From Alphaproteobacteria bacterium (lineage in GTDB: Bacteria > Pseudomonadota > Alphaproteobacteria > CAAHEQ01 > UBA3637), in the NCBI GenBank assembly GCA_045118155.1, contig JBGUXS010000078.1, positions 443 through 64,442 on the forward strand: a DNA stretch of 64,000 nucleotides, given 5' to 3'. Every line of letters starts with the position of its first letter. Positions within the stretch are counted from its first letter, which is position 1. Shown piece after piece: positions 1-64,000 of this stretch. Under the pieces are notes generated by a model. The model was given only the letters and a program-made list of their open reading frames with translations, was not told where the DNA came from and made no database searches. Both the position numbers and the translations under genes were made by a program.

Positions 1-608
1 TTCTATTTTACAATCTTAAGTATTATTTGGAATTTCCTTTACAAACTTTATTCCTTTGGCAAGGGGGGATGTCTTTTCATGGGGGCCTGATAGGGGTTAT
101 CATCGCAACATTTTTATTTGCTAGGAAAAAACATATTCCAGTCCTAGCTTTGGGCGATATTTTATGTTGTGTTGCCCCGATTGGTTTATTTTTGGGGCGT
201 CTTGCTAATTTTGTAAACGCTGAACTATATGGGCGTATTACGACATCCGTTCCATGGGCAGTTATTTTTCCTGGGCAAACCCTTCCCCGCCATCCTAGTC
301 AAATTTACGAAGCTTTATGTGAAGGGTTCATTTTGTTCTGTGTTTTAAACAGCCTCTGGTGGTTTTCGGCAAAATACCGAGAAAAAAATGGATTTTTCAC
401 AGGGCTGTTTTTCTTGCTCTATGGTTTAATGCGTTTTGGATTAGAATTTTTCAGAGAGCCCGATGCCCATCTTGGATTTGTATTAGGACGATTAAGCATG
501 GGGCAAGTTCTTTGTATTCCTATGGTTATAGGGGGACTTTATTTGATACGTAACGCCTCAACCAAAGTCCAATTCAAGCGTCTGGTAAAAAGGGGAAAAA
601 ATGACTAA
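1..608 (+). CDS. lgt: Prolipoprotein diacylglyceryl transferase, 5' end cut by the window edge
   Basis: The frame is open back to nt 3. Motifs LFYN, WQGGMSFHGGLIG, GRLANFVNAELYGR and PRHPSQIYEA match the Lgt core. Confidence 0.9.
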   Translation, partial: LFYNLKYYLEFPLQTLFLWQGGMSFHGGLIGVIIATFLFARKKHIPVLALGDILCCVAPIGLFLGRLANFVNAELYGRITTSVPWAVIFPGQTLPRHPSQIYEALCEGFILFCVLNSLWWFSAKYREKNGFFTGLFFLLYGLMRFGLEFFREPDAHLGFVLGRLSMGQVLCIPMVIGGLYLIRNASTKVQFKRLVKRGKND

Positions 609-1188
609 CTTTCGTCGTCGTTATACTTGGATTCAAAATATCGGACGTTTACTTAAAAAGAAGCTAATTATCCCCCTGTGGCGTTCGCCACATCCCCCAG
701 AATACAAAGCTCTAGGGGTGGCTATTGGGTTAGGATGGGCCATGACCCCTTTAGTTGGAGTACAAATGTACCTAGTCTGGATGACATGGTTAATCATGAA
801 AAAAGTCTTTAACAAACCATTTTCTTTGGCTTTGGGATTAGCTTGGACGTGGGTAACCAATGTTTTTACAATGGTGCCCATTTATTACGTTTTTTATCTA
901 ACAGGGCGGTTAATGATGGGAAAGGGGCTAACCGAAGATCATTCTGTTAAACAACAAATTGCAGCAATTTTTTTAGGTCCTCAATCCTTTGTTCAAAAAT
1001 GGGGAGATTTTTTCAAGGCTTTAATGAAAGAATGGGGTATTACAATGATGATGGGGTGTATCCCTTTTATTATTGCGGCTCTACTTTTAGGGTATTATGT
1101 AACTCTTAGGTACGAATCCTTACGAGAACATCATCGTCAATTACGTCAGCAAAAAAGGGAACAAAATGGAACAACCAGAAAATTTTAA
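601..1188 (+). CDS. DUF2062-family membrane protein
   Basis: 195-aa ORF that overlaps the lgt stop. RSPHPPEYKALGVAIGLGWAMTPLVG and multiple TM segments are typical of DUF2062. Confidence 0.75.
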   Translation: MTNFRRRYTWIQNIGRLLKKKLIIPLWRSPHPPEYKALGVAIGLGWAMTPLVGVQMYLVWMTWLIMKKVFNKPFSLALGLAWTWVTNVFTMVPIYYVFYLTGRLMMGKGLTEDHSVKQQIAAIFLGPQSFVQKWGDFFKALMKEWGITMMMGCIPFIIAALLLGYYVTLRYESLREHHRQLRQQKREQNGTTRKF

Positions 1189-1804
1189 GGATTTATCCCA
1201 AATTACGGGTTATTTTTTAAATAAGGAAGAATCTTTGACTGGGGCAGAAGATTTAGCCTTGATGAAACAAGTACACGGGTCAACTGTTCTGGTCATTGAT
1301 AAAGCACCGGATCCGGAAAATCCCCCCATGGCAGATGGTTTTATTACACAAACACCGGGATTAAAATTAGCGGTAAAAACGGCTGATTGTATTCCTTTAC
1401 TTATTGCTGACCCTTTACAAAAAACCGTTGGTGCCTTTCATGTGGGATGGAAACCAGGCCTCTTGGGTATTGTAGAAAGTGCTATCCTTACTTTTCAAAA
1501 ATTGGGGAGTCAACCTCAACATTTGGTCGCCGCTTTAGGGCCTGCTCTAGGGAAGCCAAGCTTTCCCGTCAGCAAAGAAATGATGCAACTGTATCCCGAA
1601 CCAGAACGCATTTTTTTTGAACAAAAGGAAGAAGGTATCTTTTTTGACAATACCGCCTATATCATCTATCGTTTAAAACGGGCAGGAATCCAAAATATTT
1701 GGGCCAGTTCCACTAACACTTACCGAGATTTGACCTATCACAGTTTTCGCCGTGAAAATGGGGCCAAAGGGCGACAATATAGTATTATTTTTCTAAATAC
1801 TTAG
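1166..1804 (+). CDS. pgeF: Peptidoglycan editing factor PgeF / YfiH (DUF152, laccase-domain protein)
   Basis: Motifs HGSTVLVID, ADGFIT, KTADCIPLL and GAFHVGWKP match the YfiH catalytic His/Cys/His pattern. Confidence 0.85.
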   Translation: MEQPENFKDLSQITGYFLNKEESLTGAEDLALMKQVHGSTVLVIDKAPDPENPPMADGFITQTPGLKLAVKTADCIPLLIADPLQKTVGAFHVGWKPGLLGIVESAILTFQKLGSQPQHLVAALGPALGKPSFPVSKEMMQLYPEPERIFFEQKEEGIFFDNTAYIIYRLKRAGIQNIWASSTNTYRDLTYHSFRRENGAKGRQYSIIFLNT

Positions 1805-2142
1805 GGCATTTGATTTCGCATAAGGGCCAAAATGGCATCAAAATCATCATTTTCCGCAACTTGATTACGATGAGTTTTGTGACATGTTTGACATTGATAT
1901 AAAATATACATCTTCCCATTTTTTTGTTCCACACCAATAGGTTTTAATACTCCTTGACAAGGATTAGCCCTATCTCCCGGAGAAATATCAACGTGCTTAC
2001 TTGTCAGACATTTAGGACAATGATCGGTGTACCCATTTCCCTTCACAAATGTTCCACAGACACAACAAATAAAATCTTCTTGAGTTCGTTGAAAGCGCTT
2101 TACCATAAGAGGTATTTTAAGCGATTTATAGGTAAAATTCAA
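1801..2142 (-). CDS. RNHCP domain-containing zinc-ribbon protein
   Basis: Motifs CCVCG, HCPKCLTSKHVD, ANPCQG, YQCQTCHKTHRNQV. The start may instead be the internal Met at 2106. Confidence 0.75.
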   Translation of the reverse strand: MNFTYKSLKIPLMVKRFQRTQEDFICCVCGTFVKGNGYTDHCPKCLTSKHVDISPGDRANPCQGVLKPIGVEQKNGKMYILYQCQTCHKTHRNQVAENDDFDAILALMRNQMP

Positions 2143-2150
2143 TATTTTAC

Positions 2151-2179
2151 TAGAAAAAAGCTTTTATTACGTGTATAAT
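2151..2179 (+). promoter_or_regulatory. Candidate sigma70 promoter for the orf380-virD4 operon (TAGAAA-17-TATAAT)
   Basis: A perfect TATAAT at 2174-2179 lies 20 nt upstream of the 2199 ATG. A -35-like TAGAAA sits at 2151-2156 with a 17-bp spacer. Confidence 0.45.
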
Positions 2180-2198
2180 ATATCCGAAAGGGTTTGGT

Positions 2199-3341
2199 AT
2201 GCAGAAAAAACGCACCTTTATTATTGGACTTATTTGGGGGCTAATCTTCTTTTGGTGGCTGCACAATTTTTTTTACTTGAATTGGTATTTTCGGTTTTAC
2301 AGTCCCAAAGCTTGGGTTTATTTACTTCATGAATTCAAGTACGGTTGGCGGGTACGGGCCGTTTCCGATTGGATCTTTATTTTTACCCTTATTTTCGCAT
2401 TACCTCTGTTTTTCTGGGGGTGGTATCTATGCTTAAAAATCAAATGGTTGGCTCTTTTTAAATGGATAAAAAAACAATTTTTAAAACTTACCAACAAAAA
2501 ATCAACTGTTGTAAAAAAACAAATGAAGTTAGCCGCTAAAAAAAGTGTGCAAAAAGAACGCCCCCCTGCCCTTGCAACCCCCAAAGTAACTAGTCCCGAA
2601 AAGAAAATGCAAAAAATGCCATCTTCTGCCATCAAAAAAGAAGAAATCGATTTAGATTTTTCTGCTAAAGAAGAATTTTTGAAAGAAGAAAACATTCAAA
2701 CGGCACCTCCTGCCAAAGAACATCGGGCCCCGGATCCACCAAAAGGGGGACCTTCTTTCCTATTTGAAGATGATGATATCCCGCAACAAAACAATGATGT
2801 TCGGGCCGACACACTGTTGTCTGAAATAAAAATGCCAGAACGAGAACGAACACAAGAAAATATCCCAGATATTATTCACGCGCATGGCTTTAAGCCCATC
2901 ACGGCCATTGTGCATCCAGATATTTCTTTTGCGGCCGTTTCTTCAGATACCCTTTTGGTTGCTTTTGTGGATGAAGAACCAGGAGATTGGCTAGCCGATG
3001 AAGAAGATTTTGAAGGGGAAGACCCCTTGTGGTTTTCAGAAAGTTTTCATCGGGTTTCCCCAGTTTTTAAACTATTAAAAGTTGCTAAAAAAATCAGGGC
3101 TCAGTTAGAAAATCAAGGACTTTCTCATAAAGTAATTCCTTACTTAATTGAAAAAATGGGAAATATTATTAACGTAGAAGATATGCAAGAAACGTGGAAA
3201 GAACTGGGGGTCATTGTCTGCCGAACAGATGTTGGGGGGGATGAAACATTACCCACAGTAGAAGCTTCTTTCCCGCAAGCAAAAGATGTTGCAGAAGCTG
3301 CTGATTTAGATATAATAAAAGAAATTTTAAAAAAGTTATAG
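2199..3341 (+). CDS. Hypothetical membrane protein: N-terminal TM segments, K/E/P-rich linker, acidic C-terminal globular domain
   Basis: 380-aa ORF ending 10 nt upstream of virD4. It has W/F-rich TM helices and a low-complexity linker. The C-terminal block (HGFKPITAIVHPDISFAAVSSDTLLVAFVDEEPGDW) loosely resembles a NERD/PD-(D/E)xK-type core, and I assign no family with confidence. Confidence 0.65.
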   Translation: MQKKRTFIIGLIWGLIFFWWLHNFFYLNWYFRFYSPKAWVYLLHEFKYGWRVRAVSDWIFIFTLIFALPLFFWGWYLCLKIKWLALFKWIKKQFLKLTNKKSTVVKKQMKLAAKKSVQKERPPALATPKVTSPEKKMQKMPSSAIKKEEIDLDFSAKEEFLKEENIQTAPPAKEHRAPDPPKGGPSFLFEDDDIPQQNNDVRADTLLSEIKMPERERTQENIPDIIHAHGFKPITAIVHPDISFAAVSSDTLLVAFVDEEPGDWLADEEDFEGEDPLWFSESFHRVSPVFKLLKVAKKIRAQLENQGLSHKVIPYLIEKMGNIINVEDMQETWKELGVIVCRTDVGGDETLPTVEASFPQAKDVAEAADLDIIKEILKKL

Positions 3342-3350
3342 GGGGAAAAG

Positions 3351-5522
3351 TTGGGCGCCTCTGACGCGATGTACACCGAACGTAAAAAATATACGTACTA
3401 TGTGGCAGCTATCGTAGTACTGGCTCTTTTTGTATCTTGGATAATGCTGTTAATTACAATTCCTTTACAAGCTTTTATCCGTCAAGGGTTAGATATTGAA
3501 GCTTGGAATTACAGTGTTTCCTTTTGGACACATGCTTGGCATCCAAAAGTCATTTTTCAAGTCCTCAATAGTTGGTTTGATTCCCTAAAAACGTTAAAAA
3601 ATCCCCATTGGACTTTATATTTACCCTTTTTATCCTTTTTTATTGGCTTTATCGTTTTAGTGATAGGGCTAAAAAAGAATCCCTTTGAATACACACCAAA
3701 TATTTTTGGGAATGGACGTTTAGCCACTTATGCTGATGTCAAAAAAATGAAATTATTTACTGGGTTCTGCATCGTTTTGGGACGTTTTAAAGGCAAGTTA
3801 TTAAAAATGCCAGAAACCTTAGCGGCCTTAGTTGTTGCGCCACCGGGGACTGGTAAAACCGCTGGGGTGGTGATTCCCACCATTTTTGAATCCCCAGGAT
3901 TGAGTATTATTGTAAACGACCCTAAACCAGAATTATGTTATACCACAACCGGATATCGGGCACAACAAGGGCCTGTGTTCGTTATTAACTGGGGGGCCGA
4001 TGATGAACCAGAAAAAGGGATTTTCTTCCCTAGTTGGAATCCACTTTCTGCTTCATGCTTACCAGCACCAGGTCCCGCCAGAGATATGTACATAGACTCT
4101 ATGGTGGCTATTTTGGTAGAAGTTAATGAAAAAGATCCTCACTGGGGGAAAACTGGGCGAAATGCTATGTCTGGTTTTTTGAACTTTATCGCCAGTAAAT
4201 GTGAACGGGCACTTGCTAACGATTACTTTACTTCACGTTTAATGGACGATTTATTTGATGATGAAGACGCGGCCGTTTTAGAAACATACTATGCGGATAT
4301 GAACGATCCTGATACAGGGTCTGCTTTACAGGCATTAAAAAATGGGTCTATGACACGGGAATCTTACGTCCCTATCGGTACATGGGCGGGGCTACCTTCT
4401 GTTTGGCAAGGAAAAGAACCTTGTATTGCTATGATTTTGGACTGGCTGACGGAAATGCAAATGAAAATCAATGCCGATATTAAACGCCGTATGGATGAAG
4501 GGGATCAAATGGCGGCCATGGCAGACCCCATGCGGGATCTATTGGAAAGTGCCATCAGTGAAGCAGCCCGCTATGGCTATGCCAGACGTTCTGTCACAGA
4601 ACTCAATCAATTATCCGCCACACCGGATAAGGAACGGGGGTCTATTTTATCCACGGCCCTTTCTGGGATCAGTATTTTTAAAAACTCGGCAGTGCGTTCT
4701 AGAACTAAGTTCAGTGACATTACTTTCCGTGATTTACGTGGGATGCGTGATCCTATTACAGGGGAACAAAAACCTATTTCGGTTTATCTATCCGTTAACC
4801 AGGTAGATGCCCAAGCCTTAAATGTCATTACTGGGATTTTTGTTGAATTGATGAGCAGTTTCTTAATCGCGAACCCCCCAAATTTTGTTGGGGCAGGCGG
4901 GAAAAAGGCGGGACCATTTCCTGTTTTATTTGTGCTTGACGAGTTTCCACAAATGCCAAAATTGGATGCTGTGAAAAACGGGCCTGCCGTAGGGCGGGGA
5001 CAGAAAGTTTCTTATTTGCTCATTGGGCAGGATCTTGGACAGATTTCTGGTAAATACGGGAAAGATGATTTGGAAACAATCATTACAACAACAGCCGCTA
5101 AAGTCATTCTTTCTCAAAACAACGAACAAACCGCTGAACGTTTTACAAAAATGATTGGGACTAAAACGATTCAAGTAACAAGTTCTAGCCGAACTGAAGG
5201 GATTTCCAACCAAAATAACCCCTTTGCGGCAAACGTAAGCCGTTCCTACCAAAGCTCAAACGTGGTCCAAGTATCTGATATGATGAGCTTAGATATGCTT
5301 AAACAATACGTTTTATTCCAAGGATATCTAAACCATCCTATCTTAGCGGATGCCCCTCGTTATTACTTAGATAAAGTCATGCAAAAGAAAGCGGCCATTC
5401 CCCCTTCCCCATTTGTTCCGTATTGGATTGTAGCGCAACGGGAAGATACCGATTTAGAAACATTAAAAGCTTTGATGCAAGAGGAATTAGCAGATTTGGA
5501 TATTATCATAGAGGATGAATAA
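3351..5522 (+). CDS. virD4: Type IV secretion system coupling protein VirD4/TraG
   Basis: N-terminal TM helices, Walker A VVAPPGTGKTAGVVIPT, Walker B-like FVLDEFPQMPKL and the TraG/VirD4 family pattern. A TTG start at 3351 follows AGGGGGA; an alternative ATG lies at 3369. Confidence 0.9.
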   Translation: MGASDAMYTERKKYTYYVAAIVVLALFVSWIMLLITIPLQAFIRQGLDIEAWNYSVSFWTHAWHPKVIFQVLNSWFDSLKTLKNPHWTLYLPFLSFFIGFIVLVIGLKKNPFEYTPNIFGNGRLATYADVKKMKLFTGFCIVLGRFKGKLLKMPETLAALVVAPPGTGKTAGVVIPTIFESPGLSIIVNDPKPELCYTTTGYRAQQGPVFVINWGADDEPEKGIFFPSWNPLSASCLPAPGPARDMYIDSMVAILVEVNEKDPHWGKTGRNAMSGFLNFIASKCERALANDYFTSRLMDDLFDDEDAAVLETYYADMNDPDTGSALQALKNGSMTRESYVPIGTWAGLPSVWQGKEPCIAMILDWLTEMQMKINADIKRRMDEGDQMAAMADPMRDLLESAISEAARYGYARRSVTELNQLSATPDKERGSILSTALSGISIFKNSAVRSRTKFSDITFRDLRGMRDPITGEQKPISVYLSVNQVDAQALNVITGIFVELMSSFLIANPPNFVGAGGKKAGPFPVLFVLDEFPQMPKLDAVKNGPAVGRGQKVSYLLIGQDLGQISGKYGKDDLETIITTTAAKVILSQNNEQTAERFTKMIGTKTIQVTSSSRTEGISNQNNPFAANVSRSYQSSNVVQVSDMMSLDMLKQYVLFQGYLNHPILADAPRYYLDKVMQKKAAIPPSPFVPYWIVAQREDTDLETLKALMQEELADLDIIIEDE

Positions 5523-6064
5523 TGACGGAAGATTTTAAGTTTGAAGATGGTCTAGGACAGGATTATTGGATTCGTGAATTTCATAAAATTCCCTTTCCAG
5601 GAATGGAATTGTTTGAAGTAACTTTTTTTAGACGTATAGAAGGGGCCTATGTGGATAAACATCAGCGCTTTAGAGAAATGGCCGTTGATTTTCTAAAAGA
5701 TTTAGGGAAAGAGGAAGAAGAACTTTATGCTTTTGAATTTTCTGAGGCCGAAGTCGCTTTGATTAAAAAAGGTCGTCTACCAGAAAATTATACTGTCCAT
5801 TTAAAATATCCTTTAGAATACGGTTGTGCATTGATCCCAGAACAATTTGTTTTGATGCCTATTGCCCCTTATTATCGGGATATTAATACTTATATCTTCA
5901 GACAACTTATAACCGATGAAGGAATTAAAAAGCCCCATCACCTTTATGTTCCCACACCAACAGGGCGTATTTATAAACCTTATTCTGGGGATGCAAGTGG
6001 CAGCGGTGGGAAAAGTAATACTTCCCAAATGGCGGCTATGTTTAACCAGGGGCGGGGGCGTTAA
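5522..6064 (+). CDS. Hypothetical 180-aa protein; candidate T4SS substrate or toxin with a degenerate HNH-like motif
   Basis: Its start overlaps the virD4 stop (TAATG) and follows a GAGGA RBS. The segment YTVHLKYPLEYGCALIPEQFVLMP parallels the colicin-DNase/HNH pattern H-H-x3-P-x4-GG-x5-N-x5-P with substitutions. The tail is Gly/Ser-rich and ends in basic GRGR. Confidence 0.6.
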   Translation: MTEDFKFEDGLGQDYWIREFHKIPFPGMELFEVTFFRRIEGAYVDKHQRFREMAVDFLKDLGKEEEELYAFEFSEAEVALIKKGRLPENYTVHLKYPLEYGCALIPEQFVLMPIAPYYRDINTYIFRQLITDEGIKKPHHLYVPTPTGRIYKPYSGDASGSGGKSNTSQMAAMFNQGRGR

Positions 6065-6065
6065 T

Positions 6066-6524
6066 ATGAAATTAATACATGTTGTTTTAAAAGCTATTTA
6101 TAAAGATGCCGCTGTTGTTTTTAATCCTGTGGCTTTGACTGATGTTCAAAAGGCCTCTTTTGAAATTGTAAAAAATAAAGGGATTAAAATTCCTAATGAT
6201 TATGCTGCCTTTTTAACAGAAGTTGATGGATTATCCTGGAATGGATTGTATCTTTTTTCCTTAAATGAAAAGGAACGTCAAGATGGCGCTTTTGTGCACC
6301 CTGGCATTCTACAAACATACCATAAGGGCTTAAAAAATCCGATTTTTAAAAACAGGCTTTTATTAGGATACGGCCCTGAAGAAATCATTACATATCATGC
6401 GGGAAAAAAAGAATATCAAATCCTAAGTCAATATGATTACAGAATCCTAGTACGGCTTCCCCGCTTCTTTGATGTACTGTATCACTATACCCATGCTTTA
6501 TTTGAGGATGCCCCTAAGGACTAG
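6066..6524 (+). CDS. SUKH / SMI1-KNR4-like protein (candidate immunity protein)
   Basis: The ATG at 6066 lies 2 nt after the orf180 stop and follows a G-rich SD. GIKIPNDYAAFLTEVDGLSWNGLYLFSL and LLLGYGPEEIITYHAGKKEYQIL fit the SMI1_KNR4 pattern (lP.dY..FL...nG, then fg.d....i.yd). The longer track ORF starting at 5916 overlaps orf180 and was not used. Confidence 0.6.
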   Translation: MKLIHVVLKAIYKDAAVVFNPVALTDVQKASFEIVKNKGIKIPNDYAAFLTEVDGLSWNGLYLFSLNEKERQDGAFVHPGILQTYHKGLKNPIFKNRLLLGYGPEEIITYHAGKKEYQILSQYDYRILVRLPRFFDVLYHYTHALFEDAPKD

Positions 6525-6895
6525 GACAAATCTTGCTTAACATGTGGCGTTTGCAAAAGTTCTTCAATGTGATCGGCCACTTCTAAGGAAGTATCTTTTT
6601 TAAAGATTAAATCTGGCACAATTCTTAACCGGATTTCTTTTCCAATGCGGTAACGAAAAAGGCCTTTATGTGCATTTAACAACTTCACTTGTTCATTCAC
6701 ATCAATTCCCCCGATACCATTTACAAAAACACTTGCGTAACTCAAATCTGGGGAAATGTTAGCTTGTGTGATTTGTAAAGCCCTTGGTTTTAAACCTGAA
6801 ATAAACAAATCCTCTTTAACCAACATCTGTCCAATTAGACGCCGAATGCTTTCTGAAACCCGAAGTTGCCGTTGTGATTGTTCTGACGTTTTCAT
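6521..6895 (-). CDS. rbfA: Ribosome-binding factor A
   Basis: SQRQLRVSESIRRLIGQML and ITQANISPDLSYASVFV are RbfA signatures. The Met at 6895 is preferred; the ORF is open to 6931. Confidence 0.9.
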   Translation of the reverse strand: MKTSEQSQRQLRVSESIRRLIGQMLVKEDLFISGLKPRALQITQANISPDLSYASVFVNGIGGIDVNEQVKLLNAHKGLFRYRIGKEIRLRIVPDLIFKKDTSLEVADHIEELLQTPHVKQDLS

Positions 6896-6939
6896 AGAAG
6901 CTATTATACCTTTTTTTCTTGTTCCTTTCAAGAATCTTT

Positions 6940-7680
6940 TTAGAACAAGTATCTAAGCCCCACCAAAACCGTCTGACTTTTATTTTCAACAGAAATCGGA
7001 GTTTTAGAAACTTTATCTGTCAATGAAATACGGCCTGGATCCATATAACGGTACCCTACATCTAAATCCAAATCCCGACCTAAATGTGTCGTGACACCGG
7101 CGGCTACATTCCAAGCCATTTTATACTTCCATGTTTCATGATTATAATGGTTCGTTCCTTTGTCTGATTGAACACGAATACGGGATTGGCTGACCCCGAT
7201 TCCTCCCCCAATATAAGGGCTAAAAGTATAAGAAGGGAACAAATCATAATAGGCATTCAAAAAATAAGTATTCATTTTAATATTGCTTGCCCGAACCCGT
7301 GTTCCATCATCCAACTTAAATACCGCATCCCTTTTCCCATGAGAATTATAGCTACCTTCAAGTTCCGTCCGCACATTTCCAAGCATTGTTTTGACTTGAA
7401 CCCCCAAAGCCCCGCTTAATTCCATCAGCTCATCCTTTTTTTTCTGAGATTGCCCCCCAATAGCGGGTTCAAAATCCCGTCCTTTATAGCCGATTTTTGC
7501 CTCAACATAAACCCGTTGACTAGGTTCCAAAGAATTATCTTTCAGACTCTCTTCCATATATTTGTTCTTATCATCCATCACGTAAAAATCAGTATCTCCC
7601 GCATAAGAGGCATAGTAGACACCAGCTTGTGCGTAATAACTTGACAAAACAAAAAAAGTAAAAATAAGCTTCTTCATCAT
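6940..7680 (-). CDS. Outer-membrane beta-barrel protein (OMP_b-brl / Omp25-like family)
   Basis: Signal peptide MMKKLIFTFFVLSSYYAQA, alternating amphipathic beta strands and a C-terminal LVGLRYLF with terminal Phe. Confidence 0.75.
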   Translation of the reverse strand: MMKKLIFTFFVLSSYYAQAGVYYASYAGDTDFYVMDDKNKYMEESLKDNSLEPSQRVYVEAKIGYKGRDFEPAIGGQSQKKKDELMELSGALGVQVKTMLGNVRTELEGSYNSHGKRDAVFKLDDGTRVRASNIKMNTYFLNAYYDLFPSYTFSPYIGGGIGVSQSRIRVQSDKGTNHYNHETWKYKMAWNVAAGVTTHLGRDLDLDVGYRYMDPGRISLTDKVSKTPISVENKSQTVLVGLRYLF

Positions 7681-7698
7681 TTCATCCTCCTAAACCAA

Positions 7699-9510
7699 TT
7701 AGTCCCGTGTTACTTCGGGAAGGGTAAAATTATTTTCATCAAAAACACAGTATGTTTCAACCCGGGCGCTTAACGTATTGTCCCCCAAAGTTCCCCCTGT
7801 AAAATTCGTGGAACCCGCCCCCGTAACATAGCCAACTTCTATCCCCCATACTCTGGCAATATCCGCTTCGGTTTCTGCCTTTGCTTTATGAACATTATTA
7901 ACAGCCACAGCCACCGTATAGCGCGACACATTTGCATTTGTGACATTTGTGGTAGATCCATTTGTTACACCTTCAAAACTGTTCAAAACGTCCTTTCCGG
8001 TTGTTCGGATCGGGGTAACCACCAAAGCGGCCTTATATCCGGCCGGGCATGCTGGCGTTGTCACATTTGCCCGCAAGCAATTGTTCGTATATCCACTACA
8101 GTTCCCTAAATTAGCTTCTGTCGTTAATTCGGTAATAGATTTTGAAACATAATTCGGCAAGATATCACTTAATCTCGCCCCACCACGAGAAGCCAACTTA
8201 ACATCATTCATCACAGACGTATAAGCTGGATCTACCTGATAATGATCATACGTTTCTGATTCATTAGCAGCTTGAGCATCCACAAATTCAACGGATGAAT
8301 CAATACCTTTTGCAGACACGACTGCATTTTCTACTAACTGACCATCTGCATCATAAGCATTCAGCGTAACTTTCCCCTTGGAAGATCCATCTGTGGCTTC
8401 TTCAGCTTCGGCCTTTAAGACATCACGTCCGGCACTATCTCTGGTAATAATCTGCCCATTAGCATTGACAATAACCCGACGTTTGCCCGTGGCATCATAA
8501 ACGGTCACTGCCCGCTTGTCATTATCCACAGGATCAGTGGAAATAACGGCCGTTGAAACAAAGGCTTGAATTGTTTCCCCATCGTTCACGGGATCATCCA
8601 TAGAAACCGCTTGACGTCCTACATGCAAATCATTGCGGACATAAACATTCCCCGGGGTTCCTGCCAATCCTTCATCCGTTCCGTTTTCAAGATGTTCTGC
8701 CCCTACCCAAAATAAGGGGGCACATTCTTCCCCTGCATCCAAAATTGTATAACCGGTTGCATCTTTTCTAAAGCAATTCGTATTTCCTTCGCCAATAGAA
8801 AAATAGCTCCAAGCATGCAAGTTTTTGAAAGCGGCTTCATCTTCTAAAGAAGAAAAGAGTGCCCCTTCATCAAATCCAGTAAATGCAACATAAGACGGGC
8901 TTACCACAGGTTCCATCATCAAAGATGCCCCTTCTAATTCCCAAGTTCCCATGGTGCCTACAAAATTATCCCCTTGGACGATACCCCCATCAGCCCCAAT
9001 CAAGGCAGCGATACTAGCCGCCCGCTTTAAATTCCATGTTCCTTGCGGCAGTGCCGATGCTTTAGGTAAGATAACTCCATAAAAAGAGGTCCCAACTTTT
9101 GCCCCTTCCGTATTTTCTAAATTTTTCCCAAAAAGGTAAAAATTGTATTTTTCAGCCGTACTTGATGTCAAAACATCCCCTGTGTACGTGTTATAGGTCA
9201 CTGGTAAGTATGTTGCCACATTTTTCCACAACGTGTTATATGAACAATTGGAAGTTTCTGTTCCAGACAATGCACAAACCCCACCACCGGCTGTGGCTAA
9301 TTCTTCAAGTTGCCTATGTTGCGTTTGGATAAAAGAGGAAAAAGCTTCCTTCATCGTACGCATTTCGGTCGCTACATTAACATTGGCTAGTTCCCGATTA
9401 CGTTGTGCCACTTGCCTATACAAAACAGGTCCCAACACCGCCAAGATCCCTAAGACGGCAATAGCTTCTATCATAATAGACCCAGATTGGGTTTTTACAG
9501 CTTTTTTCAT
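7699..9510 (-). CDS. Large (603 aa) protein with a prepilin/TadE-like class III signal N-terminus
   Basis: The N-terminus MKKAVKTQSG|SIMIEAIAVLGILAVLGPVLY has Gly at -1, Glu at +5 and a hydrophobic helix. The remainder is T/N/G/A/V-rich with Cys pairs near the C-terminus. A consensus promoter lies upstream. Confidence 0.7.
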   Translation of the reverse strand: MKKAVKTQSGSIMIEAIAVLGILAVLGPVLYRQVAQRNRELANVNVATEMRTMKEAFSSFIQTQHRQLEELATAGGGVCALSGTETSNCSYNTLWKNVATYLPVTYNTYTGDVLTSSTAEKYNFYLFGKNLENTEGAKVGTSFYGVILPKASALPQGTWNLKRAASIAALIGADGGIVQGDNFVGTMGTWELEGASLMMEPVVSPSYVAFTGFDEGALFSSLEDEAAFKNLHAWSYFSIGEGNTNCFRKDATGYTILDAGEECAPLFWVGAEHLENGTDEGLAGTPGNVYVRNDLHVGRQAVSMDDPVNDGETIQAFVSTAVISTDPVDNDKRAVTVYDATGKRRVIVNANGQIITRDSAGRDVLKAEAEEATDGSSKGKVTLNAYDADGQLVENAVVSAKGIDSSVEFVDAQAANESETYDHYQVDPAYTSVMNDVKLASRGGARLSDILPNYVSKSITELTTEANLGNCSGYTNNCLRANVTTPACPAGYKAALVVTPIRTTGKDVLNSFEGVTNGSTTNVTNANVSRYTVAVAVNNVHKAKAETEADIARVWGIEVGYVTGAGSTNFTGGTLGDNTLSARVETYCVFDENNFTLPEVTRD

Positions 9511-9536
9511 GTGGCATTACCCCCTAATTTTTTCCT

Positions 9537-9565
9537 ATTATACACCTTTTTTTATTAAAAGTCAA
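9537..9565 (-). promoter_or_regulatory. Consensus sigma70 promoter (TTGACT-17-TATAAT) for the pilin-like gene
   Basis: The minus strand reads CTTGACTTTTAATAAAAAAAGGTGTATAAT, 26 nt upstream of the ATG at 9510. Confidence 0.7.
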
Positions 9566-9662
9566 GTATTTTTAAAAAATCCCCCCTCAATTCTCATTCA
9601 ATCACTTTCTGCTTGAGTTTTTTTAGAAAAGAACTATCCTTCAGGACAGGAAGAGGTGCTTT

Positions 9663-10118
9663 ATGTCATATATTACACGAACGCTTGGGGAAGACGAAAA
9701 AGTTCAAGTTGTCGCTAAATTACATTGGATTTGCTATGTTTATCCGACCCTACTTCTTTGCTTATGTTTATTCTGTGGTTTACTGGGATTAGGGGCTAAT
9801 CCTGTTTTCTTACTAATCAGCTTTCTGATTGGGCTTTTGGCTTTTTACCATTTTTTAAATTTAAACGCCATAGAAATGGTTGTCACCAACAGACGGGTTG
9901 TCTGTCGCAAGGGTATTATTGGGATTAAAACTTGGGAACTAAAAAACAATAAGGTAGAATCCATAGAAGTCAAGCAATCTCTAAAAGGGCGTATTCTAGG
10001 TTATGCAACCTTATGGTTTTCTGGCACAGGCACTTCCAAGGTGTGCTTTCAAAACATTAAAAATCCTTGGTCCCTAAAGAAAAAAATAGATTTGATCATT
10101 GGGAAAGACGAAGATTGA
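9663..10118 (+). CDS. Bacterial PH-domain (bPH_2 / YdbT-like, DUF304) membrane protein
   Basis: YITRTLGEDEKV, two TM helices, then VVTNRRVVCRKGIIGIKTWEL and IEVKQSLKGRILGYATL. Confidence 0.75.
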   Translation: MSYITRTLGEDEKVQVVAKLHWICYVYPTLLLCLCLFCGLLGLGANPVFLLISFLIGLLAFYHFLNLNAIEMVVTNRRVVCRKGIIGIKTWELKNNKVESIEVKQSLKGRILGYATLWFSGTGTSKVCFQNIKNPWSLKKKIDLIIGKDED

Positions 10119-10149
10119 AAAATGGGCTTGAAAACCAAGCCCATTTTTT
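10117..10149. terminator. Bidirectional Rho-independent terminator between the PH-domain gene and rpsI
   Basis: GAAAAATGGGCTTG-AAAAC-CAAGCCCATTTTTTG: a 9-bp GC-rich stem flanked by an A-tract and a T-tract. Confidence 0.8.
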
Positions 10150-10163
10150 GATAACCCCAATTT

Positions 10164-10652
10164 TTAACGTTTGGAGAATTGGAACCGTTTTCTGGCCTTG
10201 GAGAACCCAGGCTTTTTCCGTTCCACCACCCGAGAATCCCGTGTTAAGAAACCGGCCCGTTTTAATAAGGTATGAAGTTCTGGTTCAAATAAATCCAAGC
10301 ATTTACTGATCCCATGACGCAAAGCATAAGCTTGCCCAGACAAACCACCACCACAAACGGTACATTGGACATCAAATTCACCAGCCCGGTTCGTAACCAT
10401 AAATGGTTGATTGATAATCATTTGCAACACTGGGCGTGGGAAATATTCAGCCATTTTCCGATCATTAACCGTGATAGTTCCTTTCCCCGGTTTAATTATC
10501 ACGCGGGCAATAGCATTTTTCTTTTTACCCGTGGCCTGAGAACGTCCCAAAGCGTCTTTCTTAGGTTGTCTTTTCGGTGCTTGTTCAGCCGCCGCCGGTG
10601 CTTCTGTCACCGTCTTTAAATCTTGCATTGATGTTACTGTTTCTTTTGTCAT
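10164..10652 (-). CDS. rpsI: 30S ribosomal protein S9
   Basis: [16 protein letters not shown] and a C-terminal [11 protein letters not shown], with an N-terminal extension typical of alphaproteobacteria. Confidence 0.95.
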
Positions 10653-11128
10653 TAAGCACCTCTTTTATTCTTCGGATTTTTAGAAGCAATATCCAACGGG
10701 GTCGGATTTTGCGCCTGATGCGTATGTTCTGCCCCAGCAAAAACACGTAATTTCGTCATTTGTTTTGCCCCTAATGGGTTCCGAGAAATCATGCGTTTTA
10801 CCGCCCGAAATAAAACCTCTTCAGGATGCTTTTCAAACATTTCTTTGATGGTTGTTTCTTTCAATCCACCCAAGTATCCTGAATAGTTATAATACATTTT
10901 TTCTGCCATTTTTTTGCCGGTCAATTTGACCTTAGCCGCATTAATGACCACCACATAGTCCCCGCAATCCTGACTAGGGGTATAACATGGTTTATTCTTC
11001 CCCCGTAAAATTGTGGCAATCTGACTGGCCAAACGCCCTAACACAACACCGTCGGCATCCACCAAATACCATTTGACATCACAATCCGCCGGTTTAAGGG
11101 TTTTCGTTGTTTTTGTTAATGTTGTCAT
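10652..11128 (-). CDS. rplM: 50S ribosomal protein L13
   Basis: [26 protein letters not shown] and [12 protein letters not shown]. Confidence 0.95.
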
Positions 11129-11157
11129 TTGTCATCCTTTTTAAATAATACGTTTTT

Positions 11158-11185
11158 ATTTTAACGTATTTTTTACGAAAGTCAA
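11158..11185 (-). promoter_or_regulatory. sigma70 promoter for rplM-rpsI (TTGACT-16-TAAAAT)
   Basis: The minus strand reads CTTGACTTTCGTAAAAAATACGTTAAAAT. An 8-bp inverted repeat AATACGTT/AACGTATT (11147-11170) straddles the -10. Confidence 0.6.
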
Positions 11186-11203
11186 GTATTTTTTATGTTT
11201 TTT

Positions 11204-11227
11204 GGTGCGGTAATATTATACCGCACC
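11204..11227. other. Perfect 9-bp stem hairpin (GGTGCGGTA-N6-TACCGCACC) just 3' of pnp
   Basis: Inverted repeat seen directly in the sequence. T-runs precede and A-runs follow on both strands, so it is not a canonical intrinsic terminator. It may be an mRNA 3' stabiliser or processing hairpin. Confidence 0.5.
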
Positions 11228-11235
11228 AAAAATAC

Positions 11236-13428
11236 TTAATCTTCTTTATTTTCTAGCTTTTGTTCTTCAGTTTTTTCGGATTTATGCTCTTTTTCAGGTT
11301 TTTCTGCCTTTTCCGGCACAGGAATTTCTTCCCCTGTTTCCTGATTAACACACTTCATACTCAAACGAATTTTGCCTTTTTCAAGCCCCATGAATTTGAC
11401 CTTAACACGATCACCTTCTTTTAGAACATCAGTAACTTGTTTTACACGATGTTGGGCAATTTCAGAAATATGTACCAATCCGTCTTGCTTGCCACAGAAG
11501 TTCACAAAAGCCCCAAAATCCATGATTTTCACAACGGTTCCATCATAAATTTGACCAATTTCAGGTTCTGCCACAATATTTTTAATCATGGCTAAAGCTT
11601 TCTGGGCAGATTCTTCAGATAAAGAAGCAATTTGAATCACCCCATTATCATCAATATCAATTTTAGCCCCAGATTGTTCCACAATATCCCGAATCGTTTT
11701 ACCCCCAGATCCAATCACATCTTTAATTTTATCTTTGGCAATTTGGATTAAGGTAAGGCGTGGAGCATGAGCGCTAATTTCTGTCCGAGGTCCCTGCAAT
11801 GTTTCAGCAATTTTTCCCAAGATGAATAACCGCCCTTCTTTAGCTTGTTTTAAGGCTTTTTCCATAATTTCACGTGTAATGGATGTAATTTTAATATCCA
11901 TTTGCAAAGCGGTTACCCCATCGGCAGTTCCAGCCACTTTAAAATCCATATCCCCTAGGTGATCTTCATCCCCCATAATATCGGATAGGATAACAAAGTT
12001 ATCGGCTTCTTTCACAAGCCCCATTGCAATCCCCGCGACTGGCTTTTTCAAAGGGACCCCAGCATCCATTAATGCCAATGTTCCCCCACAAACCGTCGCC
12101 ATAGAAGAAGAACCGTTAGATTCCATAATATCTGAAACTACCCGAATGGAATAAGGGAATTCTTCCTTACTAGGCAACATCGGGTGCAATGCCCGCCAAG
12201 CCAATTTTCCGTGACCGATTTCACGACGTCCCGGACTACCAAGGCGACCAACTTCCCCCACAGAATACGGTGGAAAGTTATAGTGGAGTAAGAAACTTTC
12301 CTTATATTCCCCAGATAGGCAATCCACCACTTGTTCATCATCCGCAGTCCCCAACGTTGCTGTCACTAACGCTTGAGTTTCCCCACGCGTGAATAAAGCC
12401 GATCCATGCGCCCGACTTAACAATCCAACTTCGCTTTCAATCGGCCGAATAGTTTTTGTATCCCGCCCATCAATACGAATCCCCGTGTTTAAAACCGCTT
12501 CCCGCATAACTTTGGATTCCAAAGAATGGAAAATTTGATCACACATGTAAGGTTCCACATCTGGATTGTCGGCAAATAAACCTTGAGCCTTTTCCCGTAA
12601 TTCCGCAAGTTTATCAAGTCTAACCAATTTTTCGTGAATTTGGTAAGCCGCGGCAATATCTGCCCGCAATTCTTTTTCCAATGTTTGTTCCACTAAATCA
12701 AAAGAAGCTGGCTTTTCTGGAACTTCCCAAGCATCTTTAGCACATTCTTCAGCAAGTTCAATAATCATTTTGATAACGGGCTTTAATTGTTCATGCCCAA
12801 AATAAACCGCTTGCAACATGACATCTTCTGGTAATTCTTGTGCTTCGGATTCAACCATTAACACCCCTTCAAGGGTTCCGGCTACAACCAAATCCAACGC
12901 GGATTTTTCAAGATCTTTTGGACTAGGATTTAAGACATAATTTCCATCAATATACCCAACACGTGCCCCCGCGATAGGTCCTAAAAAAGGCAAGCCGGAT
13001 AACGTCAAGGCCGCGGATGACGCAATCATTGCCACAATATCAGCTTGCGTTTCTTTTTCAAAGTTAATTAATGTCGCGGTTACTTGTGTTTCGTTGTTAA
13101 AACCTTTTACAAACAAAGGCCGAATAGGCCGATCAATTAACCGTGATGTTAAAATTTCGTATTCACTAGGCTTTCCTTCCCGTTTGAAAAAGCCCCCAGG
13201 GAAACGCCCCGCCGCATATGTTTTTTCCTGATAATTCACCGTTAGCGGAATAAAATCTTCAAATTTTTCTGGTGGAACCTTACTGGCACATACGGCTGCA
13301 TGTACCATTGTTTCCCCGTATTTTACAATAACGGAACCATCTGCCTGACGTCCAATCTTACCTGTTTCAATACTTAAGGTTTTGTCTCCCCATTGAATTT
13401 CTTTACGATAAATTTTAAATAATGACAT
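11236..13428 (-). CDS. pnp: Polyribonucleotide nucleotidyltransferase (PNPase) with a K/E-rich C-terminal tail
   Basis: 730 aa with two RNase PH domains, KH and S1 ([20 protein letters not shown]), and the FPPYSVGE motif. Confidence 0.97.
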
Positions 13429-13445
13429 ATTTTCTCTTTCCTTCC

Positions 13446-13478
13446 AATAAAAAGGGCCTTTACCCTTGCAAAGGCCCT
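13446..13478 (-). terminator. rpsO terminator/attenuator hairpin upstream of pnp
   Basis: The minus strand reads AGGGCCUUU-GCAAGGGU-AAAGGCCCU-UUUUAUU, directly after the rpsO stop. Confidence 0.8.
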
Positions 13479-13485
13479 GACAAAC

Positions 13486-13755
13486 TTACTTGCGCAAACC
13501 TAAGCGCCGTAAAATATCTTCATACCTCTTCACTTCTTTCTTTTTCAGGTATGTAAGCAGTGACCGTCGTTCTGCCACCATTTTCAACAATCCACGCCGT
13601 GAATGGAAATCCTTAGCATGTGTTTTCATGTGTTCTGATAAGTCCTTAATCCGTTCGGTTAAAATAGCAATTTGAACCTCTGGTGAACCGGTATCAGTTG
13701 GTGACAAAGCAAATTCTTTGATCAACTGTTGTTTTTTTTCTTTACTTAACGACAT
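13486..13755 (-). CDS. rpsO: 30S ribosomal protein S15
   Basis: [20 protein letters not shown]-like [18 protein letters not shown]. Confidence 0.95.
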
Positions 13756-14668
13756 CCTCTATCCTTTCTATTTGTTCAATTAACATTCGTTTTGGCTTCA
13801 AGATGTATCCATCCCAAAAGGCCAACACCACACTTTGATTCTGCCAAGTCACAAGAACCATTCCCTTTTTTTCTGGGAGAAGTCCCTGCTTTACACGCAA
13901 TGCCTGTCCTTGGCACAACCGCCTTGCTTCTTCTTCCGAAACGGCCAGAACCAAGATGTCGTCCAGTACGGTCGCAATCGGTTTCAATAACAAGACTCTG
14001 GCATTATACTCTAGTTTTTCAATAAAATCAAGTGAAATCTCTTCCTTTGCCGTAAAGCACCCACAAGAGGTCCGACATAATTTTGAAATTGTGCCACAAC
14101 TCCCTAAGGCCAAGGCCAAATCTCGTCCCAAAGAACGAACATATGTCCCTTTGGAACAACGTACAGAAAAACTAGCTTCATGCCCCGCTTTTTTTAATAA
14201 TTTCAATTCATAAATCTGAATTTCCCTAGAGGCCAATTCAACCTTTTCCCCATTGCGGGCCAAAGCATAGGCCCGCTTTCCCCCTACTTTAAGGGCACTA
14301 TATACGGGGGGAACTTGACGAATTTTCCCTAAAAACTTGGGTAAAATTGCCCTAATTTCCTTTGCCGTTGGAATATAGGTACTTTGGGAAATAACTTCCC
14401 CTTCCAAATCATCGGTAGTGGTCTGTACCCCAAAACGAATGGTAAAATCATAGGCTTTTTCCCCATCCATCACATAAGGAATTAATTTTGTTGCTTTTCC
14501 AAATGCAATCGGCAGCACCCCTGTTGCCAGTGGGTCCAAAGTCCCTGTATGCCCTATTTTAGCAGGATGATAAAGGCGTTTCAAACGCCCAACCACCTGT
14601 GCAGACGTCAAACCCGCTGGTTTATCAATAACCAACCATCCAGATAAAAAATTAATTTCCTTAGGCAT
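13742..14668 (-). CDS. truB: tRNA pseudouridine(55) synthase
   Basis: [35 protein letters not shown] and a PUA-like C-terminus. Confidence 0.93.
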
Positions 14669-15059
14669 GGGCCACCAATGAACGTACCCGTTCTACCATA
14701 GAAAAAAAACCATTCCGACGCGTGGGGGATAAATGATCTTCTAGACCTAAATCCTTAAAAATCCGTTCTATATCCAATTCCCGAATAAAAGCAGCTGTTT
14801 GCCCATTAATTAGGGAAAGTAAAATAGCCTCTAACCCCCGTACAATAAAGGCATCGCTATCGGCAACAAAAAAGAACTTATCCCCTTTTTGCTGAACAGT
14901 AATCCACACTTGTGATTGGCATCCTTGGACCTTATGGGCTTCTGTTTTATCTTCTTCTGGCATCGGGGGTAAACTCTGTCCTAATTCAATTAGGTATTGG
15001 TATTTTTCTTCCCAATCCGTAAATAAAGAAAAATTATCAATTAATTCCTGTTCTGTCAT
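14661..15059 (-). CDS. sufE: SufE-like cysteine desulfuration protein
   Basis: WEEKYQYLIELG and VQGCQSQVWI, the conserved Cys motif of SufE/CsdE. Confidence 0.85.
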   Translation of the reverse strand: MTEQELIDNFSLFTDWEEKYQYLIELGQSLPPMPEEDKTEAHKVQGCQSQVWITVQQKGDKFFFVADSDAFIVRGLEAILLSLINGQTAAFIRELDIERIFKDLGLEDHLSPTRRNGFFSMVERVRSLVAHA

Positions 15060-16462
15060 TCAATGTTTTTTAATCCTTCTAGTGTTAATTTTACCTTTAT
15101 TATATCAACACTGCGATTTTTTTCATCAAAAATACGCTTATCCTCTTGTAAAAAAGGACGTAAGTCTTTTAATAATCCAGCATCTTCAGTAGCTTGACAC
15201 GCTGAATTTTGTAAAAATTCTTTTTCTTGAGGGGTTGTTTGAACCGCCACATTTTGTAAATAGGTTTGCATCAAAGTACATTGTTCTTCATCAATCGGTT
15301 TGGCTGGGGGAGAAATAGCATCAAAATTCCGAATAAGAAATTCAATATCTCCAACGGGTTTTTCCTTTTCAATCTGTCCTGTAAAATGCACATCTATAAC
15401 CGCTTGTACACTTTCCAAACTTCCTTTAACATCCAAATCAGCCCCTTTTAGCAGCCCCCAAGAAAAATCTTTAGAAAGCAATTGTTCTACTAATATTTCA
15501 CGATCAAACTTTTTGGCTTTGATAACTAATTTTCCCTTTTCTGGGATAAACCCTTTGGTCGGGACATTCCCTATACACGCGAATGTTAGGTTAATTTCAG
15601 CTTCCTCCCCCTTAAATTCTACTTGCCCTTCTACCTGCGTTAAAATAATCTTTCTGGGGTAAACGGGAAATACTAAATCCGCCTGTGGTATTTCAAATTC
15701 AATTTTTCCTGTATCCGCCAATAACCATGCATTATGTAAAATAGGGGCTAATCCCTGAAACCGTGCTTTTTCCGTTAAAGAAGCCACCGTCCCTTGCACT
15801 TCTTTCCCCGTAAATGTCAACCCCAAAAGGGAGGCTTTTTGTTCAATAACGGGAACATGCCCCAAAAAAGAAAACATATATTTGCCGTTTGCTTCATCCA
15901 CTTTCAATTGCCATTCGGGGCGCGTCAGGTGTACATGGCTAGCACTCCACCGATCTTCGGCAATCAAATCCCAATACGGGTGCCATTTAAATTCATTTTG
16001 CCACTTTTCAACATAGAAAAAATTGGGTTCAAATACCGCGGTTGCAAAACCTTCTAGTTGTTCTTTTGGGGGAAAGTGTCCCCGATATAACGTCGTCCCT
16101 TCTAATTGCCCATCTGGGGTCAATAATACCCCTTGTGTAGGGAAAGTCATTTCATCCGGTGTTTCTTTAAGTGGCATCCAAACGGTCAGAACTTTTTTCT
16201 TCAAGTCTAAATCATTCTTCACAGATGCTTCTGGCAATATTAAACTTGCTTGATCGGCTCGTTGTTGCAAAACAGCCCCCGAAATCCCCAATGCCTTTAA
16301 CTTCGCCCTTAGGGCCTTAGCCAAAGTATCATGATCCGGTCGTGTCAACACAGTGGATGGGGTTACGTAAGACATAGCATTAGGGAAAAAACGCGTTAAC
16401 ACCGCGCCTTGCAAAGCAACTGCCCCTACAAGAGCCAGACGTCCCAATAATTTTGCTAACAT
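15056..16462 (-). CDS. Hypothetical exported/periplasmic protein (468 aa)
   Basis: N-terminal signal/anchor MLAKLLGRLALVGAVALQGAV. No recognisable catalytic motif. ATGA overlap with sufE. Confidence 0.6.
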   Translation of the reverse strand: MLAKLLGRLALVGAVALQGAVLTRFFPNAMSYVTPSTVLTRPDHDTLAKALRAKLKALGISGAVLQQRADQASLILPEASVKNDLDLKKKVLTVWMPLKETPDEMTFPTQGVLLTPDGQLEGTTLYRGHFPPKEQLEGFATAVFEPNFFYVEKWQNEFKWHPYWDLIAEDRWSASHVHLTRPEWQLKVDEANGKYMFSFLGHVPVIEQKASLLGLTFTGKEVQGTVASLTEKARFQGLAPILHNAWLLADTGKIEFEIPQADLVFPVYPRKIILTQVEGQVEFKGEEAEINLTFACIGNVPTKGFIPEKGKLVIKAKKFDREILVEQLLSKDFSWGLLKGADLDVKGSLESVQAVIDVHFTGQIEKEKPVGDIEFLIRNFDAISPPAKPIDEEQCTLMQTYLQNVAVQTTPQEKEFLQNSACQATEDAGLLKDLRPFLQEDKRIFDEKNRSVDIIKVKLTLEGLKNIE

Positions 16463-16552
16463 ATTACAGTCTCCATCTTAAGCCTACAAGTATTTATGTA
16501 AAATCACAAGTTTTTTCTTTTATTTTTACATAAAGGGTATAAACTTTTCATC

Positions 16553-17224
16553 ATGACATGGGAACTAAAAGAATTTGATGTCGTACTTAGCACAAATGAA
16601 ACAGCTTGCGACTATCCACCGTTTACAGTTGTTATTGCAGGACGACAACTTAAAGGGCGTGGCCGAATGGGACGTGTTTGGCAAAGTCCATTGGGTAATT
16701 TATATGCCAGCTTCGTTTTCCCTAAAACGCAAACGCCTCCTGCTTTTTTATCATTTTTACTAGGGGTTTCTGTTGTTCAAACCTTGCACAAACCTGTTGC
16801 CTTAAAATGGCCAAATGATATTTTGCTCAATGGGAAAAAATGTGGGGGAATTTTATTAGAACAAGAAGACGATAAAATTATTGCTGGTTTAGGTTTAAAT
16901 CTTAGCTCTTGCCCTAAAAGCGGAGTTATGTATCCTGTGACACATCTAGGATATCGGGGAACCCCCGCTCTTTTTACAAAACGTCTATTAAAAAGCATTG
17001 AAAAAAATTATGAACTTTTAGAAACAAAGGGCTTTCCCTATCTTCGGGAAATATGGCTATCGCACGCTTATGGGCTAAAAGGTCCTGTCAAAGCTGTCTT
17101 GCCCAACAAAGAATTAACAGGCATTTTTTACGATTTAACCCCAAATGGGGAACTTGTTCTTATTACCCCAGATAACAAGAAACATCTTATTTCTTGTGGG
17201 GATATCTTTTTTAAGAAACCTTAA
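16553..17224 (+). CDS. birA: Biotin--[acetyl-CoA-carboxylase] ligase, group I (no HTH domain)
   Basis: GRQLKGRGRMGRVWQSPLGNLY and KWPNDILLNGKKCGGILLE. Confidence 0.88.
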   Translation: MTWELKEFDVVLSTNETACDYPPFTVVIAGRQLKGRGRMGRVWQSPLGNLYASFVFPKTQTPPAFLSFLLGVSVVQTLHKPVALKWPNDILLNGKKCGGILLEQEDDKIIAGLGLNLSSCPKSGVMYPVTHLGYRGTPALFTKRLLKSIEKNYELLETKGFPYLREIWLSHAYGLKGPVKAVLPNKELTGIFYDLTPNGELVLITPDNKKHLISCGDIFFKKP

Positions 17225-17303
17225 CTTATCACTTTTACGTTCGCATACGCTCACCGAACTCCCTCAACGTGAGTTCTCATCTTCTTTAATATTTACCTTG
17301 AAA

Positions 17304-17393
17304 TGGCGGATGGAGTGAGATTCGAACTCACGTTGGGCGTAAACCCAAACACACTTTCCAGGCGTGCGCCTTCAACCACTCGGCCATCCATCC
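17304..17393 (-). tRNA. tRNA-Ser (anticodon GGA), CCA encoded
   Basis: The minus strand reads GGATGGATGGCCGAGTGGTTGAAGGCGCACGCCTGGAAAGTGTG...long variable arm...GAGTTCGAATCTCACTCCATCCGCCA. It has a 7-bp acceptor stem, a T-loop GTTCGAATC and anticodon loop CTGGAAA. Confidence 0.93.
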
Positions 17394-17402
17394 ACATTGT
17401 TT

Positions 17403-17431
17403 ATTAAAGCATATTTTTACTCAAAAATCAA
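17403..17431 (-). promoter_or_regulatory. Candidate promoter for tRNA-Ser (TTGATT-17-TTTAAT)
   Basis: The minus strand reads CTTGATTTTTGAGTAAAAATATGCTTTAAT and ends about 9 nt upstream of the tRNA 5' end. Confidence 0.5.
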
Positions 17432-17444
17432 GAGATATATTTTC

Positions 17445-18818
17445 CTATCCCCCAAGAGCTTTATAGATATGAATTAAATCCTGATATAAGGCATGGGTTG
17501 CCTGCACAAGTTCTCTTTGGCCAGCAATTAAATTCTGAAAAGCCGTGAGTACTTCAGAAAATGAAATCAACCCCCCAGTATATTTATCATATGTCAACTG
17601 ATAAACTTGTTGTAAATGGCTTAAACTTTGGTGCCTTAAATCATGAGTTTTTAAATCTTGATCTAACTCAACATAGGCATTTTTCACTTCATGAACCGCC
17701 GTCAGTAAAGCCTTTTCATAAGCAAGCAATTTTTCTTCCTTCATTTCTTTTTGAAGGATAATATTCTGTCGTAATACGCCCCAGTGAAACAACGGGGTAC
17801 TTACCCCAGGAAGTAGATGATATGTATAACTTTTATGATTAAGCAAAGAACTGACTTTATTATCTTGAAATCCCAAAAAAGTAGATAAATTGACTTTTGG
17901 GAAAAGCTCAGCAACAGCCATCCCAACAGCCGCATTTTGCCCAATTAATTCTTCTTCGGCGACACGGACATCTGGCCGATTCCGAAGCAATGAAACGCTA
18001 GCATCATACACCCGATTAACATCAAACAAAAACGGCTCTAAAATAATATTATGGGAACTTGCCAACTCTTTATTAAGCGTATTTGGTAAGTTCCCCAATA
18101 ATAAAGCAAGCGTATTTTTCTCTACCTGTTCTTGGGCTTTTAAGCCAGGTAATGCCGCCTTTGTTTCTGCTAACAAATATTTGGCTTGTTCTAATTCTAA
18201 TTTCGTTTCCAAGCCACTTTGATATTTCTTTTGAACCAAGTGTAACAAATCTTCTTGTGTCTTTATATTGCGCTGTAATAGGGATATCTGAGCTTGGACC
18301 ATACGTAATGACATATAAGCTAACGCTAATTGTGCCTGCACAGAAACAAAGACATTTTTTAATGCTTCTTGGGCCCCACGATAACTACTTTCTGCTTGCT
18401 CTGTCTGGCGACGTCCTCCGCCAAAGATATCTAATTCCCAATTGACATCAAAACCAACTTGATAATAATCTTCCTTAAGCAACATTGGCATAGATTTAGG
18501 CTCTTTTACATAGGTATACCCCGCTTCAATATCCACCATCGGTAAATTCTGCACGGATGTCTTTTTTAAAAAAGCACGTGCTTGTCTTAACCGCATAAGC
18601 GCTTGCCCAATATCTAGATTTTGTTCAGCTGTTTTAGTAAGCATACGGGTTAAAGGGGCTTCGTGAAAATCACTTAAATGAAAAGGTGCGTGAACCTGTT
18701 TGTTTTGAGATAAACCTAAAATTTGAGCCACTTCTTTATCTTCAAAAAAGATGGGACGTTGATAATCCGGTCCAACCGTGCACGAAACCAACACAAAAAA
18801 AAGAATAATTTTTTTCAT
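17445..18818 (-). CDS. RND efflux outer-membrane factor lipoprotein (NodT/TolC family)
   Basis: Lipobox FVLVSCTVGPDYQRP (NodT signature) and two TolC-like repeats. ATGA overlap with the RND pump gene. Confidence 0.88.
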   Translation of the reverse strand: MKKIILFFVLVSCTVGPDYQRPIFFEDKEVAQILGLSQNKQVHAPFHLSDFHEAPLTRMLTKTAEQNLDIGQALMRLRQARAFLKKTSVQNLPMVDIEAGYTYVKEPKSMPMLLKEDYYQVGFDVNWELDIFGGGRRQTEQAESSYRGAQEALKNVFVSVQAQLALAYMSLRMVQAQISLLQRNIKTQEDLLHLVQKKYQSGLETKLELEQAKYLLAETKAALPGLKAQEQVEKNTLALLLGNLPNTLNKELASSHNIILEPFLFDVNRVYDASVSLLRNRPDVRVAEEELIGQNAAVGMAVAELFPKVNLSTFLGFQDNKVSSLLNHKSYTYHLLPGVSTPLFHWGVLRQNIILQKEMKEEKLLAYEKALLTAVHEVKNAYVELDQDLKTHDLRHQSLSHLQQVYQLTYDKYTGGLISFSEVLTAFQNLIAGQRELVQATHALYQDLIHIYKALGG

Positions 18819-21800
18819 ATCTTTTTCCTTTTCCGGCGTATTTTAGGAACCGGAACCTTAAAATAACAGTGACGGCCAATCCCTTCACAAATACCATATA
18901 AGGCCGGAATAAATAAAATCCCAATACATGTAGCCGCTAACATCCCCGCGAATACCGTAACCCCAATGGATATCTGGCTGGAAGCCCCTGCCCCCGTGGC
19001 AAGCAACATAGGGACAACCCCTAAAATAAATGTTAAAGCCGTCATTAATACGGCACGAAAGCGTTCTTTTGCCCCATAAATACAGGATTGAACCAACGAT
19101 TGTCCTTGTCCACGGGCTTGTAAAATAAATTCCACAATTAAAATCGCATTTTTACTAGCAAGACCAATGAGTAATACTAACCCTAGCTGAGCATAAATAC
19201 TTAAAGGAAGGCCCCAAATCATGAGGCCTATCAAGGCCCCTAATAAAGCAAAAACATTTGAAAAAATGACCGAAAATGCCGTTAACCAACTTTCATATAA
19301 CCCAACCAAAAACAAATATCCAAAAATAATTGCCAACACAATTAAAATAAGAACCAAGCCCGATGTTTTAACCTCTTGTAAGCTCAATCCTGTCCAAGCT
19401 AACGCATACTTTGGTCCTAAGTCGTTCACCATTTTTTGCACCTGTTGAATTCCTTGCCCAGAACTCACCTCTTGTTTTGTAGCCGCTGTCACTGGAGCAC
19501 TTAAATACTGGTTAAACCGATACACAATCTTAGGGCTGAGTATGGTTTTGAACTCTATCAAATTTTTAAGGCGCACCATATTTCCACCCAAACTTGGAAC
19601 ATATAAATTTTCAATATTATTTTGATCTTGACGATAGGGGAAAGCCGCTTGTACAATCACTTTGTTAACTTGCCCTTGAACAGGAATATTATTAACATAT
19701 TGAGACCCTAAATTCGCTTGTAATACAGAAAAAATATTAGAAATTGGGACATGATAATTCAACGCTTTTGTACGATCAATTTCCAAAAATAAATGGGGAC
19801 TTCCAGGGGTTAATGTACTAAATCCAAACACAAAATTAGGGCTTTTTCGTATTTTTTGTATAACAGATTGCGTAGATATAAATAATTTTTCAAAAGAAAC
19901 ATCTTCATCTATAGCATTAATTTGAAAAGAAAGGCCATCACTTGTTCCAACGCCAGGAATAGATGGTAAGGCATAAAATTCTATAGATGCTTGCGTATTA
20001 TGCGTATAATTTTCCTGTAAACCATTTAAAATATGTGCTAAAGAAAGTGTTTTTGTTGTTCGTTGTTCCCATGGTTTTAACCCCACTACCCCCATCGCAA
20101 TATTTTCCCCTTGTCCCCCTAAAAAACTAACCCCAACAACAGAAATAAAATAACGAACCCCAGGTAAAGCCAGTATTTTTTGAGATAATTTTTCTAAGAC
20201 CGCTTCTGTCCTATTCCGGCTGGCTGTTTCGGGTAATTGAATATTCGCAAAAATGACCCCCTGATCTTCCTGGGGGATAAAGGAAGTTGGCCTGATAAAA
20301 AACAAGAAAAAAGTTCCAATTAAGGTACAACTAATTAAAAAAGAACTTGTTTTTAGGTGTTCACAAAAAAACCGTACCGCAGATATATATCGCTTTTTTG
20401 TCCACTCTAACATTTCATTAAAAAAATCAAAGATCTTTAAAGGATTCTTACTCTGCCGTCCCAAAAATAAAGCACATAAAGCGGGACTTAACGTCAAGGC
20501 ATTGACCGATGAAAATACAACCGCTGTCGCAATTGTAATTGCAAATTGCTGGTAAATTTTCCCCGTAATCCCCGCCATTAACCCAACAGGAACAAAAATA
20601 GATAACAAGACAAGCGTCGTTGCTATTACCACAGTACTAATATCTTTCATTGCTTGTATAGATGCCTCTTTTGCGGGCAATTTCCTATTTGCCATTAGGT
20701 ATTGCACCCGTTCTACCACAACAATAGCATCATCCACAACCAAACCGATAGCTAAAATAAGGGCAAATAAAGTTAAGATATTAATATCAAATCCTAAGAC
20801 ATAAATAACTGCAAACGTACTGATTAATGATACAGGAATTGTTATCATTGGAATAAATGTCGCAAAGATATTTTGTAAAAAAAGATATACAACCCCAACC
20901 ACCAACAAAAAAGTAATTAATAATGTTTCAATAATCCCTTTTAACGATGCCCGCACAAAATCAGTAGAATCATATACAACTTCTAATTCCAATCCCTCTG
21001 GGAAATGATACGTCAAGGTTTTAATTTCTTGGCGTACTGCCTGCATCGTCTGCAAGGAATTTGTCCCAGGTGTCTGGCTTAAAGCCATAATAACTGCTGG
21101 CTGATTATTAAACAAAGAAGTCATTTGATAGGTATCCGCCCCCCAAGAAACTTCTGCCACATCTTTCAACCTAACAATTCCCCCTTTAGTATCCACAGCA
21201 ACCACAATTTCTTCAAAATCAGAAACACTTTTTAAAAATCCCTTTGCGCTTAAGGTTAAAACAAAAGCATTTGTCACAGGACTTGGGGCTGCCCCCAAAG
21301 ATCCAACACTAGCTTGAACATTCTGATTTTCAATTGCCTGAATAATATCTTGAGAACTTAATCCTAAAGCATTTAACTTCATAGGATTTATCCAAACACG
21401 AATACTATGTTGTGGGCCATAAACTGTTACATCCCCAACCCCATGTACCCGAGATAGTGGATTTTTTAAATAGGTATATGCATAATTACTTAAAAACAAA
21501 TCCGAATAAGAGTTATTTTTCCCTTTTAAAACAAGCATCCCTAGCATATTTGCTGATTGTAATTTTACTTCTATCCCTTCTTGACGAACTATAGGGGGCA
21601 GAATAGGTTCTACCTGTTGTAACCGATTTTGTACTTTAACCTGAGCTATATCAGGGTCGGTCCCAATATTAAAAGTAATGGTCAATTGATAAACACCATT
21701 ATCATTTGAAGTAGAAGACATATATAACATATCTTCAACCCCATTAATTTCATTTTCAATTGGAATAGCCACTGTCTCTGTTAGAATTTGAGCATTTGCA

Positions 21801-21958
21801 CCGGGATAATTAACTGAAACAATCACTTGCGGAGGGGTAATATCTGGATATTGGGAAATTGGCAACACACTTATCGCTAATCCCCCCAACAAAACCATTA
21901 CAATAGCAATAACGGCCGCAAACCTAGGATGAGTAATACAAAATTGGGAACCCGTCAT
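18815..21958 (-). CDS. RND multidrug efflux transporter permease (AcrB/HAE1 family)
   Basis: 1047 aa with a 12-TM architecture. Motifs FCITHPRFAAVIAIVMVLLG, AIGLVVDDAIVVVE and LLIGLASKNAILIVEF. Confidence 0.93.
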   Translation of the reverse strand: MTGSQFCITHPRFAAVIAIVMVLLGGLAISVLPISQYPDITPPQVIVSVNYPGANAQILTETVAIPIENEINGVEDMLYMSSTSNDNGVYQLTITFNIGTDPDIAQVKVQNRLQQVEPILPPIVRQEGIEVKLQSANMLGMLVLKGKNNSYSDLFLSNYAYTYLKNPLSRVHGVGDVTVYGPQHSIRVWINPMKLNALGLSSQDIIQAIENQNVQASVGSLGAAPSPVTNAFVLTLSAKGFLKSVSDFEEIVVAVDTKGGIVRLKDVAEVSWGADTYQMTSLFNNQPAVIMALSQTPGTNSLQTMQAVRQEIKTLTYHFPEGLELEVVYDSTDFVRASLKGIIETLLITFLLVVGVVYLFLQNIFATFIPMITIPVSLISTFAVIYVLGFDINILTLFALILAIGLVVDDAIVVVERVQYLMANRKLPAKEASIQAMKDISTVVIATTLVLLSIFVPVGLMAGITGKIYQQFAITIATAVVFSSVNALTLSPALCALFLGRQSKNPLKIFDFFNEMLEWTKKRYISAVRFFCEHLKTSSFLISCTLIGTFFLFFIRPTSFIPQEDQGVIFANIQLPETASRNRTEAVLEKLSQKILALPGVRYFISVVGVSFLGGQGENIAMGVVGLKPWEQRTTKTLSLAHILNGLQENYTHNTQASIEFYALPSIPGVGTSDGLSFQINAIDEDVSFEKLFISTQSVIQKIRKSPNFVFGFSTLTPGSPHLFLEIDRTKALNYHVPISNIFSVLQANLGSQYVNNIPVQGQVNKVIVQAAFPYRQDQNNIENLYVPSLGGNMVRLKNLIEFKTILSPKIVYRFNQYLSAPVTAATKQEVSSGQGIQQVQKMVNDLGPKYALAWTGLSLQEVKTSGLVLILIVLAIIFGYLFLVGLYESWLTAFSVIFSNVFALLGALIGLMIWGLPLSIYAQLGLVLLIGLASKNAILIVEFILQARGQGQSLVQSCIYGAKERFRAVLMTALTFILGVVPMLLATGAGASSQISIGVTVFAGMLAATCIGILFIPALYGICEGIGRHCYFKVPVPKIRRKRKKI

Positions 21959-23088
21959 TCTTCCTCCACTGACGAAGCAATGTTTGCTTTTTTCCCAATA
22001 TTTTCACTTCCCATAGAGGTCATGACGACTTTTTCTCCTGTCGTCAATCCCTTTAAAATAACAACATTTTCTCCCTGAACTGGCCCCAGAGATAATTGCC
22101 GCTTTTCAATAATTTGCTGATTATTTACTATAAAAACAAAAGGGATGTCTTCTTCCCAAGATAATTGATCTAACGACAGAACAAAAACATCATGAAGTGT
22201 TTTTTCTAACAAAACATCCACGTATGCTTGGGTAACAAGTAATCTTTGCCCATTTGAAAAATCAGCATACATCGTTAACGCATTTGTTTTAGAATTAATT
22301 TCATTATTTGTATAACTCAATGTTCCTGTTTCCGGATACCGCCGACCATCCGCTAGTTGCAAAGAGATTGTCCAATCTTCAAATGGCAGATGATGCGCAC
22401 TATATGATTCTACATAATCTTTATCCGAAATAGAAAACATAACCCTAATAGGATCTTCTTGAATAATACGCACCAATGCATCGCTTGAAGGTGCTACATA
22501 ATCCCCCAAAGATACTTTAATCGTTCCAATACGTCCAGAAATAGGGGCACAAATCGTTGTATAATCATAATTGACTTTAGCGACCTGCTCGGCGGCCTTA
22601 GCGGCCTCTAATGAGGCTAAAGCCGATAAAAAAGAAGCTTTTCCTTCATCCAATTGTGCTAAGGCAACCGCTTTTTCCCCTGTTTTTAGCAAACGTTGGT
22701 AATATTGATGCGCATTCACCAAAGTCGCTTCTGCAGATAAAACGTTTGCCTGTTCTAAGGCTAATTTCGCTTTATATTCATCTTGTTTTAAAATAAAAAG
22801 GGTTTGTCCTTCTAAAACATCTGCCCCATCTTCAACCAAAATATCTTCAATAAAACCGGCAAGAAAAGGGTGCACCTCTACGGAATTAATCGGCATCACA
22901 TATCCAATATAACGCCGTTGCAATGTCAATTCCTGTGGAACCATTTTTTTAACTTGGACTGTTAATGGCAAGACCTTTTTTTCTTCAAAAGGAGGGGACA
23001 TAAAACAATATCGCCCAACCCCTAAACTTCCTAAAATACATATCCCCAATATCCAAATCCATTTTTTTAAGCGCGTTCTATGTGCCAT
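21955..23088 (-). CDS. RND efflux periplasmic adaptor (membrane fusion protein)
   Basis: TM anchor, alpha-hairpin region (LEQANVLSAEATL), ICAPISGRIG lipoyl motif. The start is taken at MAHRTRLKK; the ORF is open to 23136. Confidence 0.85.
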   Translation of the reverse strand: MAHRTRLKKWIWILGICILGSLGVGRYCFMSPPFEEKKVLPLTVQVKKMVPQELTLQRRYIGYVMPINSVEVHPFLAGFIEDILVEDGADVLEGQTLFILKQDEYKAKLALEQANVLSAEATLVNAHQYYQRLLKTGEKAVALAQLDEGKASFLSALASLEAAKAAEQVAKVNYDYTTICAPISGRIGTIKVSLGDYVAPSSDALVRIIQEDPIRVMFSISDKDYVESYSAHHLPFEDWTISLQLADGRRYPETGTLSYTNNEINSKTNALTMYADFSNGQRLLVTQAYVDVLLEKTLHDVFVLSLDQLSWEEDIPFVFIVNNQQIIEKRQLSLGPVQGENVVILKGLTTGEKVVMTSMGSENIGKKANIASSVEEE

Positions 23089-23969
23089 GGGGTCCTCATT
23101 TTCGTATTTGTTAAGAAAATACCTAATAAAATACATCCACCACCGATAACTTCAGTCCATACAAGAGATTCTTTGAGTAAAAAGAAAGCCTCTATCGTAC
23201 TAAAAATAGGCATTAAATAATACACAACACTTACTTTAATTGATCCTAATTTTTCCAGGGCCTTATTCCAGAAAAAATAAGCCAGAACAGAATTAAAAAT
23301 GCCCATATACAACATAATTCCCAATACACCCCAAGTTAAATGTTCTTGAATCAATGGGAATCGAATCGTTTCATAAATAAAAAACGGTAAGCAACCCAAC
23401 GCCCCCACCACAATTCCAACCGTTAAAAGACTTTCTTGAGACAAAGTTGAAGGTTTGGTGGACATTAAATAGCTATAAAAACCAAAACTACACGCCATAG
23501 CGACCATCCAAAAATCCCCCATTTGAAAAGGAAAATGAAAGATTTCCTGTAAACGACCTTTCAAAATAATTACAAAAACCCCAATAACAGCAAACAACAT
23601 ACCTATCTTTGCTCTCTTGTTAATAAAAGCTCCCCCTAAAAAATGGGCAAACAACAACAAAAAAACGGGCCCTGTAACTGAAATTAAAGACATTTGTACC
23701 GCAGACAGGGTATAACTGGCGTAATAAACACATGTATTGCAAAACGTGATTCCAATTAAAGAAGAATAAAGAATAAACTTCCATTCTCTCTTAAGATACA
23801 TTTTTTCTTTCATGACCCGCTTATACGTAAACGGAACAAGGCAAATTCCAGCAATTGCCCACCTAAAAAATGCTATTTGCCAAGGGGTTAAAATCCCTTG
23901 CAGGGCACTTCCAACAATAACATTAAAACTCCAAAAAAAAACAGCTAGTATCGCCAGCATATATGCCAT
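23067..23969 (-). CDS. DMT-superfamily (EamA-like) transporter
   Basis: 10 predicted TM helices in two EamA repeats. The start is taken at MAYMLAILAVFFW. Confidence 0.8.
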   Translation of the reverse strand: MAYMLAILAVFFWSFNVIVGSALQGILTPWQIAFFRWAIAGICLVPFTYKRVMKEKMYLKREWKFILYSSLIGITFCNTCVYYASYTLSAVQMSLISVTGPVFLLLFAHFLGGAFINKRAKIGMLFAVIGVFVIILKGRLQEIFHFPFQMGDFWMVAMACSFGFYSYLMSTKPSTLSQESLLTVGIVVGALGCLPFFIYETIRFPLIQEHLTWGVLGIMLYMGIFNSVLAYFFWNKALEKLGSIKVSVVYYLMPIFSTIEAFFLLKESLVWTEVIGGGCILLGIFLTNTKMRTPWHIERA

Positions 23970-24033
23970 GTAATATTCCCCTTTAAAAGGGGATATAAGG
24001 GGGGAAAACAAGAGATACTACATAAACTTTAGT

Positions 24034-24068
24034 ATAAAAAAAGGGGGGAATAATTGCTTCCCCCTTTT
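24034..24068 (-). terminator. Rho-independent terminator after rne
   Basis: The minus strand reads GGGGGAA-GCAAUUA-UUCCCCCC-UUUUUUUAU, about 20 nt after the rne stop. Confidence 0.8.
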
Positions 24069-24086
24069 CAATAATAATTCTTCAAT

Positions 24087-26123
24087 CTATGGCATTAATT
24101 TATTCCACCAACCTTTTTTCCCTTTTGGACTAGGTTCAGGTGTTTTTTCTGCCTGAGATTCTTGTTCTTTTGAAGATTTTTCTTTAGTTTTTCCTGAAGT
24201 TCTTTTTTTAGGGGCATCAGGTTCTTGACGTCGTTTCGCATCAAATAATACTAAAGATTCCTGAGGGACAACCTTAAATTTTTCTTCAGCAGTTTTTTCT
24301 TCTGTACCCCCATTTCCTTTTTCCTTCTTGGCTTTAAAAGACTTTTTACCCCGTGTATTTTGTTTGTTTTTTTCTTTTGTATCTTTTTCTTCCTTAATTT
24401 GTTCCACTTTTTCTTCTTTTACCGTTTCCTTTTTCTCAGGGGTTGGCTTTTTCTGAAAAATCTTTCTTAACGTACTTGTGGGTTTTTCTTCCACAGGCAA
24501 AGGTTCTTCGCGTTCTGTTTTTTCTAAACGATAATCCGTTAAAACCTGCATATCTGGATCAATCATAATCCGTAAGCTGAATTTGCCTTTTTCTTCTAGT
24601 TCTGTCAACGAAGACCGTGTATTATTCAACAAATACAACGCCACCTTTTCTGGCACAAAAACAATCACATTTTTATTGATAAGTTCTGTTCCGAACCCTT
24701 CTAACAAATGGATCATCCTAATGGCGCAAGATTCCACCGTCCGAACCCGTCCCTTTCCTGCACAACAAGGGCATGGGACATATGAACTTTCCAATACACT
24801 AGAATGTAATCGTTGCCGAGACATTTCCATTAAACCAAAACCCGATATTTTCCCCATTTGAATACGGGCCCGGTCATGACGTAATGCTTCCCGCAAAGCA
24901 CGTTCAATATGTGCATTATTCTTTGGTTCCATCATATCAATAAAATCAATCACAACAAGCCCTGCTAAATCTCTAAGCCGCAATTGACGGGCCAATTCTT
25001 CGCAAGCTTCCAAATTCGTTTTTAAAGCGGTTTCTTCTAAATCCCGTTCCCGAATTGCCCGACCCGAATTCACATCCACCGTTACCATGGCCTCGGTCTG
25101 ATCAATCACTAAATATCCACCAGATTTAAGCTGAGCAACATTGTTATACAAAACCTCTATCTGATTTTCTATTTGGTATTTAGAAAACAATGGGATATCC
25201 CCCCGATATTGAGTTACTTTTTTAGCTTGAGAAGGAAGAAGTAACTTAACAAAATCTTTTACCGATTTAAATGTATCAACCCCTTCTACAAAAACATCTT
25301 CTATATCCGCTGTAAAAACATCCCGCAAAGAACGCTTAATAATATCCCCTTCTTCATGAATCAATTTCGGGGCAATAGAAGATAACGTTTGTTCCCGAAT
25401 TTTCATCCAAGTTTTGATTAAATAATCATAGTCCCGACGAATATCCGTTTTTTTCTTTTCTTGACCGGCTGTTCTAATAATAACACTCATTCCTTCCGGA
25501 ATAGGCAACTTACTGACAATTTCTTTTAAATTCTTACGTTCTTTAACATTCGTAATTTTCCGAGAAATACCAGCCCCTCGCCCATTATTTGGCATCAAAA
25601 CACTATACCGTCCCGCCAAAGAAAGATATGTCGTCAAGGCCGCCCCTTTATTACCACGTTCTTCTTTAATAACTTGGACCAACATGACTTGCCCATGATG
25701 AATCACTTCTTGAATTTTGTATTTTTTAAAAAAAGATGTTTTGGGAATATGAACATCATCCGAAGCCGGGGCAGAAACAACCTCAACATCCCCTTCCACC
25801 GCGGCATCATCTTCCATATCATCACTATCTTTATCTTCTTGGTTAATCAGCTGTTTTAAAGCTTCCTTATCCGCAACTGGAATTTGATAATAATCAGGAT
25901 GAATCCCACTAAACGGTAAAAAACCGTGCCGATGACCACCATAATCTACAAAAGCGGCTTGTAAAGAAGGTTCAACCCGAATAACCTTCGCTAAATAGAT
26001 ATTTCCTTTAATCTGTTTTTTTGTGGATGTATCCACATCCATCTCAACCAATTTCCCATCATCCACGACAGCCACACGGACTTCCTCAGGATGACGCGCA
26101 TCAATAAGCATCTGTTTTGACAT
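24087..26123 (-). CDS. rne: Ribonuclease E/G family endoribonuclease with a K/E-rich C-terminal tail
   Basis: MLIDARHPEEVRVAVVDDGKLVEMD, S1 domain GNIYLAKVIRVEPSLQAAFVDYG, LVVIDFIDM and CPCCAGKG. The promoter at 26269-26297 falls inside the longer track ORF, which supports the 26123 start. Confidence 0.92.
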   Translation of the reverse strand: MSKQMLIDARHPEEVRVAVVDDGKLVEMDVDTSTKKQIKGNIYLAKVIRVEPSLQAAFVDYGGHRHGFLPFSGIHPDYYQIPVADKEALKQLINQEDKDSDDMEDDAAVEGDVEVVSAPASDDVHIPKTSFFKKYKIQEVIHHGQVMLVQVIKEERGNKGAALTTYLSLAGRYSVLMPNNGRGAGISRKITNVKERKNLKEIVSKLPIPEGMSVIIRTAGQEKKKTDIRRDYDYLIKTWMKIREQTLSSIAPKLIHEEGDIIKRSLRDVFTADIEDVFVEGVDTFKSVKDFVKLLLPSQAKKVTQYRGDIPLFSKYQIENQIEVLYNNVAQLKSGGYLVIDQTEAMVTVDVNSGRAIRERDLEETALKTNLEACEELARQLRLRDLAGLVVIDFIDMMEPKNNAHIERALREALRHDRARIQMGKISGFGLMEMSRQRLHSSVLESSYVPCPCCAGKGRVRTVESCAIRMIHLLEGFGTELINKNVIVFVPEKVALYLLNNTRSSLTELEEKGKFSLRIMIDPDMQVLTDYRLEKTEREEPLPVEEKPTSTLRKIFQKKPTPEKKETVKEEKVEQIKEEKDTKEKNKQNTRGKKSFKAKKEKGNGGTEEKTAEEKFKVVPQESLVLFDAKRRQEPDAPKKRTSGKTKEKSSKEQESQAEKTPEPSPKGKKGWWNKLMP

Positions 26124-26268
26124 AAATTCCCCACTAATATTTTTTGAAAACAAGGCGTATCGGCGGTAAGGCTTACCCCTAATAAAGTAAAAAGCCCTAA
26201 ATAAATCATCAACATAGTTCCGCCAATCCGTAAAAAAACTTAAAACAATATTTTCTATTGCGTTTGTT

Positions 26269-26297
26269 ATTATACCGATATACAATCCAAGAATCAA
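26269..26297 (-). promoter_or_regulatory. sigma70 promoter for rne (TTGATT-17-TATAAT) giving a ~140-nt 5' UTR
   Basis: The minus strand reads CTTGATTCTTGGATTGTATATCGGTATAAT. Confidence 0.6.
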
Positions 26298-26322
26298 GTT
26301 ATTTTTTAAAGGGCCTTTATTT

Positions 26323-27459
26323 ATGCGTATCTTATACTTGTTTTTAATGGCTTTTTTGTTTGCTTTCCCCTCGTTAGGGGTAACGGTTCAAGATGTTCGT
26401 TTTTCGGCATCCTCTCCTCAAAAAGTACGGTTGGTTGCTGATTTATCCGAAAAAACAGAAGCTAAAGTTTTTAGGTTACAAAATCCCCCACGGTTAGTTG
26501 TTGATTTTGAAAAGGCAACTTTTTCTTCTGTTGTTAAAAATAATACTTTTAAACCTGTTGCCTTCATTGAAGGAATTCGTTTAGGGGTTCCTCAACCTAA
26601 TATCGGGCGGCTTGTCTTGGATATTCCCACAAAAGATTTAACCGAAAACCACTTTTTCCTTCCTCCGGGGGCGGGGAAAACTTGGCGTTTTGTCATTGAT
26701 TTAACGTTGGCCGAATCTACAAATTCAGAGGCAACAACTTACCATAAGGGGCTTACACCATTTCCAGCAAAAGCCCCCCGACAAAAAATTGTCATGTTGG
26801 ATCCGGGGCATGGGGGGCAAGATCCAGGGGCGATTTCTTCCACGGGGAAGTATGAAAAACACTTAACACTTTTATTTGCCAATGAAGCTAAAAAAGTGTT
26901 AGAAAAAAAAGGGTATACCGTTTATATGACCCGAACAAATGATACGGCCGTTTCTCTTCGATCCCGTATAGAAAAAGCCCATAAACACAATGCCGATATT
27001 TTTATTTCTATCCACGCCGACAGTGCCAAAAATAAATCCGCAAAAGGATTATCTATTTACACGATTTCTGAAAAAGCCTCTGATGCAGAAGCAGCCGCCT
27101 TAGCCGAACGTGAAAACAAAGCGGATATCATTTTAGGGATCAATCTAGAAGAATACCAAGAATCTATTGGCAACATTTTAATTGACTTAGCTAAACGCGA
27201 TACTATGGATAAATCTGCCCAATATGCAGAACTCTTTGTCAAGGAAGTTAAGCATACCGCCCAACTAAAAACCACCCCTCATCGCTTTGCTGGATTTGTG
27301 GTTTTAAAATCACCAAACATACCATCTGTTCTAATAGAACTTGGATATCTTTCCAACAAGAAAGAAGAAAAGATGCTTCAAAAGAAATCCTACCGAGCCG
27401 AAATCATTACTGCCCTTGCTAAAGGCTTAGATCAATACTTTAAAGAATTGGGGGATTGA
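26323..27459 (+). CDS. N-acetylmuramoyl-L-alanine amidase (AMIN domain + Amidase_3)
   Basis: Signal peptide, AMIN-like VRLVADLSEKTEAKVFRLQNPPRLVVDF, IVMLDPGHGGQDPGA, ISIHADS and VLIELGYLSN. Confidence 0.9.
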   Translation: MRILYLFLMAFLFAFPSLGVTVQDVRFSASSPQKVRLVADLSEKTEAKVFRLQNPPRLVVDFEKATFSSVVKNNTFKPVAFIEGIRLGVPQPNIGRLVLDIPTKDLTENHFFLPPGAGKTWRFVIDLTLAESTNSEATTYHKGLTPFPAKAPRQKIVMLDPGHGGQDPGAISSTGKYEKHLTLLFANEAKKVLEKKGYTVYMTRTNDTAVSLRSRIEKAHKHNADIFISIHADSAKNKSAKGLSIYTISEKASDAEAAALAERENKADIILGINLEEYQESIGNILIDLAKRDTMDKSAQYAELFVKEVKHTAQLKTTPHRFAGFVVLKSPNIPSVLIELGYLSNKKEEKMLQKKSYRAEIITALAKGLDQYFKELGD

Positions 27460-27758
27460 TGCCACCATTTTTAAGCCCTGATGAAGATTCGTGTCTTTTA
27501 CACATTTTATTGGTTCCTAATGCTAAAGAAAATAAGATTTATGGTCTTTTTAATGAACGATTAAAACTTTATATTTCTGCCCCAGCTGTGGACGGAAAAG
27601 CGAATAAAGCTTTAATTAAATACCTGGCTGATCTCTTTAACCTAAAAAAAAATCAGATTTCCTTGATACAAGGGGAAAGATCCCATCAAAAAACAGTACG
27701 ACTAGATGCCCCTATTGACCACATCTGTACTTGTTTAAGTCAACATATTTCCGTGTAA
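27456..27758 (+). CDS. DUF167 (YggU-like) protein
   Basis: LLVPNAKENKIYG and LKLYISAPAVDGKANKALIKYLADLF. Confidence 0.8.
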   Translation: MMPPFLSPDEDSCLLHILLVPNAKENKIYGLFNERLKLYISAPAVDGKANKALIKYLADLFNLKKNQISLIQGERSHQKTVRLDAPIDHICTCLSQHISV

Positions 27759-28805
27759 AATACGTGTAATCTCGCTTCCTTGCATCAAAGAAAAACCTAA
27801 GGCTTGGGCTTGTTGTATTTCTTGAGGGGTTTGAATATCAAACAAGATAATTTTTTCTTTAGGATAATTCAAAGTAGCAGCCCATTTCATCTGTTGACTA
27901 TTAATCTTTAGGTAATGCATCGGGATTTTATCCCATGCTAAATAGGATATTTCCTCCGGAATGCGTAATAAAAAGAGGGATTGTTGATAACAAGGTATTT
28001 TTTGAATACTTTGCCATAAATCCCGTTCCCAAAGAAAATCTGATAAACTTATTTCATAAGAAATACCTTGATGTTGATACAATTGGTGCATTTCCTGATA
28101 AACGGGTTGGGTTAAAAGATAAGGACTCGCAGAAAAAACTCCTCCTTGTGTTTTGGGCAATTCCTTTTTTAAAATTTTTGTATACAGCGCATTCTTAAAG
28201 GCCCTTTTCAAATATGTATCAGAATCCAATATCACCTTTGGAAATAGAACTTGACGGACATCAATATCTTTACAAAAAACACTGGTAAATACAGGAACCA
28301 TCTCGGTTAAATCATGAACCTGACAAATGCATTGATGCCGTGTTAAATGTGAAACATCCGCTGTTTTTAGCTCTGATAAAATATGTGTGAGAGTTGGGGT
28401 ATCCAAGGGCAATGAAGGAATTTTTTGAAGCACTTTTAAATCAGAAAAATCTGCTGTTGGGGTTAGCTCTTGATGATTAATTTTATGGATCAAAGCATTA
28501 AAATCTGTGATTAAATTAAAAAATGATAATTTATGTTCTTGGAAAAAGGATTTTTCCAGCCCCTTTAATTTCAAGGAAAGCAACATCATATCCTGTAATT
28601 TATTATGGGCAAAAAAGGCAACGCTATCCCCTTCGCTTAAAAAGAACAATTTCGTTTGATATGTCTGTTCAAAAGAACTCAAAAAATGCAAAAGAACCTT
28701 TTTTTTCTCATCTTCTTTAGGTAAAGGAATATAAAGAGCATGCCCTTTAAATGTTCTTTTTTCAAGATATTTGAGATAGTCAAAAACACTATTATACCGC
28801 ATCAT
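27735..28805 (-). CDS. Degenerate GGDEF-like + EAL-like two-domain protein (paralog 1)
   Basis: KLFFLSEGDSVAFFAHN sits where RxGGDEFavll would be. The C-terminal half follows the EAL topology (LLRIPEEISYLAWDKIPMHYLKINSQ, then IILFDIQTPQEIQQAQALGFSLMQG) but lacks the catalytic EAL and DDFG residues. Confidence 0.6.
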   Translation of the reverse strand: MMRYNSVFDYLKYLEKRTFKGHALYIPLPKEDEKKKVLLHFLSSFEQTYQTKLFFLSEGDSVAFFAHNKLQDMMLLSLKLKGLEKSFFQEHKLSFFNLITDFNALIHKINHQELTPTADFSDLKVLQKIPSLPLDTPTLTHILSELKTADVSHLTRHQCICQVHDLTEMVPVFTSVFCKDIDVRQVLFPKVILDSDTYLKRAFKNALYTKILKKELPKTQGGVFSASPYLLTQPVYQEMHQLYQHQGISYEISLSDFLWERDLWQSIQKIPCYQQSLFLLRIPEEISYLAWDKIPMHYLKINSQQMKWAATLNYPKEKIILFDIQTPQEIQQAQALGFSLMQGSEITRILHGNMLT

Positions 28806-29874
28806 ATCCCCTTAAATGTTGCACACACACGCATTGTGATGCTTGATGCGGGATCGCCCCCATTTGCATACACGTTTGTAAAGCACAATCTCCCCCATAT
28901 GGACACGTTTTTTTTCGAGAAGCCGCATGAATCAAATCAATAAAATCACCTTGAAAAAAGGTATATGGGGAAGACAGAATTTGAGTTAATTTTTCTTGCG
29001 TATCCACTCCTGTTACAAAAACAGGAACATGATTGATTGATTGTGTTAAACAAACTTCTACGGGAAGAAGTAAAAAATCAGCTTCTAATAAATCAAAACG
29101 ATAAAAGGCCGTTTCTGCAGTAATGCCCCCAATACCTAACCGATACTGTTTTCCTGGACGAGTTAGGGCTTCCTTATACAGATTTTTATTTAACAAGACT
29201 TCTGCAATATCTAAAATAATCCAAACTGGGTCATTATTTTCAATCCAAGCACTTTCCAACGTTCCTTGCACCATCAAAGGCAATGTCGTTTGTTTAAACA
29301 GCTCTTTATTTGGGTGTTGCAATAATTGTTTCTGTATTTTCTGAACTAACCACATTGGAAGCTGATCCATATTGTTTTTTAAGGTCCATGTATATCCCCA
29401 CAGAGAGTTGCTCCCCTTTTGATAAATTACCCGCCTAAACCAACTATTTTTTTCGGGAATATCTTTTAAAAAAGCCTCATAATCAACCTCTTGATTCGTT
29501 TGCTTTTTAGCTATCTGAATCAGGGACAAAACCCCCATCAAATCCTGTGGTAAATGGAACAAGCGTACATTTTCTTCTTTTTTTCCTGTTTGAATTTGAA
29601 AAAATGTTTGAATTTGGCGCATCACATCCACAACTTGATGTTCATCAAGATCAACCCCTATTAATAAACGATCTTGTTGTTCAAATGTAAAAAGCCGACA
29701 ATATTCATACGCTAATAACGGTTCTAATAAATGTTCTATGACGTGCATCAACCTTTCGGCCCCTGGCAGACCTAATAATTGACTTGTCCCTATCCAAAGG
29801 ACAACCGACGGTGTTTCTAAAGCAGCGACACGCTTTATTGTTTCTAAGGCCAGTTGTTCTTGTGTCTCATACAT
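28792..29874 (-). CDS. Degenerate GGDEF-like + EAL-like two-domain protein (paralog 2)
   Basis: CRLFTFEQQDRLLIGV sits in the GGDEF position. VIYQKGSNSLWGYTWTL corresponds to YQPi...g.EaL, followed by RLGIGGITAETAFYRFDLLEADFLLLP and VFVTGVDTQEKLTQILSSPYTFFQG. It overlaps paralog 1 by 14 nt. Confidence 0.6.
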   Translation of the reverse strand: MYETQEQLALETIKRVAALETPSVVLWIGTSQLLGLPGAERLMHVIEHLLEPLLAYEYCRLFTFEQQDRLLIGVDLDEHQVVDVMRQIQTFFQIQTGKKEENVRLFHLPQDLMGVLSLIQIAKKQTNQEVDYEAFLKDIPEKNSWFRRVIYQKGSNSLWGYTWTLKNNMDQLPMWLVQKIQKQLLQHPNKELFKQTTLPLMVQGTLESAWIENNDPVWIILDIAEVLLNKNLYKEALTRPGKQYRLGIGGITAETAFYRFDLLEADFLLLPVEVCLTQSINHVPVFVTGVDTQEKLTQILSSPYTFFQGDFIDLIHAASRKKTCPYGGDCALQTCMQMGAIPHQASQCVCVQHLRGYDAV

Positions 29875-29899
29875 TTTTTCTTCCTAAACTTGAGCTTTC

Positions 29900-29927
29900 A
29901 GTATAAAGGATATCCTTGAAAAAACAA
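29900..29927 (-). promoter_or_regulatory. Candidate promoter (TTGTTT-16-TATACT) for the GGDEF/EAL-like operon, with a 12-bp palindrome in the spacer
   Basis: The minus strand reads TTGTTTTTTCAAGGATATCCTTTATACT. The perfect palindrome AAGGATATCCTT (29906-29917) abuts the -10. Confidence 0.4.
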
Positions 29928-29980
29928 CTTGTTTTTTTGGGAAAAATCTTGCATACTCCTTTCAATAGGAGGAATCACAC

Positions 29981-31951
29981 ATGCATTACTTAACAGGGGA
30001 AGAAGTTTCTGTCACATCCTTAAAAACAATAGCCCAAGAATTTGGTTTTATGTTGTGGCCGCACCCCGATGATCCTTTCTTATTGCATAAAACACCCTAT
30101 CAAAGTTTTCCAGAAATGCTTTCTGTCCTTACAGATCATATTACAGAAAAAAAACTTAATTCCCTCTTCACTTTCCCTGTTTCTTTCATCTTAGATGCGA
30201 ATGCACAATCTGAATCCTTACATAACTTCTTTAAATATCAAGCCCGTAACCAATTGGATAAAACCATCGGTGTCTTGCTAACTTGCCCCGTTATTTACGC
30301 CTGTGATGTTGCGCAAATTTTTACCGAAGCCTTACATCAACGATTACACTTTCCTAGCACACGTTACAGTAATATTCATATGGCTATTCATGAAGCGCTC
30401 GTCAATGGTTTAGTGCATGGAAATCTAAAACTACCTAGTTCTTTACGGCAATCAGCTCGTGATTTCGTTGATTACGCCCGCATTGTTAATGAACGCTTAT
30501 TAGACCCTGCCTATGCTAATAAATCCATCAGTATTTGGGCTACTTGGAATACCTCTAGATTGGAAATTAAGATTCGGGACGAAGGGGCTGGATATACGGT
30601 TTTACCCCCCCATAAAAAACATGTGGCAGAAAAACGTTCTGGACGGGGGCTTTATCTAATTGCCGGAACTGCTGATTCCTGCACAATTGATGATTTTGGG
30701 CGAGAAATCACATTATCTTTTATTCTAAATAATCTAAACAACGAACAAGATATCGGGGTTTCTGAAAATGCGGCTTTACTGCATGATCCTGTAACCGATT
30801 TTTCGGATTGTCGTATTTTAATCATTGAAGATAACCCCAGTAATCAAATCTTGGTTTCACAACTTTTAAACGTGGTTGGAATTGGTCATATTGAAACAGC
30901 TCAAGATGGGGTTGAAGGCCTTGAAAAAGCATTCAGTATGAAACCAGACTTAGTCATTTTGGACATCACTATGCCCCGAATGAATGGATATGAAGTACTT
31001 CACCAACTCAGAACAAATCAAGATACGGCCTCTATCCCGGTTTTAATTCAAACGGCTTCTGATACACGGGCAGCACGGGATAAAACTTTTAGTGCGGGGG
31101 CAACAGACTTTATCACAAAGCCATTAAATCCTTTGGAATTTTTCTCTCGGATACGGGTACACTTAGAAAATAGATTACTTGTAAAACATCTTGAAACGAA
31201 ACTCGCTCAAATCAATGAAGAACTAGAACTTGCCCAAAAAATGCAAGAAAGTTTATTACCCCCCACGGAAGCACTTCAAGATATCAGCCAACGTTATCAT
31301 CTAGATATTTCTTATACGTTCTTACCTTCTTCCCATTTAGGGGGGGATTTCTGGCAAATTTTTCCATTGGCTAAAGATAAGGTCGCTTTTTATATTTGCG
31401 ATTTTTCGGGACATGGGGTAAGTGCTGCCATGAATACGTTCCGATTACACACCTTAATCGGGCAAATGGATATGACGGCATTGAAAAAGCCTTCCGAATT
31501 TCTTTTTATGCTTAATAATTCTTTGGTCAACTTGTTGCCCAGGGGACAATTTGCTACTTTCTTCTTTGGTATTTTAAACAAGCGACAAGGAACATTAACA
31601 TATGCTGGGGCCAGTTCGCCCTTCCCTATTTTGGTTAAGGACAACAAACCCTCTTTCTTAGATACTTCCGGGATGCCTTTGGGAATTTTAAAGGACGTTA
31701 CTTATAAAGATAAAAAGGTACCATTTTCCAAAGAAATGGGCATTTTACTATACAGTGACTCTTTCACTGAACAACAAAATAAAGAAGGAAATCGCCTTGA
31801 TTATGATGGTTTTATGAAAATGACTCAGACGTGTTTCTCAGAAAAAACATCTCAACAAGTCATTGCCCAAATCATGCAAAAATTTCATGAATTTTCTGAC
31901 ACCCCTAGTACCGATGATATTACGGCTGTCTATTTGAAAGGCCTCTTATGA
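29981..31951 (+). CDS. Fusion protein: RsbW/SpoIIAB-like HATPase kinase domain + response-regulator receiver + PP2C (SpoIIE/RsbU-type) phosphatase
   Basis: N-box HEALVNGLVHGN, G1 IRDEGAGY and G2 SGRGLYLIAG. REC: ILIIEDNPSN, DLVILDITMPRMNG and ITKP. PP2C: GGDFWQIF, YICDFSGHGVSAAM and TDDITAVYLK. Confidence 0.85.
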   Translation: MHYLTGEEVSVTSLKTIAQEFGFMLWPHPDDPFLLHKTPYQSFPEMLSVLTDHITEKKLNSLFTFPVSFILDANAQSESLHNFFKYQARNQLDKTIGVLLTCPVIYACDVAQIFTEALHQRLHFPSTRYSNIHMAIHEALVNGLVHGNLKLPSSLRQSARDFVDYARIVNERLLDPAYANKSISIWATWNTSRLEIKIRDEGAGYTVLPPHKKHVAEKRSGRGLYLIAGTADSCTIDDFGREITLSFILNNLNNEQDIGVSENAALLHDPVTDFSDCRILIIEDNPSNQILVSQLLNVVGIGHIETAQDGVEGLEKAFSMKPDLVILDITMPRMNGYEVLHQLRTNQDTASIPVLIQTASDTRAARDKTFSAGATDFITKPLNPLEFFSRIRVHLENRLLVKHLETKLAQINEELELAQKMQESLLPPTEALQDISQRYHLDISYTFLPSSHLGGDFWQIFPLAKDKVAFYICDFSGHGVSAAMNTFRLHTLIGQMDMTALKKPSEFLFMLNNSLVNLLPRGQFATFFFGILNKRQGTLTYAGASSPFPILVKDNKPSFLDTSGMPLGILKDVTYKDKKVPFSKEMGILLYSDSFTEQQNKEGNRLDYDGFMKMTQTCFSEKTSQQVIAQIMQKFHEFSDTPSTDDITAVYLKGLL

Positions 31952-32655
31952 TTCGGGTGTATATAGAGGCTCTGGACCCTAAAAAACCAACACCTCTTTC
32001 TGTGGATCACTATCATTATTTGGCCCACGTTATGCGTTTAAAAGCGGGGGACAGTTTTTTAGCGTTTAATCAACTTCAAGGGGAATTTTTAGCTGTATTT
32101 CAACCTAAAAACAAAAAAGAAGGTCATCTTTTACTACAAAAACAAACGCGTTTACCAGAACAACCTCGTCCGCCTGTAACACTTTATATCGCCCCTATCC
32201 GAAAAGAAAAAATGGAACTTGTGTTACAAAAGGCAACAGAAATTGGCGTAGAGATCATCCAACCTATTTTAACGAAACATACATGCCATCGGCCTTTATC
32301 AAAAGAACGGGCGGATATTATTATAAAAGAAGCGGTAGAACAATCTGAACGGCTGACATTACCTAATTGGCTTCCCCCTATATCTTTGGAAGAACTTCTT
32401 ATTAAACGTTCAACAGATATCCCTCTTTTTTACCTATCCGAACGAGGGGAAACGCAACATATTTCTTTGCCCGCCCCTCCTATAAGCTTTCTTATCGGAC
32501 CAGAAGGGGGATTTTCTAAGGAAGAAATTACCTTATTAGGTCAACAAAAAAACGCCCAAGCTATCAACCTAGGCGCTTTTATTCTACGGGCGGAAACAGC
32601 CGCTATTGCTATGCTAGCGACCTACCGCTTTCATAAACTGTTTTATACAGCTTGA
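31948..32655 (+). CDS. rsmE: 16S rRNA (uracil1498-N3)-methyltransferase
   Basis: HYLAHVMRLKAGD, KMELVLQKATEIGV, FLIGPEGGFSKEE and ILRAETAAIA. Confidence 0.9.
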   Translation: MIRVYIEALDPKKPTPLSVDHYHYLAHVMRLKAGDSFLAFNQLQGEFLAVFQPKNKKEGHLLLQKQTRLPEQPRPPVTLYIAPIRKEKMELVLQKATEIGVEIIQPILTKHTCHRPLSKERADIIIKEAVEQSERLTLPNWLPPISLEELLIKRSTDIPLFYLSERGETQHISLPAPPISFLIGPEGGFSKEEITLLGQQKNAQAINLGAFILRAETAAIAMLATYRFHKLFYTA

Positions 32656-32831
32656 CGTAGTTTTTCCTCACAGCAACACTTTTCTTCAACAAACCATATA
32701 CGATCTTCAAATTCGGATTTTTTCCCCTTATTGAATTGGCTAACAGGACGAAAATACCCCATAACCCGTGTCCAACATTCCACCGCTTGACGTTCATTAG
32801 AAAATTTTTCTAAAATTTGGTTATCTGTCAT
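32643..32831 (-). CDS. Glycyl-radical peptide of anaerobic ribonucleotide reductase, encoded as a separate 62-aa ORF
   Basis: TRVMGYFRPVSQFNKGKKSEFEDR matches the NrdD C-terminal glycyl-radical motif (RxxGY...N.GK..E...R). Its ATG overlaps the stop of the 689-aa nrdD ORF (ATGA). Confidence 0.7.
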   Translation of the reverse strand: MTDNQILEKFSNERQAVECWTRVMGYFRPVSQFNKGKKSEFEDRIWFVEEKCCCEEKLRQAV

Positions 32832-34897
32832 GCTTTGTTCTCCTTTTCTGCAAGTTCTTGACGTTTTTTTTCAATGAGTTCCGCATCACACTTTGGGCAG
32901 AACTTGTGTTCCCCACTAATATACCCATGCTTGGGGCAAATAGAATAGACAGGGGTAATAGAAACATAAGGAAGATGATAATTTTCTAATACCCGTCTAA
33001 TAAGTGATTTACAAACACTTGCTGAAGAAATCCGTTCATTCATATACAGGTGCAAAACCGTTCCCCCTGTATACTGTGTTTGCAATTCATCTTGATAATC
33101 CAACGCTTTAAACGGATCATCTGTGAAGTTCTGTGGTAATTGAGAAGAGTTTGTATAATAGGGGGCCTCTTTCTTTCCTGCTTGAATAATACCAGGATAG
33201 CGTTTTTGATCTTCTTTGGCAAAACGATATGTTGTCCCTTCAGCTGGCGTTGCTTCCAAATTGTACATATTTCCTGTTTCTGCTTGGAAATCCAGCATTT
33301 TTTCCCGAATATGTGTTAAAAATTCTTTAGCCATCGCCCGCCCTTTTTCCGAAGCAATGTATTCTTCATCATTAGTAAAGTTCCGAATCATTTCATTAAT
33401 ACCATTAACCCCAATCGTGGAAAAATGATTTCGGAATGTTCCTAAATATCGCCGTGTATAAGGATACAACCCCCGATCCATGTGCATTGAAATGGTTTTA
33501 CGTTTAATTTCTAAGGAAGTCTTCGCTAATTCCAGTAATTCATCCAAACGTTTATACAATTCCTCTTTCTTCCCCTTATACAGGTATCCCAAACGGGCAC
33601 AGTTAATTGTAACAACCCCAATAGACCCCGTTTGTTCTGCTGAACCAAATAAACCACCACCTCGTTTTTTCAATTCCGTCAAATCCAACCGTAACCGACA
33701 ACACATTGAACGAATATCTGAAGGCTTCATATCAGAACTAACATAGTTTGAAAAATAGGGTAATCCATATTTAGCCGTCATTTCAAATAACAATTCCGTA
33801 TTTTCAGAATCCCATGGGAATTCATTTGTAATATTGTATGTCGGGATAGGGAAAGTAAACGGCCGCCCTTTGGCATCCCCACTTCCCATAACTTCTAAAT
33901 AAGCCCTATTAATCATATCCATTTCTTTTTGCAGATCACCATAAACAAAATCTTGTTCCACCCCCCCAATGATAGGGTGCCGATTCTTCAAATCTTCAGG
34001 GCAATTCCAATCAAAAGTTAAGTTCGTAAAGGGTGTCTGTGTCCCCCAACGCGATGGTACATTCAAGTTAAAGATGAAGGATTGCATCGCTTGTTTTACT
34101 TCTTCATAAGGTAATTTTTCAATTCGTATAAATGGTGCTAAGTACGTATCCACAGAAGAAAACGCCTGTGCCCCAGCCCATTCATTCTGCAAAGTCCCCA
34201 AGAAATTAATCATCTGGCTAAACGCAGAAACAAGGTGTTTTGGCGGTTTAGATTCTGTCTTATTGGGAACCCCATTAAAACCTTCTTCTAATAAAACCCT
34301 TAAGGACCACCCTGCACAATACCCACTCAACATATCCAAATCATGAATATGATAATCCCCATTTCGGTGAGCTTCCCCAATTTCTGGCGTATACACGTGG
34401 CTCAACCAATAATTGGCCACCACCTTTCCTGCCGTATTTAAAATCAATCCCCCTAAGGAATATCCTTGATTAGCATTTGCGTTCACCCGCCAATCTGACC
34501 GATCTAAATATTCATTAATAGAAGCCACCGCATCAATAACCGTTTTCTTATCATTCCGCATTTTTCCGCGTTGTTCACGGTACACGATATAAGCCCGGGC
34601 AGTTTTGTAATAATTAGAGGAAATTAAAACCTGTTCAACCACATCTTGAATTTGCTCAATATTAGGATAAACCCCGAAAGCAAACCGATGCTTTAAAACC
34701 TTAATAACTTGTCTTGTTAATAACCACGCTTCATCTTGACCGAATTCAGCCGTTGCTTCCCCAGCTTTCAAAATAGCAACCATAATTTTAGTCACATCAA
34801 ACGGATACTGTTGCCCATCCCGTTTAATTACATAGCTCAACGGACTAATATCAATGGTTACATTTAGCGGCTGGGCTCCTGTCAAAACTTGCAACAT
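32828..34897 (-). CDS. nrdD: Anaerobic (class III) ribonucleoside-triphosphate reductase, large part lacking the glycyl-radical segment
   Basis: ATP-cone (VIKRDGQQYPFDVTKI), catalytic core (SMCCRLRLD, GSIGVVTINCARLGY, NLEATPAEG) and Zn-ribbon CPKHGYISGEHKFCPKCD. It then stops after a K/E-rich tail. Confidence 0.9.
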   Translation of the reverse strand: MLQVLTGAQPLNVTIDISPLSYVIKRDGQQYPFDVTKIMVAILKAGEATAEFGQDEAWLLTRQVIKVLKHRFAFGVYPNIEQIQDVVEQVLISSNYYKTARAYIVYREQRGKMRNDKKTVIDAVASINEYLDRSDWRVNANANQGYSLGGLILNTAGKVVANYWLSHVYTPEIGEAHRNGDYHIHDLDMLSGYCAGWSLRVLLEEGFNGVPNKTESKPPKHLVSAFSQMINFLGTLQNEWAGAQAFSSVDTYLAPFIRIEKLPYEEVKQAMQSFIFNLNVPSRWGTQTPFTNLTFDWNCPEDLKNRHPIIGGVEQDFVYGDLQKEMDMINRAYLEVMGSGDAKGRPFTFPIPTYNITNEFPWDSENTELLFEMTAKYGLPYFSNYVSSDMKPSDIRSMCCRLRLDLTELKKRGGGLFGSAEQTGSIGVVTINCARLGYLYKGKKEELYKRLDELLELAKTSLEIKRKTISMHMDRGLYPYTRRYLGTFRNHFSTIGVNGINEMIRNFTNDEEYIASEKGRAMAKEFLTHIREKMLDFQAETGNMYNLEATPAEGTTYRFAKEDQKRYPGIIQAGKKEAPYYTNSSQLPQNFTDDPFKALDYQDELQTQYTGGTVLHLYMNERISSASVCKSLIRRVLENYHLPYVSITPVYSICPKHGYISGEHKFCPKCDAELIEKKRQELAEKENKA

Positions 34898-35056
34898 ATA
34901 GTCTTTCCTTTCTTAAAAATTACTAAATATAGTTGTTTTACTCCTTTTTTTCTTTTTCTAGTCAACCGTTTTTCTCCCCCAAAGTCAATAGCTATTTTAA
35001 AAATAAAACAACTTTTTTTTAAACTCATTGAAAAATAGAAATATTTTTTAATGAAT

Positions 35057-35758
35057 CTATAACAAGCCCTCACGCATCAAAGATGTTACGGATTCTTTTC
35101 CTATGATTAAACTATCAAAAATATCTATATGCAATGGACGTAAAACAGCCTTTATTAGGCGGGTAGCTGTAATATCTTCTTCCGAGGGAATGGCCTCCCC
35201 TGACGGATGATTATGCACCAAAATGATATGACTAGCCCGTTCCACAATAGCCCGTTGTGCAATAACTTCCACAGGGATATGAACCATACGTTTTCCCCCT
35301 TTTTGAATAAGTTCATCTTTCAACAGGTACAATTGGGCATCCAATATCAATAAATGCAGTTCTTCCTCTGTTTTGTGGGCATAATTTAAATGGCAATAAT
35401 CCACTAGATTATCCCAATTTTCTAAAATGGGACGTTGAATCACTTCTAATTTTTTAGCCCGTAACGTCAATTCTAAACAAAACTTAAAAAAGGCCGCAGA
35501 TGTTTCTTGTAATCCTTTTATACTTACTAATTCTTCAACAGGGGCTTGCAAAATTCCCAAAATACTTTGAAAACGATCCATCAGTCGTTTTGCAATAGGG
35601 CGTACATCACATCTAGGGATCACAAACATCAAGCCCAATTCAACAAGATCTGTATCAGAAAGGGCCTCTGGTAACGTCAAAAACCGTGTCCGTAACTTCT
35701 GCCGATGTCCCGTATGGATATACCCAGCATCTTTGGTGGTCTTTGACGTTGTTTTCAT
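35057..35758 (-). CDS. radC: RadC-family JAB-domain protein
   Basis: HhH region, then HIILVHNHPSGEAIPSEEDITATRLI (JAMM motif). Confidence 0.88.
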   Translation of the reverse strand: MKTTSKTTKDAGYIHTGHRQKLRTRFLTLPEALSDTDLVELGLMFVIPRCDVRPIAKRLMDRFQSILGILQAPVEELVSIKGLQETSAAFFKFCLELTLRAKKLEVIQRPILENWDNLVDYCHLNYAHKTEEELHLLILDAQLYLLKDELIQKGGKRMVHIPVEVIAQRAIVERASHIILVHNHPSGEAIPSEEDITATRLIKAVLRPLHIDIFDSLIIGKESVTSLMREGLL

Positions 35759-36567
35759 TACCTTTCTTCCGCTTGCAGTATATTATTTTTAGAAGGATTT
35801 TTAACAAAGTTCAAAATATCTTGGACATATATATTCTTTCCTAAAGTAGGATCTTCTTCTACCTGTTGTATACGTTCAACAAATGTTGTTCCTTCCTTTT
35901 TGGTAAACAACGCCTTATACGCTTTTTGCAAAACGAAGATATCTTCTTTAGACATACCACGACGTTGCAACCCAATTAAATTGAGCCCTGCTAAATGCGA
36001 AGGGATTCCCCCTAGGGCTATCCCATAAGGAATCACATCCCGTGTAATTCCACACATAGCCCCTATCATCGCACCTTTCCCAATTCTGGTAAATTGCAAA
36101 ACCCCTGCCATCCCCCCAACAGTCACATTATCTTCTACTTTTACATGACCAGCTAAGCTAGCATTATTACTCATAACAATATTGTTTCCTAATTTGCAAT
36201 CATGAGCAATGTGGCTATACGCCAAAAAGAAATTATCATTTCCAATACGGGTAATATTATCATCTACATCTGATCCCCCGATGTGAACAGTAACCCCTTC
36301 TCTAAAAGTGTTTCTATCCCCAATAATTAACAAACCATCCGTTGCATCACAACGTTTATGTTGATGCATTCCCCCAATGGTTGCGAACTGGTACACCGTA
36401 CATCCAGAACCCATCGTTGTATGCCCATCAATCACCGCATGAGAAATTACTTTACAACCTGCCCCCATTTTAACAAAAGGACCTATCGTACAAAAGGGCC
36501 CTATTTCAACATCTTCTGCAAGTTCTGCTTTTGGATCAACAATACTAGTAGGATGAATTTTAACCAT
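35758..36567 (-). CDS. lpxA: Acyl-ACP--UDP-N-acetylglucosamine O-acyltransferase
   Basis: IHPTSIVDPKAEL, hexapeptide repeats and GLNLIGLQRRG. Confidence 0.93.
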   Translation of the reverse strand: MVKIHPTSIVDPKAELAEDVEIGPFCTIGPFVKMGAGCKVISHAVIDGHTTMGSGCTVYQFATIGGMHQHKRCDATDGLLIIGDRNTFREGVTVHIGGSDVDDNITRIGNDNFFLAYSHIAHDCKLGNNIVMSNNASLAGHVKVEDNVTVGGMAGVLQFTRIGKGAMIGAMCGITRDVIPYGIALGGIPSHLAGLNLIGLQRRGMSKEDIFVLQKAYKALFTKKEGTTFVERIQQVEEDPTLGKNIYVQDILNFVKNPSKNNILQAEER

Positions 36568-36576
36568 AATCCCTCC

Positions 36577-37050
36577 TTATGCTTTTTTCAACATCATAGC
36601 ACTAAAGACACACTGTGAAACAAGCTTTCCATCCACATAAGCTTGTCCCCGGAATTTAAACACATTTCTAACGACTTGTTCTTTTGTTACCTTCATTTCC
36701 AAAACATCCCCTGGGACAACAGGTTTTCTAAATTTCGCATCATCTAATGTCATAAAGTACACCATCTGATTATAGCGTTCTTCTTCAGGTAACATCATCA
36801 AGACAACAATTCCTGCAGTTTGTGCCATTGCTTCAATCTGCAAAACCCCTGGCATAACTGGATTTTCTGGGAAATGGCCTTGAAAAAAAGGTTCGTTAAT
36901 GGTAATATTTTTTACACCCGTTCCACTAACCCCAGGAACAATATCTTTAACTCTATCAATCATGATAAACGGATACCGATGCGGCAGCATCTTTAAAATG
37001 GTATCTATTCTAATTTCTGGTAACGTTTCTTCCATAGCCGTATCTGTCAT
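36577..37050 (-). CDS. fabZ: 3-hydroxyacyl-ACP dehydratase
   Basis: [37 protein letters not shown]. Confidence 0.95.
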
Positions 37051-38126
37051 TTATGACTCCTTTTCAATACCCAAAGTTTTATTTTATCTTTCCACGAAAG
37101 GGGGACCCCTTGTTTCTTTTCCCCTAATTTTTGGATAAGAAGTTGCTGGCGTACCCAATCCAGCTTAGGCTGCGCCGGAGATCCCAAAACCGTCATACCT
37201 GCTGGGACATCCCGCATCACCCCAGATTGTGCCCCAATTTGCGCTCCTGTCCCAATATTTAAGTGTCCTGCAAAACCAACTTGTCCCCCAACGGTTACAA
37301 AATCACCAAATGTACAACTGCCCGCAATACCCACTTGTGCCACAATAACGCAACACCTTCCTAATTTTACGTTATGAGCAACTTGAACAAGATTATCAAT
37401 GCGTGTTCCAGAACCTATTTCTGTATCTCCCATAGCCCCGCGATCAACGGTGGTACAGGCGCCAATTTCAACATCATCTCCAATCTTAACGCGCCCCAAT
37501 TGAGGGCATTTTGTGGGACCAAATTTTGGGGACATCGCAAATCCAAAACCATCCTGCCCAATCATTGCCCCAGGATAAATATAAACTTTATTTCCCATAT
37601 CACAATGCGAAACAACCGCATTAGCCCCAATAATACACCCAGCCCCCATATGGACCCCAGCTTGAACAACGGCATTAGCTTGAATATGGCATCCTGAACC
37701 TATAACAGTATCCGCCCCCACAAAGGCCCCAGCATCAATTTGACATCCTTCCCCAATCTTGGCTGTGGGATCAATAAATGCCTTATCTGAAATTCCCGGA
37801 GTTATTGAATAAGGATAAAACGCCTGAGCTAACAAGCCATATGACCGATGAGGATCAACAGCTATTAAAGCTATGGTTCCTTCCGGCACCAAAGACAAAA
37901 ACTTTTCTGGGACAATCACCGCCCCAGCTTTTGTTTGTTTTAGGCTTTCTCGCACTGAAGGAATAAAGGCCCAGGAAACATCATCAGGGCCTGCTTCATC
38001 TAATGAAGCAACATCTTGCATAACCCTTCCCAAAGCATTGGTATCTGAAACTTTAACATCTGCGATACGGGCAACTTCTTCTAATGTAAAAGGACCCTTT
38101 TTATCAAAAAAACGTTTATCGGCCAT
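37047..38126 (-). CDS. lpxD: UDP-3-O-acylglucosamine N-acyltransferase
   Basis: N-terminal LpxD domain followed by long left-handed beta-helix hexapeptide repeats. Lies in the lpxD-fabZ-lpxA gene order. Confidence 0.92.
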
Positions 38127-38140
38127 TTGTATTTTTATCC

Positions 38141-38713
38141 TTATGGTAAATGAAATTGCGTGGGATCAGGATAAACCACCTTAATTTCTTTTTTATTTAA
38201 AATTTTAATAACATCTTCTGTCATATCATAATGCTTTCCTGTATAAACCAATGTCCCCCGAAGCAAAATGATATCATACCCCTTTTTATCCCCGATCTCT
38301 CGGATAATATTTACCGCCGCTTCGTCCACTTCCTTGGAAGCAACTTGTGTGGCCTGCATAATACGTTGAGCCTCTTCTTGATAACGGGCTTGTAATTTTT
38401 CCATTTTCTTTTGCAAAGCCACTAATTTATCTTGGCTAGGCTTTTTACTCTTCCTTAAATCTTGTTCTTCTTTATCTAAAACCGCCTTTTCGGCCATTAA
38501 CTTTACTCGCCAAACATCTTCATATTTCTTTTGTTCCGCGGCAATTGTCTGATAAGCCTTTGCTTCATCCCGTAATTTTTGCCCATCCAAAATGCCAATC
38601 TTCATCCCACTTGGACGCATAAAAAGGAAAAGAATAAATGCCCCCAAGACAATTAAAATGATTTTGAAATAACGCCGAACAAATGGCAGAATTTTTTGTG
38701 CTGACTGTGTCAT
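38141..38713 (-). CDS. skp: OmpH/Skp periplasmic chaperone
   Basis: Signal anchor and a coiled-coil K/E/Q-rich body. Located between bamA and lpxD. Confidence 0.8.
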
Positions 38714-40977
38714 TAGAATCCCTTTCCAAAGTTTAACCTAAACACTCTGCGATTATCCTCTTTTGCTTTTTTGATTGGGAAAGCAAAATCAAGATTAATC
38801 GTTCCCATCGGGGATTGCCAAACAATCCCTGTTCCAACAGAAACACGAACATCATCAGAATATACCATTGTATTCGGGTCATAATCATCCGGTTTCCCTA
38901 AGATACCAGCGTCCGTAAACAATTTTCCTTTAATTCCAAGTTCTTTAGGAAGCCCTAGTGGGAATGTTAATTCCATAGAAGCTGTCGTATACCACAAGCC
39001 CCCTAAGAAGTCATCACCTTGTTTAGCACCAACACCACCATATTCAAACCCACGAAGTAATGAATCCCCTAAAATATACCGGTTATTGATACGGACTGAT
39101 TGCCCCCCCAATCCCCAAATTTTTCCTGCATCACCCCGTACAGAGAAAACAACATCGTCCATCACCGGGAAGTACCGGATTCCCATCACATTAACACGGA
39201 AGAATTTTGTATCTCCACCGACACCGGCAAAATCTGTGCCAATTGATGTATAATACCCTTGGGTCGGATCCATTTTATTATCTCGTTTATCATAATACAA
39301 TTCTTGGCCAATCATAGAAGTTGAATAAGAACCGGCTTGTCCTTTAATATAAAGTGAAGCATCTTCTTTAATATCAGTGACTTTATCTCGTTTTAATGTA
39401 TAGCGCACAACCTGTCCTAAATAGTCATTGTAATGCCACCCAAAAGATAAGACCCCACCAGTACTCCGTGATTTATAGGAACTGTAATCTTCATTATCTT
39501 CTGTTGTATGGAACAATGAGATTCCCGCTGAAACATTTTGATCCATAAAATAAGGATCACTTAGATTAATTTGATATTGGGTTTCACGTTGCGACCACAT
39601 AACATCAAATCCAGCGGTTTTACCTGTCCCTAAGATATTACGCTCTTGAATACCAGTTTCAAACAACATCCCATCATAAGATGACCATCCAATCCCAACA
39701 TTAAAGGCCCCTGTTGATTTTTCCACAACATCCAACATAACATCCGTTTTGGCGGCACTTCCTGAAACAGGAACAACCTTAAAATCGGCCTTTTCAAAAT
39801 ACCCTAAATTATCCACCCGTTGTTTAGATAGCTGAATACGGGCAGGACTGTATGCATCTCCTTCTTTGAATCTCAACTCACGCCGAACAACTTTATCCAA
39901 TGTCCGCGTATTTCCCCGAATGTCAATCCGGTTTACAAACACCTTTTCTCCTTCAGCAACATTGAAAACAACTTGAACCGTTCTGTCTGTCGGGTTTGTA
40001 TTCAACATGGGCTGTACATCAGCAAAAGCATACCCGGAATTTGAAAATTTATCTAACAAATTAGAGATACTGGCCTCTATTCTATCGGCATTGAACCAGT
40101 TTCCTTCTTCCACTTCCAACAAATCCATCAGTTCAGAAGTATCCCCTTGGTATTCCGGTAAATTAACTTGGATTTTGGGCTTTGCAAATTTATACCGTTC
40201 TCCTTCGGTAAGATCCATATTCACAATAAATGCTTGCCGATCAGGGGTTAATTCCGCCCATGCCTTATTCACTTTAAAATCAACATATCCATGGTTCAAA
40301 TAAAACCGCCGTAATGCTTCTTGGTCATAATTCAACCGATCTGGGTCATATGTATCTGTAGAGGCAAAAAAACGGTACCAAGCGTATTCTTTACTAATCA
40401 AAGCGGCTTTTAAATCATCTGCTTTATAGGCCTTATTTCCAATGAAGTTTATTTTTTTAATAAACGTTTGATCCCCTTCGGTAATTTCATAGATAACATC
40501 TACCCTATTTTCATCTTTCTTAATAATTTTAGGAACAATTGTGGCCCCATAACGACCATGGCGTTGATATAACTGTAACATCCGTTCCACGTCATTTTGC
40601 ATTTTAGCCTTTGTCCAAACAGCCCGCGGTTTTAATGAAATTTCTGGACGTAACATCGTATCTTCTAGCTTTCGGTTCCCTTCAAAGAAGAGCTCATTGA
40701 CAATAGGATTTTCCTGAACTTGAACCCTAGCAATCCCTTGATTCATCGTTACTTTTACTTCAGAAAAAAGGCCTGTATCAAATAATGTCTTAACGGCCTC
40801 GTCTAAATCCGAACTTGATAGCACTTTGCCCTTTTGCCAATTTAAATAGTTCATAATTGTTGCATCTTCTATTCTATTAGTTCCCGTAATAGAAACCGCA
40901 TTCAAAACCTGATCAGCGAAGACCGAAGTTGATAACAATAAACTAGAACAAACAAAAGTGTAATACAGTTTTTTCAT
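38713..40977 (-). CDS. bamA: Outer membrane protein assembly factor BamA
   Basis: Signal peptide MKKLYYTFVCSSLLLSTSVFA, five POTRA-like repeats, a C-terminal beta-barrel and a terminal F. The start at 40977 makes an ATGA overlap with rseP; the track ORF extends to 41061. Confidence 0.93.
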   Translation of the reverse strand: MKKLYYTFVCSSLLLSTSVFADQVLNAVSITGTNRIEDATIMNYLNWQKGKVLSSSDLDEAVKTLFDTGLFSEVKVTMNQGIARVQVQENPIVNELFFEGNRKLEDTMLRPEISLKPRAVWTKAKMQNDVERMLQLYQRHGRYGATIVPKIIKKDENRVDVIYEITEGDQTFIKKINFIGNKAYKADDLKAALISKEYAWYRFFASTDTYDPDRLNYDQEALRRFYLNHGYVDFKVNKAWAELTPDRQAFIVNMDLTEGERYKFAKPKIQVNLPEYQGDTSELMDLLEVEEGNWFNADRIEASISNLLDKFSNSGYAFADVQPMLNTNPTDRTVQVVFNVAEGEKVFVNRIDIRGNTRTLDKVVRRELRFKEGDAYSPARIQLSKQRVDNLGYFEKADFKVVPVSGSAAKTDVMLDVVEKSTGAFNVGIGWSSYDGMLFETGIQERNILGTGKTAGFDVMWSQRETQYQINLSDPYFMDQNVSAGISLFHTTEDNEDYSSYKSRSTGGVLSFGWHYNDYLGQVVRYTLKRDKVTDIKEDASLYIKGQAGSYSTSMIGQELYYDKRDNKMDPTQGYYTSIGTDFAGVGGDTKFFRVNVMGIRYFPVMDDVVFSVRGDAGKIWGLGGQSVRINNRYILGDSLLRGFEYGGVGAKQGDDFLGGLWYTTASMELTFPLGLPKELGIKGKLFTDAGILGKPDDYDPNTMVYSDDVRVSVGTGIVWQSPMGTINLDFAFPIKKAKEDNRRVFRLNFGKGF

Positions 40978-42068
40978 CCAAAAATCCTTTGCACAATTCG
41001 TGGTATATCTAATACCAGAGTAAACACAAGAAGTCCCCCTAACACAGCACAACCTACCCAAACAAGTACTGTCTGTAAGCGAACCGACACAGAACGACCT
41101 GTCAGCCCTTCCACAAGATACATTGCAAGATGTCCCCCATCCAACAATGGTATCGGTAATAAATTCATAAAACCAACTGCAATTGAAATATTAACAATAA
41201 ACAATAAAAGGGTTAATCCCCCACCTAATAAAGCATCCCCAGAAGCTTCAGCAATTCCCAACGGACCCCGCATTTCTTTTGCTGAACGTTTATGTAAAAT
41301 CATTTGTTTTAAATAAACAACCATATCCCATGTTGTCTGTCCTATAATCTGTCCTGAACGTCCTAAAGCCGCCAGCAAAGAAAACTTCTTTTGGCCAATT
41401 TCAACCTTAGGGGATGACTTAATTCCCAACATAGGGGTTCCTTCAACTTCTTCAAGTTTCGGGATGATAATGTCTTCTATTTTTCCTTCCCGCTGAACTT
41501 GAATAGCTAGCGGTTGCCCTTTTTCTTGTGCCAAAACAAAACGTAAAATATCCCGATAGCTTTCAACCCCTTTTTGATTCATTGTCAAAATACGATCCCC
41601 AGAAACAATCCCCGCCCGTTCAGCCGGCAACCCTGGCATCACTTCTCCAACAACAGGGGGAACAATTGCTTCCCCAATACACAAGAGCATCCCAGCCAAT
41701 ACAATCCACGCAAAAAAGTAATTCATCCCTGGTCCCGCCGCAATAATCAGTGCCCGTTGCCACCGGGGTTTAGATAAGAACATCTTTTTACGTTCAGACG
41801 CGGGAATTTTGGTATCTTTTTGGGTCATACTGGCCGCATCCCCGTCCCCTAACATCTTCACATATCCCCCTAGAGGAATCGCCCCGATTTTCCAAAGAGT
41901 TCCCTTCTTGTCTTTTCTGGAAAACAATGTCTTTCCAAATCCAATGGAAAATTCCTCAACCTGAACACCACAGCATCGGGCCACAAAAAAATGTCCCCCT
42001 TCATGAACAAGGACAATGATAGATAAGACAACAACAAAAGCCGTGAGATAAATACAGGCTTGTATCAT
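40974..42068 (-). CDS. rseP: RIP zinc metalloprotease RseP (site-2 protease)
   Basis: HEGGHFFVARCCGV (HExxH), a PDZ domain and NLLPIPLLDGGH. The start at 42068 makes an ATGA overlap with cdsA. Confidence 0.9.
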   Translation of the reverse strand: MIQACIYLTAFVVVLSIIVLVHEGGHFFVARCCGVQVEEFSIGFGKTLFSRKDKKGTLWKIGAIPLGGYVKMLGDGDAASMTQKDTKIPASERKKMFLSKPRWQRALIIAAGPGMNYFFAWIVLAGMLLCIGEAIVPPVVGEVMPGLPAERAGIVSGDRILTMNQKGVESYRDILRFVLAQEKGQPLAIQVQREGKIEDIIIPKLEEVEGTPMLGIKSSPKVEIGQKKFSLLAALGRSGQIIGQTTWDMVVYLKQMILHKRSAKEMRGPLGIAEASGDALLGGGLTLLLFIVNISIAVGFMNLLPIPLLDGGHLAMYLVEGLTGRSVSVRLQTVLVWVGCAVLGGLLVFTLVLDIPRIVQRIFG

Positions 42069-42898
42069 GAAAACCACCCCTGCGTAAAGCACAACACAAA
42101 CAGTGCCAATCCCATTGCAGCAAACAACAATCCATCCACTCTATCAAACAACCCCCCATGCCCTGGGATTAAATTACTAGAATCTTTTAAATCTAATTGA
42201 CGCTTAATAAATGATTCAAAAAAGTCCCCAACTTGGGAAACGACCGCCAAAATACCGGCAGATATAGTCAACAATGTCCGCCATGGAATATTGACCGTTC
42301 CTTCTTGTGGATCATTCCCCATCCACAGGGCAAACAGAAAAGCCACCAGCATAGCAAATCCAACCCCACCGATAAGTCCAGACCACGTTTTATTCGGGCT
42401 AATCCGGGGACAAATCTTAGGCCCTTTTACTGTCGTCCCCACAAGGTAAGCCCCTATATCTGTTGCCCAAACCACAAAAAACAACCATAAAACAATATCC
42501 CGAGAAATCGATCCTTCAATGAAGTATAAATAGCTCAATGACACCACCGGAAGACAAATATAAGGCACCCCAAAAGCTAGCGCAATATTGAAACGGGATT
42601 TCCAAAAGATAAAGGCCGTTGATAACCCAACAACCCAAAGGGCAAATGAAGGATTATCTGGGGTCAAAAAGGCGCATAAACATACACTTAAAGTCATCAG
42701 TAATGCATTAATCGTAATGTTTCTGGAAATCATGTGTTCCCATTCCCAACACAACCCCGTTCCTAAAACAGCAAGTAAAATGGAATATGCCGGAATAGAA
42801 AAGTTTTCATAAATGGGTTTTCCAAACCAAACAATAGCCACCACCATAGGTGCTAGCACAAAAGAAGAGATAATACGTTTTGCAAGTTGAGAATTCAT
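42065..42898 (-). CDS. cdsA: Phosphatidate cytidylyltransferase
   Basis: ISPNKTWSGLIGG and IPGHGGLFDRVDGLLF. The start is taken at MNSQLAKRI; the ORF is open to 43048. Confidence 0.9.
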   Translation of the reverse strand: MNSQLAKRIISSFVLAPMVVAIVWFGKPIYENFSIPAYSILLAVLGTGLCWEWEHMISRNITINALLMTLSVCLCAFLTPDNPSFALWVVGLSTAFIFWKSRFNIALAFGVPYICLPVVSLSYLYFIEGSISRDIVLWLFFVVWATDIGAYLVGTTVKGPKICPRISPNKTWSGLIGGVGFAMLVAFLFALWMGNDPQEGTVNIPWRTLLTISAGILAVVSQVGDFFESFIKRQLDLKDSSNLIPGHGGLFDRVDGLLFAAMGLALFVLCFTQGWFS

Positions 42899-43050
42899 TT
42901 TCAATCCTTTTCCTGTTTTGCGGATTTTCGCAGATTTACACGCCCTTGTCAAATATTTTTTATCCTTAAAAAGAAATGCCATTTTTTTTAAAAAAACTGT
43001 TGTCTTTTTACGAAAAGAAGTATATGAATGGTTTAATACTAGAAACATGA

Positions 43051-44112
<1,062 letters not shown>

Positions 44113-44120
44113 GAGGGTTC

Positions 44121-44972
44121 ATGGAAAACAGGGCTTTTCGTGTAAAACGGATGCGGGCGCAACTAAAACGGTTTGCGCCTGTCCTGTTTTTAATGATCGC
44201 CCTTTTTTCACTTTGGTTTGCAAAAAGTTCTTTGCCCGCGGTTGAATACGCGCGGCGTTGGACACTAAATACTGTCACCCCGGTATGGGCTGTTATCATA
44301 ACTCCTTTAAATTGGATTAACGCAGGGATTGATCATATCCAAGATTTCTTCCTAACTTATCTTGAAAATGACAAATTAAAACAAGAAAATGCGACGTTAA
44401 AGCAAAATATGGTTTTATTTGACTATCTAAAAATGGAAAATGAACGTTTGAAAAAACAGTATCATTATATTGATCTACCCATTGTTTCTATCGTATCAGC
44501 ACCGGTTCTTTCTTCTGAAACAGAAAAAGCACAAACCCTTTTAACCCCTGCTGGGACAAAAGACGGAATAAAAAAAGGATTTGTGGCGCTTTCCCCTCAA
44601 GGACTTGTCGGACGTGTTCTGTCCACGGGTTATGGATACAGTCGTATTTTATTACTAACTGATTTAACATCACGTATTCCCGTTATGGTGGGGCCACAAC
44701 GTTTTTTAGCTCTAGCCATTGGAACAGATGAAGATACATTAACCCTAACGGCGTTACCCGATGACGTATGCTACAATATTGGGGATGAAGTTTTAACATC
44801 AGGACATGGGGGTGTTTTCCCCGCCGGCTTGCGGGTTGGAACCATTGTTGATATTCAAGAAGACATTATTACCGTTCGTCCTACTTTCTCAAAAGAACAG
44901 GTTGAAACAATCCAACTTATTGATTTTGGTTTAACAGGATTACTATCCGAAGCCACATCATGTCAGGAGTAA
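44121..44972 (+). CDS. mreC: Rod shape-determining protein MreC
   Basis: TM anchor, coiled coil (LKQENATLKQ), GLVGRV and TSGHGGVFPAGLRVGTI. Confidence 0.9.
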   Translation: MENRAFRVKRMRAQLKRFAPVLFLMIALFSLWFAKSSLPAVEYARRWTLNTVTPVWAVIITPLNWINAGIDHIQDFFLTYLENDKLKQENATLKQNMVLFDYLKMENERLKKQYHYIDLPIVSIVSAPVLSSETEKAQTLLTPAGTKDGIKKGFVALSPQGLVGRVLSTGYGYSRILLLTDLTSRIPVMVGPQRFLALAIGTDEDTLTLTALPDDVCYNIGDEVLTSGHGGVFPAGLRVGTIVDIQEDIITVRPTFSKEQVETIQLIDFGLTGLLSEATSCQE

Positions 44973-45472
44973 GCATGCAAGCGCATCCTTGGTATGTTCA
45001 AAAAACTTTTTTACCCCTTCTAGGATGTTTATTCATTTTGTTACAACATGTCAATGGCTTTCATACAATTCCTGTTATGCCGACTATGATTTTCTTTTTT
45101 GCCTTATTTAACCCACCCCTTTTGCCTTTACTAACTGTTGTTGTTTTAGGAATTTTTGCAGACTTAATAGCTTCTAACTTTTTTGGGCTAAATACTTTTA
45201 TTTTTGTTTTTATTTTTTTTGCAGCAAACTTTTTCAAACGCTTTTTAAGCGATTTAAGTTTTTGGGGAATTTGGACTTTTTTCACCCTATTAAATGGCCT
45301 TATTTTTACGTTTAACGCCTTCATTTTTCTTCTTTCTTTTAATCACTTTCCGATTCTTCCATTCCTTCAAGAATGGATAGCATCCTGTTTCTTTTTCCCG
45401 ATATTCATGTTAATGTGTAATCGTTGCAATACTTGGCTAACTGGGGGGGATTATGATCGCTTGGAAGTATGA
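44960..45472 (+). CDS. mreD: Rod shape-determining protein MreD
   Basis: Polytopic small membrane protein in the mreBCD position. The start could be the Met at 44975. Confidence 0.75.
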   Translation: MSGVSMQAHPWYVQKTFLPLLGCLFILLQHVNGFHTIPVMPTMIFFFALFNPPLLPLLTVVVLGIFADLIASNFFGLNTFIFVFIFFAANFFKRFLSDLSFWGIWTFFTLLNGLIFTFNAFIFLLSFNHFPILPFLQEWIASCFFFPIFMLMCNRCNTWLTGGDYDRLEV

Positions 45473-47267
45473 AAAAGCGCAAGTCATTTTGCACCGTTTA
45501 GTTGCATTAGCGTGCATATTTTTCCTCATTTTTGTCATTTTGGTTTTACGTCTTTGTTATTTACAAATTTTTCAAGGCGAAAAATTTAAATTGCTTGCAG
45601 ATAAAAATCGCATTTCCGTTCGCGCAACCTTACCAATCCGTGGGACCATCTATGATCGGAACGGAATAAAGTTGGCAGAAAACAAAAAAAATTTTCGGGC
45701 AATTTTTATTCGTGAAGGCATCAAGAACTATAAGAAAGTTTTGGATAAATTTTCCTTACTCGTTTCTTTAAGCACAGAAGAACGGGCCCACATAGAAAAA
45801 GAATTAAAAAAGGTGCGGCCCTTTATGCCAGTTATGTTAAAAGATAATCTATCCTATCAGGAAATTGCCGCCTTAAGCTTAAACGCTCCTGACCTCCCTG
45901 GTATTCAGTTAGAAGAAGGGTTAACGCGGGTTTACCCCTTTGCTGAAAATACAGCACATGTTTTGGGATATTTGTCTATTCCCAGTGAAGATGATCTAAA
46001 AGAAAATGAACTTTTAAGTACTTTAACGGGTTATAAAATTGGATCCACTGGGATGGAAAAAGTTCTAGAAAACCACTTAATGGGCACCCCTGGTCTTTTA
46101 AAATCAGAAATCAATGCTTATGGACGCACAGTTCGTATTCTAGAAAAGGTCCCCCCCTTAGCTGGGGAAAATATTATGTTAACACTTGATGCACGTTTAC
46201 AACAATATGGGCTAGATGTATTTGGGGAACAAGCGGGTTCTGCTATTGTCATGGATATCCATACTGGGGAAATCTTAATGCTAATTTCGGCCCCTAGTTT
46301 TGATCCCAACTTATTTTTAATGCCCGTTTCCAGTAAAGATTGGACCGCGTTAAATACAAATAAGAAAAAACCTCTCACGAATAAAGCCCTCAGTGGCACT
46401 TATTCCCCAGGATCTATTTTTAAAATAGTAGTGGCTTTGGCTGGTTTAGAAAGTGGGGATATTAAATTAAATGAAAAAGAATATTGTTCGGGAAAAGTAA
46501 AATTGGGTCAACGCACTTTCCACTGTTGGAAAGAACATGGTCATGGAAATTTGGATGTCATCGGGGCACTCCGGGAATCTTGCGACGTCTTCTTTTATAA
46601 AAAAGCTCAAGAAATCGGGGTGGATAAAATTGTTGAAACAGCTCATAAACTTGGATTTGGAGAATTAACTGGCATTGAATTAATTGGTGAAAAAAAGGGA
46701 TTATTACCATCTAGGCAATGGAAGCAGGCGGTTAAAAAAGATGGATGGCGCATGGGGGATACCTTTAATTTAAGCATTGGACAAGGTTTCTTAAGTGCCA
46801 CCCCCCTACAAATGCTTCAAGCGGCTTCCATTATTGCAGCAGATGGGGTGAAGGTCCAACCTCATCTTTTAAAAACAAGTACACCATTCCCAGTACAAGA
46901 AGTCCCTTTTAAAAAAGATCATTTAGCTATTGTGCGCAAAGGGATGAACGAAGTTGTAAATGACCCGCATGGAACGGCCCATCGTTCAGCTTTTAATTTG
47001 GATGGGTTAAAAATGGCAGGGAAAACCGCTAGTACCCAAGTACGGGGAATCTCTTTAAAAGAACGTTTAGAAGGGGTAAAAAAACAAGAGGAACTGCCAT
47101 GGGAATATCGTGACCACGGGATGTTTGTTGCTTTTGCCCCAACAGATAATCCCCGTTATGCCGCTATTGTCGTCGTTGAACATGGGGGGGGAGGTTCCAA
47201 AGCAGCCGCCCCAATTGCTTCTAAACTTTTGAAAAAAGTATTACAGTTAGAAAAAGGACAAAACTGA
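45453..47267 (+). CDS. mrdA: Penicillin-binding protein 2 (elongasome transpeptidase)
   Basis: RGTIYDRNG, SPGSIFK (SxxK), SCD.. (SxN region) and KTAST (KTG-like). Confidence 0.93.
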   Translation: MIAWKYEKAQVILHRLVALACIFFLIFVILVLRLCYLQIFQGEKFKLLADKNRISVRATLPIRGTIYDRNGIKLAENKKNFRAIFIREGIKNYKKVLDKFSLLVSLSTEERAHIEKELKKVRPFMPVMLKDNLSYQEIAALSLNAPDLPGIQLEEGLTRVYPFAENTAHVLGYLSIPSEDDLKENELLSTLTGYKIGSTGMEKVLENHLMGTPGLLKSEINAYGRTVRILEKVPPLAGENIMLTLDARLQQYGLDVFGEQAGSAIVMDIHTGEILMLISAPSFDPNLFLMPVSSKDWTALNTNKKKPLTNKALSGTYSPGSIFKIVVALAGLESGDIKLNEKEYCSGKVKLGQRTFHCWKEHGHGNLDVIGALRESCDVFFYKKAQEIGVDKIVETAHKLGFGELTGIELIGEKKGLLPSRQWKQAVKKDGWRMGDTFNLSIGQGFLSATPLQMLQAASIIAADGVKVQPHLLKTSTPFPVQEVPFKKDHLAIVRKGMNEVVNDPHGTAHRSAFNLDGLKMAGKTASTQVRGISLKERLEGVKKQEELPWEYRDHGMFVAFAPTDNPRYAAIVVVEHGGGGSKAAAPIASKLLKKVLQLEKGQN

Positions 47268-48430
47268 TGGGCTTTTTTAGGGAACGAAACTGTTATTTAA
47301 AAGATTACAATTTATCTTTTAAGGATAAATGTAAACGATTCAGTTTTATATTTACATTTTATATTTTTTGTGTGGTTGGAATAGGTTTAGGTATTCTTTA
47401 TTCTGTTGGTGGGGGTAATTGGTCTCCATGGGCCCTCAAACAACTTATGCGTTTTTTGTTGGGACTTGCGCTTTATTTAATAATCGCTTTTACAAATTTA
47501 CGCATGTGGATGAAATATGCTTACTGGATTTATGGGATTACTTTGGCATTACTTGTCGGGGTAGAAGTTATGGGGACTATCGGAATGGGCGCCCAACGAT
47601 GGTTGGATTTAGGGGTATTTCAATTACAACCTTCAGAACTAATGAAAATAACACTTATTTTAGCATTGGCCAGGTATTTTCACGGAGCCGGCCTAGAAGA
47701 TATCCGAACTATCCGTTCGGCTTTAATTCCCATTGGCATGATTCTTGTTCCAACGGCTTTGATTTTAAAACAACCTGATTTGGGGACAGCCCTTATGTTG
47801 ATTTTTGCTGGTAGCATGATGTTATTTTTAGCCGGTGTTCAGATTTGGAAATTTATTTGTGTCGGGATTTTAGGGGCAACATCTGTTCCTATTTTATGGT
47901 CTTTTTTACACGATTATCAAAAACAACGCGTTTTAACCTTTTTAAATCCCGAAAAAGATCCGCTAGGGGCTGGATATCACATCATGCAATCAAAAATTGC
48001 TTTAGGATCCGGGGGACTTTGGGGAAAAGGTTTTCTAGAAGGCACTCAAAGCCGCTTAAATTTCTTACCCGAAAAACAAACCGATTTTATTTTTACCGTT
48101 TTATCTGAAGAATTTGGGTTTGTAGGATCTATGATTTTATTAGCCCTATTTGCCCTTATTATTTTATATGGTTTTATTATTACTGTACGATGTACTAATT
48201 TTTTTGGGAAATTTTTAGCTTTTGGATTAACCGCAAATTTTGCTTTGTATATTTTTATTAATGTCGGTATGGTCATGGGGTTATTACCGGTTGTAGGCGT
48301 TCCCTTACCACTTGTTTCTTACGGGGGAACCGCCATGTTAACCTTAATGATGGGCTTTGGGTTAATTCAGTGTGTTCATATCAACAGCGACATGGAAATA
48401 GGACGACGAGGATCCATTGATGATGAATGA
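47267..48430 (+). CDS. rodA: Peptidoglycan glycosyltransferase RodA (SEDS family)
   Basis: LQPSELMKI, PDLGTALM, TDFIFTVLSEEFGFVG, PLPLVSYGGT. Confidence 0.95.
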   Translation: MGFFRERNCYLKDYNLSFKDKCKRFSFIFTFYIFCVVGIGLGILYSVGGGNWSPWALKQLMRFLLGLALYLIIAFTNLRMWMKYAYWIYGITLALLVGVEVMGTIGMGAQRWLDLGVFQLQPSELMKITLILALARYFHGAGLEDIRTIRSALIPIGMILVPTALILKQPDLGTALMLIFAGSMMLFLAGVQIWKFICVGILGATSVPILWSFLHDYQKQRVLTFLNPEKDPLGAGYHIMQSKIALGSGGLWGKGFLEGTQSRLNFLPEKQTDFIFTVLSEEFGFVGSMILLALFALIILYGFIITVRCTNFFGKFLAFGLTANFALYIFINVGMVMGLLPVVGVPLPLVSYGGTAMLTLMMGFGLIQCVHINSDMEIGRRGSIDDE

Positions 48431-50171
48431 TATCAACACCCTGCTAGATCAAGCGTTTGATGCCTATAATCGTCAAGATTTCACAACCGCCGAAGCTATG
48501 GCACGCCTGGTTCTTTCCATGGCACATGAAGAACCAGATGCCCTGTACTTATTGGGACTTTTAGCTTTCAAATCCTACACTTTCAAGCAATCGGAATTAT
48601 TTTTAACTCAAGCTCATTTTTTACGTCCTGATAATGAAAACTATACCCTAGCGTTAGCTTTTACTTTACAATGTTTAGGTCAGGGAGAACGAGCCCTAGC
48701 CTTATATCAGCCATATTCAGAAAATGCCGAAGCCCTTTCTCAAACAGGGATGATCCATCTTATGTATCATCGCATTCCTTTTGCAAAAACGGCCTTTCAA
48801 AAAGCCCTATCTCTAGATCCCGCCCTCCCTTCGGCTTGGATTGGGAAAGCTTTGATAGAAAAAACAAAGGGACATCTTAAAACCGCCGAAGAAATTTTAA
48901 AAAAAATGCCTCTTAAAAACCAAGATACTTTTAAACAATTAGGATATATTTATAGAGAACAAGGGGATTTGAAAAAAGCTGTATCTGCCTTTGAGAAAGC
49001 CTTAACTTATGCACAAAGCCCTGACGCGTGGCATATTTTAGGCCAAATCTATTGTGAATTAAATCATCCTAAAAAAGCATTAGATGCCTATAACAACGCT
49101 TTAAAAATAACCCCAAATAATCCGGATATTCTTGTGGATAAGGCGACCCTTTGTCCAGAAAAACAAGCTAAATCTCTATATGAACAAGCTCTACAGGAAA
49201 ATCCTAATTATATTCCGGCTTTACACAATCTAGCTTGCTTATATACAAAACAAAAAGAAACCGCAAAAGCTTTGGATTTATATCAACGCATTATACAATT
49301 AAATCCTCAGCATCTACCTTCCTTATATAATCTCGCCATTATTTTAGAAGAAGAATCTTCATGGTCAGAGGCTTTAGGCCTTTATTTTAATTTACTGGTT
49401 TTAAAGGCCGATTTTTCAGATTTACCTTTTAGAATTTCTGCTTGCATTACCGAATTATTTCAAACAGGAAAAGAGGGGGAAAAAGAAGCGCTTCGTTTTG
49501 CCAAAGGTTGGATTAAACACTTTGCAAAAGATCCTATTGCTCTTCATACTTATGCTGTTTTAACCCATAAAAAAGGGGTAAATTCTCTAGATTATTTGAA
49601 GAGATTTTACAATCATTTTTCAGGCACCTATGATGACACCATGCATCTTTTACAGGCTGAATCTTTAAATATCATTTTAAAAAATCTGCCCAAAACTTCT
49701 TTTCACAATATTTTAGATTTGGGTTGTGGAACGGGAAAATTTGGATCTCTTTATAAACAACCATTTAAAACACTAACAGGGGTAGATTTATCTGAAGAAA
49801 TGCTAAAGAAAGCCCCTAAGAAATATACACATCTTATATGTCAAGATATCTTTACTTATTTAACCAAAACAAAAAAAACGTTTGATTTAATTATTTTGGC
49901 TGAAGTTGCTTGTTATATCGCAGATATGGAATCTCTTCTCAAAAATCTTGTTCCTCATATGAAAAAGGGAACTTTTTTAGCTCTAACAACTGAAACCGCC
50001 CTAAAACAACAAACATTATCCCCTTATGGCCGGTGGGCATACCCAGATGAAAAAATTGAAAAAATTCTGCATAACTTGGGATTAAAACTGATAAGAAAAA
50101 CTTCCTTTCCCTTAAGAAAAGAAAAGGAAGTTATTTTACCCGGAACGTTCTTTTTAATTCAAAGAACTTAA
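48417..50171 (+). CDS. TPR-repeat protein fused to a class I SAM-dependent methyltransferase (COG4976-like)
   Basis: Multiple TPR units (A..AY.KAL.L.PN...A). The C-terminal domain carries [12 protein letters not shown] (motif I) and FDLIILAEV. It overlaps the rodA 3' end by 14 nt. Confidence 0.8.
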
Positions 50172-51611
50172 TTTTTTTTCAAACAATTGATTCGCTAAAC
50201 CCGGATTCACTTTGCCACCAGATGCTTTCATAATCTGTCCGATGAACCACCCTTTCAACTTATCTTTCCCGGCTTTAATTTCGGCAATTTTATCTTGGTT
50301 CTGCGCTATAATTTCATCAATAATTTTTTCAATTGCCCCTGTATCAGAAACTTGCTTTAACCCTTTTTCTTCAACCAATGTTTCAGGGTCTTTACCTGTT
50401 TCAATCATCAATTCAAAGACATCTTTTGCAATCTTCCCCGAAATCACTCCTTCGGTAATTAAATGAACTAATGCCCCCAAATTTTCAGATGAAATTGGGG
50501 ATTCCAAAATACTAAGGCCTTGTTTATTCAAATAAGCAAATAAATCCCCCATAACCCAGTTCGCCACTTTTTTCGCATCGGCCTTTTGACACGCCCGTTC
50601 AAAATAGGCCGCTGTATCCATATCCATCGTTAAAATACGAGCATCATATTCCGGAAGGCCTAATTCTTCCATATACCGTTTCTTTTTAGCTTCCGGTAAT
50701 TCCGGCAAAGTGGCCCGAATTTTATCCACATACTCTTGTGTTAAAATTACAGGGGGCAAATCTGGATCCGGGAAATAACGATAATCATTCGCATTTTCCT
50801 TACCCCGCATAGACCGCGTTTCCATCGCATCAGAATCAAACAATCTGGTTTCCTGAATAACCGTTCCCCCAGCATCATAAAGATCTACCTGACGTTGCGC
50901 CTCTATTTCAATAGCCTGCATGACAAACCGGATAGAATTCATATTTTTCACTTCCACCCGTGTTCGCAACGTTTTTTCCCCGACTTTACGGACAGATACA
51001 TTGGCATCGCACCGCAAAGACCCTTCATCCATATTGCCATCACATGTTTTAAGGGCCCGCACAATCGCCCGTAATTGCCGTAAATAAGCCCCTGCTTCTT
51101 CTGGGGAATGCATATCGGGTTTAGACACAATTTCCATGAGTCCCACCCCGCACCGATTCAGGTCAATAAAGGAATGGACTGGATCCATGTCATGAATAGA
51201 TTTTGCTGCATCCTGTTCCAAGTGTAACCGTTCCACCCCGATTTTTTTCGTACCTTCTTCGGTGGTAATTTCAACAAATCCTTCCCCAACAATTGGATGA
51301 TATAACTGTGAAATCTGATAACCCGAAGGTAAATCTGCATAAAAATAATTCTTTCTGTCAAAACGGGAATATAAATTAATTTTGGCGTTTAAACCCATCC
51401 CCGTTTTCACACATTGTTCCACACATTTTTCATTTAAAACCGGCAACATCCCCGGGAACGCCGCATCCACAAAAGACACATGTGTATTTTGTTCCGCCCC
51501 AACTTTCGTGGACGCCCCTGAAAACACCTTAGATTCAGAAATAATCTGACAGTGGACTTCCAAACCAATAACTAATTCCCACTCGGCATCTTTTCCTTTA
51601 ATTGTGTACAT
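50154..51611 (-). CDS. gatB: Asp/Glu-tRNA amidotransferase subunit B
   Basis: [41 protein letters not shown]. Confidence 0.96.
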
Positions 51612-51614
51612 GAT

Positions 51615-53096
51615 TTATCCTTTCACCCGATGCGGGATTAATGGCATTTCTGCCCCATTTTCTAGCGCTTGTGCTACCTGGAAAACCGTTGTTTCATCAA
51701 AATGTCGTCCTATAACTTGAAGTCCTATCGGCAATCCATTTTTTCCAAACCCAACAGGAACCGCAACACTAGGTACCCCAGCCAACGAAGACGGTGTTGT
51801 AAAAACATCAGCTAAATACGCATCCAACGCACTCATATTTTTCATTTCCTGTTCAGAAATCGCCGTCGTTGGGGATGTTGGTACTAACAAAGCATCCACT
51901 TTATTATACACATCCATAAAGTCATTATAAATCAAACGACGCACCTTTTGTGCCCGCGTATAATAGGCATCATAGAATCCCGCAGATAACACAAAAGTTC
52001 CCAAGAAAATACGGCGTTGTACTTCTTCACCAAACCCTAAAGAACGTGTTTTTGTATAAAGTTCATCCAGTGTTTTTCCTGTTTCCCGAATGGTATAACG
52101 CACCCCATCATACCGGGCTAAATTAGAAGAAGCTTCGGCGGGACTAATAATATAATAAACCGGCAAAGCATATTGCGTATGGGGCAAACTAACATCCAAA
52201 ATTTCCGCCCCAGCCTCTTTCAAAATCCGAACCCCTTTATCCCAAACAGAGGCGACATCTGGGTTAAGCCCCTCTAACCGATATTCCTTTGGGATCCCAA
52301 TTTTCAACCCTTTAATCCCTTTTTTGCAAAGGGCCGCAAAATCTGGAACCAACTGGTTCGCTGAGGTAGAATCTTTGGCATCATATCCCGCCATATTTTG
52401 AAGCATCAAAGCCCCATCTTCCACGGAACGCGCCAAGACCCCCGCTTGATCCAAAGAAGAAGCATACGCCACAATTCCCCATCTAGAACACCGCCCATAA
52501 GTCGGTTTTACCCCAACAATACCACAAAAGCTAGCTGGTTGCCGGGAAGATCCCCCTGTATCTGTACCGGTTGCCGCCATACAAAGGCCCCCGGCCACTG
52601 CCGCAGCTGGTCCCCCAGATGATCCCCCAGGAACAAGGGTGTAATTTCCGTTTTCATCCGTCCACGGATTCTTGGTTAAGCCAAAATAACTGGTAATTGT
52701 AGAAACCCCCATTGCGAATTCATCGGTATTAACTTTTCCCAAAACAACGGTTCCGGCTTTTTGCAATTTTTCAGAAACTGTGGATTCATAAGGGGGAATA
52801 AATTCGCTTAAAATCCTAGAGGCCGCCGTTGTCCGAACCCCTTTTGTACAAAACACATCTTTATGTGCGATAGGGATTCCTTCCAACGCCCCGGCTTGTC
52901 CTTTTGCCCGGCGCGCATCACTTTCTTCCGCTTGTTTTAATGCCAATTCTGGGGTTTGTGTAATAAACGCATTTAAGGTTTTATCTGCCCGTTCCATTTC
53001 CGCAATATAGGCCTTGGTTAATTCCACAGAAGAAATTTCTTTTTTATCTAAAAGATCTAAAGCTTGGGCAACACGTAAATCTATCAAATCCGTCAT
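51615..53096 (-). CDS. gatA: Asp/Glu-tRNA amidotransferase subunit A
   Basis: Amidase signature GGSSGGPAAAVA and TDTGGSSRQPA. Confidence 0.96.
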   Translation of the reverse strand: MTDLIDLRVAQALDLLDKKEISSVELTKAYIAEMERADKTLNAFITQTPELALKQAEESDARRAKGQAGALEGIPIAHKDVFCTKGVRTTAASRILSEFIPPYESTVSEKLQKAGTVVLGKVNTDEFAMGVSTITSYFGLTKNPWTDENGNYTLVPGGSSGGPAAAVAGGLCMAATGTDTGGSSRQPASFCGIVGVKPTYGRCSRWGIVAYASSLDQAGVLARSVEDGALMLQNMAGYDAKDSTSANQLVPDFAALCKKGIKGLKIGIPKEYRLEGLNPDVASVWDKGVRILKEAGAEILDVSLPHTQYALPVYYIISPAEASSNLARYDGVRYTIRETGKTLDELYTKTRSLGFGEEVQRRIFLGTFVLSAGFYDAYYTRAQKVRRLIYNDFMDVYNKVDALLVPTSPTTAISEQEMKNMSALDAYLADVFTTPSSLAGVPSVAVPVGFGKNGLPIGLQVIGRHFDETTVFQVAQALENGAEMPLIPHRVKG

Positions 53097-53100
53097 TTTC

Positions 53101-53388
53101 TTACTCCACTACCTTGGGGACAACATAAAATCCATGAACAGCATCAGGGGAATTCGCCATTAATTCTTCCTGTAAATTCCCAGTGGTCACCTCATCCGCC
53201 CGTTGGACATTTTTTTCTTCTGCGACACTGTAAAGTGGCTCAATCCCATCAACATTGACCTGTTGCAACTGCTCCACCCACTTTAAAATATCTTCCATTT
53301 CGTGAATAAATTTTTCCTGTTTTTCTTCTGGGATATTAAGCCGCGCCAGCTGTGCAATCCCTTTTACCGTTTTTGTATCAAAATGCAT
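53101..53388 (-). CDS. gatC: Asp/Glu-tRNA amidotransferase subunit C
   Basis: 95 aa, IAQLARLNIPEEKQEKF, in gatCAB order. Confidence 0.9.
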   Translation of the reverse strand: MHFDTKTVKGIAQLARLNIPEEKQEKFIHEMEDILKWVEQLQQVNVDGIEPLYSVAEEKNVQRADEVTTGNLQEELMANSPDAVHGFYVVPKVVE

Positions 53389-53412
53389 TAAATGCCCCTC
53401 CTAGAAGTCTTT

Positions 53413-53441
53413 TTTATACATTTTTTCCGTTTAAAAGTCAA
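53413..53441 (-). promoter_or_regulatory. sigma70 promoter for gatCAB (TTGACT-17-TATAAA)
   Basis: The minus strand reads CTTGACTTTTAAACGGAAAAAATGTATAAA, and an AGGAGG RBS precedes the gatC ATG. Confidence 0.6.
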
Positions 53442-53517
53442 GTTTTTTTCATAAAAGCATTTTCTGCCTTTACTTTTCATCTCTTTTTGATTATGCTTGT
53501 TTCTACAAGGGGGTAAT

Positions 53518-53805
53518 ATGCGGGAACCTATTTTAAAAGCGGTCAGTATGCCGGCGCGTATTTTATGGGCGCCGTCGGTTCCGGCGTTGTTAAACATGGT
53601 TTGTCAATTACCTTTCATGTTGTTCTATGCGGGACAAGGGGGCAACCCTTTGCTATTCATGGGAACTATCATCGGGGTTCATGCCTTAATTGCTCTTTAT
53701 GCCGCGAAAGAACCTCATTTATCTAATATGTTCAAAGCCCAAGGTCCTTTCTTTAAGAAAAGTTCACAAATGTATACCTCATCAGGAAGAAAATACGCCC
53801 CATGA
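53518..53805 (+). CDS. virB3: Type IV secretion system protein VirB3
   Basis: ~96 aa. ILKAVSMPARILWAPSVPALLNM (L.ka.tRP...GvP pattern) and two TM helices. ATGA overlap with virB4. The track ORF starts earlier, at 53497. Confidence 0.8.
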   Translation: MREPILKAVSMPARILWAPSVPALLNMVCQLPFMLFYAGQGGNPLLFMGTIIGVHALIALYAAKEPHLSNMFKAQGPFFKKSSQMYTSSGRKYAP

Positions 53806-56237
53806 ATCAAACAGATGTTTTCGCCCTTATTTTACAAAATGCTTCCTCTACGGGGTTACTTATTGCCTTGTTAGGAGTATTAGCACTTGTTTTTGTCATG
53901 GTTGTATTTGTGACCTCCTTAGGAAATATGTTACTTCCCAAACCAAAAGAAACCCTTGTTTCTGATTTTCTTCCTTTTTCAAGGCTAGACCCAGATGGTG
54001 CCACCATTTACATGCGTAATGGTACTTTGGCTCGTGTTTTTGAATTAACAGGAACGGATACCACTTTAGCAAGTGATATTGAACGTAAAGCCTTAATGGA
54101 AAAACGGCAACAATGGATTGATTCACTAAGTGAATTAGAAATTATTTGCAGGGTTATTACGATTCGTGAAAAAATTCCTTTAGCCGAAGAAACACTACAT
54201 CCAGATAATCCTTTGCTCAATAAAGTGTCAGAACTTTGGTTGAACAGTTTACACCGTATTTTCAGAAACAAACATTACCTAATTCTTTCCGTTAATGATC
54301 GTAAGGATGCCATTAATGATTTAATTCAGGCAACAAATGCGACTCTTTCTATTTTAGATGTTTATCATCCTATTCTTATTTCTGAAAAAACCCCAGATAA
54401 ACATCAAGACAAAAGCCCCTTTTGGGTTTTTTCACAACTTGTCAGCCCCGTATCAAACCCCAAACCCATTGTAGGCTTTGAAAAAGGGGAAGAACTTAAT
54501 TCCTTTTTAACGTCTGACTATATCCACTTCACAAAAGATGAAGGGATTATCCGTTTCTTTTCTGGGGATAGGGAAAAATTAGCCATTTGTATCGGTATTC
54601 GTAAGCCTGGGGATTTCATGGATGAACAAATGGTTGCCCGTATTTTAGGAATTGATTGTGAAGTTGTTATTACACACAATATCCATGCTATTCCAAAAGC
54701 AAAAGGAAACCTGTTAATGATTCAACAACGCCGTATGGCTTACTTAACAAGTTTTTCTGAAAGTGTACGTTCCCAATATAATACCGCCATGCAATTAATG
54801 GATCCTTCTGATATTAATTCACAAACCCTTAATGAATATTCTATGTCTATTATGGTTTATGGGGAATCTAAGGAAGAACTTGTTTTTGGACAACAGGAAG
54901 TTGAAAAAATATGCCGACTTTACGGGGTGACCCCTGTGCGAGAAGGTTGGATTACTCAAGCTGTTTTCTTTTCTCAAATTCCCTCTTATGAAGTATATCC
55001 ACGTACATACTTGTATTTATCGCGGGTAGTGGCGTGTTCCATTTGCATGGATAAAACAACTGAAGGCCGGCAAAAATCTGATTGGGGGCCTGTGCCTATT
55101 TCTTACTTCCGGACTATTACGGGGACCCCTTACGCTTTCCAATTTCATGTAACAGAAGAACCCTATGCTGTGGCACATACAGCCCTTATTGGTCCAACGG
55201 GACAAGGGAAAACAACCTTATTTTCATTTTTAGCAGGCCAATCTTCCCGTATTCCAGATTTACGGACTTATTTCTTTGACCGTAACAATGGGGCCAAAGT
55301 TTTTGCTTTATTACAAGGGGCTCCTTATGTGCGGTTTGATGGGGGGGACAATGCTGTTGCCTTAAATCCTTTCTTTATGCCAGATTCCCCTGAAAACAGG
55401 GCATTTTTACGATCTTGGTTACGCTCTATTACTGGCTGTACAGATGCTTTTTCCGAAGAAGAAATTGCCCGAGCCGTTACAACAGCTTATGACTATTTAA
55501 AACCAGAAGAACGTCTTTTGAAGAACTTGTATAAAAGCTCTTTTTCCTTAAACGGAGATATGCGCCGTGAACTAAAACGTTGGGTCAGTGATGATCAATA
55601 TGGTCGGATCTTTAATGCCGAAGAAGATAAATTAGATATTGATAACCGCTATACTGGTTTTGATTTTACGCATATTTTCCAAGATGGGACGTTGGCTCCT
55701 GCTGTCATCAGTTATATCATGTACCGCATTCATGAATTAGCTAGTTTAAAAGGGACCCCCTCGTTAGTGATGATTGATGAAACGGCCCCTATGTTAGAAC
55801 ATCCTATGTTCCGAGACAATTTCATTGTAGGCCTTCGGGAAGGACGAAAGAAACGACAAGCATTCTTATGTGCTTTCCAGCAACCTCGCTTTTTAGATGA
55901 AAACGGTTTAGGGGATGTGATTCGTGGCCAATGTCAAACCATTATTTTCTTTAGAAATTTACAGGCAACCCCCGCGGATTATGAATCTTGGAATTTAACC
56001 CCAAGTGAACTAAACTTTATTCTAGGAAAAGAATTTATTGATCATAAATACGCCATCCTTGTCAAACGGCCCGCTGTTAATGAATCTGTTATCTTAGATA
56101 TTAATTTGGGGGGATTAGGTCCCTACTTAAAAATTTATTCTTCTGGGAATAAAAATGTGGCCTTAGTTGAACGTCTTAGTCATGAACTAAAATATGCTAA
56201 AGATATCCTACAACAATATCTACAGTTATCTGATTAG
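53802..56237 (+). CDS. virB4: Type IV secretion system ATPase VirB4
   Basis: 811 aa of CagE/TrbE/VirB4 architecture. Walker A LIGPTGQGKTT and Walker B-like SLVMIDETAPML. Confidence 0.92.
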   Translation: MNQTDVFALILQNASSTGLLIALLGVLALVFVMVVFVTSLGNMLLPKPKETLVSDFLPFSRLDPDGATIYMRNGTLARVFELTGTDTTLASDIERKALMEKRQQWIDSLSELEIICRVITIREKIPLAEETLHPDNPLLNKVSELWLNSLHRIFRNKHYLILSVNDRKDAINDLIQATNATLSILDVYHPILISEKTPDKHQDKSPFWVFSQLVSPVSNPKPIVGFEKGEELNSFLTSDYIHFTKDEGIIRFFSGDREKLAICIGIRKPGDFMDEQMVARILGIDCEVVITHNIHAIPKAKGNLLMIQQRRMAYLTSFSESVRSQYNTAMQLMDPSDINSQTLNEYSMSIMVYGESKEELVFGQQEVEKICRLYGVTPVREGWITQAVFFSQIPSYEVYPRTYLYLSRVVACSICMDKTTEGRQKSDWGPVPISYFRTITGTPYAFQFHVTEEPYAVAHTALIGPTGQGKTTLFSFLAGQSSRIPDLRTYFFDRNNGAKVFALLQGAPYVRFDGGDNAVALNPFFMPDSPENRAFLRSWLRSITGCTDAFSEEEIARAVTTAYDYLKPEERLLKNLYKSSFSLNGDMRRELKRWVSDDQYGRIFNAEEDKLDIDNRYTGFDFTHIFQDGTLAPAVISYIMYRIHELASLKGTPSLVMIDETAPMLEHPMFRDNFIVGLREGRKKRQAFLCAFQQPRFLDENGLGDVIRGQCQTIIFFRNLQATPADYESWNLTPSELNFILGKEFIDHKYAILVKRPAVNESVILDINLGGLGPYLKIYSSGNKNVALVERLSHELKYAKDILQQYLQLSD

Positions 56238-56617
56238 CATTCAATAACAACAAACGCCATAGCTTGTTTATCATCACTCAAAGAAATATGTAGATAACTA
56301 TTGGGGTAAGATTCTAAAAGTGTTTGTCGCGCTTTTTCAGAAAGCTTGATAATGGGCTTTCCATTATCCGTGTTTAAAATACTAATGTCTTGCCAAGAAA
56401 GCTTCATTCCAATTCCAACCCCTAAGGCCTTTGCAACCGCTTCTTTTCCTGCAAATCTTTTAGCATAAAATCTAACTTGCCTAGTATAAGATAACTCTTC
56501 TGCATACTGTCTTTCTTCGGGGGTAAATAAACGATGCAGCACTTTGTTTCCAAAGCGCTGCATTAAAAATTGCATTCGTTCTATTTCTAAGATATCTGTG
56601 CCGATACCTAAAATCAT
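56234..56617 (-). CDS. acpS: Holo-[acyl-carrier-protein] synthase
   Basis: ILGIGTDILEIERM and FAGKEAVAKALG. Confidence 0.92.
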   Translation of the reverse strand: MILGIGTDILEIERMQFLMQRFGNKVLHRLFTPEERQYAEELSYTRQVRFYAKRFAGKEAVAKALGVGIGMKLSWQDISILNTDNGKPIIKLSEKARQTLLESYPNSYLHISLSDDKQAMAFVVIEC

Positions 56618-56625
56618 TGGGGTAT

Positions 56626-56976
56626 TTAAACCTCGTCCACAACTTGAAAGGAACCCGTTTCTGCAAGTTCCTCATCTGAATAAATGGCATCCCCCATCAA
56701 TTCGGCATCCACAGCTTTCAATTCTTCTGCATCGGCTACACTTTCTTTAACCGGGGTATAGCGTTGTAATTTATCCACCATTGTTTCGCGCACCGCATCC
56801 AAATCCACAGCCCCTTGTTCAATTTCACGTAAGGCTATCACTGTATTCTTATCACCATCTTTTTCAACGGTTGGGGCAACCCCTAATCCCAAAGATTTCG
56901 CCCGGCCAACCGCCAAAACGACCAATTCAAATCTGTTAGGAACTTTTTTAACACATTCTTGAATACAAGCGTCCAT
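56626..56976 (-). CDS. rpoZ: DNA-directed RNA polymerase subunit omega
   Basis: NRFELVVLAVGRAKSL. Confidence 0.9.
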   Translation of the reverse strand: MDACIQECVKKVPNRFELVVLAVGRAKSLGLGVAPTVEKDGDKNTVIALREIEQGAVDLDAVRETMVDKLQRYTPVKESVADAEELKAVDAELMGDAIYSDEELAETGSFQVVDEV

Positions 56977-56996
56977 ATGTATCCTCCGCCTAAAAG

Positions 56997-57161
56997 TTAT
57001 TTGACCTTCTTTTCTACAAATTCGACGTGTTTTCTGGCCTTACGGTCATATTTACGAACTTTCATTTTTTCGGTTTTACGTGAACTTTTTTTCGTAACGT
57101 AAAACACACCTGTTCCAGCCGTACTTTCAAGTTTAATTTCAATTGTTGTTGGTTTTGCCAT
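56997..57161 (-). CDS. rpmG: 50S ribosomal protein L33 (54 aa, below the ORF-track size cutoff)
   Basis: Hand translation gives [54 protein letters not shown], which matches the L33 pattern (STAGTG.FYVTKK...KYDP..RKHV.F.E.K). Confidence 0.9.
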
Positions 57162-57197
57162 ACTCTATACCCTTCCTTAAACATAAAATCTCTTGTT

Positions 57198-57226
57198 ATC
57201 ATACTTAAAATTTTCTTAAAAGTCAA
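57198..57226 (-). promoter_or_regulatory. sigma70 promoter for rpmG(-rpoZ-acpS) (TTGACT-17-TATGAT)
   Basis: The minus strand reads CTTGACTTTTAAGAAAATTTTAAGTATGAT. Confidence 0.6.
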
Positions 57227-57322
57227 GAAAAAAAGTAAAAAAGCGTTTTTTTTAAATTTTAATCACATTTTATGCTTGCTTTTCCCACAAAAAAAAGGTT
57301 GAATGATGCGCAGAGGAGAATT

Positions 57323-58063
57323 ATGAAAAAAATACTGTTGTGTCTTGGTCTTATACTATCTCTTCCCCTGGGGGCAGAGGAGTTGTTTTGGACATTTGAT
57401 AACACGGGAAAAGAATCCCCTGTTCCCCCTGATTGTGATGGGGTTTTTAACGAGGAATTAGGACGTTTTGTTTTGCCAACCCCAGAAGAATTATATACGG
57501 CGGGGAATGCCTATTTCTTTAAAAGGGAAGATGAACAACGTAACGCAGGGTATTGTTTTGTGGCGGCTGCCTTACAGGGGCATTTGAACGCTCAGTACAC
57601 ACTCGCTCAGCTTTACAGCAAGGGGATGGTTTTGCCTAAGGATGATTTAGCCGCCTATAAATGGGCTTTTATTGCGGGGTTGCAAGGACATAAAGCCGCT
57701 GAACGACTAGCGGTTTCTTTGGAACAATATCTAACAACTGAAGACATCATGAAGGCCACAGATGAAGCTCAGGAATTTTTAAAAACGTTGCCGACGAAAA
57801 CACAACAAACATTGGCGGGATTAGATGCTGAATTAGAAAGTAAGCAGGCCTATCTTGATCAAATTTATGCTGATATTGATAACGAATTGAACATTACTTT
57901 ACCCGAAGTTAAAATAGATGATTCTTTAAATCCTATTTTCCCGGATGAAGAAGAAACAGTGATTTCCAAAAAAGTCCCTACCGAAAAAAAAGCTGCAAAA
58001 ACAAAACGGGAATCTGTTTTAAAGCCTCTTGATAACATCTTTACTCAAAAAGATCGGCCATGA
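57323..58063 (+). CDS. Exported Sel1-repeat (TPR-like) protein
   Basis: Signal peptide MKKILLCLGLILSLPLGA. Sel1 units AQYTLAQLYSKGMVLPKDDLAAYKWAFIAGLQGH. The track ORF starts at 57272. Confidence 0.75.
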   Translation: MKKILLCLGLILSLPLGAEELFWTFDNTGKESPVPPDCDGVFNEELGRFVLPTPEELYTAGNAYFFKREDEQRNAGYCFVAAALQGHLNAQYTLAQLYSKGMVLPKDDLAAYKWAFIAGLQGHKAAERLAVSLEQYLTTEDIMKATDEAQEFLKTLPTKTQQTLAGLDAELESKQAYLDQIYADIDNELNITLPEVKIDDSLNPIFPDEEETVISKKVPTEKKAAKTKRESVLKPLDNIFTQKDRP

Positions 58064-58392
58064 AGCGTTTTTTATTTACCTTATGTTTTTTTGTGCTTTC
58101 AAACGTATATGCTGATTTTTTACCTTTCACACAAGATATCCCTTTAATGCCCAATTTAGTTCTTCAAGAAGATTATTTATCTTTTGATACTCCCTCGGGG
58201 CAAATACTTAATTTATCGGCTAAAACACCCCTTCCTTGTCAAAAAGTTTTTGATTTTTATTCCCAGACTTTACCCGCGTTGGGGTGGCAAGAAGAAAAAA
58301 AAGGATTTTTTAAAAGAAATGAAGATACTTTGTCCCTTTCCTGCAAAGCATCAACGGTCACTTTTGAAATAACATTTGAAAATCCTTCTTAA
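58060..58392 (+). CDS. Small exported hypothetical protein (110 aa)
   Basis: Signal peptide MKRFLFTLCFFVLSNVYA. ATGA overlap with the Sel1-repeat gene. Confidence 0.6.
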   Translation: MKRFLFTLCFFVLSNVYADFLPFTQDIPLMPNLVLQEDYLSFDTPSGQILNLSAKTPLPCQKVFDFYSQTLPALGWQEEKKGFFKRNEDTLSLSCKASTVTFEITFENPS

Positions 58393-58428
58393 TTCAGCTA
58401 TACTGTTTAGCGGAAGGAAGTAAGGTTA

Positions 58429-61400
58429 ATGATATCCCCCCCGTTTATTCATCTGCACGTTCATACCGCATATTCTTTGTTAGAAGGGGCCATCAAAGTA
58501 GAACATCTTGTTGAAAAAACCGTCCAAGATGGTTTGCCGGCTGTTGCGATGACGGACAAGGGCAATGTCTTTGGGGCGATGGCTCTGGCTCACAGTGCAA
58601 CCGATAGCGGGATTCAACCTATTTTGGGATGTGAATTACTCATTCGTTTAGACGACCCTACCCGTAAATTTGGAGAACCTCAATTTAAAAAACTTGTTGT
58701 GCTAGTCAAAAATGAAGAAGGCTATACCAGTATTCGCCATTTATTCAGAACCTATTACATGGGTCCTGGAAAAGAAGAAGTTCCCCATTTGACTCTAGAT
58801 GAATTTATATCTCAACCCCAGGGGCTTATCGTGCTTACTGGGGGACCGGATGGATTAATAAACACCTGCTTACTCAATAAATGGGATGAACAAGCTAAAT
58901 CTATCTTAAAAACACTTCAAAATGCTTTTCCTAACCGTCTTTATATTGAATTGCAACGTCATGGGACCGAAGAAGAAATTAAAACTGAACCCTTGCTTTT
59001 ACAATTAGCCCTAGATTTTAATTTACCGATTGTGGCAACAAATGAGCCTTTTTTTGAAGATGCGGCTATGTATGAAGCCCATGATGCTTACTTATGTATC
59101 GCCGATAAAACTTATGTTGTTGAACAAAACAGACGACGGGTAACTCCTGAACATTACTTAAAAACCGCCACCCAAATGACAGAACTTTTTTCGGATTTAC
59201 CAGAGGCATTAGAAAATACCGTTAAAATTGCTCAGCAATGTTATTTCATGGCAACAAAAAAGAAACCCGCCTTCCCAATTTTTGATTGTGGGGAATACAC
59301 CGAAGATGATTTATTAGATAAAAATGCCCACGAAGGGTTAAAATTACGGGTAGGGCACTTACCCCCTGAAGAACAAAAAGTTTATTTTGATCGCTTAGAA
59401 TATGAATTAGGCATTATTAAAAAAATGGGCTTTTCTGGTTATTTTTTAATCGTGGCTGATTTTATTAACTGGTCAAAGAACAATGGTGTTCCCGTAGGAC
59501 CAGGACGGGGATCTGGGGCTGGATCCGTTGTGGCATGGTCCATTAAAATTACAGGAATCAACCCTTTAAGATTTCATCTGCTATTTGAACGTTTTTTAAA
59601 CCCAGAACGGGTTTCTATGCCCGATTTTGATGTTGATTTTTGTCAGGAAAACCGTGAAAAAACAATTGAATACGTACAGAAAAAATACGGTTTTGATCAT
59701 GTGGCTCAGATCATCACTTTTGGTAAATTACAGGCCAAAGCCGTCATTCGTGATGTCGGCCGCGTTTTACAAGTTCCGCATCCCGTTGTGGATAGATTAG
59801 CTAAATTGGTTCCCAACACATTAAACATTACCTTAAAAGAAGCGTTAGAAGTAGAACCAGAATTGCAAAAGCAAGCTGACGCTGATGAAATGATTGCGCA
59901 TTTACTAAAGATTGCTTTGCAATTAGAAGGGCTTTATCGTAACACATCCACACATGCAGCTGGGGTTGTGATTGGGGATAAACCTTTGGAAGAAATTATC
60001 CCTATTTATAAGGACCCAAGTTCCGATATGCCCGTTACTCAGTATAATATGAAATACGTTGAAGATGCTAGCCTTATTAAATTTGACTTCTTAGGATTAA
60101 AAACACTGACAACTATTGCAAAAACAATGGGATTACTGGGGGACAAAGGCAATTTTAATATTCAAGACCTTCCCTTAGACGACCCCGAAACCTATAAATT
60201 ATTCAAGGCCGCTACAACGGTTGGTGTTTTCCAGTTAGAATCCGCAGGAATGCGCCAAATTTTACGGGATATGCAACCTGATACGATTGAAGATATTATT
60301 GCCCTAATTTCTTTATTCCGACCAGGGCCAATGGACAATATCCCCACCTATATTGCCCGTAAAAAAGGCCTGGAAGAACCTGATTATATGCATCCAATGT
60401 TGGAATCCATTTTAAAAGAAACCTATGGAATTATGGTGTATCAGGAACAAGTCATGCAGATTTCCCAAAAGATGGCTGGATACACTTTGGGGGGGGCCGA
60501 TTTACTACGCCGAGCCATGGGGAAAAAGAAAAAAGAAGAAATGGCAAAGCAACGAGATATTTTTATTGAAGGGGCTAAGAAAAACGGGGTTACCAAAGAA
60601 ACAGCAGAAACCGTTTTTGATAAAATGGCCAAATTTGCAGAATATGGTTTTAACAAATCTCACGCAGCGGCTTATGCCTATATTTCTTATCAAACGGCTT
60701 ATTTGAAAGCCCATTATCCGGCTGAATTCATGGCAGCCACCATGACTTTAGATAAAACAAACACGGATAAATTGGCGGTATTTAAAGCAGATATTACTAA
60801 ATTTGGGGTAGAGGTTGTCTCCCCAGATATTAATTTATCTGAAGTTGATTTTTCTGTGAAAGATGGAAAAATTATCTATGCCCTCTCTGCGATTAAAAAC
60901 GTCGGGGAAGCTGGGATGGCACAAATTGTAGAAGAACGTAAGAAAAATGGTCCTTTTAAATCTTTGCAAGATTTATTTTCTAGGGTAGATGCGTCTGCCT
61001 TCAATCGGCGCTATCTAGAACAAATGATTAAAGCCGGCGTATTTGATTCCTTACATAATAACAGGGCTCAGCTTTTTAACAATATTGATAAAATGTTAGC
61101 CTATGCCACAGGAACAACAGAACAACGCAATTCTAGTCAAATTAGTTTATTCGGGGAACAAACATTAGCGGAATTAAAGCTAGATCCTGCCACCTCATGG
61201 CCTATGTTAGAACAACTAGAGTATGAAAAAGAAGCGTTTGGTTTTTATCTTTCTCATCACCCTTTGGATATGTATGAAGGTGTTTTTGAACGTTTAAGAA
61301 TTGTCCCATCAACCGATATTGAATCAATGGTTCAAAATGTGGGGGCTATCTGCGTTAATGTAGCTGGAATTGTCGCTGGTTTTAGGGAACGTATAAATCA

Positions 61401-61833
61401 AAAAGGGAAAAAATTTGCTTTTGTTTCTTTAGCCGATAAAAGCGGACTATTAGATATTGGTTGTTTCGCAGAAAGTTATGAACTGTACAAAGATTTATTA
61501 AAATCTGGAAAACCCGTTTTACTAACAATAACCGCGGATTACAATAAAGAAGGGAACGCTATTCGTTCTTCTGTTCAAAAGGTAGAATATTTAGAAGATG
61601 CTGTTTCTAAAACACATTCTGTTCTACTTATTCATTTGAATCAATCACAGGCTTTACCGGAAATAAAAAAAGTACTTTCCACTTTGGCACCTGGAAACAA
61701 TGGGGTCTATTTTTTACTAGAAACACCTCTTGCCGATGTAGAAATCGGCCTTAAAGAAAAATACGCCATCCACACGGACACAATTGAAATTTTAAAGCGT
61801 ATTCCCGGGATTTCAGAAATTCAAGCCGTCTAA
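58429..61833 (+). CDS. dnaE: DNA polymerase III alpha subunit
   Basis: PHP domain FIHLHVHTAYSLLEGA, GPGRGSGAGSVVAW, PDFDVDF, and an OB fold at the C-terminus. Confidence 0.97.
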   Translation: MISPPFIHLHVHTAYSLLEGAIKVEHLVEKTVQDGLPAVAMTDKGNVFGAMALAHSATDSGIQPILGCELLIRLDDPTRKFGEPQFKKLVVLVKNEEGYTSIRHLFRTYYMGPGKEEVPHLTLDEFISQPQGLIVLTGGPDGLINTCLLNKWDEQAKSILKTLQNAFPNRLYIELQRHGTEEEIKTEPLLLQLALDFNLPIVATNEPFFEDAAMYEAHDAYLCIADKTYVVEQNRRRVTPEHYLKTATQMTELFSDLPEALENTVKIAQQCYFMATKKKPAFPIFDCGEYTEDDLLDKNAHEGLKLRVGHLPPEEQKVYFDRLEYELGIIKKMGFSGYFLIVADFINWSKNNGVPVGPGRGSGAGSVVAWSIKITGINPLRFHLLFERFLNPERVSMPDFDVDFCQENREKTIEYVQKKYGFDHVAQIITFGKLQAKAVIRDVGRVLQVPHPVVDRLAKLVPNTLNITLKEALEVEPELQKQADADEMIAHLLKIALQLEGLYRNTSTHAAGVVIGDKPLEEIIPIYKDPSSDMPVTQYNMKYVEDASLIKFDFLGLKTLTTIAKTMGLLGDKGNFNIQDLPLDDPETYKLFKAATTVGVFQLESAGMRQILRDMQPDTIEDIIALISLFRPGPMDNIPTYIARKKGLEEPDYMHPMLESILKETYGIMVYQEQVMQISQKMAGYTLGGADLLRRAMGKKKKEEMAKQRDIFIEGAKKNGVTKETAETVFDKMAKFAEYGFNKSHAAAYAYISYQTAYLKAHYPAEFMAATMTLDKTNTDKLAVFKADITKFGVEVVSPDINLSEVDFSVKDGKIIYALSAIKNVGEAGMAQIVEERKKNGPFKSLQDLFSRVDASAFNRRYLEQMIKAGVFDSLHNNRAQLFNNIDKMLAYATGTTEQRNSSQISLFGEQTLAELKLDPATSWPMLEQLEYEKEAFGFYLSHHPLDMYEGVFERLRIVPSTDIESMVQNVGAICVNVAGIVAGFRERINQKGKKFAFVSLADKSGLLDIGCFAESYELYKDLLKSGKPVLLTITADYNKEGNAIRSSVQKVEYLEDAVSKTHSVLLIHLNQSQALPEIKKVLSTLAPGNNGVYFLLETPLADVEIGLKEKYAIHTDTIEILKRIPGISEIQAV

Positions 61834-62048
61834 AATTTTTCAATATCTTCCGGCAAAATTGACATATTCCAATCATAGGAAATTTCCCCTTCGTCGTCAT
61901 TTTTATAAATGACCCCTAGGAATTCTTTTCCTACAAACACCTCACTGGGGGAATCTTTTCCTTCTCCTTCTGTAACACGAATTTCAGGATTCCAAAACAG
62001 TTGTTGCAAATACGTTTGGACTTTTTCCATTTCTTGTGCAGTCATCAT
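61830..62048 (-). CDS. DUF3126-family small protein
   Basis: KVQTYLQQLFWNPEIRV, SPSEVFVGKEFLGVIYKNDDEGEISYDWNMSIL. The start is taken at MMTAQE; the ORF is open to 62108. Confidence 0.7.
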   Translation of the reverse strand: MMTAQEMEKVQTYLQQLFWNPEIRVTEGEGKDSPSEVFVGKEFLGVIYKNDDEGEISYDWNMSILPEDIEKF

Positions 62049-62093
62049 GTTTTTTTCCTTTCTATTTAAGGGCATTTGTATCATAATAGAAGA

Positions 62094-63050
62094 ATGATAA
62101 AAAAGCAAGTTTTTCGTGATAAAAATCCAAATCTAATTTCCATTGCTCCAATGTTAGATTATACGGATACTTTTTTCCGCCTTTTTTTTAGGCATATTTG
62201 TGTTCATGCTATGCTTTATACAGAAATGCTTCCCATCGGGGCGGTTTTACATCAACCACAAACTTTTTTAAAAGCCCAACGCACCCCTGGCCCATTAACG
62301 GCACAACTAGGGGGAAATAATCCGGGGGAACTTGCAGAATGTGCCTACCGGCTAGAACAAGCGGGTTTTGATGGGGTCAATTTAAATGCAGGTTGTCCAT
62401 CTGAACGGGTACAAGCAGGGTCTTTTGGGGCATCGTTAATGAAAACCCCAGAAGTTATTGCTGATTGTTATCAAGCCATGGCGTCCAAAGTTAAGATCCC
62501 TGTATCTATTAAAACCCGTCTAGGATTCGTTGGGGAAGATTTAGCAGAAAAAACCCAAAATCTAACCAAAATTTTATATCAGGCAGGGTGTCGACACCTG
62601 ATTTTTCACGCTAGACCCGCCGCTTTAAACAAATCCCCGAAAGAAAATCGGCAAAATTTACCCTTGCATTATGAAATTGTGTATAAAATCAAGGCAAAAT
62701 ATCCAGATTTATCTATCACGTTAAACGGCTCTATTTTATCAGACGAGGCCATTCATACTCATTTACAGCATGTGGACGGCGTTATGATTGGCCGGTGGGC
62801 TTATGGGAATCCATATGCTTTAACAAGAATAGATAAGGATTATTTTGGGGATGATCATCCCATTTTAAAACGAACAGAAATTTTAGAAAAAATGATACCT
62901 ATTCTTGAAAAAGCCCCTGCTTTTTTAGAAGCCGCCAAAAGTATGATGGGATTGTTTCACGGGACACCATATGCAAAAAAATACAAAAATGTTCTCATGG
63001 CACGGGATTTAGGCCTTTTAAAAGAATGGCTTACCACCATAAAAGAATGA
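62094..63050 (+). CDS. dusA: tRNA-dihydrouridine synthase A
   Basis: ISIAPMLDYTD, VNLNAGCPS, VSIKTRLG, LIFHAR. The start is taken at MIKKQVF. Confidence 0.88.
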   Translation: MIKKQVFRDKNPNLISIAPMLDYTDTFFRLFFRHICVHAMLYTEMLPIGAVLHQPQTFLKAQRTPGPLTAQLGGNNPGELAECAYRLEQAGFDGVNLNAGCPSERVQAGSFGASLMKTPEVIADCYQAMASKVKIPVSIKTRLGFVGEDLAEKTQNLTKILYQAGCRHLIFHARPAALNKSPKENRQNLPLHYEIVYKIKAKYPDLSITLNGSILSDEAIHTHLQHVDGVMIGRWAYGNPYALTRIDKDYFGDDHPILKRTEILEKMIPILEKAPAFLEAAKSMMGLFHGTPYAKKYKNVLMARDLGLLKEWLTTIKE

Positions 63051-63131
63051 AACATCAACTTTCCGCGATTATAGGAAAAATATTGCGCAAAAAGGGGATA
63101 TCCTCGCATAAATCATCGCTCACCCTATCCA

Positions 63132-63320
63132 TAAAAAATGCCCTATTTTGGGGCTTTTCTAAGCTAAAGGTGGCTGGATTAGGGATCAACGAATGACGGA
63201 ACGGATAGTTGGTGAGAACAAGCTGCTAAGCACAGTTTGAACCTTACGACGTGAGGAGGACCCGTTTACGGGAGTACCCAACCGAATCCGTCCACTTACC
63301 ACTTAGCAACACCCCAATAT
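63132..63320 (-). ncRNA. Candidate ~190-nt structured small RNA, family unassigned (strand tentative)
   Basis: It lies in a 390-bp non-coding gap. On the minus strand a promoter (TTGTGA-16-TGtTATACG, 63328-63355) sits upstream. The terminator GCCCC-AAAAUA-GGGC-AUUUUUUAU lies at 63131-63154. Two long nested helices are visible. The outer one pairs GGGGUGUUGCUAAGUGG with CCACCUUUAGCUUAGAAAAGCCCC. The inner one pairs GACGGAUUCGGUUGG with CCAACUAUCCGUUCCGUC. An inner hairpin CCCG-UAAA-CGGG is also present. Several G-U pairs exist only in the minus-strand reading. Confidence 0.45.
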
Positions 63321-63388
63321 GCGGTCTTCGTATAACACAAATTTTATAAATCACAAGAAAAATATAAGAAGAATAGGCCATATTGCAC

Positions 63389-63416
63389 TTGACTTTTTAA
63401 AATGAAAATATACTCT
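63389..63416 (+). promoter_or_regulatory. Candidate promoter for orf121/sod (CTTGACTTTTTA -35 element, weak -10)
   Basis: TTGACT lies at 63389-63394. The best -10 options are TATACT (14-bp spacer, too short) or TACTCT (16-bp spacer). Confidence 0.35.
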
Positions 63417-63442
63417 GTTATCAAAGAACAAAGGACATTTAT

Positions 63443-63808
63443 ATGTCACAGGAACGCATACCCAAAGACAAGGTAGAAATTATTACCTTAAGGCGTTTCT
63501 CTCACAGATTATTTTGCTTACCTTACACCGAAAAACAAAAAATAAAAGAACAAGTTTTACACATGTCTTCGGCACTTAAACTGGCTCTACTCGCTAAAAA
63601 CTGTTTAACCTTAGAAAAAAATCTTAACCCCTTAGAAAGCTATACCATCACTCCAGAACAATTTAAAAAAAATTTTTATACGCCGGCGCGTCTACTGTTT
63701 GATCACCCTGAATATCAGGCCCTTTTTATTTCTTTTCTTTTTACAGATCATTTGGTCACTAAACAAAAAGCATTTCCTAAAAAAGAAAAACTGCTTTCTG
63801 CTTGCTAA
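63443..63808 (+). CDS. Hypothetical protein (121 aa)
   Basis: Intact ORF with no recognisable motifs. It follows the candidate promoter. Confidence 0.5.
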   Translation: MSQERIPKDKVEIITLRRFSHRLFCLPYTEKQKIKEQVLHMSSALKLALLAKNCLTLEKNLNPLESYTITPEQFKKNFYTPARLLFDHPEYQALFISFLFTDHLVTKQKAFPKKEKLLSAC

Positions 63809-63849
63809 ATAACAAAAATATTTTATTTTATAGTTAGGAGGATTTTTCT

Positions 63850-64000
63850 ATGATACAAATGCAACCACTTTCTTTTGAATTAAACGATTTGGAACCGATT
63901 ATTAGTGCCAAAACAATTGATTTTCATTACAATAAGCATTATGCCACCTATGTACAAACAGCGAATGATTTGTGTGCCAAGACACCCCTTGCTGACTTAC
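63850..64000 (+). CDS. Fe/Mn superoxide dismutase, 3' end cut by the window edge
   Basis: AGGAGG RBS. The translation MIQMQPLSFELNDLEPIISAKTIDFHYNKHYATYVQ matches the SOD N-terminal LPY..LEP.IS..T...HH.KHH..YV pattern. Confidence 0.88.
   Translation, partial: MIQMQPLSFELNDLEPIISAKTIDFHYNKHYATYVQTANDLCAKTPLADL

What the first reader, a model, noticed from the sequence alone, without database searches (positions are those of the whole stretch)
29981..31951. Single-polypeptide partner-switching module: RsbW-like kinase + receiver + PP2C phosphatase
The 656-aa protein combines an anti-sigma-type serine kinase HATPase domain (N, G1 and G2 boxes all present), a complete receiver domain (DD, D, T, K residues present) and a SpoIIE/RsbU-type PP2C domain. 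Kinase and phosphatase are the two antagonistic activities of partner-switching circuits and are normally on separate proteins. No STAS (RsbV-like) or sigma-factor gene is adjacent. It is transcribed divergently from the degenerate GGDEF/EAL pair, which suggests a shared regulatory unit. The phosphorylation target is unknown.
Basis: partly seen in the sequence, partly recalled or inferred. Interest (0 to 1): 0.5.

Follow-up and report, generated by a model that had tools for sequence, protein, structure and literature searches.

The report
Fused kinase–receiver–phosphatase signalling protein
This gene encodes a real but not unprecedented bacterial signalling protein that joins an anti-sigma-type serine kinase, a phospho-receiver and a PP2C phosphatase in one chain; it arose by fusion of two neighbouring genes of a common three-gene module, and its usual small target protein (STAS) is no longer encoded next to it.

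Summary
ORF 29981-31951 (+) encodes 656 aa with HATPase_c_2, Response_reg and SpoIIE domains, all above Pfam cut-offs. Every catalytic motif is invariant across 37 orthologues from gut and rumen Alphaproteobacteria MAGs.

The architecture is not new. Vibrio fischeri SypE has the same order (kinase-REC-PP2C) and acts on the STAS protein SypA. HsbR and CrsR carry the same three domains in another order.

Stand-alone relatives of the kinase half sit in an overlapping three-gene operon: STAS (101 aa), kinase, REC-PP2C. This operon often lies at the end of Che-like clusters. The window protein is a fusion of genes 2 and 3, and one fused relative (L090) still has STAS directly upstream. In the gut clade I found no STAS in the 64-kb window, none within ±10 kb of 29 orthologous loci, and no remnant.

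- Residues 1-101 form an extra flavodoxin-like domain. It is neither STAS nor GHKL, and it is shared with the stand-alone kinases.
- The only constant neighbour is rsmE, with an ATGA overlap.

The "degenerate GGDEF/EAL pair" has no support from Pfam or from family profiles against PDB sequences, and it occurs only in a sub-clade.

Verdict: a new variant of a known kind, of modest interest.

The parts
29967..29972 (+). Shine-Dalgarno sequence AGGAGG, 8 nt upstream of the ATG
   Evidence: Read directly from the sequence.
29981..31951 (+). Whole gene: 656-aa N-domain / RsbW-like Ser kinase / receiver / PP2C phosphatase fusion protein
   Evidence: ORF. Pfam. More than 120 full-length homologues with the same architecture. 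AF2 model with mean pLDDT 85.
29981..30283 (+). N-terminal alpha/beta domain, aa 1-101, flavodoxin-like fold, function unknown. Invariant D72, F83, T101; near-invariant W26, P27, P32, P44, S79.
30284..30730 (+). HATPase_c_2 (RsbW/SpoIIAB-type) serine kinase domain, aa ~102-250. N box E138/N142/H146, G1 D200-x-G-x-G204, disordered ATP lid 204-218, G2 G221-x-G223.
   Evidence: Pfam PF13581, 43.9 bits against cut-off 27.4. Invariant motifs. Best PDB sequence match is 9qih 'SenB' at E 1e-4, with all three boxes aligned.
30731..30808 (+). Low-confidence linker, aa 251-276. This is the junction where the stand-alone kinase gene ends and the REC-PP2C gene begins in split relatives.
   Evidence: pLDDT <50 for 252-270. 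Junction comparison with L030, L086 and L087.
30809..31165 (+). Receiver (REC) domain, aa 277-395. E283-D284, phospho-acceptor D328, T358, K380.
   Evidence: Pfam PF00072, E 4.8e-26. Invariant residues. Foldseek and phmmer matches to RssB, PleD and CheY.
31166..31948 (+). Long connecting helix (aa ~384-424, which begins inside the receiver's last helix) and SpoIIE/RsbU-type PP2C phosphatase domain (aa ~441-656). D456, D474, G477-H478-G479, D593, D645-D646.
   Evidence: Pfam PF07228, E 5.2e-36. Invariant residues. Foldseek top hit is P. aeruginosa RssB 3f7a at E 1.4e-24, followed by SiaA, SpoIIE and Rv1364c PP2C domains.
31948..32655 (+). rsmE (16S rRNA m3U1498 methyltransferase). Its start overlaps the stop of the fused gene (ATGA). 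It is the only constant neighbour across the clade.
   Evidence: Pfam and NCBIfam. ATGA overlap read from the sequence. Immediately downstream in all but one (L021) of the orthologous loci that extend past the stop codon.

Best explanation
The gene encodes a SypE-like, dual-activity response regulator of a partner-switching circuit.

Shown:
- It is the product of a fusion between the second and third genes of a widespread alphaproteobacterial three-gene operon: STAS (101 aa), then an RsbW-like kinase with an N-terminal alpha/beta extension (~240-250 aa), then REC-PP2C (~390 aa).
- That operon often lies at the 3' end of Che-like chemosensory clusters.
- All ATP-binding, phospho-acceptor and metal-binding motifs are invariant in the fused clade.

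Inferred, by analogy with SypE/SypA and HsbR/HsbA:
- The kinase domain phosphorylates the conserved serine of a small STAS protein, and the PP2C domain removes that phosphate.
- Phosphorylation of D328 in the receiver, by an unlinked histidine kinase or CheA-type kinase, shifts the balance from kinase to phosphatase.
- The phosphorylation state of the STAS protein is the output.
- In this gut and rumen lineage the STAS gene has left the locus, so the substrate must be supplied in trans.
- The gene is co-transcribed and translationally coupled with rsmE.
For: Domain content and intact motifs.

Same order and mechanism in SypE: unphosphorylated SypE acts as the kinase on SypA Ser56, N52 is essential, and the C-terminal domain is the phosphatase (PMC3610818; PMC10120452; PMC8256260). 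The same logic applies in HsbR/HsbA (PMC6482189).

Split relatives with overlapping STAS-K-(REC-PP2C) genes:
- L030.
- L086, L087, L088.
- L095.
- L092, truncated after a partial third gene.

Fused and partial relatives:
- L090 is a fused relative with STAS still directly upstream.
- L097 has a full Che cluster followed by STAS and REC-PP2C.

Sequence relationships:
- The REC-PP2C half is 37-42% identical to the split genes. The kinase half is 26-32% identical, including the N-extension in L086 and L087.
- In a kinase-domain NJ tree the window clade groups with L089 and L090. Other fused forms are scattered, which indicates recurrent fusion.
- The operon STAS proteins all keep the F-x-D-S-(S/A)-(A/G)-L-G phospho-serine motif.

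Structural matches: P. aeruginosa RssB for REC-PP2C; a GHKL protein for the kinase.
Against: No STAS gene was found for this lineage. There is none in the 64-kb window, none within ±10 kb of 29 orthologous loci, and no pseudogene remnant. A STAS-profile search returned only operon-linked STAS genes of other lineages among the five hits whose context was looked up.

No cognate histidine kinase, CheA or Hpt is in the window.

Nothing about activity, the direction of the REC switch or the output has been measured. The direction of the REC switch is taken from SypE and HsbR only.

The role of the N-domain is unexplained.
Confidence: 0.6

Rival explanations
1. The STAS partner has been lost altogether in this reduced gut lineage. 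The intact kinase and phosphatase then act on a different substrate: a non-STAS protein (possibly linked to ribosome biogenesis, given the fixed coupling to rsmE) or the protein's own N-terminal domain in cis.
For: - STAS is absent from every examined locus of the clade and left no remnant. The syntenic position in L095 (NMO and atp neighbours) holds STAS.
- The rsmE linkage is specific to this clade and survives rearrangement of all other neighbours.
- The N-domain carries invariant D72 and T101, and S/T at position 55 in 26 of 37 sequences.
Against: - From established knowledge of the family, every characterised HATPase_c_2 serine kinase phosphorylates a STAS domain. SypA itself is not adjacent to sypE.
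- Only about 20 kb per genome could be examined.
- The N-domain also exists in stand-alone kinases that have their own STAS gene, so it is not a STAS replacement.
- Operon linkage to rsmE may be fortuitous.
Confidence: 0.15
2. The kinase domain works chiefly as an anti-sigma factor that sequesters a sigma factor. This is as in CrsR and HsbR with RpoS, with the STAS protein as the releasing antagonist.
For: - HATPase_c_2 is the RsbW/SpoIIAB family.
- The kinase domains of CrsR and HsbR bind RpoS (PMC6482189).
Against: - No sigma-factor gene lies in the window or in any related locus examined.
- The ancestral context is chemosensory (MCP and Che genes), not a sigma operon.
- SypE/SypA acts below transcription with no known sigma factor (PMC10120452).
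Confidence: 0.15
3. The protein forms a functional unit with the two divergently transcribed upstream proteins, read as degenerate GGDEF/EAL proteins, and phosphorylates them.
For: - Divergent arrangement with a 106-nt intergenic region.
- By eye, the C-termini resemble the last strands of EAL domains.
Against: - No Pfam hit at E<=10.
- Family profiles find no EAL or GGDEF chain in the PDB.
- The pair is present in only 6 of the 30 gut-clade loci examined (the window, L001-L003, L010, L027). It evolves much faster than the fused gene (25-29% against 55-60% identity).
Confidence: 0.05
4. The protein is a catalytically inert adaptor, as E. coli RssB is, with the PP2C and kinase domains serving only as binding modules.
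For: The REC-PP2C half gives its best NCBIfam and structure matches to RssB proteins.
Against: - All catalytic motifs of both enzymes are invariant at about 50% overall identity.
- The RssB NCBIfam scores are far below the cut-offs (139 against 700 bits).
- The matching structure is the P. aeruginosa RssB.
Confidence: 0.05

Closest known systems
SypE of Vibrio fischeri, with its STAS substrate SypA
   Same: - Identical domain order: N-terminal RsbW-like serine kinase, central receiver, C-terminal PP2C phosphatase.
- A conserved N-box Asn (SypE N52; N142 here).
- No sigma factor in the system.
- The substrate is not encoded immediately next to the enzyme (PMC3610818, PMC10120452).
   Different: - The SypE kinase domain starts at the N-terminus: its NTD is 140 aa with the N-box Asn at 52. 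It therefore lacks the ~100-aa N-terminal alpha/beta domain found here.
- SypE lies inside the syp polysaccharide locus together with sypA. Here no STAS gene is in reach and the fixed neighbour is rsmE.
- The nearest relatives here are split alphaproteobacterial operons. The fusion is therefore most likely independent of SypE.
Alphaproteobacterial STAS - kinase - REC/PP2C three-gene module at the end of Che-like clusters (uncharacterised as far as I could find; a STAS-only gene within chemosensory gene clusters, and REC-PP2C-kinase fusions, are noted in PMC9239204)
   Same: - Homologous kinase, including the N-extension.
- Homologous REC-PP2C (37-42% identity).
- Same gene and domain order.
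   Different: - Genes 2 and 3 are fused here.
- The STAS gene and all Che, MCP and HK genes are missing from the locus.
HsbR (P. aeruginosa) and CrsR (S. oneidensis)
   Same: The same three activities on one chain. Receiver phosphorylation switches between phosphorylating and dephosphorylating a STAS protein (HsbA, CrsA) (PMC6482189).
   Different: - The domain order is REC-PP2C-kinase.
- The STAS gene is adjacent.
- The kinase domain also binds RpoS, which Alphaproteobacteria lack (own knowledge).
P. aeruginosa RssB (PDB 3f7a, 3eq2)
   Same: Best structural and sequence match for the REC plus helical linker plus PP2C half (Foldseek E 1.4e-24; phmmer E 2e-33).
   Different: - RssB has no kinase domain.
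- The NCBIfam RssB score is far below the cut-off, so the window protein is not an RssB orthologue.
Rv1364c of M. tuberculosis (PDB 3ke6)
   Same: A single polypeptide carrying PP2C (RsbU-like) and RsbW-like kinase domains.
   Different: From own knowledge: the sensor is PAS rather than REC, the order differs, and a STAS domain is fused in. Here the N-domain was tested and is not STAS.

Membership tests
SypE-type tripartite response regulator (kinase-REC-PP2C) | Domain order: N-terminal HATPase_c_2 serine kinase, central receiver, C-terminal PP2C | tested here: met
   Pfam coordinates 110-246 / 279-391 / 466-652. SypE architecture from PMC3610818.
SypE-type tripartite response regulator (kinase-REC-PP2C) | Intact catalytic residues: N-box Asn, G1 and G2 boxes, receiver Asp/Thr/Lys, PP2C acidic motifs | tested here: met
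   All invariant in 37 orthologues.
SypE-type tripartite response regulator (kinase-REC-PP2C) | A cognate single-domain STAS substrate encoded in the genome | tested here: inconclusive
   None in the 64-kb window or within ±10 kb of 29 orthologous loci.
SypE-type tripartite response regulator (kinase-REC-PP2C) | Common descent with SypE (orthology) | not testable with these tools
Indirect evidence points to independent fusion: the N-box offset of 90 residues, and nearest relatives that are split operons.
STAS-kinase-REC/PP2C three-gene module | Kinase with the N-terminal alpha/beta extension, homologous to the stand-alone kinases of the module | tested here: met
   BLASTP to L086_K and L087_K covers aa 4-247 at 28-32% identity. 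P0137 aligns over 4-247.
STAS-kinase-REC/PP2C three-gene module | REC-SpoIIE protein homologous to gene 3 of the module | tested here: met
   37-42% identity over about 376-381 aligned residues to L030, L086 and L087.
STAS-kinase-REC/PP2C three-gene module | STAS gene immediately upstream and overlapping | tested here: not met
   The upstream gene is a divergent no-Pfam ORF. No STAS or remnant was found. The feature is met in the fused relative L090.
STAS-kinase-REC/PP2C three-gene module | Adjacent MCP, Che or histidine-kinase genes | tested here: not met
   None in the window. Present in L030, L090, L092, L095 and L097.
HsbR / CrsR | Order REC-PP2C-kinase, with an adjacent STAS gene | tested here: not met
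   The order here is kinase-REC-PP2C. No adjacent STAS.
RsbW/SpoIIAB anti-sigma factors | HATPase_c_2 domain above the Pfam cut-off | tested here: met
   43.9 bits against 27.4.
RsbW/SpoIIAB anti-sigma factors | Binds and is encoded with a cognate sigma factor | tested here: inconclusive
   No sigma-factor gene in the window or in related loci. Binding is not testable.
STAS domain (for the N-terminal domain, aa 1-101) | STAS fold or sequence profile | tested here: not met
GGDEF / EAL (for the upstream pair 27735-28805 and 28792-29874) | Match to PF00990 or PF00563, or to solved GGDEF or EAL chains | tested here: not met
   No Pfam hit at E<=10. Five-sequence family profiles against the PDB gave no GGDEF or EAL hit at E<=10.

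The most novel reading that the evidence does not exclude
In this gut and rumen alphaproteobacterial clade the STAS partner has been lost from the genome. The still-intact kinase/phosphatase pair has been rewired to a non-STAS substrate, possibly tied to ribosome maturation through its fixed translational coupling with rsmE, or to its own N-terminal flavodoxin-like domain. This would be the first RsbW-type kinase with a non-STAS target.
Probability: 0.12. Interest if true: 0.65.

Novelty: new variant of a known kind. Interest (0 to 1): 0.3.

Why it matters
This is a clean natural example of how partner-switching circuits are remodelled. Two adjacent, overlapping genes (kinase and REC-PP2C) fused, apparently more than once, giving the same layout as the experimentally studied SypE by an independent route.

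The clade studied here then lost linkage to both its STAS substrate and its chemosensory input, yet kept every catalytic residue. If a STAS partner exists elsewhere in these genomes, the finding is an ordinary orphaned module. If not, it would challenge the rule that RsbW-type kinases act only on STAS domains.

The conserved N-terminal domain of this kinase subfamily and the fixed coupling to rsmE are small, testable open points in a poorly known group of uncultured gut Alphaproteobacteria.

Tried and rejected
1. **N-domain as a built-in STAS substrate.** The collinearity STAS-K-RP against N-domain-K-REC-PP2C prompted this idea. It is rejected for four reasons:
   - Pfam gives no hit.
   - hhalign probability is <=0.3%.
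   - Stand-alone kinases carry the same N-domain alongside a separate STAS gene.
3. **Upstream pair as GGDEF/EAL.** Not supported.
4. **A small conserved upstream ORF as a cryptic partner.** Upstream genes fall into unrelated groups (NMO, kdsB, atp, UP1/UP2). The 77-aa ORF of L004 has no Pfam hit.
5. **STAS pseudogene remnants upstream of the fused gene.** None by tblastn at E<=10.
6. **Search for an unlinked STAS of the gut clade.** A profile of operon STAS proteins was filtered by low-GC amino-acid composition, and five contexts were examined. All belonged to other lineages and were linked to their own module.
7. **Literature on PDB 9qih 'SenB'.** Nothing found.
8. **afdb50 fold search of the N-domain.** The library was unavailable.
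Full report
**1. Observation**

An AGGAGG Shine-Dalgarno sequence lies 8 nt upstream.

Pfam finds three domains, all above their gathering scores:
- HATPase_c_2, aa 110-246, E 2.9e-11.
- Response_reg, aa 279-391, E 4.8e-26.
- SpoIIE, aa 466-652, E 5.2e-36.

A database search returned more than 120 full-length proteins of 650-680 aa with the same three Pfam domains, at 48-68% identity. All come from metagenomes or from MAGs labelled Alphaproteobacteria. A scan of species-representative genomes returned 24 full-length orthologues. All are MAGs, 23 labelled Alphaproteobacteria and one Lactobacillales. Where the title names a host it is a sheep, goat, yak, roe deer or cattle rumen; the 'Lapin' (rabbit) and SGB-numbered titles I take to be gut samples as well.

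In a 37-sequence alignment every diagnostic residue is invariant:
- N box: E138, N142, H146.
- G1: D200-x-G202-x-G204.
- G2: G221-x-G223.
- Receiver: D284, D328, T358, K380.
- PP2C: D456, D474, G477-H478-G479, D593, D645-D646.

**2.

An AlphaFold2 model built on the alignment has mean pLDDT 85. Two segments are of low confidence:
- 204-218, between G1 and G2, which is the position of the ATP lid of GHKL kinases.
- The 252-270 linker.

Residues 1-101 form a separate, very confident domain (pLDDT around 90, and 89 when predicted alone). Its secondary-structure order is strand-helix-strand-helix-strand-helix-strand.

I tested whether this domain is a built-in STAS substrate. It is not:
- Pfam gives nothing.
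- hhalign against SpoIIAA, RsbV and four operon STAS proteins gives probability <=0.3%.

It also has no profile similarity to the protein's own receiver domain. I therefore call it a small flavodoxin-like domain of unknown function. Its invariant residues are D72, F83 and T101. W26, P27, P32, P44 and S79 are nearly invariant.

The REC, helix and PP2C half matches P. aeruginosa RssB best, both in structure (3f7a, E 1.4e-24) and in sequence. The NCBIfam RssB models score far below their cut-offs, so it is not an RssB orthologue.

The kinase domain's nearest solved relative by sequence is 9qih 'SenB' (E 1e-4). The N, G1 and G2 boxes align, as does a helical insertion between N and G1. I found no paper on that entry.

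**3. Origin**

A HMMER search of 1.8 billion cluster representatives with aa 1-260 found 1989 relatives at E<=1e-3. Of the best 150, 12 are fused proteins of 559-665 aa. Nearly all the others are stand-alone proteins of 140-310 aa. In most of these the kinase core begins 50-110 residues in, so they also carry an N-extension.

Wherever I could see the context of a stand-alone relative, it is the middle gene of an overlapping three-gene operon: STAS (101 aa), kinase (224-252 aa), REC-SpoIIE (387-394 aa). This holds for:
- L030, an Elsteraceae MAG.
- L086, L087 and L088.
- L095.
- L092, whose contig ends inside the third gene.

The operon repeatedly follows chemosensory genes:
- L030: PAS histidine kinase and an MCP-signal protein upstream, with CheB, CheD and CheR nearby.
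- L092: CheD, CheB and an MCP-signal protein.
- L090: an MCP-signal protein.
- L097: a complete CheY-CheA-CheW-MCP-CheR-CheD-CheB-MCP cluster followed by STAS and REC-PP2C.

A STAS-only gene as part of the gene order of some chemosensory classes, and REC-PP2C-kinase fusions, have been noted in comparative work on Campylobacterota (PMC9239204).

The window protein aligns with both downstream genes of the operon:
- 37-42% identity to the REC-PP2C genes.
- 26-32% identity to the kinase genes, including the N-domain in L086 and L087.

Its low-confidence linker corresponds to the gene junction. It is thus a fusion of genes 2 and 3.

A fused relative, L090 (34% identity), still has the 101-aa STAS gene directly upstream and overlapping it. 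The closest outgroup, L089 (35% identity over the full length, GC 0.35), has no adjacent STAS gene.

In a neighbour-joining tree of the kinase domain, the window clade, L089 and L090 form one fused group. Other fused representatives are scattered among stand-alone kinases. This is a rough tree, but it suggests the fusion arose repeatedly. In this lineage the order of events was fusion first, loss of STAS linkage later.

**4. Context in this lineage**

The 64-kb window contains housekeeping genes:
- RNA metabolism and translation: RNase E/G, PNPase, rpsI and rplM.
- Envelope and cell shape: amiC, lpxA and lpxD, bamA, mreBCD with pbp2 and rodA.
- Other core functions: nrdD, gatCAB, dnaE.

It also has two scattered T4SS genes and several ORFs with no Pfam hit. 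It has no STAS, sigma factor, Hpt, histidine kinase or Che gene.

A STAS HMM scores the positive control (the L030 STAS) at about 1e-44 in its three-sequence form and about 2e-42 in its six-sequence form. It finds nothing better than E 0.2 among 2735 stop-to-stop ORFs from the window and from 29 orthologous loci with ±10 kb flanks. tblastn with four STAS proteins finds no remnant in the 1.5 kb upstream of any fused gene.

The upstream neighbours differ between sub-clades:
- a divergent NMO-family gene;
- a co-oriented kdsB;
- the atp operon;

The one constant is rsmE. It lies immediately downstream in all but one (L021) of the orthologous loci that extend beyond the stop codon, usually overlapping by a few bases (ATGA in the window). 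This linkage is absent from L030, L086, L087, L089, L090 and L095.

L095 is a low-GC alphaproteobacterial contig with a split module. It shares the NMO (49-52% identity) and atp neighbours with the gut clade. This suggests the chromosomal position is ancestral and that STAS was removed from it.

**5. The upstream pair**

Neither protein gives any Pfam hit, even at E<=10. Five-sequence family profiles searched against all PDB chain sequences return no GGDEF or EAL protein.

By eye the C-termini do resemble the last EAL strands ('...YLKIN...', '...FDIQTPQEIQQAQALGFSLMQG'). A very degenerate EAL-like fold therefore cannot be excluded without a structure prediction, and I had none left.

The pair evolves much faster than the fused gene (25-29% against 55-60% identity) and is confined to one sub-clade. 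It is therefore not a conserved partner.

**6. Mechanism**

Shown:
- The protein carries a complete RsbW-type kinase, a complete receiver and a complete PP2C, all under purifying selection.
- Its ancestors worked next to a STAS protein that keeps the canonical phospho-serine motif.

Inferred from SypE/SypA and HsbR/HsbA:
- The unphosphorylated regulator phosphorylates the STAS serine.
- Phosphorylation of the receiver aspartate favours the phosphatase.
- The STAS phosphorylation state is the output (PMC3610818, PMC10120452, PMC8256260, PMC6482189).

For this clade the substrate must be encoded elsewhere, or it has changed. I tried to find an unlinked STAS gene with a profile of operon STAS proteins. 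That search gave 614 hits, of which 120 were listed. I filtered them by low-GC amino-acid composition and inspected five contexts. All belonged to other lineages and sat beside their own module. The question stays open and needs whole-genome scans.

**7. Comparison and novelty**

The design 'kinase plus receiver plus PP2C on one chain' is known and characterised:
- SypE has the same order.
- HsbR and CrsR have a different order.
- Rv1364c is a further single-chain variant.

The protein meets the architectural and catalytic criteria of a SypE-type regulator. It does not meet the criterion of a locally encoded STAS, and common descent with SypE could not be tested. The N-box Asn is at position 52 in SypE and 142 here, and the nearest relatives are split alphaproteobacterial operons. 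Both point to an independent fusion.

What is different here:
- the N-terminal flavodoxin-like domain typical of this kinase subfamily;
- the loss of STAS and chemosensory linkage;
- the clade-specific coupling to rsmE.

I rate it a new variant of a known kind, with modest interest (0.3). The most novel reading still open is loss of STAS and rewiring to another substrate. I give that a probability of about 0.12.

Noticed in passing
window 28792-29874 (-) and 27735-28805 (-): Two overlapping, fast-evolving genes with no Pfam or PDB-sequence match. The first has an invariant C-terminal cysteine cluster (C323-P324, C329, C334, C347), which suggests a metal site. Homologues occur only in L001-L003, L010 and L027.
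   Followed up: partly
L095:8308-8982, L092:3066-3728, L091:8314-8937: In other low-GC Alphaproteobacteria the middle gene of the STAS-kinase-REC/PP2C operon has no HATPase_c_2 Pfam hit. By eye it lacks the G1 (DxGxG) and G2 (GxG) boxes, so it is probably a pseudokinase. The adjacent STAS keeps its serine motif. In L091 the REC-PP2C gene is missing altogether.
   Followed up: partly
L097:1-11533 (GCA_030429625.1): A complete Che-like cluster (CheY, CheA, CheW, NIT-MCP, CheR, CheD, CheB, MCP) ends in STAS plus REC-PP2C with no kinase gene. This looks like a chemosensory pathway whose output is a partner-switch phosphatase.
   Followed up: no
window 31948-32655 (+), and the homologous position in nearly all gut-clade loci among L001-L029: rsmE is translationally coupled (ATGA overlap) to the fused regulator gene throughout the gut clade, while every other neighbour varies. 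It is not linked in any outgroup. The reason is unknown.
   Followed up: partly
window 3351-5522 (+) and 53802-56237 (+): A VirD4/TraG-type coupling protein and a VirB4/TrbE-type ATPase lie about 50 kb apart among housekeeping genes. This is a scattered type IV secretion system.
   Followed up: no
window 32828-34897 (-); L004:13241-16419; L089:2-3055: Anaerobic ribonucleotide reductase NrdD in the window. Na+-pumping oxaloacetate decarboxylase and PFOR occur in related loci. Together these are consistent with an anaerobic gut lifestyle for this uncultured alphaproteobacterial clade.
   Followed up: no
PDB 9qih chain A ('SenB', 304 aa), compared with window aa 131-254: This is the nearest solved relative of the kinase domain. 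It shares the helical insertion between the N and G1 boxes. No publication was found in the searchable library.
   Followed up: partly
window 2199-3341 (+), 7699-9510 (-), 15056-16462 (-), 57272-58063 (+), 5522-6064 / 5916-6524 (+): Several sizeable ORFs with no Pfam match. The 5916-6524 ORF has only a weak SUKH/SMI1-like hint (E 0.01).
   Followed up: no

Follow-up and report, generated by a model that had tools for sequence, protein, structure and literature searches.

The stretch of DNA analyzed here, 64 kb long and referred to as the window, carries nrdD, the gene for a class III ribonucleotide reductase (RNR), in two consecutive pieces on the (−) strand. The larger piece (32828..34897) encodes the catalytic chain, a body of 689 residues ending in ...CPKHGYISGEHKFCPKCDAELIEKKRQELAEKENKA*. 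It matches the Pfam family NRDD (PF13597) over profile positions 2–529 of 562 with 588 bits (gathering score 26.2), the NCBIfam model NF006126 over positions 4–663 of 684 with 1133 bits (cut-off 548), and TIGR02487 with 480 bits (cut-off 326), and thus belongs to the class III NrdD proteins by the curated thresholds of all three models. An ATP-cone, the allosteric activity site, spans residues 22–111 (34565..34834 (−); PF03477, 76.7 bits), and the α/β barrel is likewise present. The finger-loop motif M398-C399-C400-R401 (33695..33706 (−)), read from the sequence, is of the double-Cys type in the MGCR/MCCR classification (PMC9669993) and carries the thiyl-radical cysteine; S397-M-C-C-R401 is invariant in 22 aligned relatives. 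Wholly on the body lies a Zn ribbon, C654-P-K-H657...C667-P-K-C670 (32888..32938 (−)), a Cys3His variant in which C654, H657, C667, and C670 are invariant in the alignment of relatives and whose counterpart in PcNrdD is the glycyl-radical domain's structural Zn site. The chain stops 19 residues after the ribbon, in a K/E-rich tail (residues 671–689; 32831..32887 (−)) that represents the first half of a former linker and is collinear with the linker of fused, single-chain relatives. The RVxGY motif is not on this chain. The body is without the radical glycine, and its alignment to P. copri NrdD (8p23) reaches residue 710, just before Gly711.

That motif is found on a second ORF (32643..32831 (−)), which encodes 62 residues, MTDNQILEKFSNERQAVECWTRVMGYFRPVSQFNKGKKSEFEDRIWFVEEKCCCEEKLRQAV, and is put forward as the small subunit of the divided NrdD. 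It matches NRDD positions 530–560 of 562 with 34.4 bits, above the same gathering score. Because the body covers positions 2–529, the two ORFs tile the profile end to end (2–560 of 562), which bears out the proposal of the initial annotation that NrdD is divided here into a 689-residue body and a 62-residue radical peptide. A Pfam scan of the small ORF at E ≤ 0.1 returned NRDD only; PF01228, which we take to be Pfam's glycyl-radical domain of the pyruvate formate-lyase (PFL) type, was absent among the matches. An NCBIfam scan gave NrdD models only, each under its cut-off, and a phmmer search against PDB sequences gave no meaningful match, the query being too short.

What the peptide retains is limited to the radical hairpin (ERQxxExW-TRVMG*YFRP), the helix after it, and a tail rich in Cys. 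The radical motif, T21-R-V-M-G25-Y-F-R-P29 (32745..32771 (−)), is invariant from T21 to P29 in 33 diverse peptides and contains the predicted radical site, Gly25 (32757..32759). A conserved Cys preceding TRVMGY was considered as a fourth Zn ligand, but an essential role is unsupported, as the ribbon has an invariant His, and a few members (L025 and the fused P0464 and P0500) are without that Cys. The tail, C52-C53-C54 (32670..32678 (−)), is evident from the sequence, is modeled with low confidence (pLDDT 58), and is probably flexible. Its CCCEE cluster, previously described as unusual, is indeed present but is peculiar neither to this ORF nor to split forms; tails with Cys, CC, or CxC occur in most split peptides and also end the fused relatives.

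The two ORFs meet in the sequence ATGA (32828..32831 (−)), where the small-ORF ATG (32831–32829) overlaps the body TGA (32830–32828), as originally reported. A Shine–Dalgarno (SD) sequence, AAGGAG (32840..32845 (−)), which had been missed, lies 8 nt upstream of that ATG and is embedded in the last codons of the body, in the K/E-rich tail. The ATGA junction recurs in a relative of 97% amino acid identity (L085) and in one other locus (L039), but the coupling that it was taken to signify is not conserved, most relatives having a spacer of 10–40 nt with an SD. Downstream, the convergent rsmE gene (31948..32655 (+); matches to PF20260 and PF04452) overlaps the small ORF with its 3′ end by the 13 nt noted earlier, and the same arrangement is seen in L085. 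rsmE fills the position held by nrdG in relatives; we regard it as context and not as a component of the system.

The reported absence of an adjacent nrdG extends to the entire window, as no ORF of at least 80 aa in the 64 kb has the CxxxCxxC radical-SAM motif. It is not a general feature, however: the order body–peptide–nrdG is found in ~46 of 80 related loci, where NrdG matches TIGR02495 at 195–211 bits. The absence of nrdG from the locus is peculiar to the lineage of the window, and we infer that the gene is encoded elsewhere in the genome; an activase should be present because the locus is under purifying selection (see below). Upstream of the body, 38 nt from the nrdD start, is a degenerate NrdR-box-like site, CAACTATATTTAGTAA (34920..34935 (−)), with four mismatches to ACACWATATWTWGTGT. 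Relatives have better NrdR boxes at the same −39/−40 position, and NrdR boxes lie upstream in ~35 of 51 loci.

Conservation and origin of the split

Seen alone, the window resembles a disrupted gene, and three other readings have to be weighed against a genuine division of the enzyme. As in any metagenome-assembled contig, a sequencing or assembly error, here at 32828–32831, could have split a continuous frame. Nevertheless, the identical 689-residue product followed by the 62-residue ORF was assembled independently in at least four samples (ERZ27256887, SRR21150938, JGI 3300028886, and ERZ1029115), L085 has the same ATGA, and dozens of species show the same split with other junction sequences, so that the chance of an error is vanishingly small.

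Hundreds of related genomes share the arrangement. The best 120 body homologues (81–100% identity) all end 13–20 residues after CPxCD and, setting aside one fragment and a few N-terminally extended proteins, measure 681–689 aa; down to 66% body identity, the chain keeps its end point and the peptide stands alone. Among 517 peptide homologues, the best 120 are all 46–80 aa long. An exhaustive search with a peptide profile gave 4387 cluster representatives at E ≤ 1e-3, the best 150 of which are all 54–153 aa long; of the 149 of these whose sequences were inspected, 148 begin with M, RxxGY is present in 141, and a Zn ribbon in only two. Stand-alone peptides of 50–90 aa form more than 140 clusters at 50% identity. 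Between the window and L085, the body has dN 0.020, a near-saturated dS of 1.64, and ω 0.012, and the peptide has dN 0.037 with saturated dS; across 74 related loci, the 34-codon peptide core has ω 0.12, and nearly every small ORF is preceded by an AGGAG-type SD. Judged from these substitution rates, both genes are under strong purifying selection, and comparison of the loci indicates that the split is old and conserved across many bacteria.

These observations bear directly on the possibility, raised in the initial annotation, of an early-stage pseudogene, in which a recent nonsense or frameshift mutation truncated a single-chain nrdD and the 62-residue ORF is a leftover. Its appeal lies in the appearance of the window and in the lack of an adjacent nrdG. 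The shared stop point and stand-alone ORF, an ω of ~0.01 while dS is at least 1.6, the dedicated SD, and the presence in relatives of one common architecture instead of assorted independent disruptions all speak against it; conservation in effect already refutes this reading, which we consider extremely improbable.

Programmed recoding, by a −1 frameshift or stop read-through, could alternatively yield a fused NrdD of 750 aa. The small-ORF frame of the window stays open for 39 nt before its ATG and reaches into the end of the body, so a −1 shift is possible in principle, and in 25 of 48 loci the frame is likewise open into the body end. The other 23 loci have intervening stops, however, and the frame relation between body and peptide is unconserved (the same in 10 loci, different in 38), and one single recoding event could therefore not join the chains. 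The gap varies from −4 to +197 nt (median 28) and each junction has its own SD, which argues for exclusion of recoding; moreover, the usual stop is TAA, the junctions show a conserved SD but no conserved slippery site, and orphan and phage copies of the peptide gene (see below) have no body to be fused to. We therefore regard recoding as very unlikely.

Single-chain relatives in NF006126, for example from Ca. Riflebacteria/Ozemobacteraceae, Desulfovibrio, and Chthoniobacteraceae, are 697–765 aa long and 61–68% identical over the body. They share with the window the ATP-cone, the MCCR loop, the CxxH...CxxC Zn ribbon, ERQxCExW-TRVMGY, and the C-terminal Cys tail, have nrdG downstream, and differ in being one polypeptide with an uninterrupted linker. 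In the junction alignment they are collinear with body plus peptide, with no gain or loss, and the cut therefore lies inside the linker between Zn ribbon and radical motif, which varies between ~3 and 45 residues in fused relatives. What had been described as an insertion of ~40 residues is accordingly this variable linker of the subfamily, cut with nothing lost. The window shows the pattern of a gene fission, that is, consecutive ORFs collinear with a single-chain homologue and with no mobile element between them. An intron, intein, or homing endonuclease gene (HEG) as the cause of the split, as in phage nrdD and nrdA, was rejected since the spacers are too short and hold the SD only. In a neighbor-joining tree of bodies, the split forms, including those of cultured Pleomorphomonas and Telmatobacter, make up one clade with the fused forms outside. 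This points to a single origin, provisionally, because the tree is a quick one on loci chosen by similarity to the peptide.

Lone copies of the peptide gene

An unexpected find was that the peptide gene also occurs as an orphan, with no nrdD within 10 kb. Such copies account for 20 of 80 genome loci and, among viruses, for 50 of the 80 best IMG/VR loci. The orphan locus L003 lies on the same contig as L005, and four further metagenome-assembled genomes have two peptide copies. Orphans have their own promoters, with NrdR boxes in four of 20 against 0.25 expected; no FNR-type boxes were found upstream of them. They keep the invariant radical motif, and their ω is similar to that of operon copies (0.28 for orphan–orphan pairs vs 0.24). 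A radical-SAM gene near two orphans (L001 and L003) was considered as a dedicated activase and dismissed, as it matches only RlmN, weakly, and is not an activase of glycyl radical enzymes.

The neighbors of the viral orphans include DNA polymerase, terminase, portal, tail, and integrase genes, and bona fide phage genomes are among the carriers. The phage peptides follow host-clade-specific peptide types, and one phage copy (L093) sits in a DNA-replication module. Extra lone copies in chromosomes and phages suggest a replaceable radical part, and it is plausible from the sequences that the peptide acts in trans.

A model for the two-subunit enzyme

An AlphaFold2 (AF2) model of the concatenated body and peptide, an artificial fusion whose alignment includes fused relatives, has pLDDT 84 and pTM 0.77, compared with pLDDT 36 for a single-sequence prediction of the concatenated chains. 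The body tail is modeled as a helix (668–685, pLDDT 92–97), the chain break falls in a loop (686–691) between two confident helices, and the radical glycine is placed at the tip of a β-hairpin with strands 707–712 and 715–718 (concatenated numbering). The model matches solved NrdDs with a target-normalised TM-score (TMt) of up to 0.76. As a prediction, it tells us that body and peptide can fit the canonical NrdD fold, and it speaks to this fit, not to association in trans. The glycyl-radical domain forms a mobile unit in NrdD of solved structure (PMC11226230).

Taken together, the locus very probably encodes a functional class III (anaerobic) RNR whose chain was divided by a single ancient cut in the linker that joins Zn ribbon and glycyl-radical loop. 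The other interpretation offered in the initial annotation, a genuine two-subunit RNR with a detachable peptide resembling GrcA, is thus favored by the conserved split, the purifying selection, and the dedicated ribosome-binding sites, and the separately encoded radical peptide is probably exchangeable. We envisage that the peptide is translated on its own, in the window coupled to the body through the ATGA, and that an NrdG activase encoded elsewhere in the genome would convert Gly25 to a glycyl radical. The hairpin would then insert into the barrel of the body beside Cys399/400, as does the attached domain in single-chain NrdD, and the two linker halves, now the helical body tail and the N-terminal peptide helix, may help to keep the chains together. 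More speculatively, having the radical on a small protein of its own could allow cells to replace an oxygen-cleaved peptide while retaining the existing body, and second chromosomal and phage-borne copies could supply the same body.

We put forward tentatively, as a reading a little short of an even chance, that the peptide is an exchangeable "radical cartridge" of which NrdR-controlled second copies and phage copies provide extras, with phages of gut and rumen Alphaproteobacteria, which would carry only the 180-nt peptide gene, taking over the NrdD body and NrdG of the host for dNTPs during infection. The two-subunit enzyme could also be real and its fission neutral, with the peptide bound tightly and permanently, without exchange or repair, and the orphan and phage copies being, for example, decoys or inhibitors of host NrdD or NrdG, or non-functional duplicates. 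Split RNRs with no known exchange function do exist, namely the class II NrdJa/NrdJb and NrdA of phage Aeh1; an advantage of exchange is something that we infer, and phage peptides could just as well sequester NrdG. Against this stand the invariant motif and operon-like ω of the orphans, the NrdR boxes of some of them, the tracking of host-clade types by the phage copies, the replication-module position of the L093 copy, as expected for a booster of dNTP supply, and the precedent of YfiD and T4 Y06I for PFL. We consider a neutral fission somewhat unlikely, with an appreciable probability nonetheless.

Comparison with known split and spare-part systems

To our knowledge, glycyl radical enzymes have been described with the radical glycine on the catalytic polypeptide, GrcA/Y06I for PFL being the only known exception. 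GrcA/YfiD of E. coli (InterPro family IPR011140) and Y06I of phage T4 are autonomous glycyl radical cofactors, "spare parts" for PFL (PMC8683613). As in that system, the window peptide is a small stand-alone protein that bears the radical-carrying loop of such an enzyme; its activation presumably falls to the radical-SAM activase of that enzyme, it would act in trans on a large body, and cellular and phage-encoded versions both exist. It differs in matching NRDD without homology to PFL's C-terminal glycyl-radical domain, and in being half the size (~60 aa vs 127). Furthermore, PFL keeps its own glycine, which GrcA replaces only after oxygen cleavage, whereas the NrdD body here has none; the peptide would therefore be an obligatory subunit, and only orphan and phage copies would be spares. 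GrcA is encoded apart from its enzyme, which applies to the homologous orphans while the window copy adjoins the body. Because of the orphan and phage-borne copies, the analogy is stronger than the initial annotation could know. In recent papers, formate lyases are the only enzymes for which spare parts are known (PMC13450708), and the question of their existence for other glycyl radical enzymes is raised (PMC13450708; PMC8683613).

Split catalytic chains have been regarded as distinct to class II RNRs (PMC9669993). NrdJa/NrdJb of Pseudomonas aeruginosa and Thermus phage phiYS40 form a functional complex (PMC9669993, citing Crona 2015; PMC3653736) and resemble the window in having an RNR catalytic chain on two consecutive ORFs a few nt apart. 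They are class II enzymes with an AdoCbl cofactor, whereas both window pieces are class III (NRDD); their C-terminal piece holds a Zn finger, an IscU-like domain, and redox cysteines, whereas the small piece here holds the radical glycine; and no orphan or phage genes for the small piece alone are described for them. The genes-in-pieces NrdA of Aeromonas phage Aeh1 and interrupted phage nrdD genes likewise have an RNR gene in two pieces and a still active enzyme. In those cases, insertion of a homing endonuclease, intron, or intein divided the gene, and the interruption is either spliced out or overcome by assembly through element-derived domains, whereas the window has no inserted element (gap −4 to 197 nt among relatives) and its split is ancient and cellular. 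Oxygen-cleaved NrdD or PFL, a large body without a functional radical loop, is the state that a replacement peptide would complement, but there the break is chemical and at the glycine, while the boundary in the window is genetic and ~25 residues upstream of it. Full-text literature searches for NrdD in split form, for a spare part of NrdD, or for a glycyl-radical peptide in phages found no description.

The loci thus define a large and apparently ancient clade of class III RNRs with the radical glycine on a separate peptide and with lone extra copies in chromosomes and phages. If the tentative cartridge reading holds, the formate lyases would no longer be the only glycyl radical enzymes with a known spare-part system, and the phage copies would be among the smallest auxiliary metabolic genes known. 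The clade also offers a natural two-piece system for NrdG substrate recognition, entry of the radical loop into the barrel, and handling of oxygen damage, directly testable in cultured Pleomorphomonas spp. and Telmatobacter bradus. There is no curated family for the peptides, and the phage copies escape recognition as auxiliary metabolic genes; in databases the peptides are named "hypothetical protein" or, misleadingly at 58–65 aa, "anaerobic ribonucleoside-triphosphate reductase".

Two complementary reading frames

The nrdD body ORF (32828..34897, minus strand) encodes 689 residues ending in ...CPKHGYISGEHKFCPKCDAELIEKKRQELAEKENKA*, and the 62-residue peptide ORF (32643..32831, minus strand) contains TRVMGYFRPVSQFNKGKKSEFEDR and has the C-terminus CCCEEKLRQAV. 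The ATG of the peptide overlaps the TGA of the body as ATGA, and the convergent rsmE gene (31948..32655; PF04452) shares 13 nt with the 3′ end of the peptide ORF, exactly as the initial annotation had described the region. A Shine-Dalgarno sequence, AAGGAG (32840..32845, minus strand), lies 8 nt 5′ of the peptide ATG, inside the K/E-rich tail of the body. The body matches positions 2-529 of the 562 in the Pfam NRDD profile (588 bits), as well as the ATP-cone, and the peptide matches positions 530-560 with 34.4 bits, which exceeds the gathering score. Because these profile matches are complementary, the two products together make up one NrdD. In NCBIfam, the body corresponds to NF006126 (1133 bits, profile positions 4-663 of 684), and no model is dedicated to the small ORF. 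The Zn ribbon of this subfamily (32888-32938) reads CxxH...CxxC with an invariant histidine, as opposed to the textbook four cysteines, and the peptide carries a further near-universal cysteine 3 or 5 residues ahead of TRVMGY.

An interrupted gene of this kind could arise from a sequencing error. However, the identical 689-residue product, followed by the 62-residue ORF and the convergent rsmE, occurs in at least four independently assembled samples, and the ATGA junction recurs in a relative with 97% protein identity; we therefore reject this explanation. An early-stage pseudogene, one of two readings put forward initially, is rejected as well, because the stop point of the body and the stand-alone peptide are conserved and both genes are under purifying selection. 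Between the window and the 97% relative, the body has a dN of 0.020, a dS of 1.64 and an omega of 0.012, with synonymous sites near saturation, and the peptide has a dN of 0.037 with saturated dS. The best 120 body homologues (81-100% identity, from uncultured Alphaproteobacteria of guts and rumens) measure 681-689 residues, except for a few with N-terminal extensions and one fragment, and the C-terminus falls 13-20 residues past CPxCD in all of them.

The peptide is similarly well conserved. Homologues could be detected in 517 cases, the best 120 of which are 46-80 residues long, and 33 diverse peptides share, without exception, R14, E18, T21 to P29, N34, G36, K37, S39, E40, R44, F47 and E49. 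An exhaustive profile search of 1.84 billion cluster representatives returned 4387 at E<=1e-3, with the best 150 spanning 54-153 residues. Among the 149 of these that were fetched, 148 start with Met, 141 have RxxGY and two have a Zn ribbon, the latter being fragments of fused proteins. Over 74 loci, the entire peptide has a dN/dS of 0.25, and its 34-codon core one of 0.12.

When one genome was scanned for each GTDB species, at least 586 stretches encoding relatives of the peptide came up, of which the best 80 loci were read. In the 48 loci with neighbouring body and peptide genes, the spacing between the body stop and the peptide start ranges from -4 to +197 nt (median 28), the peptide is in the same frame as the body in 10 and in another frame in 38, and stops intervene in 23; the usual body stop is TAA. 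An AGGAG-type Shine-Dalgarno sequence at canonical spacing precedes nearly every peptide gene. Given the variable frame, the intervening stops, the gaps and the Shine-Dalgarno sequences, no conserved recoding can fuse the chains, and we reject that possibility. The conserved feature is independent initiation, of which the ATGA coupling in the window is one variant. Conservation, selection and independent initiation all support the initial reading of a genuine two-subunit class III ribonucleotide reductase (RNR), which we consider very probable.

Only one decayed-looking copy was seen among the loci read. In this genome locus, L048, the C-terminal part of the body (region ~7900-9930) is out of frame, with the tail ...LTYLGRTQILPNL; neither its peptide gene nor its nrdG is damaged, and the cause is either a true frameshift or an error in the assembly.

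Position and origin of the cut

Fused, single-chain relatives with 61-68% identity to the window body are found in Chthoniobacteraceae, Ca. Riflebacteria/Ozemobacteraceae, Desulfovibrio, Burkholderiales and Propioniciclava. Body and peptide are collinear with these proteins, and the cut falls in a variable linker, ~3-45 residues long in the fused forms, that joins the Zn ribbon (CxxH...CxxC with an invariant His) to the conserved ERQxxExW-TRVMGY block. What had been taken for an insertion of about 40 residues is this linker, as the alignment to the fused relatives shows nothing inserted or lost. The CCCEE cluster at the end of the peptide, initially regarded as unusual, is also a subfamily trait, because fused relatives end in Cys-rich sequences as well (..FFEEDKCSA, ..KCCASAG). 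Such a tail (window 32670-32678), with Cys, CC or CxC ~10 residues past the radical-domain helix, is common in fused and split members (P0438-P0508, database proteins of the subfamily). The subfamily that carries it is of the MCCR double-Cys finger loop type, and the tail is reminiscent of the pair of redox cysteines at the C-terminus of class I and II RNRs.

The body aligns to solved NrdDs as far as the residue ahead of the radical loop, to P. copri 8p23 up to residue 710, where Gly711 is the radical site, and to T. maritima 4coi up to residue 612 of 651. An AlphaFold2 model was built with body and peptide joined head to tail, using database proteins (fused relatives, bodies and peptides) as separate alignment rows (pLDDT 84.2, pTM 0.77), and it matches the solved class III RNRs, with TMt values of up to 0.76 against the T. 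maritima enzyme, 0.73 against that of T4 and 0.72 against that of P. copri. At the predicted junction, helix 668-685 of the body tail is followed by loop 686-691, with the break at 689|690, and by helix 692-698 of the peptide N-terminus, with pLDDT 92-97 throughout. Further on, the model has a β-hairpin (707-712 / 715-718) with Gly714, i.e., peptide Gly25, at its tip, a helix (724-732) and a low-confidence Cys tail. As a model of joined chains, and not of association in trans, the prediction shows no more than compatibility of the pieces with the canonical fold and a cut that lies in a loop. In solved P. copri NrdD, the glycyl-radical domain moves out of the barrel as a mobile unit (PMC11226230), which makes a detachable version mechanistically plausible.

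In a midpoint-rooted neighbor-joining tree of the bodies, the split forms make up one clade, with four full-length fused forms outside, a topology that fits one ancient fission, with vertical inheritance and some transfer thereafter. The clade comprises several alphaproteobacterial groups from guts and rumens, Holosporales MAGs, Ca. Scatocola and cultured organisms, namely Pleomorphomonas diazotrophica, P. koreensis, Pleomorphomonas sp. NRK KF1 and the acidobacterium Telmatobacter bradus DSM 23630, whose genome is complete and which lies next to Pleomorphomonas in the tree. Split bodies account for 25 of the 120 nearest relatives of a fused Riflebacteria NrdD, and some of the 25 sit on 2-4.8 Mb contigs. 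The peptides are named 'anaerobic ribonucleoside-triphosphate reductase' (WP_101289109.1, 65 residues; WP_420238858.1, 58 residues) or 'hypothetical protein' in RefSeq, and 'Uncharacterized protein' in UniProt.

Linkage to nrdG and stand-alone copies

The lack of an adjacent nrdG, noted in the initial annotation, is confirmed for the window: rsmE occupies that place, and since no ORF of at least 80 residues within the 64 kb has the radical-SAM motif CxxxCxxC, nrdG is not in the window. Relatives have the same split, and in about 46 of the 80 related loci the gene order is body-peptide-nrdG, the third gene encoding a genuine NrdG (195-211 bits with TIGR02495, cut-off 131). Adjacent nrdG is missing in the window lineage and in one Holosporales MAG. 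Because both genes are under such intense purifying selection, we infer that nrdG is present elsewhere in the genome. No other RNR is encoded among the ten largest other ORFs of the window (PNPase, AcrB, RNase E/G, PBP2, DnaE, T4SS proteins and similar). In about 35 of 51 loci, sites resembling the NrdR box (ACACWATATWTWGTGT, up to 3 mismatches) occur ~39 nt 5′ of the body start, some of them in tandem at a distance of 31 nt; the site in the window (34920..34935) is degenerate, with 4 mismatches.

The peptide gene is found without a body gene or nrdG within 10 kb in 20 of the 80 genome loci. At least five MAGs have both an operon copy and such an orphan, which in one case (loci L003 and L005) share a 121-kb contig. 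In the chromosomal orphans that were read (L001-L004, L007, L011, L012, L016 and L030), the small ORF lies near position 10000 or 3000-3500 of the locus. All nine chromosomal orphan upstream regions that were read contain promoter-like elements of their own, consisting of an A-rich tract and TTGACA/TTGACT, and TATGAA/TATCAA is also present in the four orphans checked for it. NrdR-like boxes precede 4 of the 20 orphans, compared to 0.25 expected from the background rate, and are tandem, 31 nt apart, in L007. The gene for RNase HI, rnhA, lies directly 3′ of the orphan in three loci (L034:2854-3312, L052:10175-10615 and L054:10204-10638), and the orphan of one presumed MAG (L041:10001-10177) adjoins a phage major head protein gene. 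Purifying selection is alike on orphan (0.28) and operon copies (0.24).

Scanning IMG/VR gave 98 confirmed stretches, and the best 80 loci were read. Fifty of these have orphan peptide genes of 50-93 residues, most with a Shine-Dalgarno sequence, on contigs of 4-72 kb (many 30-60 kb); no NrdR box was found at these 50 genes, and neither nrdD nor nrdG within 6 kb of the phage stand-alone genes. About 25 others encode a fused phage NrdD (606 residues) together with nrdG. PHROG scans confirmed the viral context and identified DNA polymerase, Cas4-type exonuclease and Holliday-junction resolvase in L093 (peptide L093:6001-6183), terminase and portal in L101, tail, integrase and primase in L107 (peptide L107:5971-6153), tail fibre and methyltransferase in L119, and integrase in L124. 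The phage peptides are 53-87% identical to the closest operon-type peptides and fall into host-clade-specific types with 11, 34, 4 and 1 members. The phage stand-alone gene is a candidate auxiliary metabolic gene of 180 nt.

A putative two-subunit class III RNR

Sequence comparison demonstrates two genes with conserved independent initiation and strong selection on both, all catalytic elements shared out between the two encoded chains, linkage to NrdG and NrdR in relatives, and stand-alone copies elsewhere and in phages. We propose that NrdG would form the radical on peptide Gly25, that the peptide hairpin would enter the barrel of the body beside the MCCR loop, and that the chains would be kept together by both linker helices and the segments after them. 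By analogy with GrcA and Y06I for pyruvate formate-lyase, cells and phages might replace the radical piece after its cleavage by oxygen and keep the existing body, an idea to which we give slightly less than an even chance. Alternatively, the fission may have been neutral, with the subunit permanently bound, and the orphan copies may have another role, for example as decoys.

GrcA/YfiD and T4 Y06I are the closest functional analogues. The peptide is outside that family, being NRDD-type and half the size, and, unlike those proteins, it is obligatory as a subunit, since the body lacks the radical glycine. The closest genetic analogue is the split class II NrdJa/NrdJb, whose small piece has no radical site; split domains might be a distinctive trait of class II RNRs (PMC9669993). 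In the phage nrdD 'splits' described to date, introns, inteins or homing endonucleases interrupt the gene (PMC3653736). Spare-part proteins are known for formate lyases only (PMC13450708, 2026), with YfiD and Y06I as the only validated examples, and for other glycyl radical enzymes they 'may exist' (PMC8683613). The full-text literature searched yielded no account of a split NrdD or of a stand-alone radical peptide of the NrdD type (most subscription journals lie outside it, and an earlier mention is possible). The finding amounts to a class III RNR with its radical glycine on a separately encoded peptide, plus chromosomal and phage stand-alone copies of the latter. The split NrdD contradicts the textbook one-chain picture of class III RNRs and bears on the field's stated open question, and it is testable in cultured bacteria.

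Other genes of the window include a conserved cluster, bamA-ompH-lpxD-fabZ-lpxA-radC (35057-41061, minus strand), directly upstream of nrdD, and the synteny radC-nrdD-peptide-rsmE is preserved in the 97% relative (L085). On the other side, the stop of a 656-residue RsbU-like protein (29981-31951, plus strand), which combines an anti-sigma-kinase-like HATPase_c_2 domain, a response-regulator receiver and a SpoIIE/PP2C phosphatase, overlaps the rsmE start. Type IV secretion is represented at 3351-5522 and 53802-56237 (both plus strand) by a coupling protein resembling VirD4/TraG (PF02534, 186 bits) and an ATPase resembling VirB4/TrbE.

What the first reader, a model, noticed from the sequence alone, without database searches (positions are those of the whole stretch)
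63132..63355. Unassigned ~190-nt structured RNA with its own promoter and terminator
The 390-bp gap between dusA and orf121 has no credible ORF. It does contain an extended -10 promoter (TTGTGA-16-TGtTATACG) and a strong intrinsic terminator on the minus strand. Between them the sequence folds into a long, irregular, nested hairpin with an asymmetric internal loop of about 20 nt and an inner CCCG-UAAA-CGGG stem-loop. The size and rod-like fold are 6S-RNA-like. On the opposite strand, short strings (GUUGGUGAG, UUGAACC) also echo E. coli 6S. I could not fit the sequence to tmRNA, SRP RNA or RNase P RNA signatures.
Basis: seen in the sequence. Interest (0 to 1): 0.5.

Follow-up and report, generated by a model that had tools for sequence, protein, structure and literature searches.

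The report
Broken glutamine tRNA gene copy, not 6S
The "unassigned 190-nt structured RNA" is a partly decayed extra copy of a glutamine tRNA gene, promoter included, whose anticodon loop is split by an 82-base insertion; it is not a 6S-like regulator, and its one odd feature is that the insertion is letter-perfect in an unrelated contig.

Summary
The gap is non-coding and G+C-rich. It matches no Rfam family, and its overall fold is no better than shuffled sequence (z -0.94).

A metagenome scan found a second genome (L079/L089). There the same promoter (TTGTGA-16-TATACT) drives a canonical tRNA-Gln(CUG), and just upstream a paralogue with the same 82-nt insertion in the anticodon loop.

The window element (63165-63316, minus strand) aligns to that tRNA from promoter to 3' end:
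- The acceptor 5' strand and the anticodon stem are intact.
- The D-stem, T-loop, 3' acceptor strand and CCA are degenerate.
- The -10 hexamer has lost its final T.

The element sits in a ~335-bp block missing from the nearest relatives (L077, L078). One close strain (L094) has deleted it. It borders a recombinant dusA allele.

Best reading: a laterally imported, non-decoding tRNA-Gln relic that may still be transcribed.

One result stays unexplained. The insertion differs at 0-1 of 82 positions between genomes, while the flanks differ at 17-19 of 89. It may therefore be a selected payload or a recently mobile insert.

The parts
63351..63356 (-). -35 hexamer TTGTGA of the inherited tRNA-Gln promoter
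   Evidence: Read. Identical to the -35 hexamers in front of V and of the canonical tRNA-Gln in L079.
63329..63337 (-). Extended -10, TGT-TATACG. The homologues read TGC-TATACT, so the final T is replaced by G here.
   Evidence: The consensus scan did not call it. The L079 homologues were called, 9 of 12 matches with TG.
63284..63316 (-). tRNA-Gln 5' part: acceptor 5' strand UGGGGUG, a D-arm with a broken stem, anticodon-stem 5' strand ACGGA, and loop bases UUC
   Evidence: Alignment A2. Stem counts. The homologous L079 segment is 94% identical to E. coli tRNA-Gln.
63202..63283 (-). Insertion A, 82 nt. It replaces UGA of the anticodon loop UUCUGAU. It contains CCCG-UAAA-CGGG, CCUCCUCAC and a second hairpin.
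   Evidence: Delimited by nhmmer and alignment A2. It differs at 0-1 of 82 positions from L079.
63165..63201 (-). tRNA-Gln 3' part: U38, anticodon-stem 3' strand UCCGU, variable loop CAUUC, degenerate T-arm GUUGA-UCCCUAAU-CCAGC, acceptor 3' strand CACCUUU, then A73. No CCA.
   Evidence: ARAGORN does not accept it as a tRNA even after A is replaced by TGA.
63133..63154 (.). Short bidirectional hairpin (63140-63154) with U-runs on both strands. It would end both dusA (plus strand) and the tRNA-like transcript (minus strand).
   Evidence: plus strand only. The stem is kept through changes in L076 and L080. It lies at the edge of the divergent dusA tract.
63113..63136 (-). Post-terminator segment homologous to the sequence that follows the tRNA-Gln terminator in L079
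   Evidence: Local alignment score 38, against 14.0 +/- 1.9 for shuffles.
63051..63386 (.). Block of about 335 bp, made of a tRNA-Gln locus fragment. Present in the window, L076 and L080. Absent in L077 and L078. Deleted in L094.

Best explanation
SHOWN:
- Positions 63165-63316 on the minus strand are a copy of a tRNA-Gln(CUG) gene together with its own promoter.
- An 82-nt insertion (63202-63283) takes the place of the anticodon.
- In this lineage the D-stem, T-loop, 3' acceptor strand, CCA end and the last base of the -10 hexamer have also decayed.
- The copy arrived as part of a ~335-bp fragment of a tRNA-Gln locus, of the kind seen intact in L079/L089.
- That fragment lies at an indel and recombination hot spot between dusA and orf121.

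INFERRED:
- RNA polymerase probably still starts at the weakened tRNA promoter and stops at the short bidirectional hairpin. The product would be an RNA of about 190 nt that keeps tRNA-like acceptor and anticodon stems.
- This RNA cannot decode. It has no anticodon and no T-loop.
- In this genome it most likely has no required function. It is a pseudo-tRNA relic, and its hairpin also serves as the dusA terminator.

Confidence in the identity (a tRNA-Gln derivative, not 6S) is about 0.95. Confidence in the 'relic without required function' reading is about 0.5, and that is the figure given below.
For: Identity:
- A metagenome scan found L079. It holds a canonical tRNA-Gln(ctg), confirmed by ARAGORN and by Rfam tRNA at 60 bits.
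- Directly upstream of it lies a paralogue, V, with the same insertion.
- The window element aligns to both copies from the -35 hexamer to the 3' end.
- V nt 1-34 are 94% identical to E. coli tRNA-Gln.
- V becomes a recognisable tRNA-Gln once A is replaced by TGA and B is removed.
- V's architecture was recovered in two independent assemblies.

Decay:
- Acceptor stem 6 of 7 pairs, two of them G.U.
- D-stem 1 of 3 pairs.
- T-stem 4 of 5 pairs, with T-loop UCCCUAAU.
- No CCA.
- The -10 hexamer is TATACG, against TATACT in L079.
- ARAGORN rejects the window element even after in-silico removal of A.

Dispensability and import:
- The block is absent in L077 (DusA 84% identical, gap of 42 bp) and in L078 (61%).
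- It was deleted in the close strain L094 through an AGAAATTA microhomology.
- L080 carries an extra 760-bp PNPOx cassette next to it.
- The dusA allele is recombinant: four-fold-site divergence K4 is 0.40, against 0.035 for dnaE, and the divergent tract ends at the hairpin.
- Divergence of the element within the lineage is 3 of 152, which equals the background rate.

Fold:
- The whole-transcript fold is not better than shuffles.
Against: - Insertion A differs at 0-1 of 82 positions between the window lineage and L079. Promoter, leader and tRNA parts together differ at 17-19 of 89 (Fisher p about 1e-5 to 1e-6). A purely neutral relic does not predict this.
- The acceptor-stem changes are C-to-U changes that keep pairing as G.U on the sense strand. 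The one change in the L076 anticodon stem, A-U to G.U, also keeps pairing.
- The -35 hexamer and the TG of the extended -10 are retained.
- No expression data are available.
- Only two lineages carry the element, so covariation cannot be tested.
Confidence: 0.5

Rival explanations
1. A tRNA-scaffolded small RNA. The tRNA-Gln frame supplies the promoter, end processing and stability. The conserved 82-nt insertion grafted onto the anticodon stem is the functional payload. One possible action is pairing through its CCUCCUCAC (anti-Shine-Dalgarno-like) stretch, or binding a protein.
For: - The insertion differs at 0-1 of 82 positions, against 17-19 of 89 in the flanks.
- In L079 the scaffold of V is identical to the neighbouring functional tRNA, and V has its own promoter.
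- The acceptor and anticodon stems are kept in the window lineage through G.U-compatible changes.
- Precedents exist. Pseudo-tRNA tRNA-Other acts within a regulatory RNA in B. cereus (PMC3399842). Engineered tRNA scaffolds stabilise RNAs grafted into a tRNA frame (PMC3401473 and PMC3753655, listed; the graft position is from my own knowledge).
Against: - The sense-strand fold of the insertion is weak (z -1.1 and -1.8), and two of its hairpins carry A.C mismatches on the sense strand.
- CCUCCU is mostly paired: P(unpaired) is 0.2 in the window and 0.02 in V.
- The scaffold is eroding here and the -10 hexamer is damaged.
- The element is absent or deleted in the closest relatives.
- No further homologues were found in phages, plasmids, IMG/VR or E. 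coli.
Confidence: 0.28
2. The 82-nt insertion, and the ~72-nt T-loop insertion B seen in L079, are small selfish or recombinational inserts that target tRNA hairpin loops. They would be comparable to the intervening sequences found in rRNA hairpin loops. The insertion would have spread recently between co-resident bacteria, so its identity reflects youth, not function.
For: - Sequence is identical in two genomes from the same metagenome, while the flanks differ.
- Both inserts sit exactly in the anticodon loop and the T-loop, which are the two loop sites used by tRNA-targeting integrases (PMC4383910, listed; Williams 2002, from my own knowledge).
- The insertion folds best on the strand antisense to the tRNA gene, as a well-defined four-way junction (z -3.1 and -2.25; the minimum-energy structure equals the centroid). 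That suggests an orientation of its own.
- The L079 locus is an array of tRNA-Gln fragments, with ATCCAGCCACC present six times in both orientations.
- AT-rich cargo genes lie next to the array.
Against: - There is only one copy per 64-kb window and per 21-kb locus.
- No terminal inverted repeats or target duplication could be defined.
- No integrase or transposase lies within 21 kb.
- Nothing similar was found in IMG/VR, phages or plasmids.
- The mechanism is unknown.
Confidence: 0.18
3. A divergent 6S RNA or another housekeeping RNA such as tmRNA, SRP RNA or RNase P RNA.
For: - The size is about 190 nt, with its own promoter and terminator.
- Two short strings are shared with E. coli 6S on the plus strand.
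- A G3.U70 pair and A73 in the degenerate acceptor stem loosely recall tmRNA.
Against: - No Rfam hit at E <= 10.
- ARAGORN finds no tmRNA.
- No similarity to E. coli ssrS on either strand.
- The whole element aligns to tRNA-Gln.
- It is missing at this site in close relatives and deleted in a near-identical strain, so it is not essential.
Confidence: 0.02
4. A functional intron-containing tRNA-Gln whose insertion is spliced out, either as a group I intron or as an archaeal-type intron.
For: - The insertion is in the anticodon loop, where bacterial group I introns sit (bioRxiv 10.1101/2020.01.27.920355, listed).
- The exons of V in L079 are identical to the functional tRNA.
Against: - 82 nt is far below group I size, and there is no Intron_gpI hit.
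- Removing the insertion leaves UUC+U, not a 7-nt loop with an anticodon.
- No bulge-helix-bulge motif can be drawn by inspection.
- The window copy also lacks a T-loop and CCA.
Confidence: 0.02

Closest known systems
Canonical bacterial tRNA-Gln(CUG) gene
   Same: - Same promoter architecture as the tRNA-Gln gene in L079.
- Same acceptor 5' strand, D-loop, anticodon stem, variable loop and T-stem.
- The 5' half of the homologous L079 copy (V) is 94% identical to E. coli tRNA-Gln.
   Different: - The anticodon is replaced by an 82-nt insertion.
- The D-stem, T-loop, 3' acceptor strand and CCA are degenerate.
- Neither ARAGORN nor the Rfam tRNA model recognises it.
tRNA gene fragments and pseudo-tRNAs left at integration or recombination hot spots (Islander, PMC4383910; van der Gulik et al. 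2023, PMC9897764)
   Same: - In L079 it lies next to an intact tRNA gene, in an array of repeated tRNA 3'-end fragments with adjacent AT-rich cargo.
- In the window it sits in a strain-variable spot.
   Different: - It is not a simple displaced 3' fragment. It keeps the promoter and both halves of the tRNA, with internal insertions.
- No integrase lies nearby.
B. cereus tRNA-Other, a pseudo-tRNA inside a regulatory RNA (Rogers et al. 2012, PMC3399842)
   Same: A non-decoding tRNA-like element that may have been recruited as part of a larger RNA.
   Different: There are no expression, phenotype or target data here. The extension is inside the anticodon loop, not at the ends.
Group I introns in bacterial tRNA anticodon loops
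   Same: The position of the insertion.
   Different: - The size is 82 nt, against roughly 200 nt or more for group I introns (my own knowledge).
- No catalytic-core match.
- Excision would not restore an anticodon loop.
6S RNA (ssrS)
   Same: Length of about 190 nt and a stand-alone transcription unit.
   Different: - No covariance-model hit.
- No closing-stem/central-bubble architecture.
- Sequence homology is to tRNA-Gln.
- Not conserved at this site in the nearest relatives.
Engineered tRNA scaffolds (PMC3401473, PMC3753655) and rRNA intervening sequences (from my own knowledge)
   Same: A structured RNA module is grafted into the hairpin loop of a stable RNA.
   Different: These are analogies only. 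Processing, stability and excision were not tested.

Membership tests
tRNA (Rfam RF00005 / ARAGORN) | Recognised by a tRNA covariance model or by ARAGORN | tested here: not met
   No tRNA hit at E <= 10. ARAGORN found none, even with introns allowed or with A replaced by TGA.
tRNA (Rfam RF00005 / ARAGORN) | Sequence homology to a specific tRNA gene, including its promoter | tested here: met
   Alignment A2 to the L079 tRNA-Gln and to V, from -35 to the 3' end. The E. coli tRNA-Gln match is.
tRNA (Rfam RF00005 / ARAGORN) | Seven-nucleotide anticodon loop carrying an anticodon | tested here: not met
   The loop reads UUC + 82 nt + U.
tRNA (Rfam RF00005 / ARAGORN) | Canonical T-loop (UUCRANY), intact D-stem and a CCA end | tested here: not met
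   T-loop is UCCCUAAU, the D-stem has 1 of 3 pairs, and the 3' end is A-GCU.
tRNA (Rfam RF00005 / ARAGORN) | Seven-base-pair acceptor stem | tested here: inconclusive
   Six of 7 pairs remain, two of them G.U, with a U1.U72 mismatch.
6S RNA (RF00013) | Covariance-model match | tested here: not met
   No hit on either strand, even at E <= 10 in a 236-nt search.
6S RNA (RF00013) | Long closing stem, large central bubble and terminal stem | tested here: not met
   The predicted fold has no such architecture and has z = -0.94. The pairs that are conserved are tRNA stems.
6S RNA (RF00013) | Binding to the sigma-70 holoenzyme and templating of product RNA | not testable with these tools
   Needs biochemistry.
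tmRNA | tRNA-Ala-like domain with a T-loop, plus a tag reading frame that ends in a stop codon | tested here: not met
   ARAGORN finds no tmRNA and Rfam has no hit. G3.U70 and A73 are present, but the T-loop is degenerate. By inspection, the frame holding ..LAA has no stop after it.
Group I intron in a tRNA | Catalytic core (P3-P9), and excision that restores the anticodon loop | tested here: not met
   No Intron_gpI hit. The insertion is 82 nt long. Removing it leaves a 4-nt loop.
Displaced tRNA fragment at a genomic-island integration site | Repeated partial tRNA segments next to an intact tRNA gene | tested here: met
   This holds in L079: ATCCAGCCACC occurs six times around tRNA-Gln. In the window itself there is only a single copy.
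Displaced tRNA fragment at a genomic-island integration site | An adjacent island carrying a tyrosine integrase | tested here: not met
   No integrase domain was found among the genes called within 21 kb of the L079/L089 array. None lies beside the window copy.

The most novel reading that the evidence does not exclude
The V-type genes (this element and L079 V) would be a previously undescribed class: bacterial tRNA-Gln paralogues that carry structured modules grafted into the anticodon loop (82 nt) and the T-loop (about 72 nt). Two sub-readings are open. One is a natural tRNA-scaffolded regulatory RNA whose payload is under near-absolute constraint. The other is a new kind of small insert, neither a group I nor an archaeal-type intron, that targets tRNA hairpin loops and moves between co-resident bacteria.
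Probability: 0.3. Interest if true: 0.6.

Novelty: new variant of a known kind. Interest (0 to 1): 0.33.

Why it matters
- It removes a false lead. This is neither a new 6S-like regulator nor an orphan housekeeping RNA.
- It shows how a tRNA gene copy can escape every standard RNA finder once a loop insertion hides the cloverleaf. That matters for annotating metagenome-assembled genomes.
- If the perfectly conserved insertion proves to be selected or mobile, it would be a rare bacterial case of a non-group-I insertion in tRNA loops. It would then be either a natural counterpart of engineered tRNA scaffolds or a tRNA analogue of rRNA intervening sequences.

Tried and rejected
Searches that found no assignment:
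- Rfam at the gathering threshold and at E <= 10, on 64 kb, 2 kb and 236 nt: nothing.
- ARAGORN for tRNA and tmRNA: nothing in the region.

Reading by eye as SRP RNA, RNase P RNA, two-piece tmRNA, YrlA, an attC site, a bulge-helix-bulge intron or a hammerhead: no defining motif was found.

An apparent pseudoknot between helices 21-31/99-109 and 38-54/119-133 dissolved. The first helix is D-arm against insertion and is not kept in L079. The second is the anticodon stem extended by the insertion.

Searches for homologues:
- The genome-contig scan with DusA gave only relatives at 49% identity or less, none with the element.
- Insertion A has no match in plasmids or phages or in IMG/VR.
- The E. 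coli genome search with V matched only the tRNA-Gln part.
- IMG/VR hits to insertion B and to the 3'-end motif were chance 18-mers.
- A concatenated six-frame pseudo-protein of V, meant to catch spurious ORF calls in 5.8 billion proteins, found nothing.
- The GDP-fucose synthase route recovered only the same L079 strain.

Other tests:
- Similarity between the antisense strand of A and L079 unit 3 is not significant.
- B and B' keep their stems but show no compensatory changes.
- The anti-Shine-Dalgarno idea is weak, because CCUCCU is mostly paired.

Full report
1. THE OBSERVATION

The gap between dusA (ends at 63050) and orf121 (starts at 63443) holds only ORFs of 56 aa or fewer. G+C rises to 47-51% over 63150-63350, against 27-37% on either side.

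The minus strand reads TTGTGA (63351-63356), then 16 nt, then TGT-TATACG (63329-63337). Further downstream it has a short hairpin at 63140-63154 followed by AUUUUUU. The consensus scan called no promoter, because the -10 hexamer ends in G. It called the hairpin only on the plus strand. The hairpin is therefore a weak, bidirectional terminator rather than a strong one.

The folds are unremarkable. The minus strand has z = -0.94 and the plus strand z = -1.49. Rfam gave nothing for this stretch at the gathering threshold or at E <= 10, even when only 236 nt were searched. ARAGORN found no tRNA or tmRNA there.

2. RELATIVES

The species-representative genome collection holds nothing closer than 49% DusA identity, and nothing there matches the gap. 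The protein database gave closer relatives:
- L076 (DusA 94% identical) has the same gap at 96% identity.
- L077 (84%) has only 42 bp between dusA and the orf121 homologue.
- L078 (61%) has dusA followed directly by sodB.

So a block of about 335 bp (63051 to about 63386) is specific to the window's lineage.

3. THE KEY RESULT

I scanned the metagenome collection with a purine/pyrimidine-coded pattern taken from the element. It returned two contigs from one sample:
- L080 is a strain 97% identical to the window.
- L079 is an unrelated contig. An independent ENA assembly, L089, is identical to it across the whole array.

In L079 the promoter TTGTGA-16-TATACT occurs twice.
- The second copy drives a canonical tRNA-Gln(ctg). 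ARAGORN confirms it, and the Rfam tRNA model scores it at 60 bits.
- The first copy drives a paralogue that I call V. V is the same tRNA with two additions. An 82-nt insertion (A) replaces UGA of the anticodon loop. A ~72-nt insertion (B) sits in the T-loop.

The window element aligns to both genes from the -35 hexamer through the tRNA body. V nt 1-34 are 94% identical to E. coli tRNA-Gln, and that is the only E. coli match on either strand. This also disposes of any similarity to ssrS. V with A replaced by TGA and B removed is called tRNA-Gln by ARAGORN. The window element treated the same way is not.

4. ANATOMY IN THE WINDOW (minus strand)

The parts, in order:
- tRNA position 1 is at 63316.
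- The 5' part runs to 63284.
- Insertion A covers 63283-63202.
- The 3' part covers 63201-63165.

The state of each stem:
- Acceptor stem: 6 of 7 pairs, reading G2.U71, G3.U70 and U1.U72.
- D-stem: 1 of 3 pairs.
- Anticodon stem: 5 of 5 pairs.
- T-stem: 4 of 5 pairs, with the loop UCCCUAAU in place of UUCGAAU.
- Discriminator A, and no CCA.

The 24 nt beyond the terminator are homologous to the sequence beyond the tRNA-Gln terminator in L079 (score 38, against 14 +/- 1.9 for shuffles). A fragment of a tRNA-Gln locus was therefore imported as one block.

The inner CCCG-UAAA-CGGG hairpin belongs to the insertion. The two strings that 'echo 6S' lie on the antisense strand of the insertion.

5. 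CONTEXT AND DISPENSABILITY

Four-fold-site divergence (K4) between the window and L076 or L080 is:
- 0.035 for dnaE,
- 0.05-0.07 for orf121,
- 0.40 for dusA.

The divergent tract runs from about 62200 to about 63150 and ends at the hairpin. L080 and L094 carry an extra 168-aa PNPOx-like gene between dusA and the hairpin. L094 has lost the tRNA-like element and the first codons of orf121, through a deletion between AGAAATTA microhomologies.

Within the lineage the tRNA-like body differs at 3 of 152 positions, which is the background rate. The locus is thus a strain-variable spot, and the element is dispensable in nature.

6. WHAT REMAINS ODD

Insertion A differs at 0-1 of 82 positions between the window lineage and L079. 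The promoter, leader and tRNA parts together differ at 17-19 of 89 (Fisher p about 1e-5 to 1e-6). Within L079, the tRNA parts of V are identical to the neighbouring tRNA. Gene conversion may therefore have inflated the divergence of the flanks. Even so, the promoter spacers of the window, V and the tRNA gene look about equally distant from one another, by my own count on alignment A2.

The insertion folds into a well-defined four-way junction on the strand antisense to the tRNA gene. There z is -3.1 (L079) and -2.25 (window), and the minimum-energy structure equals the centroid at 21% of the ensemble. On the sense strand it folds poorly, with z of -1.8 and -1.1.

The insertion has no match in plasmids, phages, IMG/VR or E. 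coli. No spurious ORF covering it exists in the protein database. In L079 a second, diverged copy of B keeps its three hairpins but shows no compensatory change.

7. INTERPRETATION

The identity is secure at about 0.95. This is a tRNA-Gln paralogue disabled by an anticodon-loop insertion. It is not 6S RNA, tmRNA, SRP RNA, RNase P RNA or a group I intron.

For the mechanism I commit, at about 0.5, to a laterally imported and partly decayed pseudo-tRNA. It may still be transcribed from the inherited but weakened promoter to the shared hairpin. It does nothing that the cell requires.

Two rivals stay alive:
- A tRNA-scaffolded small RNA whose conserved insertion is the payload (about 0.28). Precedents are tRNA-Other in B. 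cereus (PMC3399842) and engineered tRNA scaffolds.
- A young insert that targets tRNA loops (about 0.18).

These two readings account for the conserved insertion better than the relic reading does. They account less well for the eroding scaffold, the damaged -10 hexamer, and the element's absence or deletion in close relatives. The closest literature on tRNA fragments at integration sites is PMC4383910 and PMC9897764.

8. VERDICT

The 6S-like interpretation is not supported. The finding is a variant of a known kind, a disrupted tRNA gene or pseudo-tRNA, with one statistically solid loose end: the invariant 82-nt insertion.

Noticed in passing
window 62200-63150 (dusA and its 3' flank): The window's dusA allele is 9% divergent from strains L076 and L080 (K4 = 0.40), while dnaE and orf121 on either side are 1-3% divergent (K4 0.035-0.07). 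This is a recombinant tract whose right edge is the hairpin at 63140-63154.
   Followed up: yes
L080 3525-4286; L094 1060-1702: Two close strains carry an extra cassette of about 760 bp, with a 168-aa PNPOx-like ORF, between dusA and the hairpin. The window and L076 lack it.
   Followed up: partly
L094 1690-1710, corresponding to window 63092-63475: A close strain has deleted the tRNA-like element, the orf121 promoter and about 11 codons of orf121. The deletion lies between two AGAAATTA microhomologies.
   Followed up: yes
L079 2236-2308 and 2686-2750: A three-hairpin insertion of about 72 nt (B) sits in the T-loop of the tRNA-Gln paralogue V. A diverged second copy (B') sits in another tRNA-fragment unit. 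Stems are kept and loops vary, but there are no compensatory changes. The window's odd T-loop, UCCCUAAU, may be the scar of a lost B.
   Followed up: partly
L079 2476-2830: An array of tRNA-Gln-derived units. ATCCAGCCACC occurs six times in both orientations. Terminator hairpins are bracketed by inverted tRNA 3'-end fragments. One unit consists of a tRNA acceptor 5' strand, about 105 nt of unrelated hairpins and a tRNA 3' end. AT-rich genes of unknown function follow.
   Followed up: partly
window 63165-63172 with 63310-63316: The degenerate acceptor stem reads G2.U71, G3.U70 and discriminator A73. That is the alanine-identity pattern, but there is no CCA. It probably results from C-to-U decay.
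   Followed up: no
window 63195-63290, plus strand: The antisense strand of the insertion folds into a sharply defined four-way junction (z -2.25 in the window, -3.1 in L079). It matches no Rfam family.
   Followed up: partly
window 61830-62108, minus strand: A small ORF between dnaE and dusA. Its orthologue in L076, L077 and L078 is a conserved 72-aa DUF3126 protein.
   Followed up: no
window 17304-17393, minus strand: The only tRNA detectable in the 64-kb window is tRNA-Ser(GGA). No intact tRNA-Gln lies in the window.
   Followed up: yes
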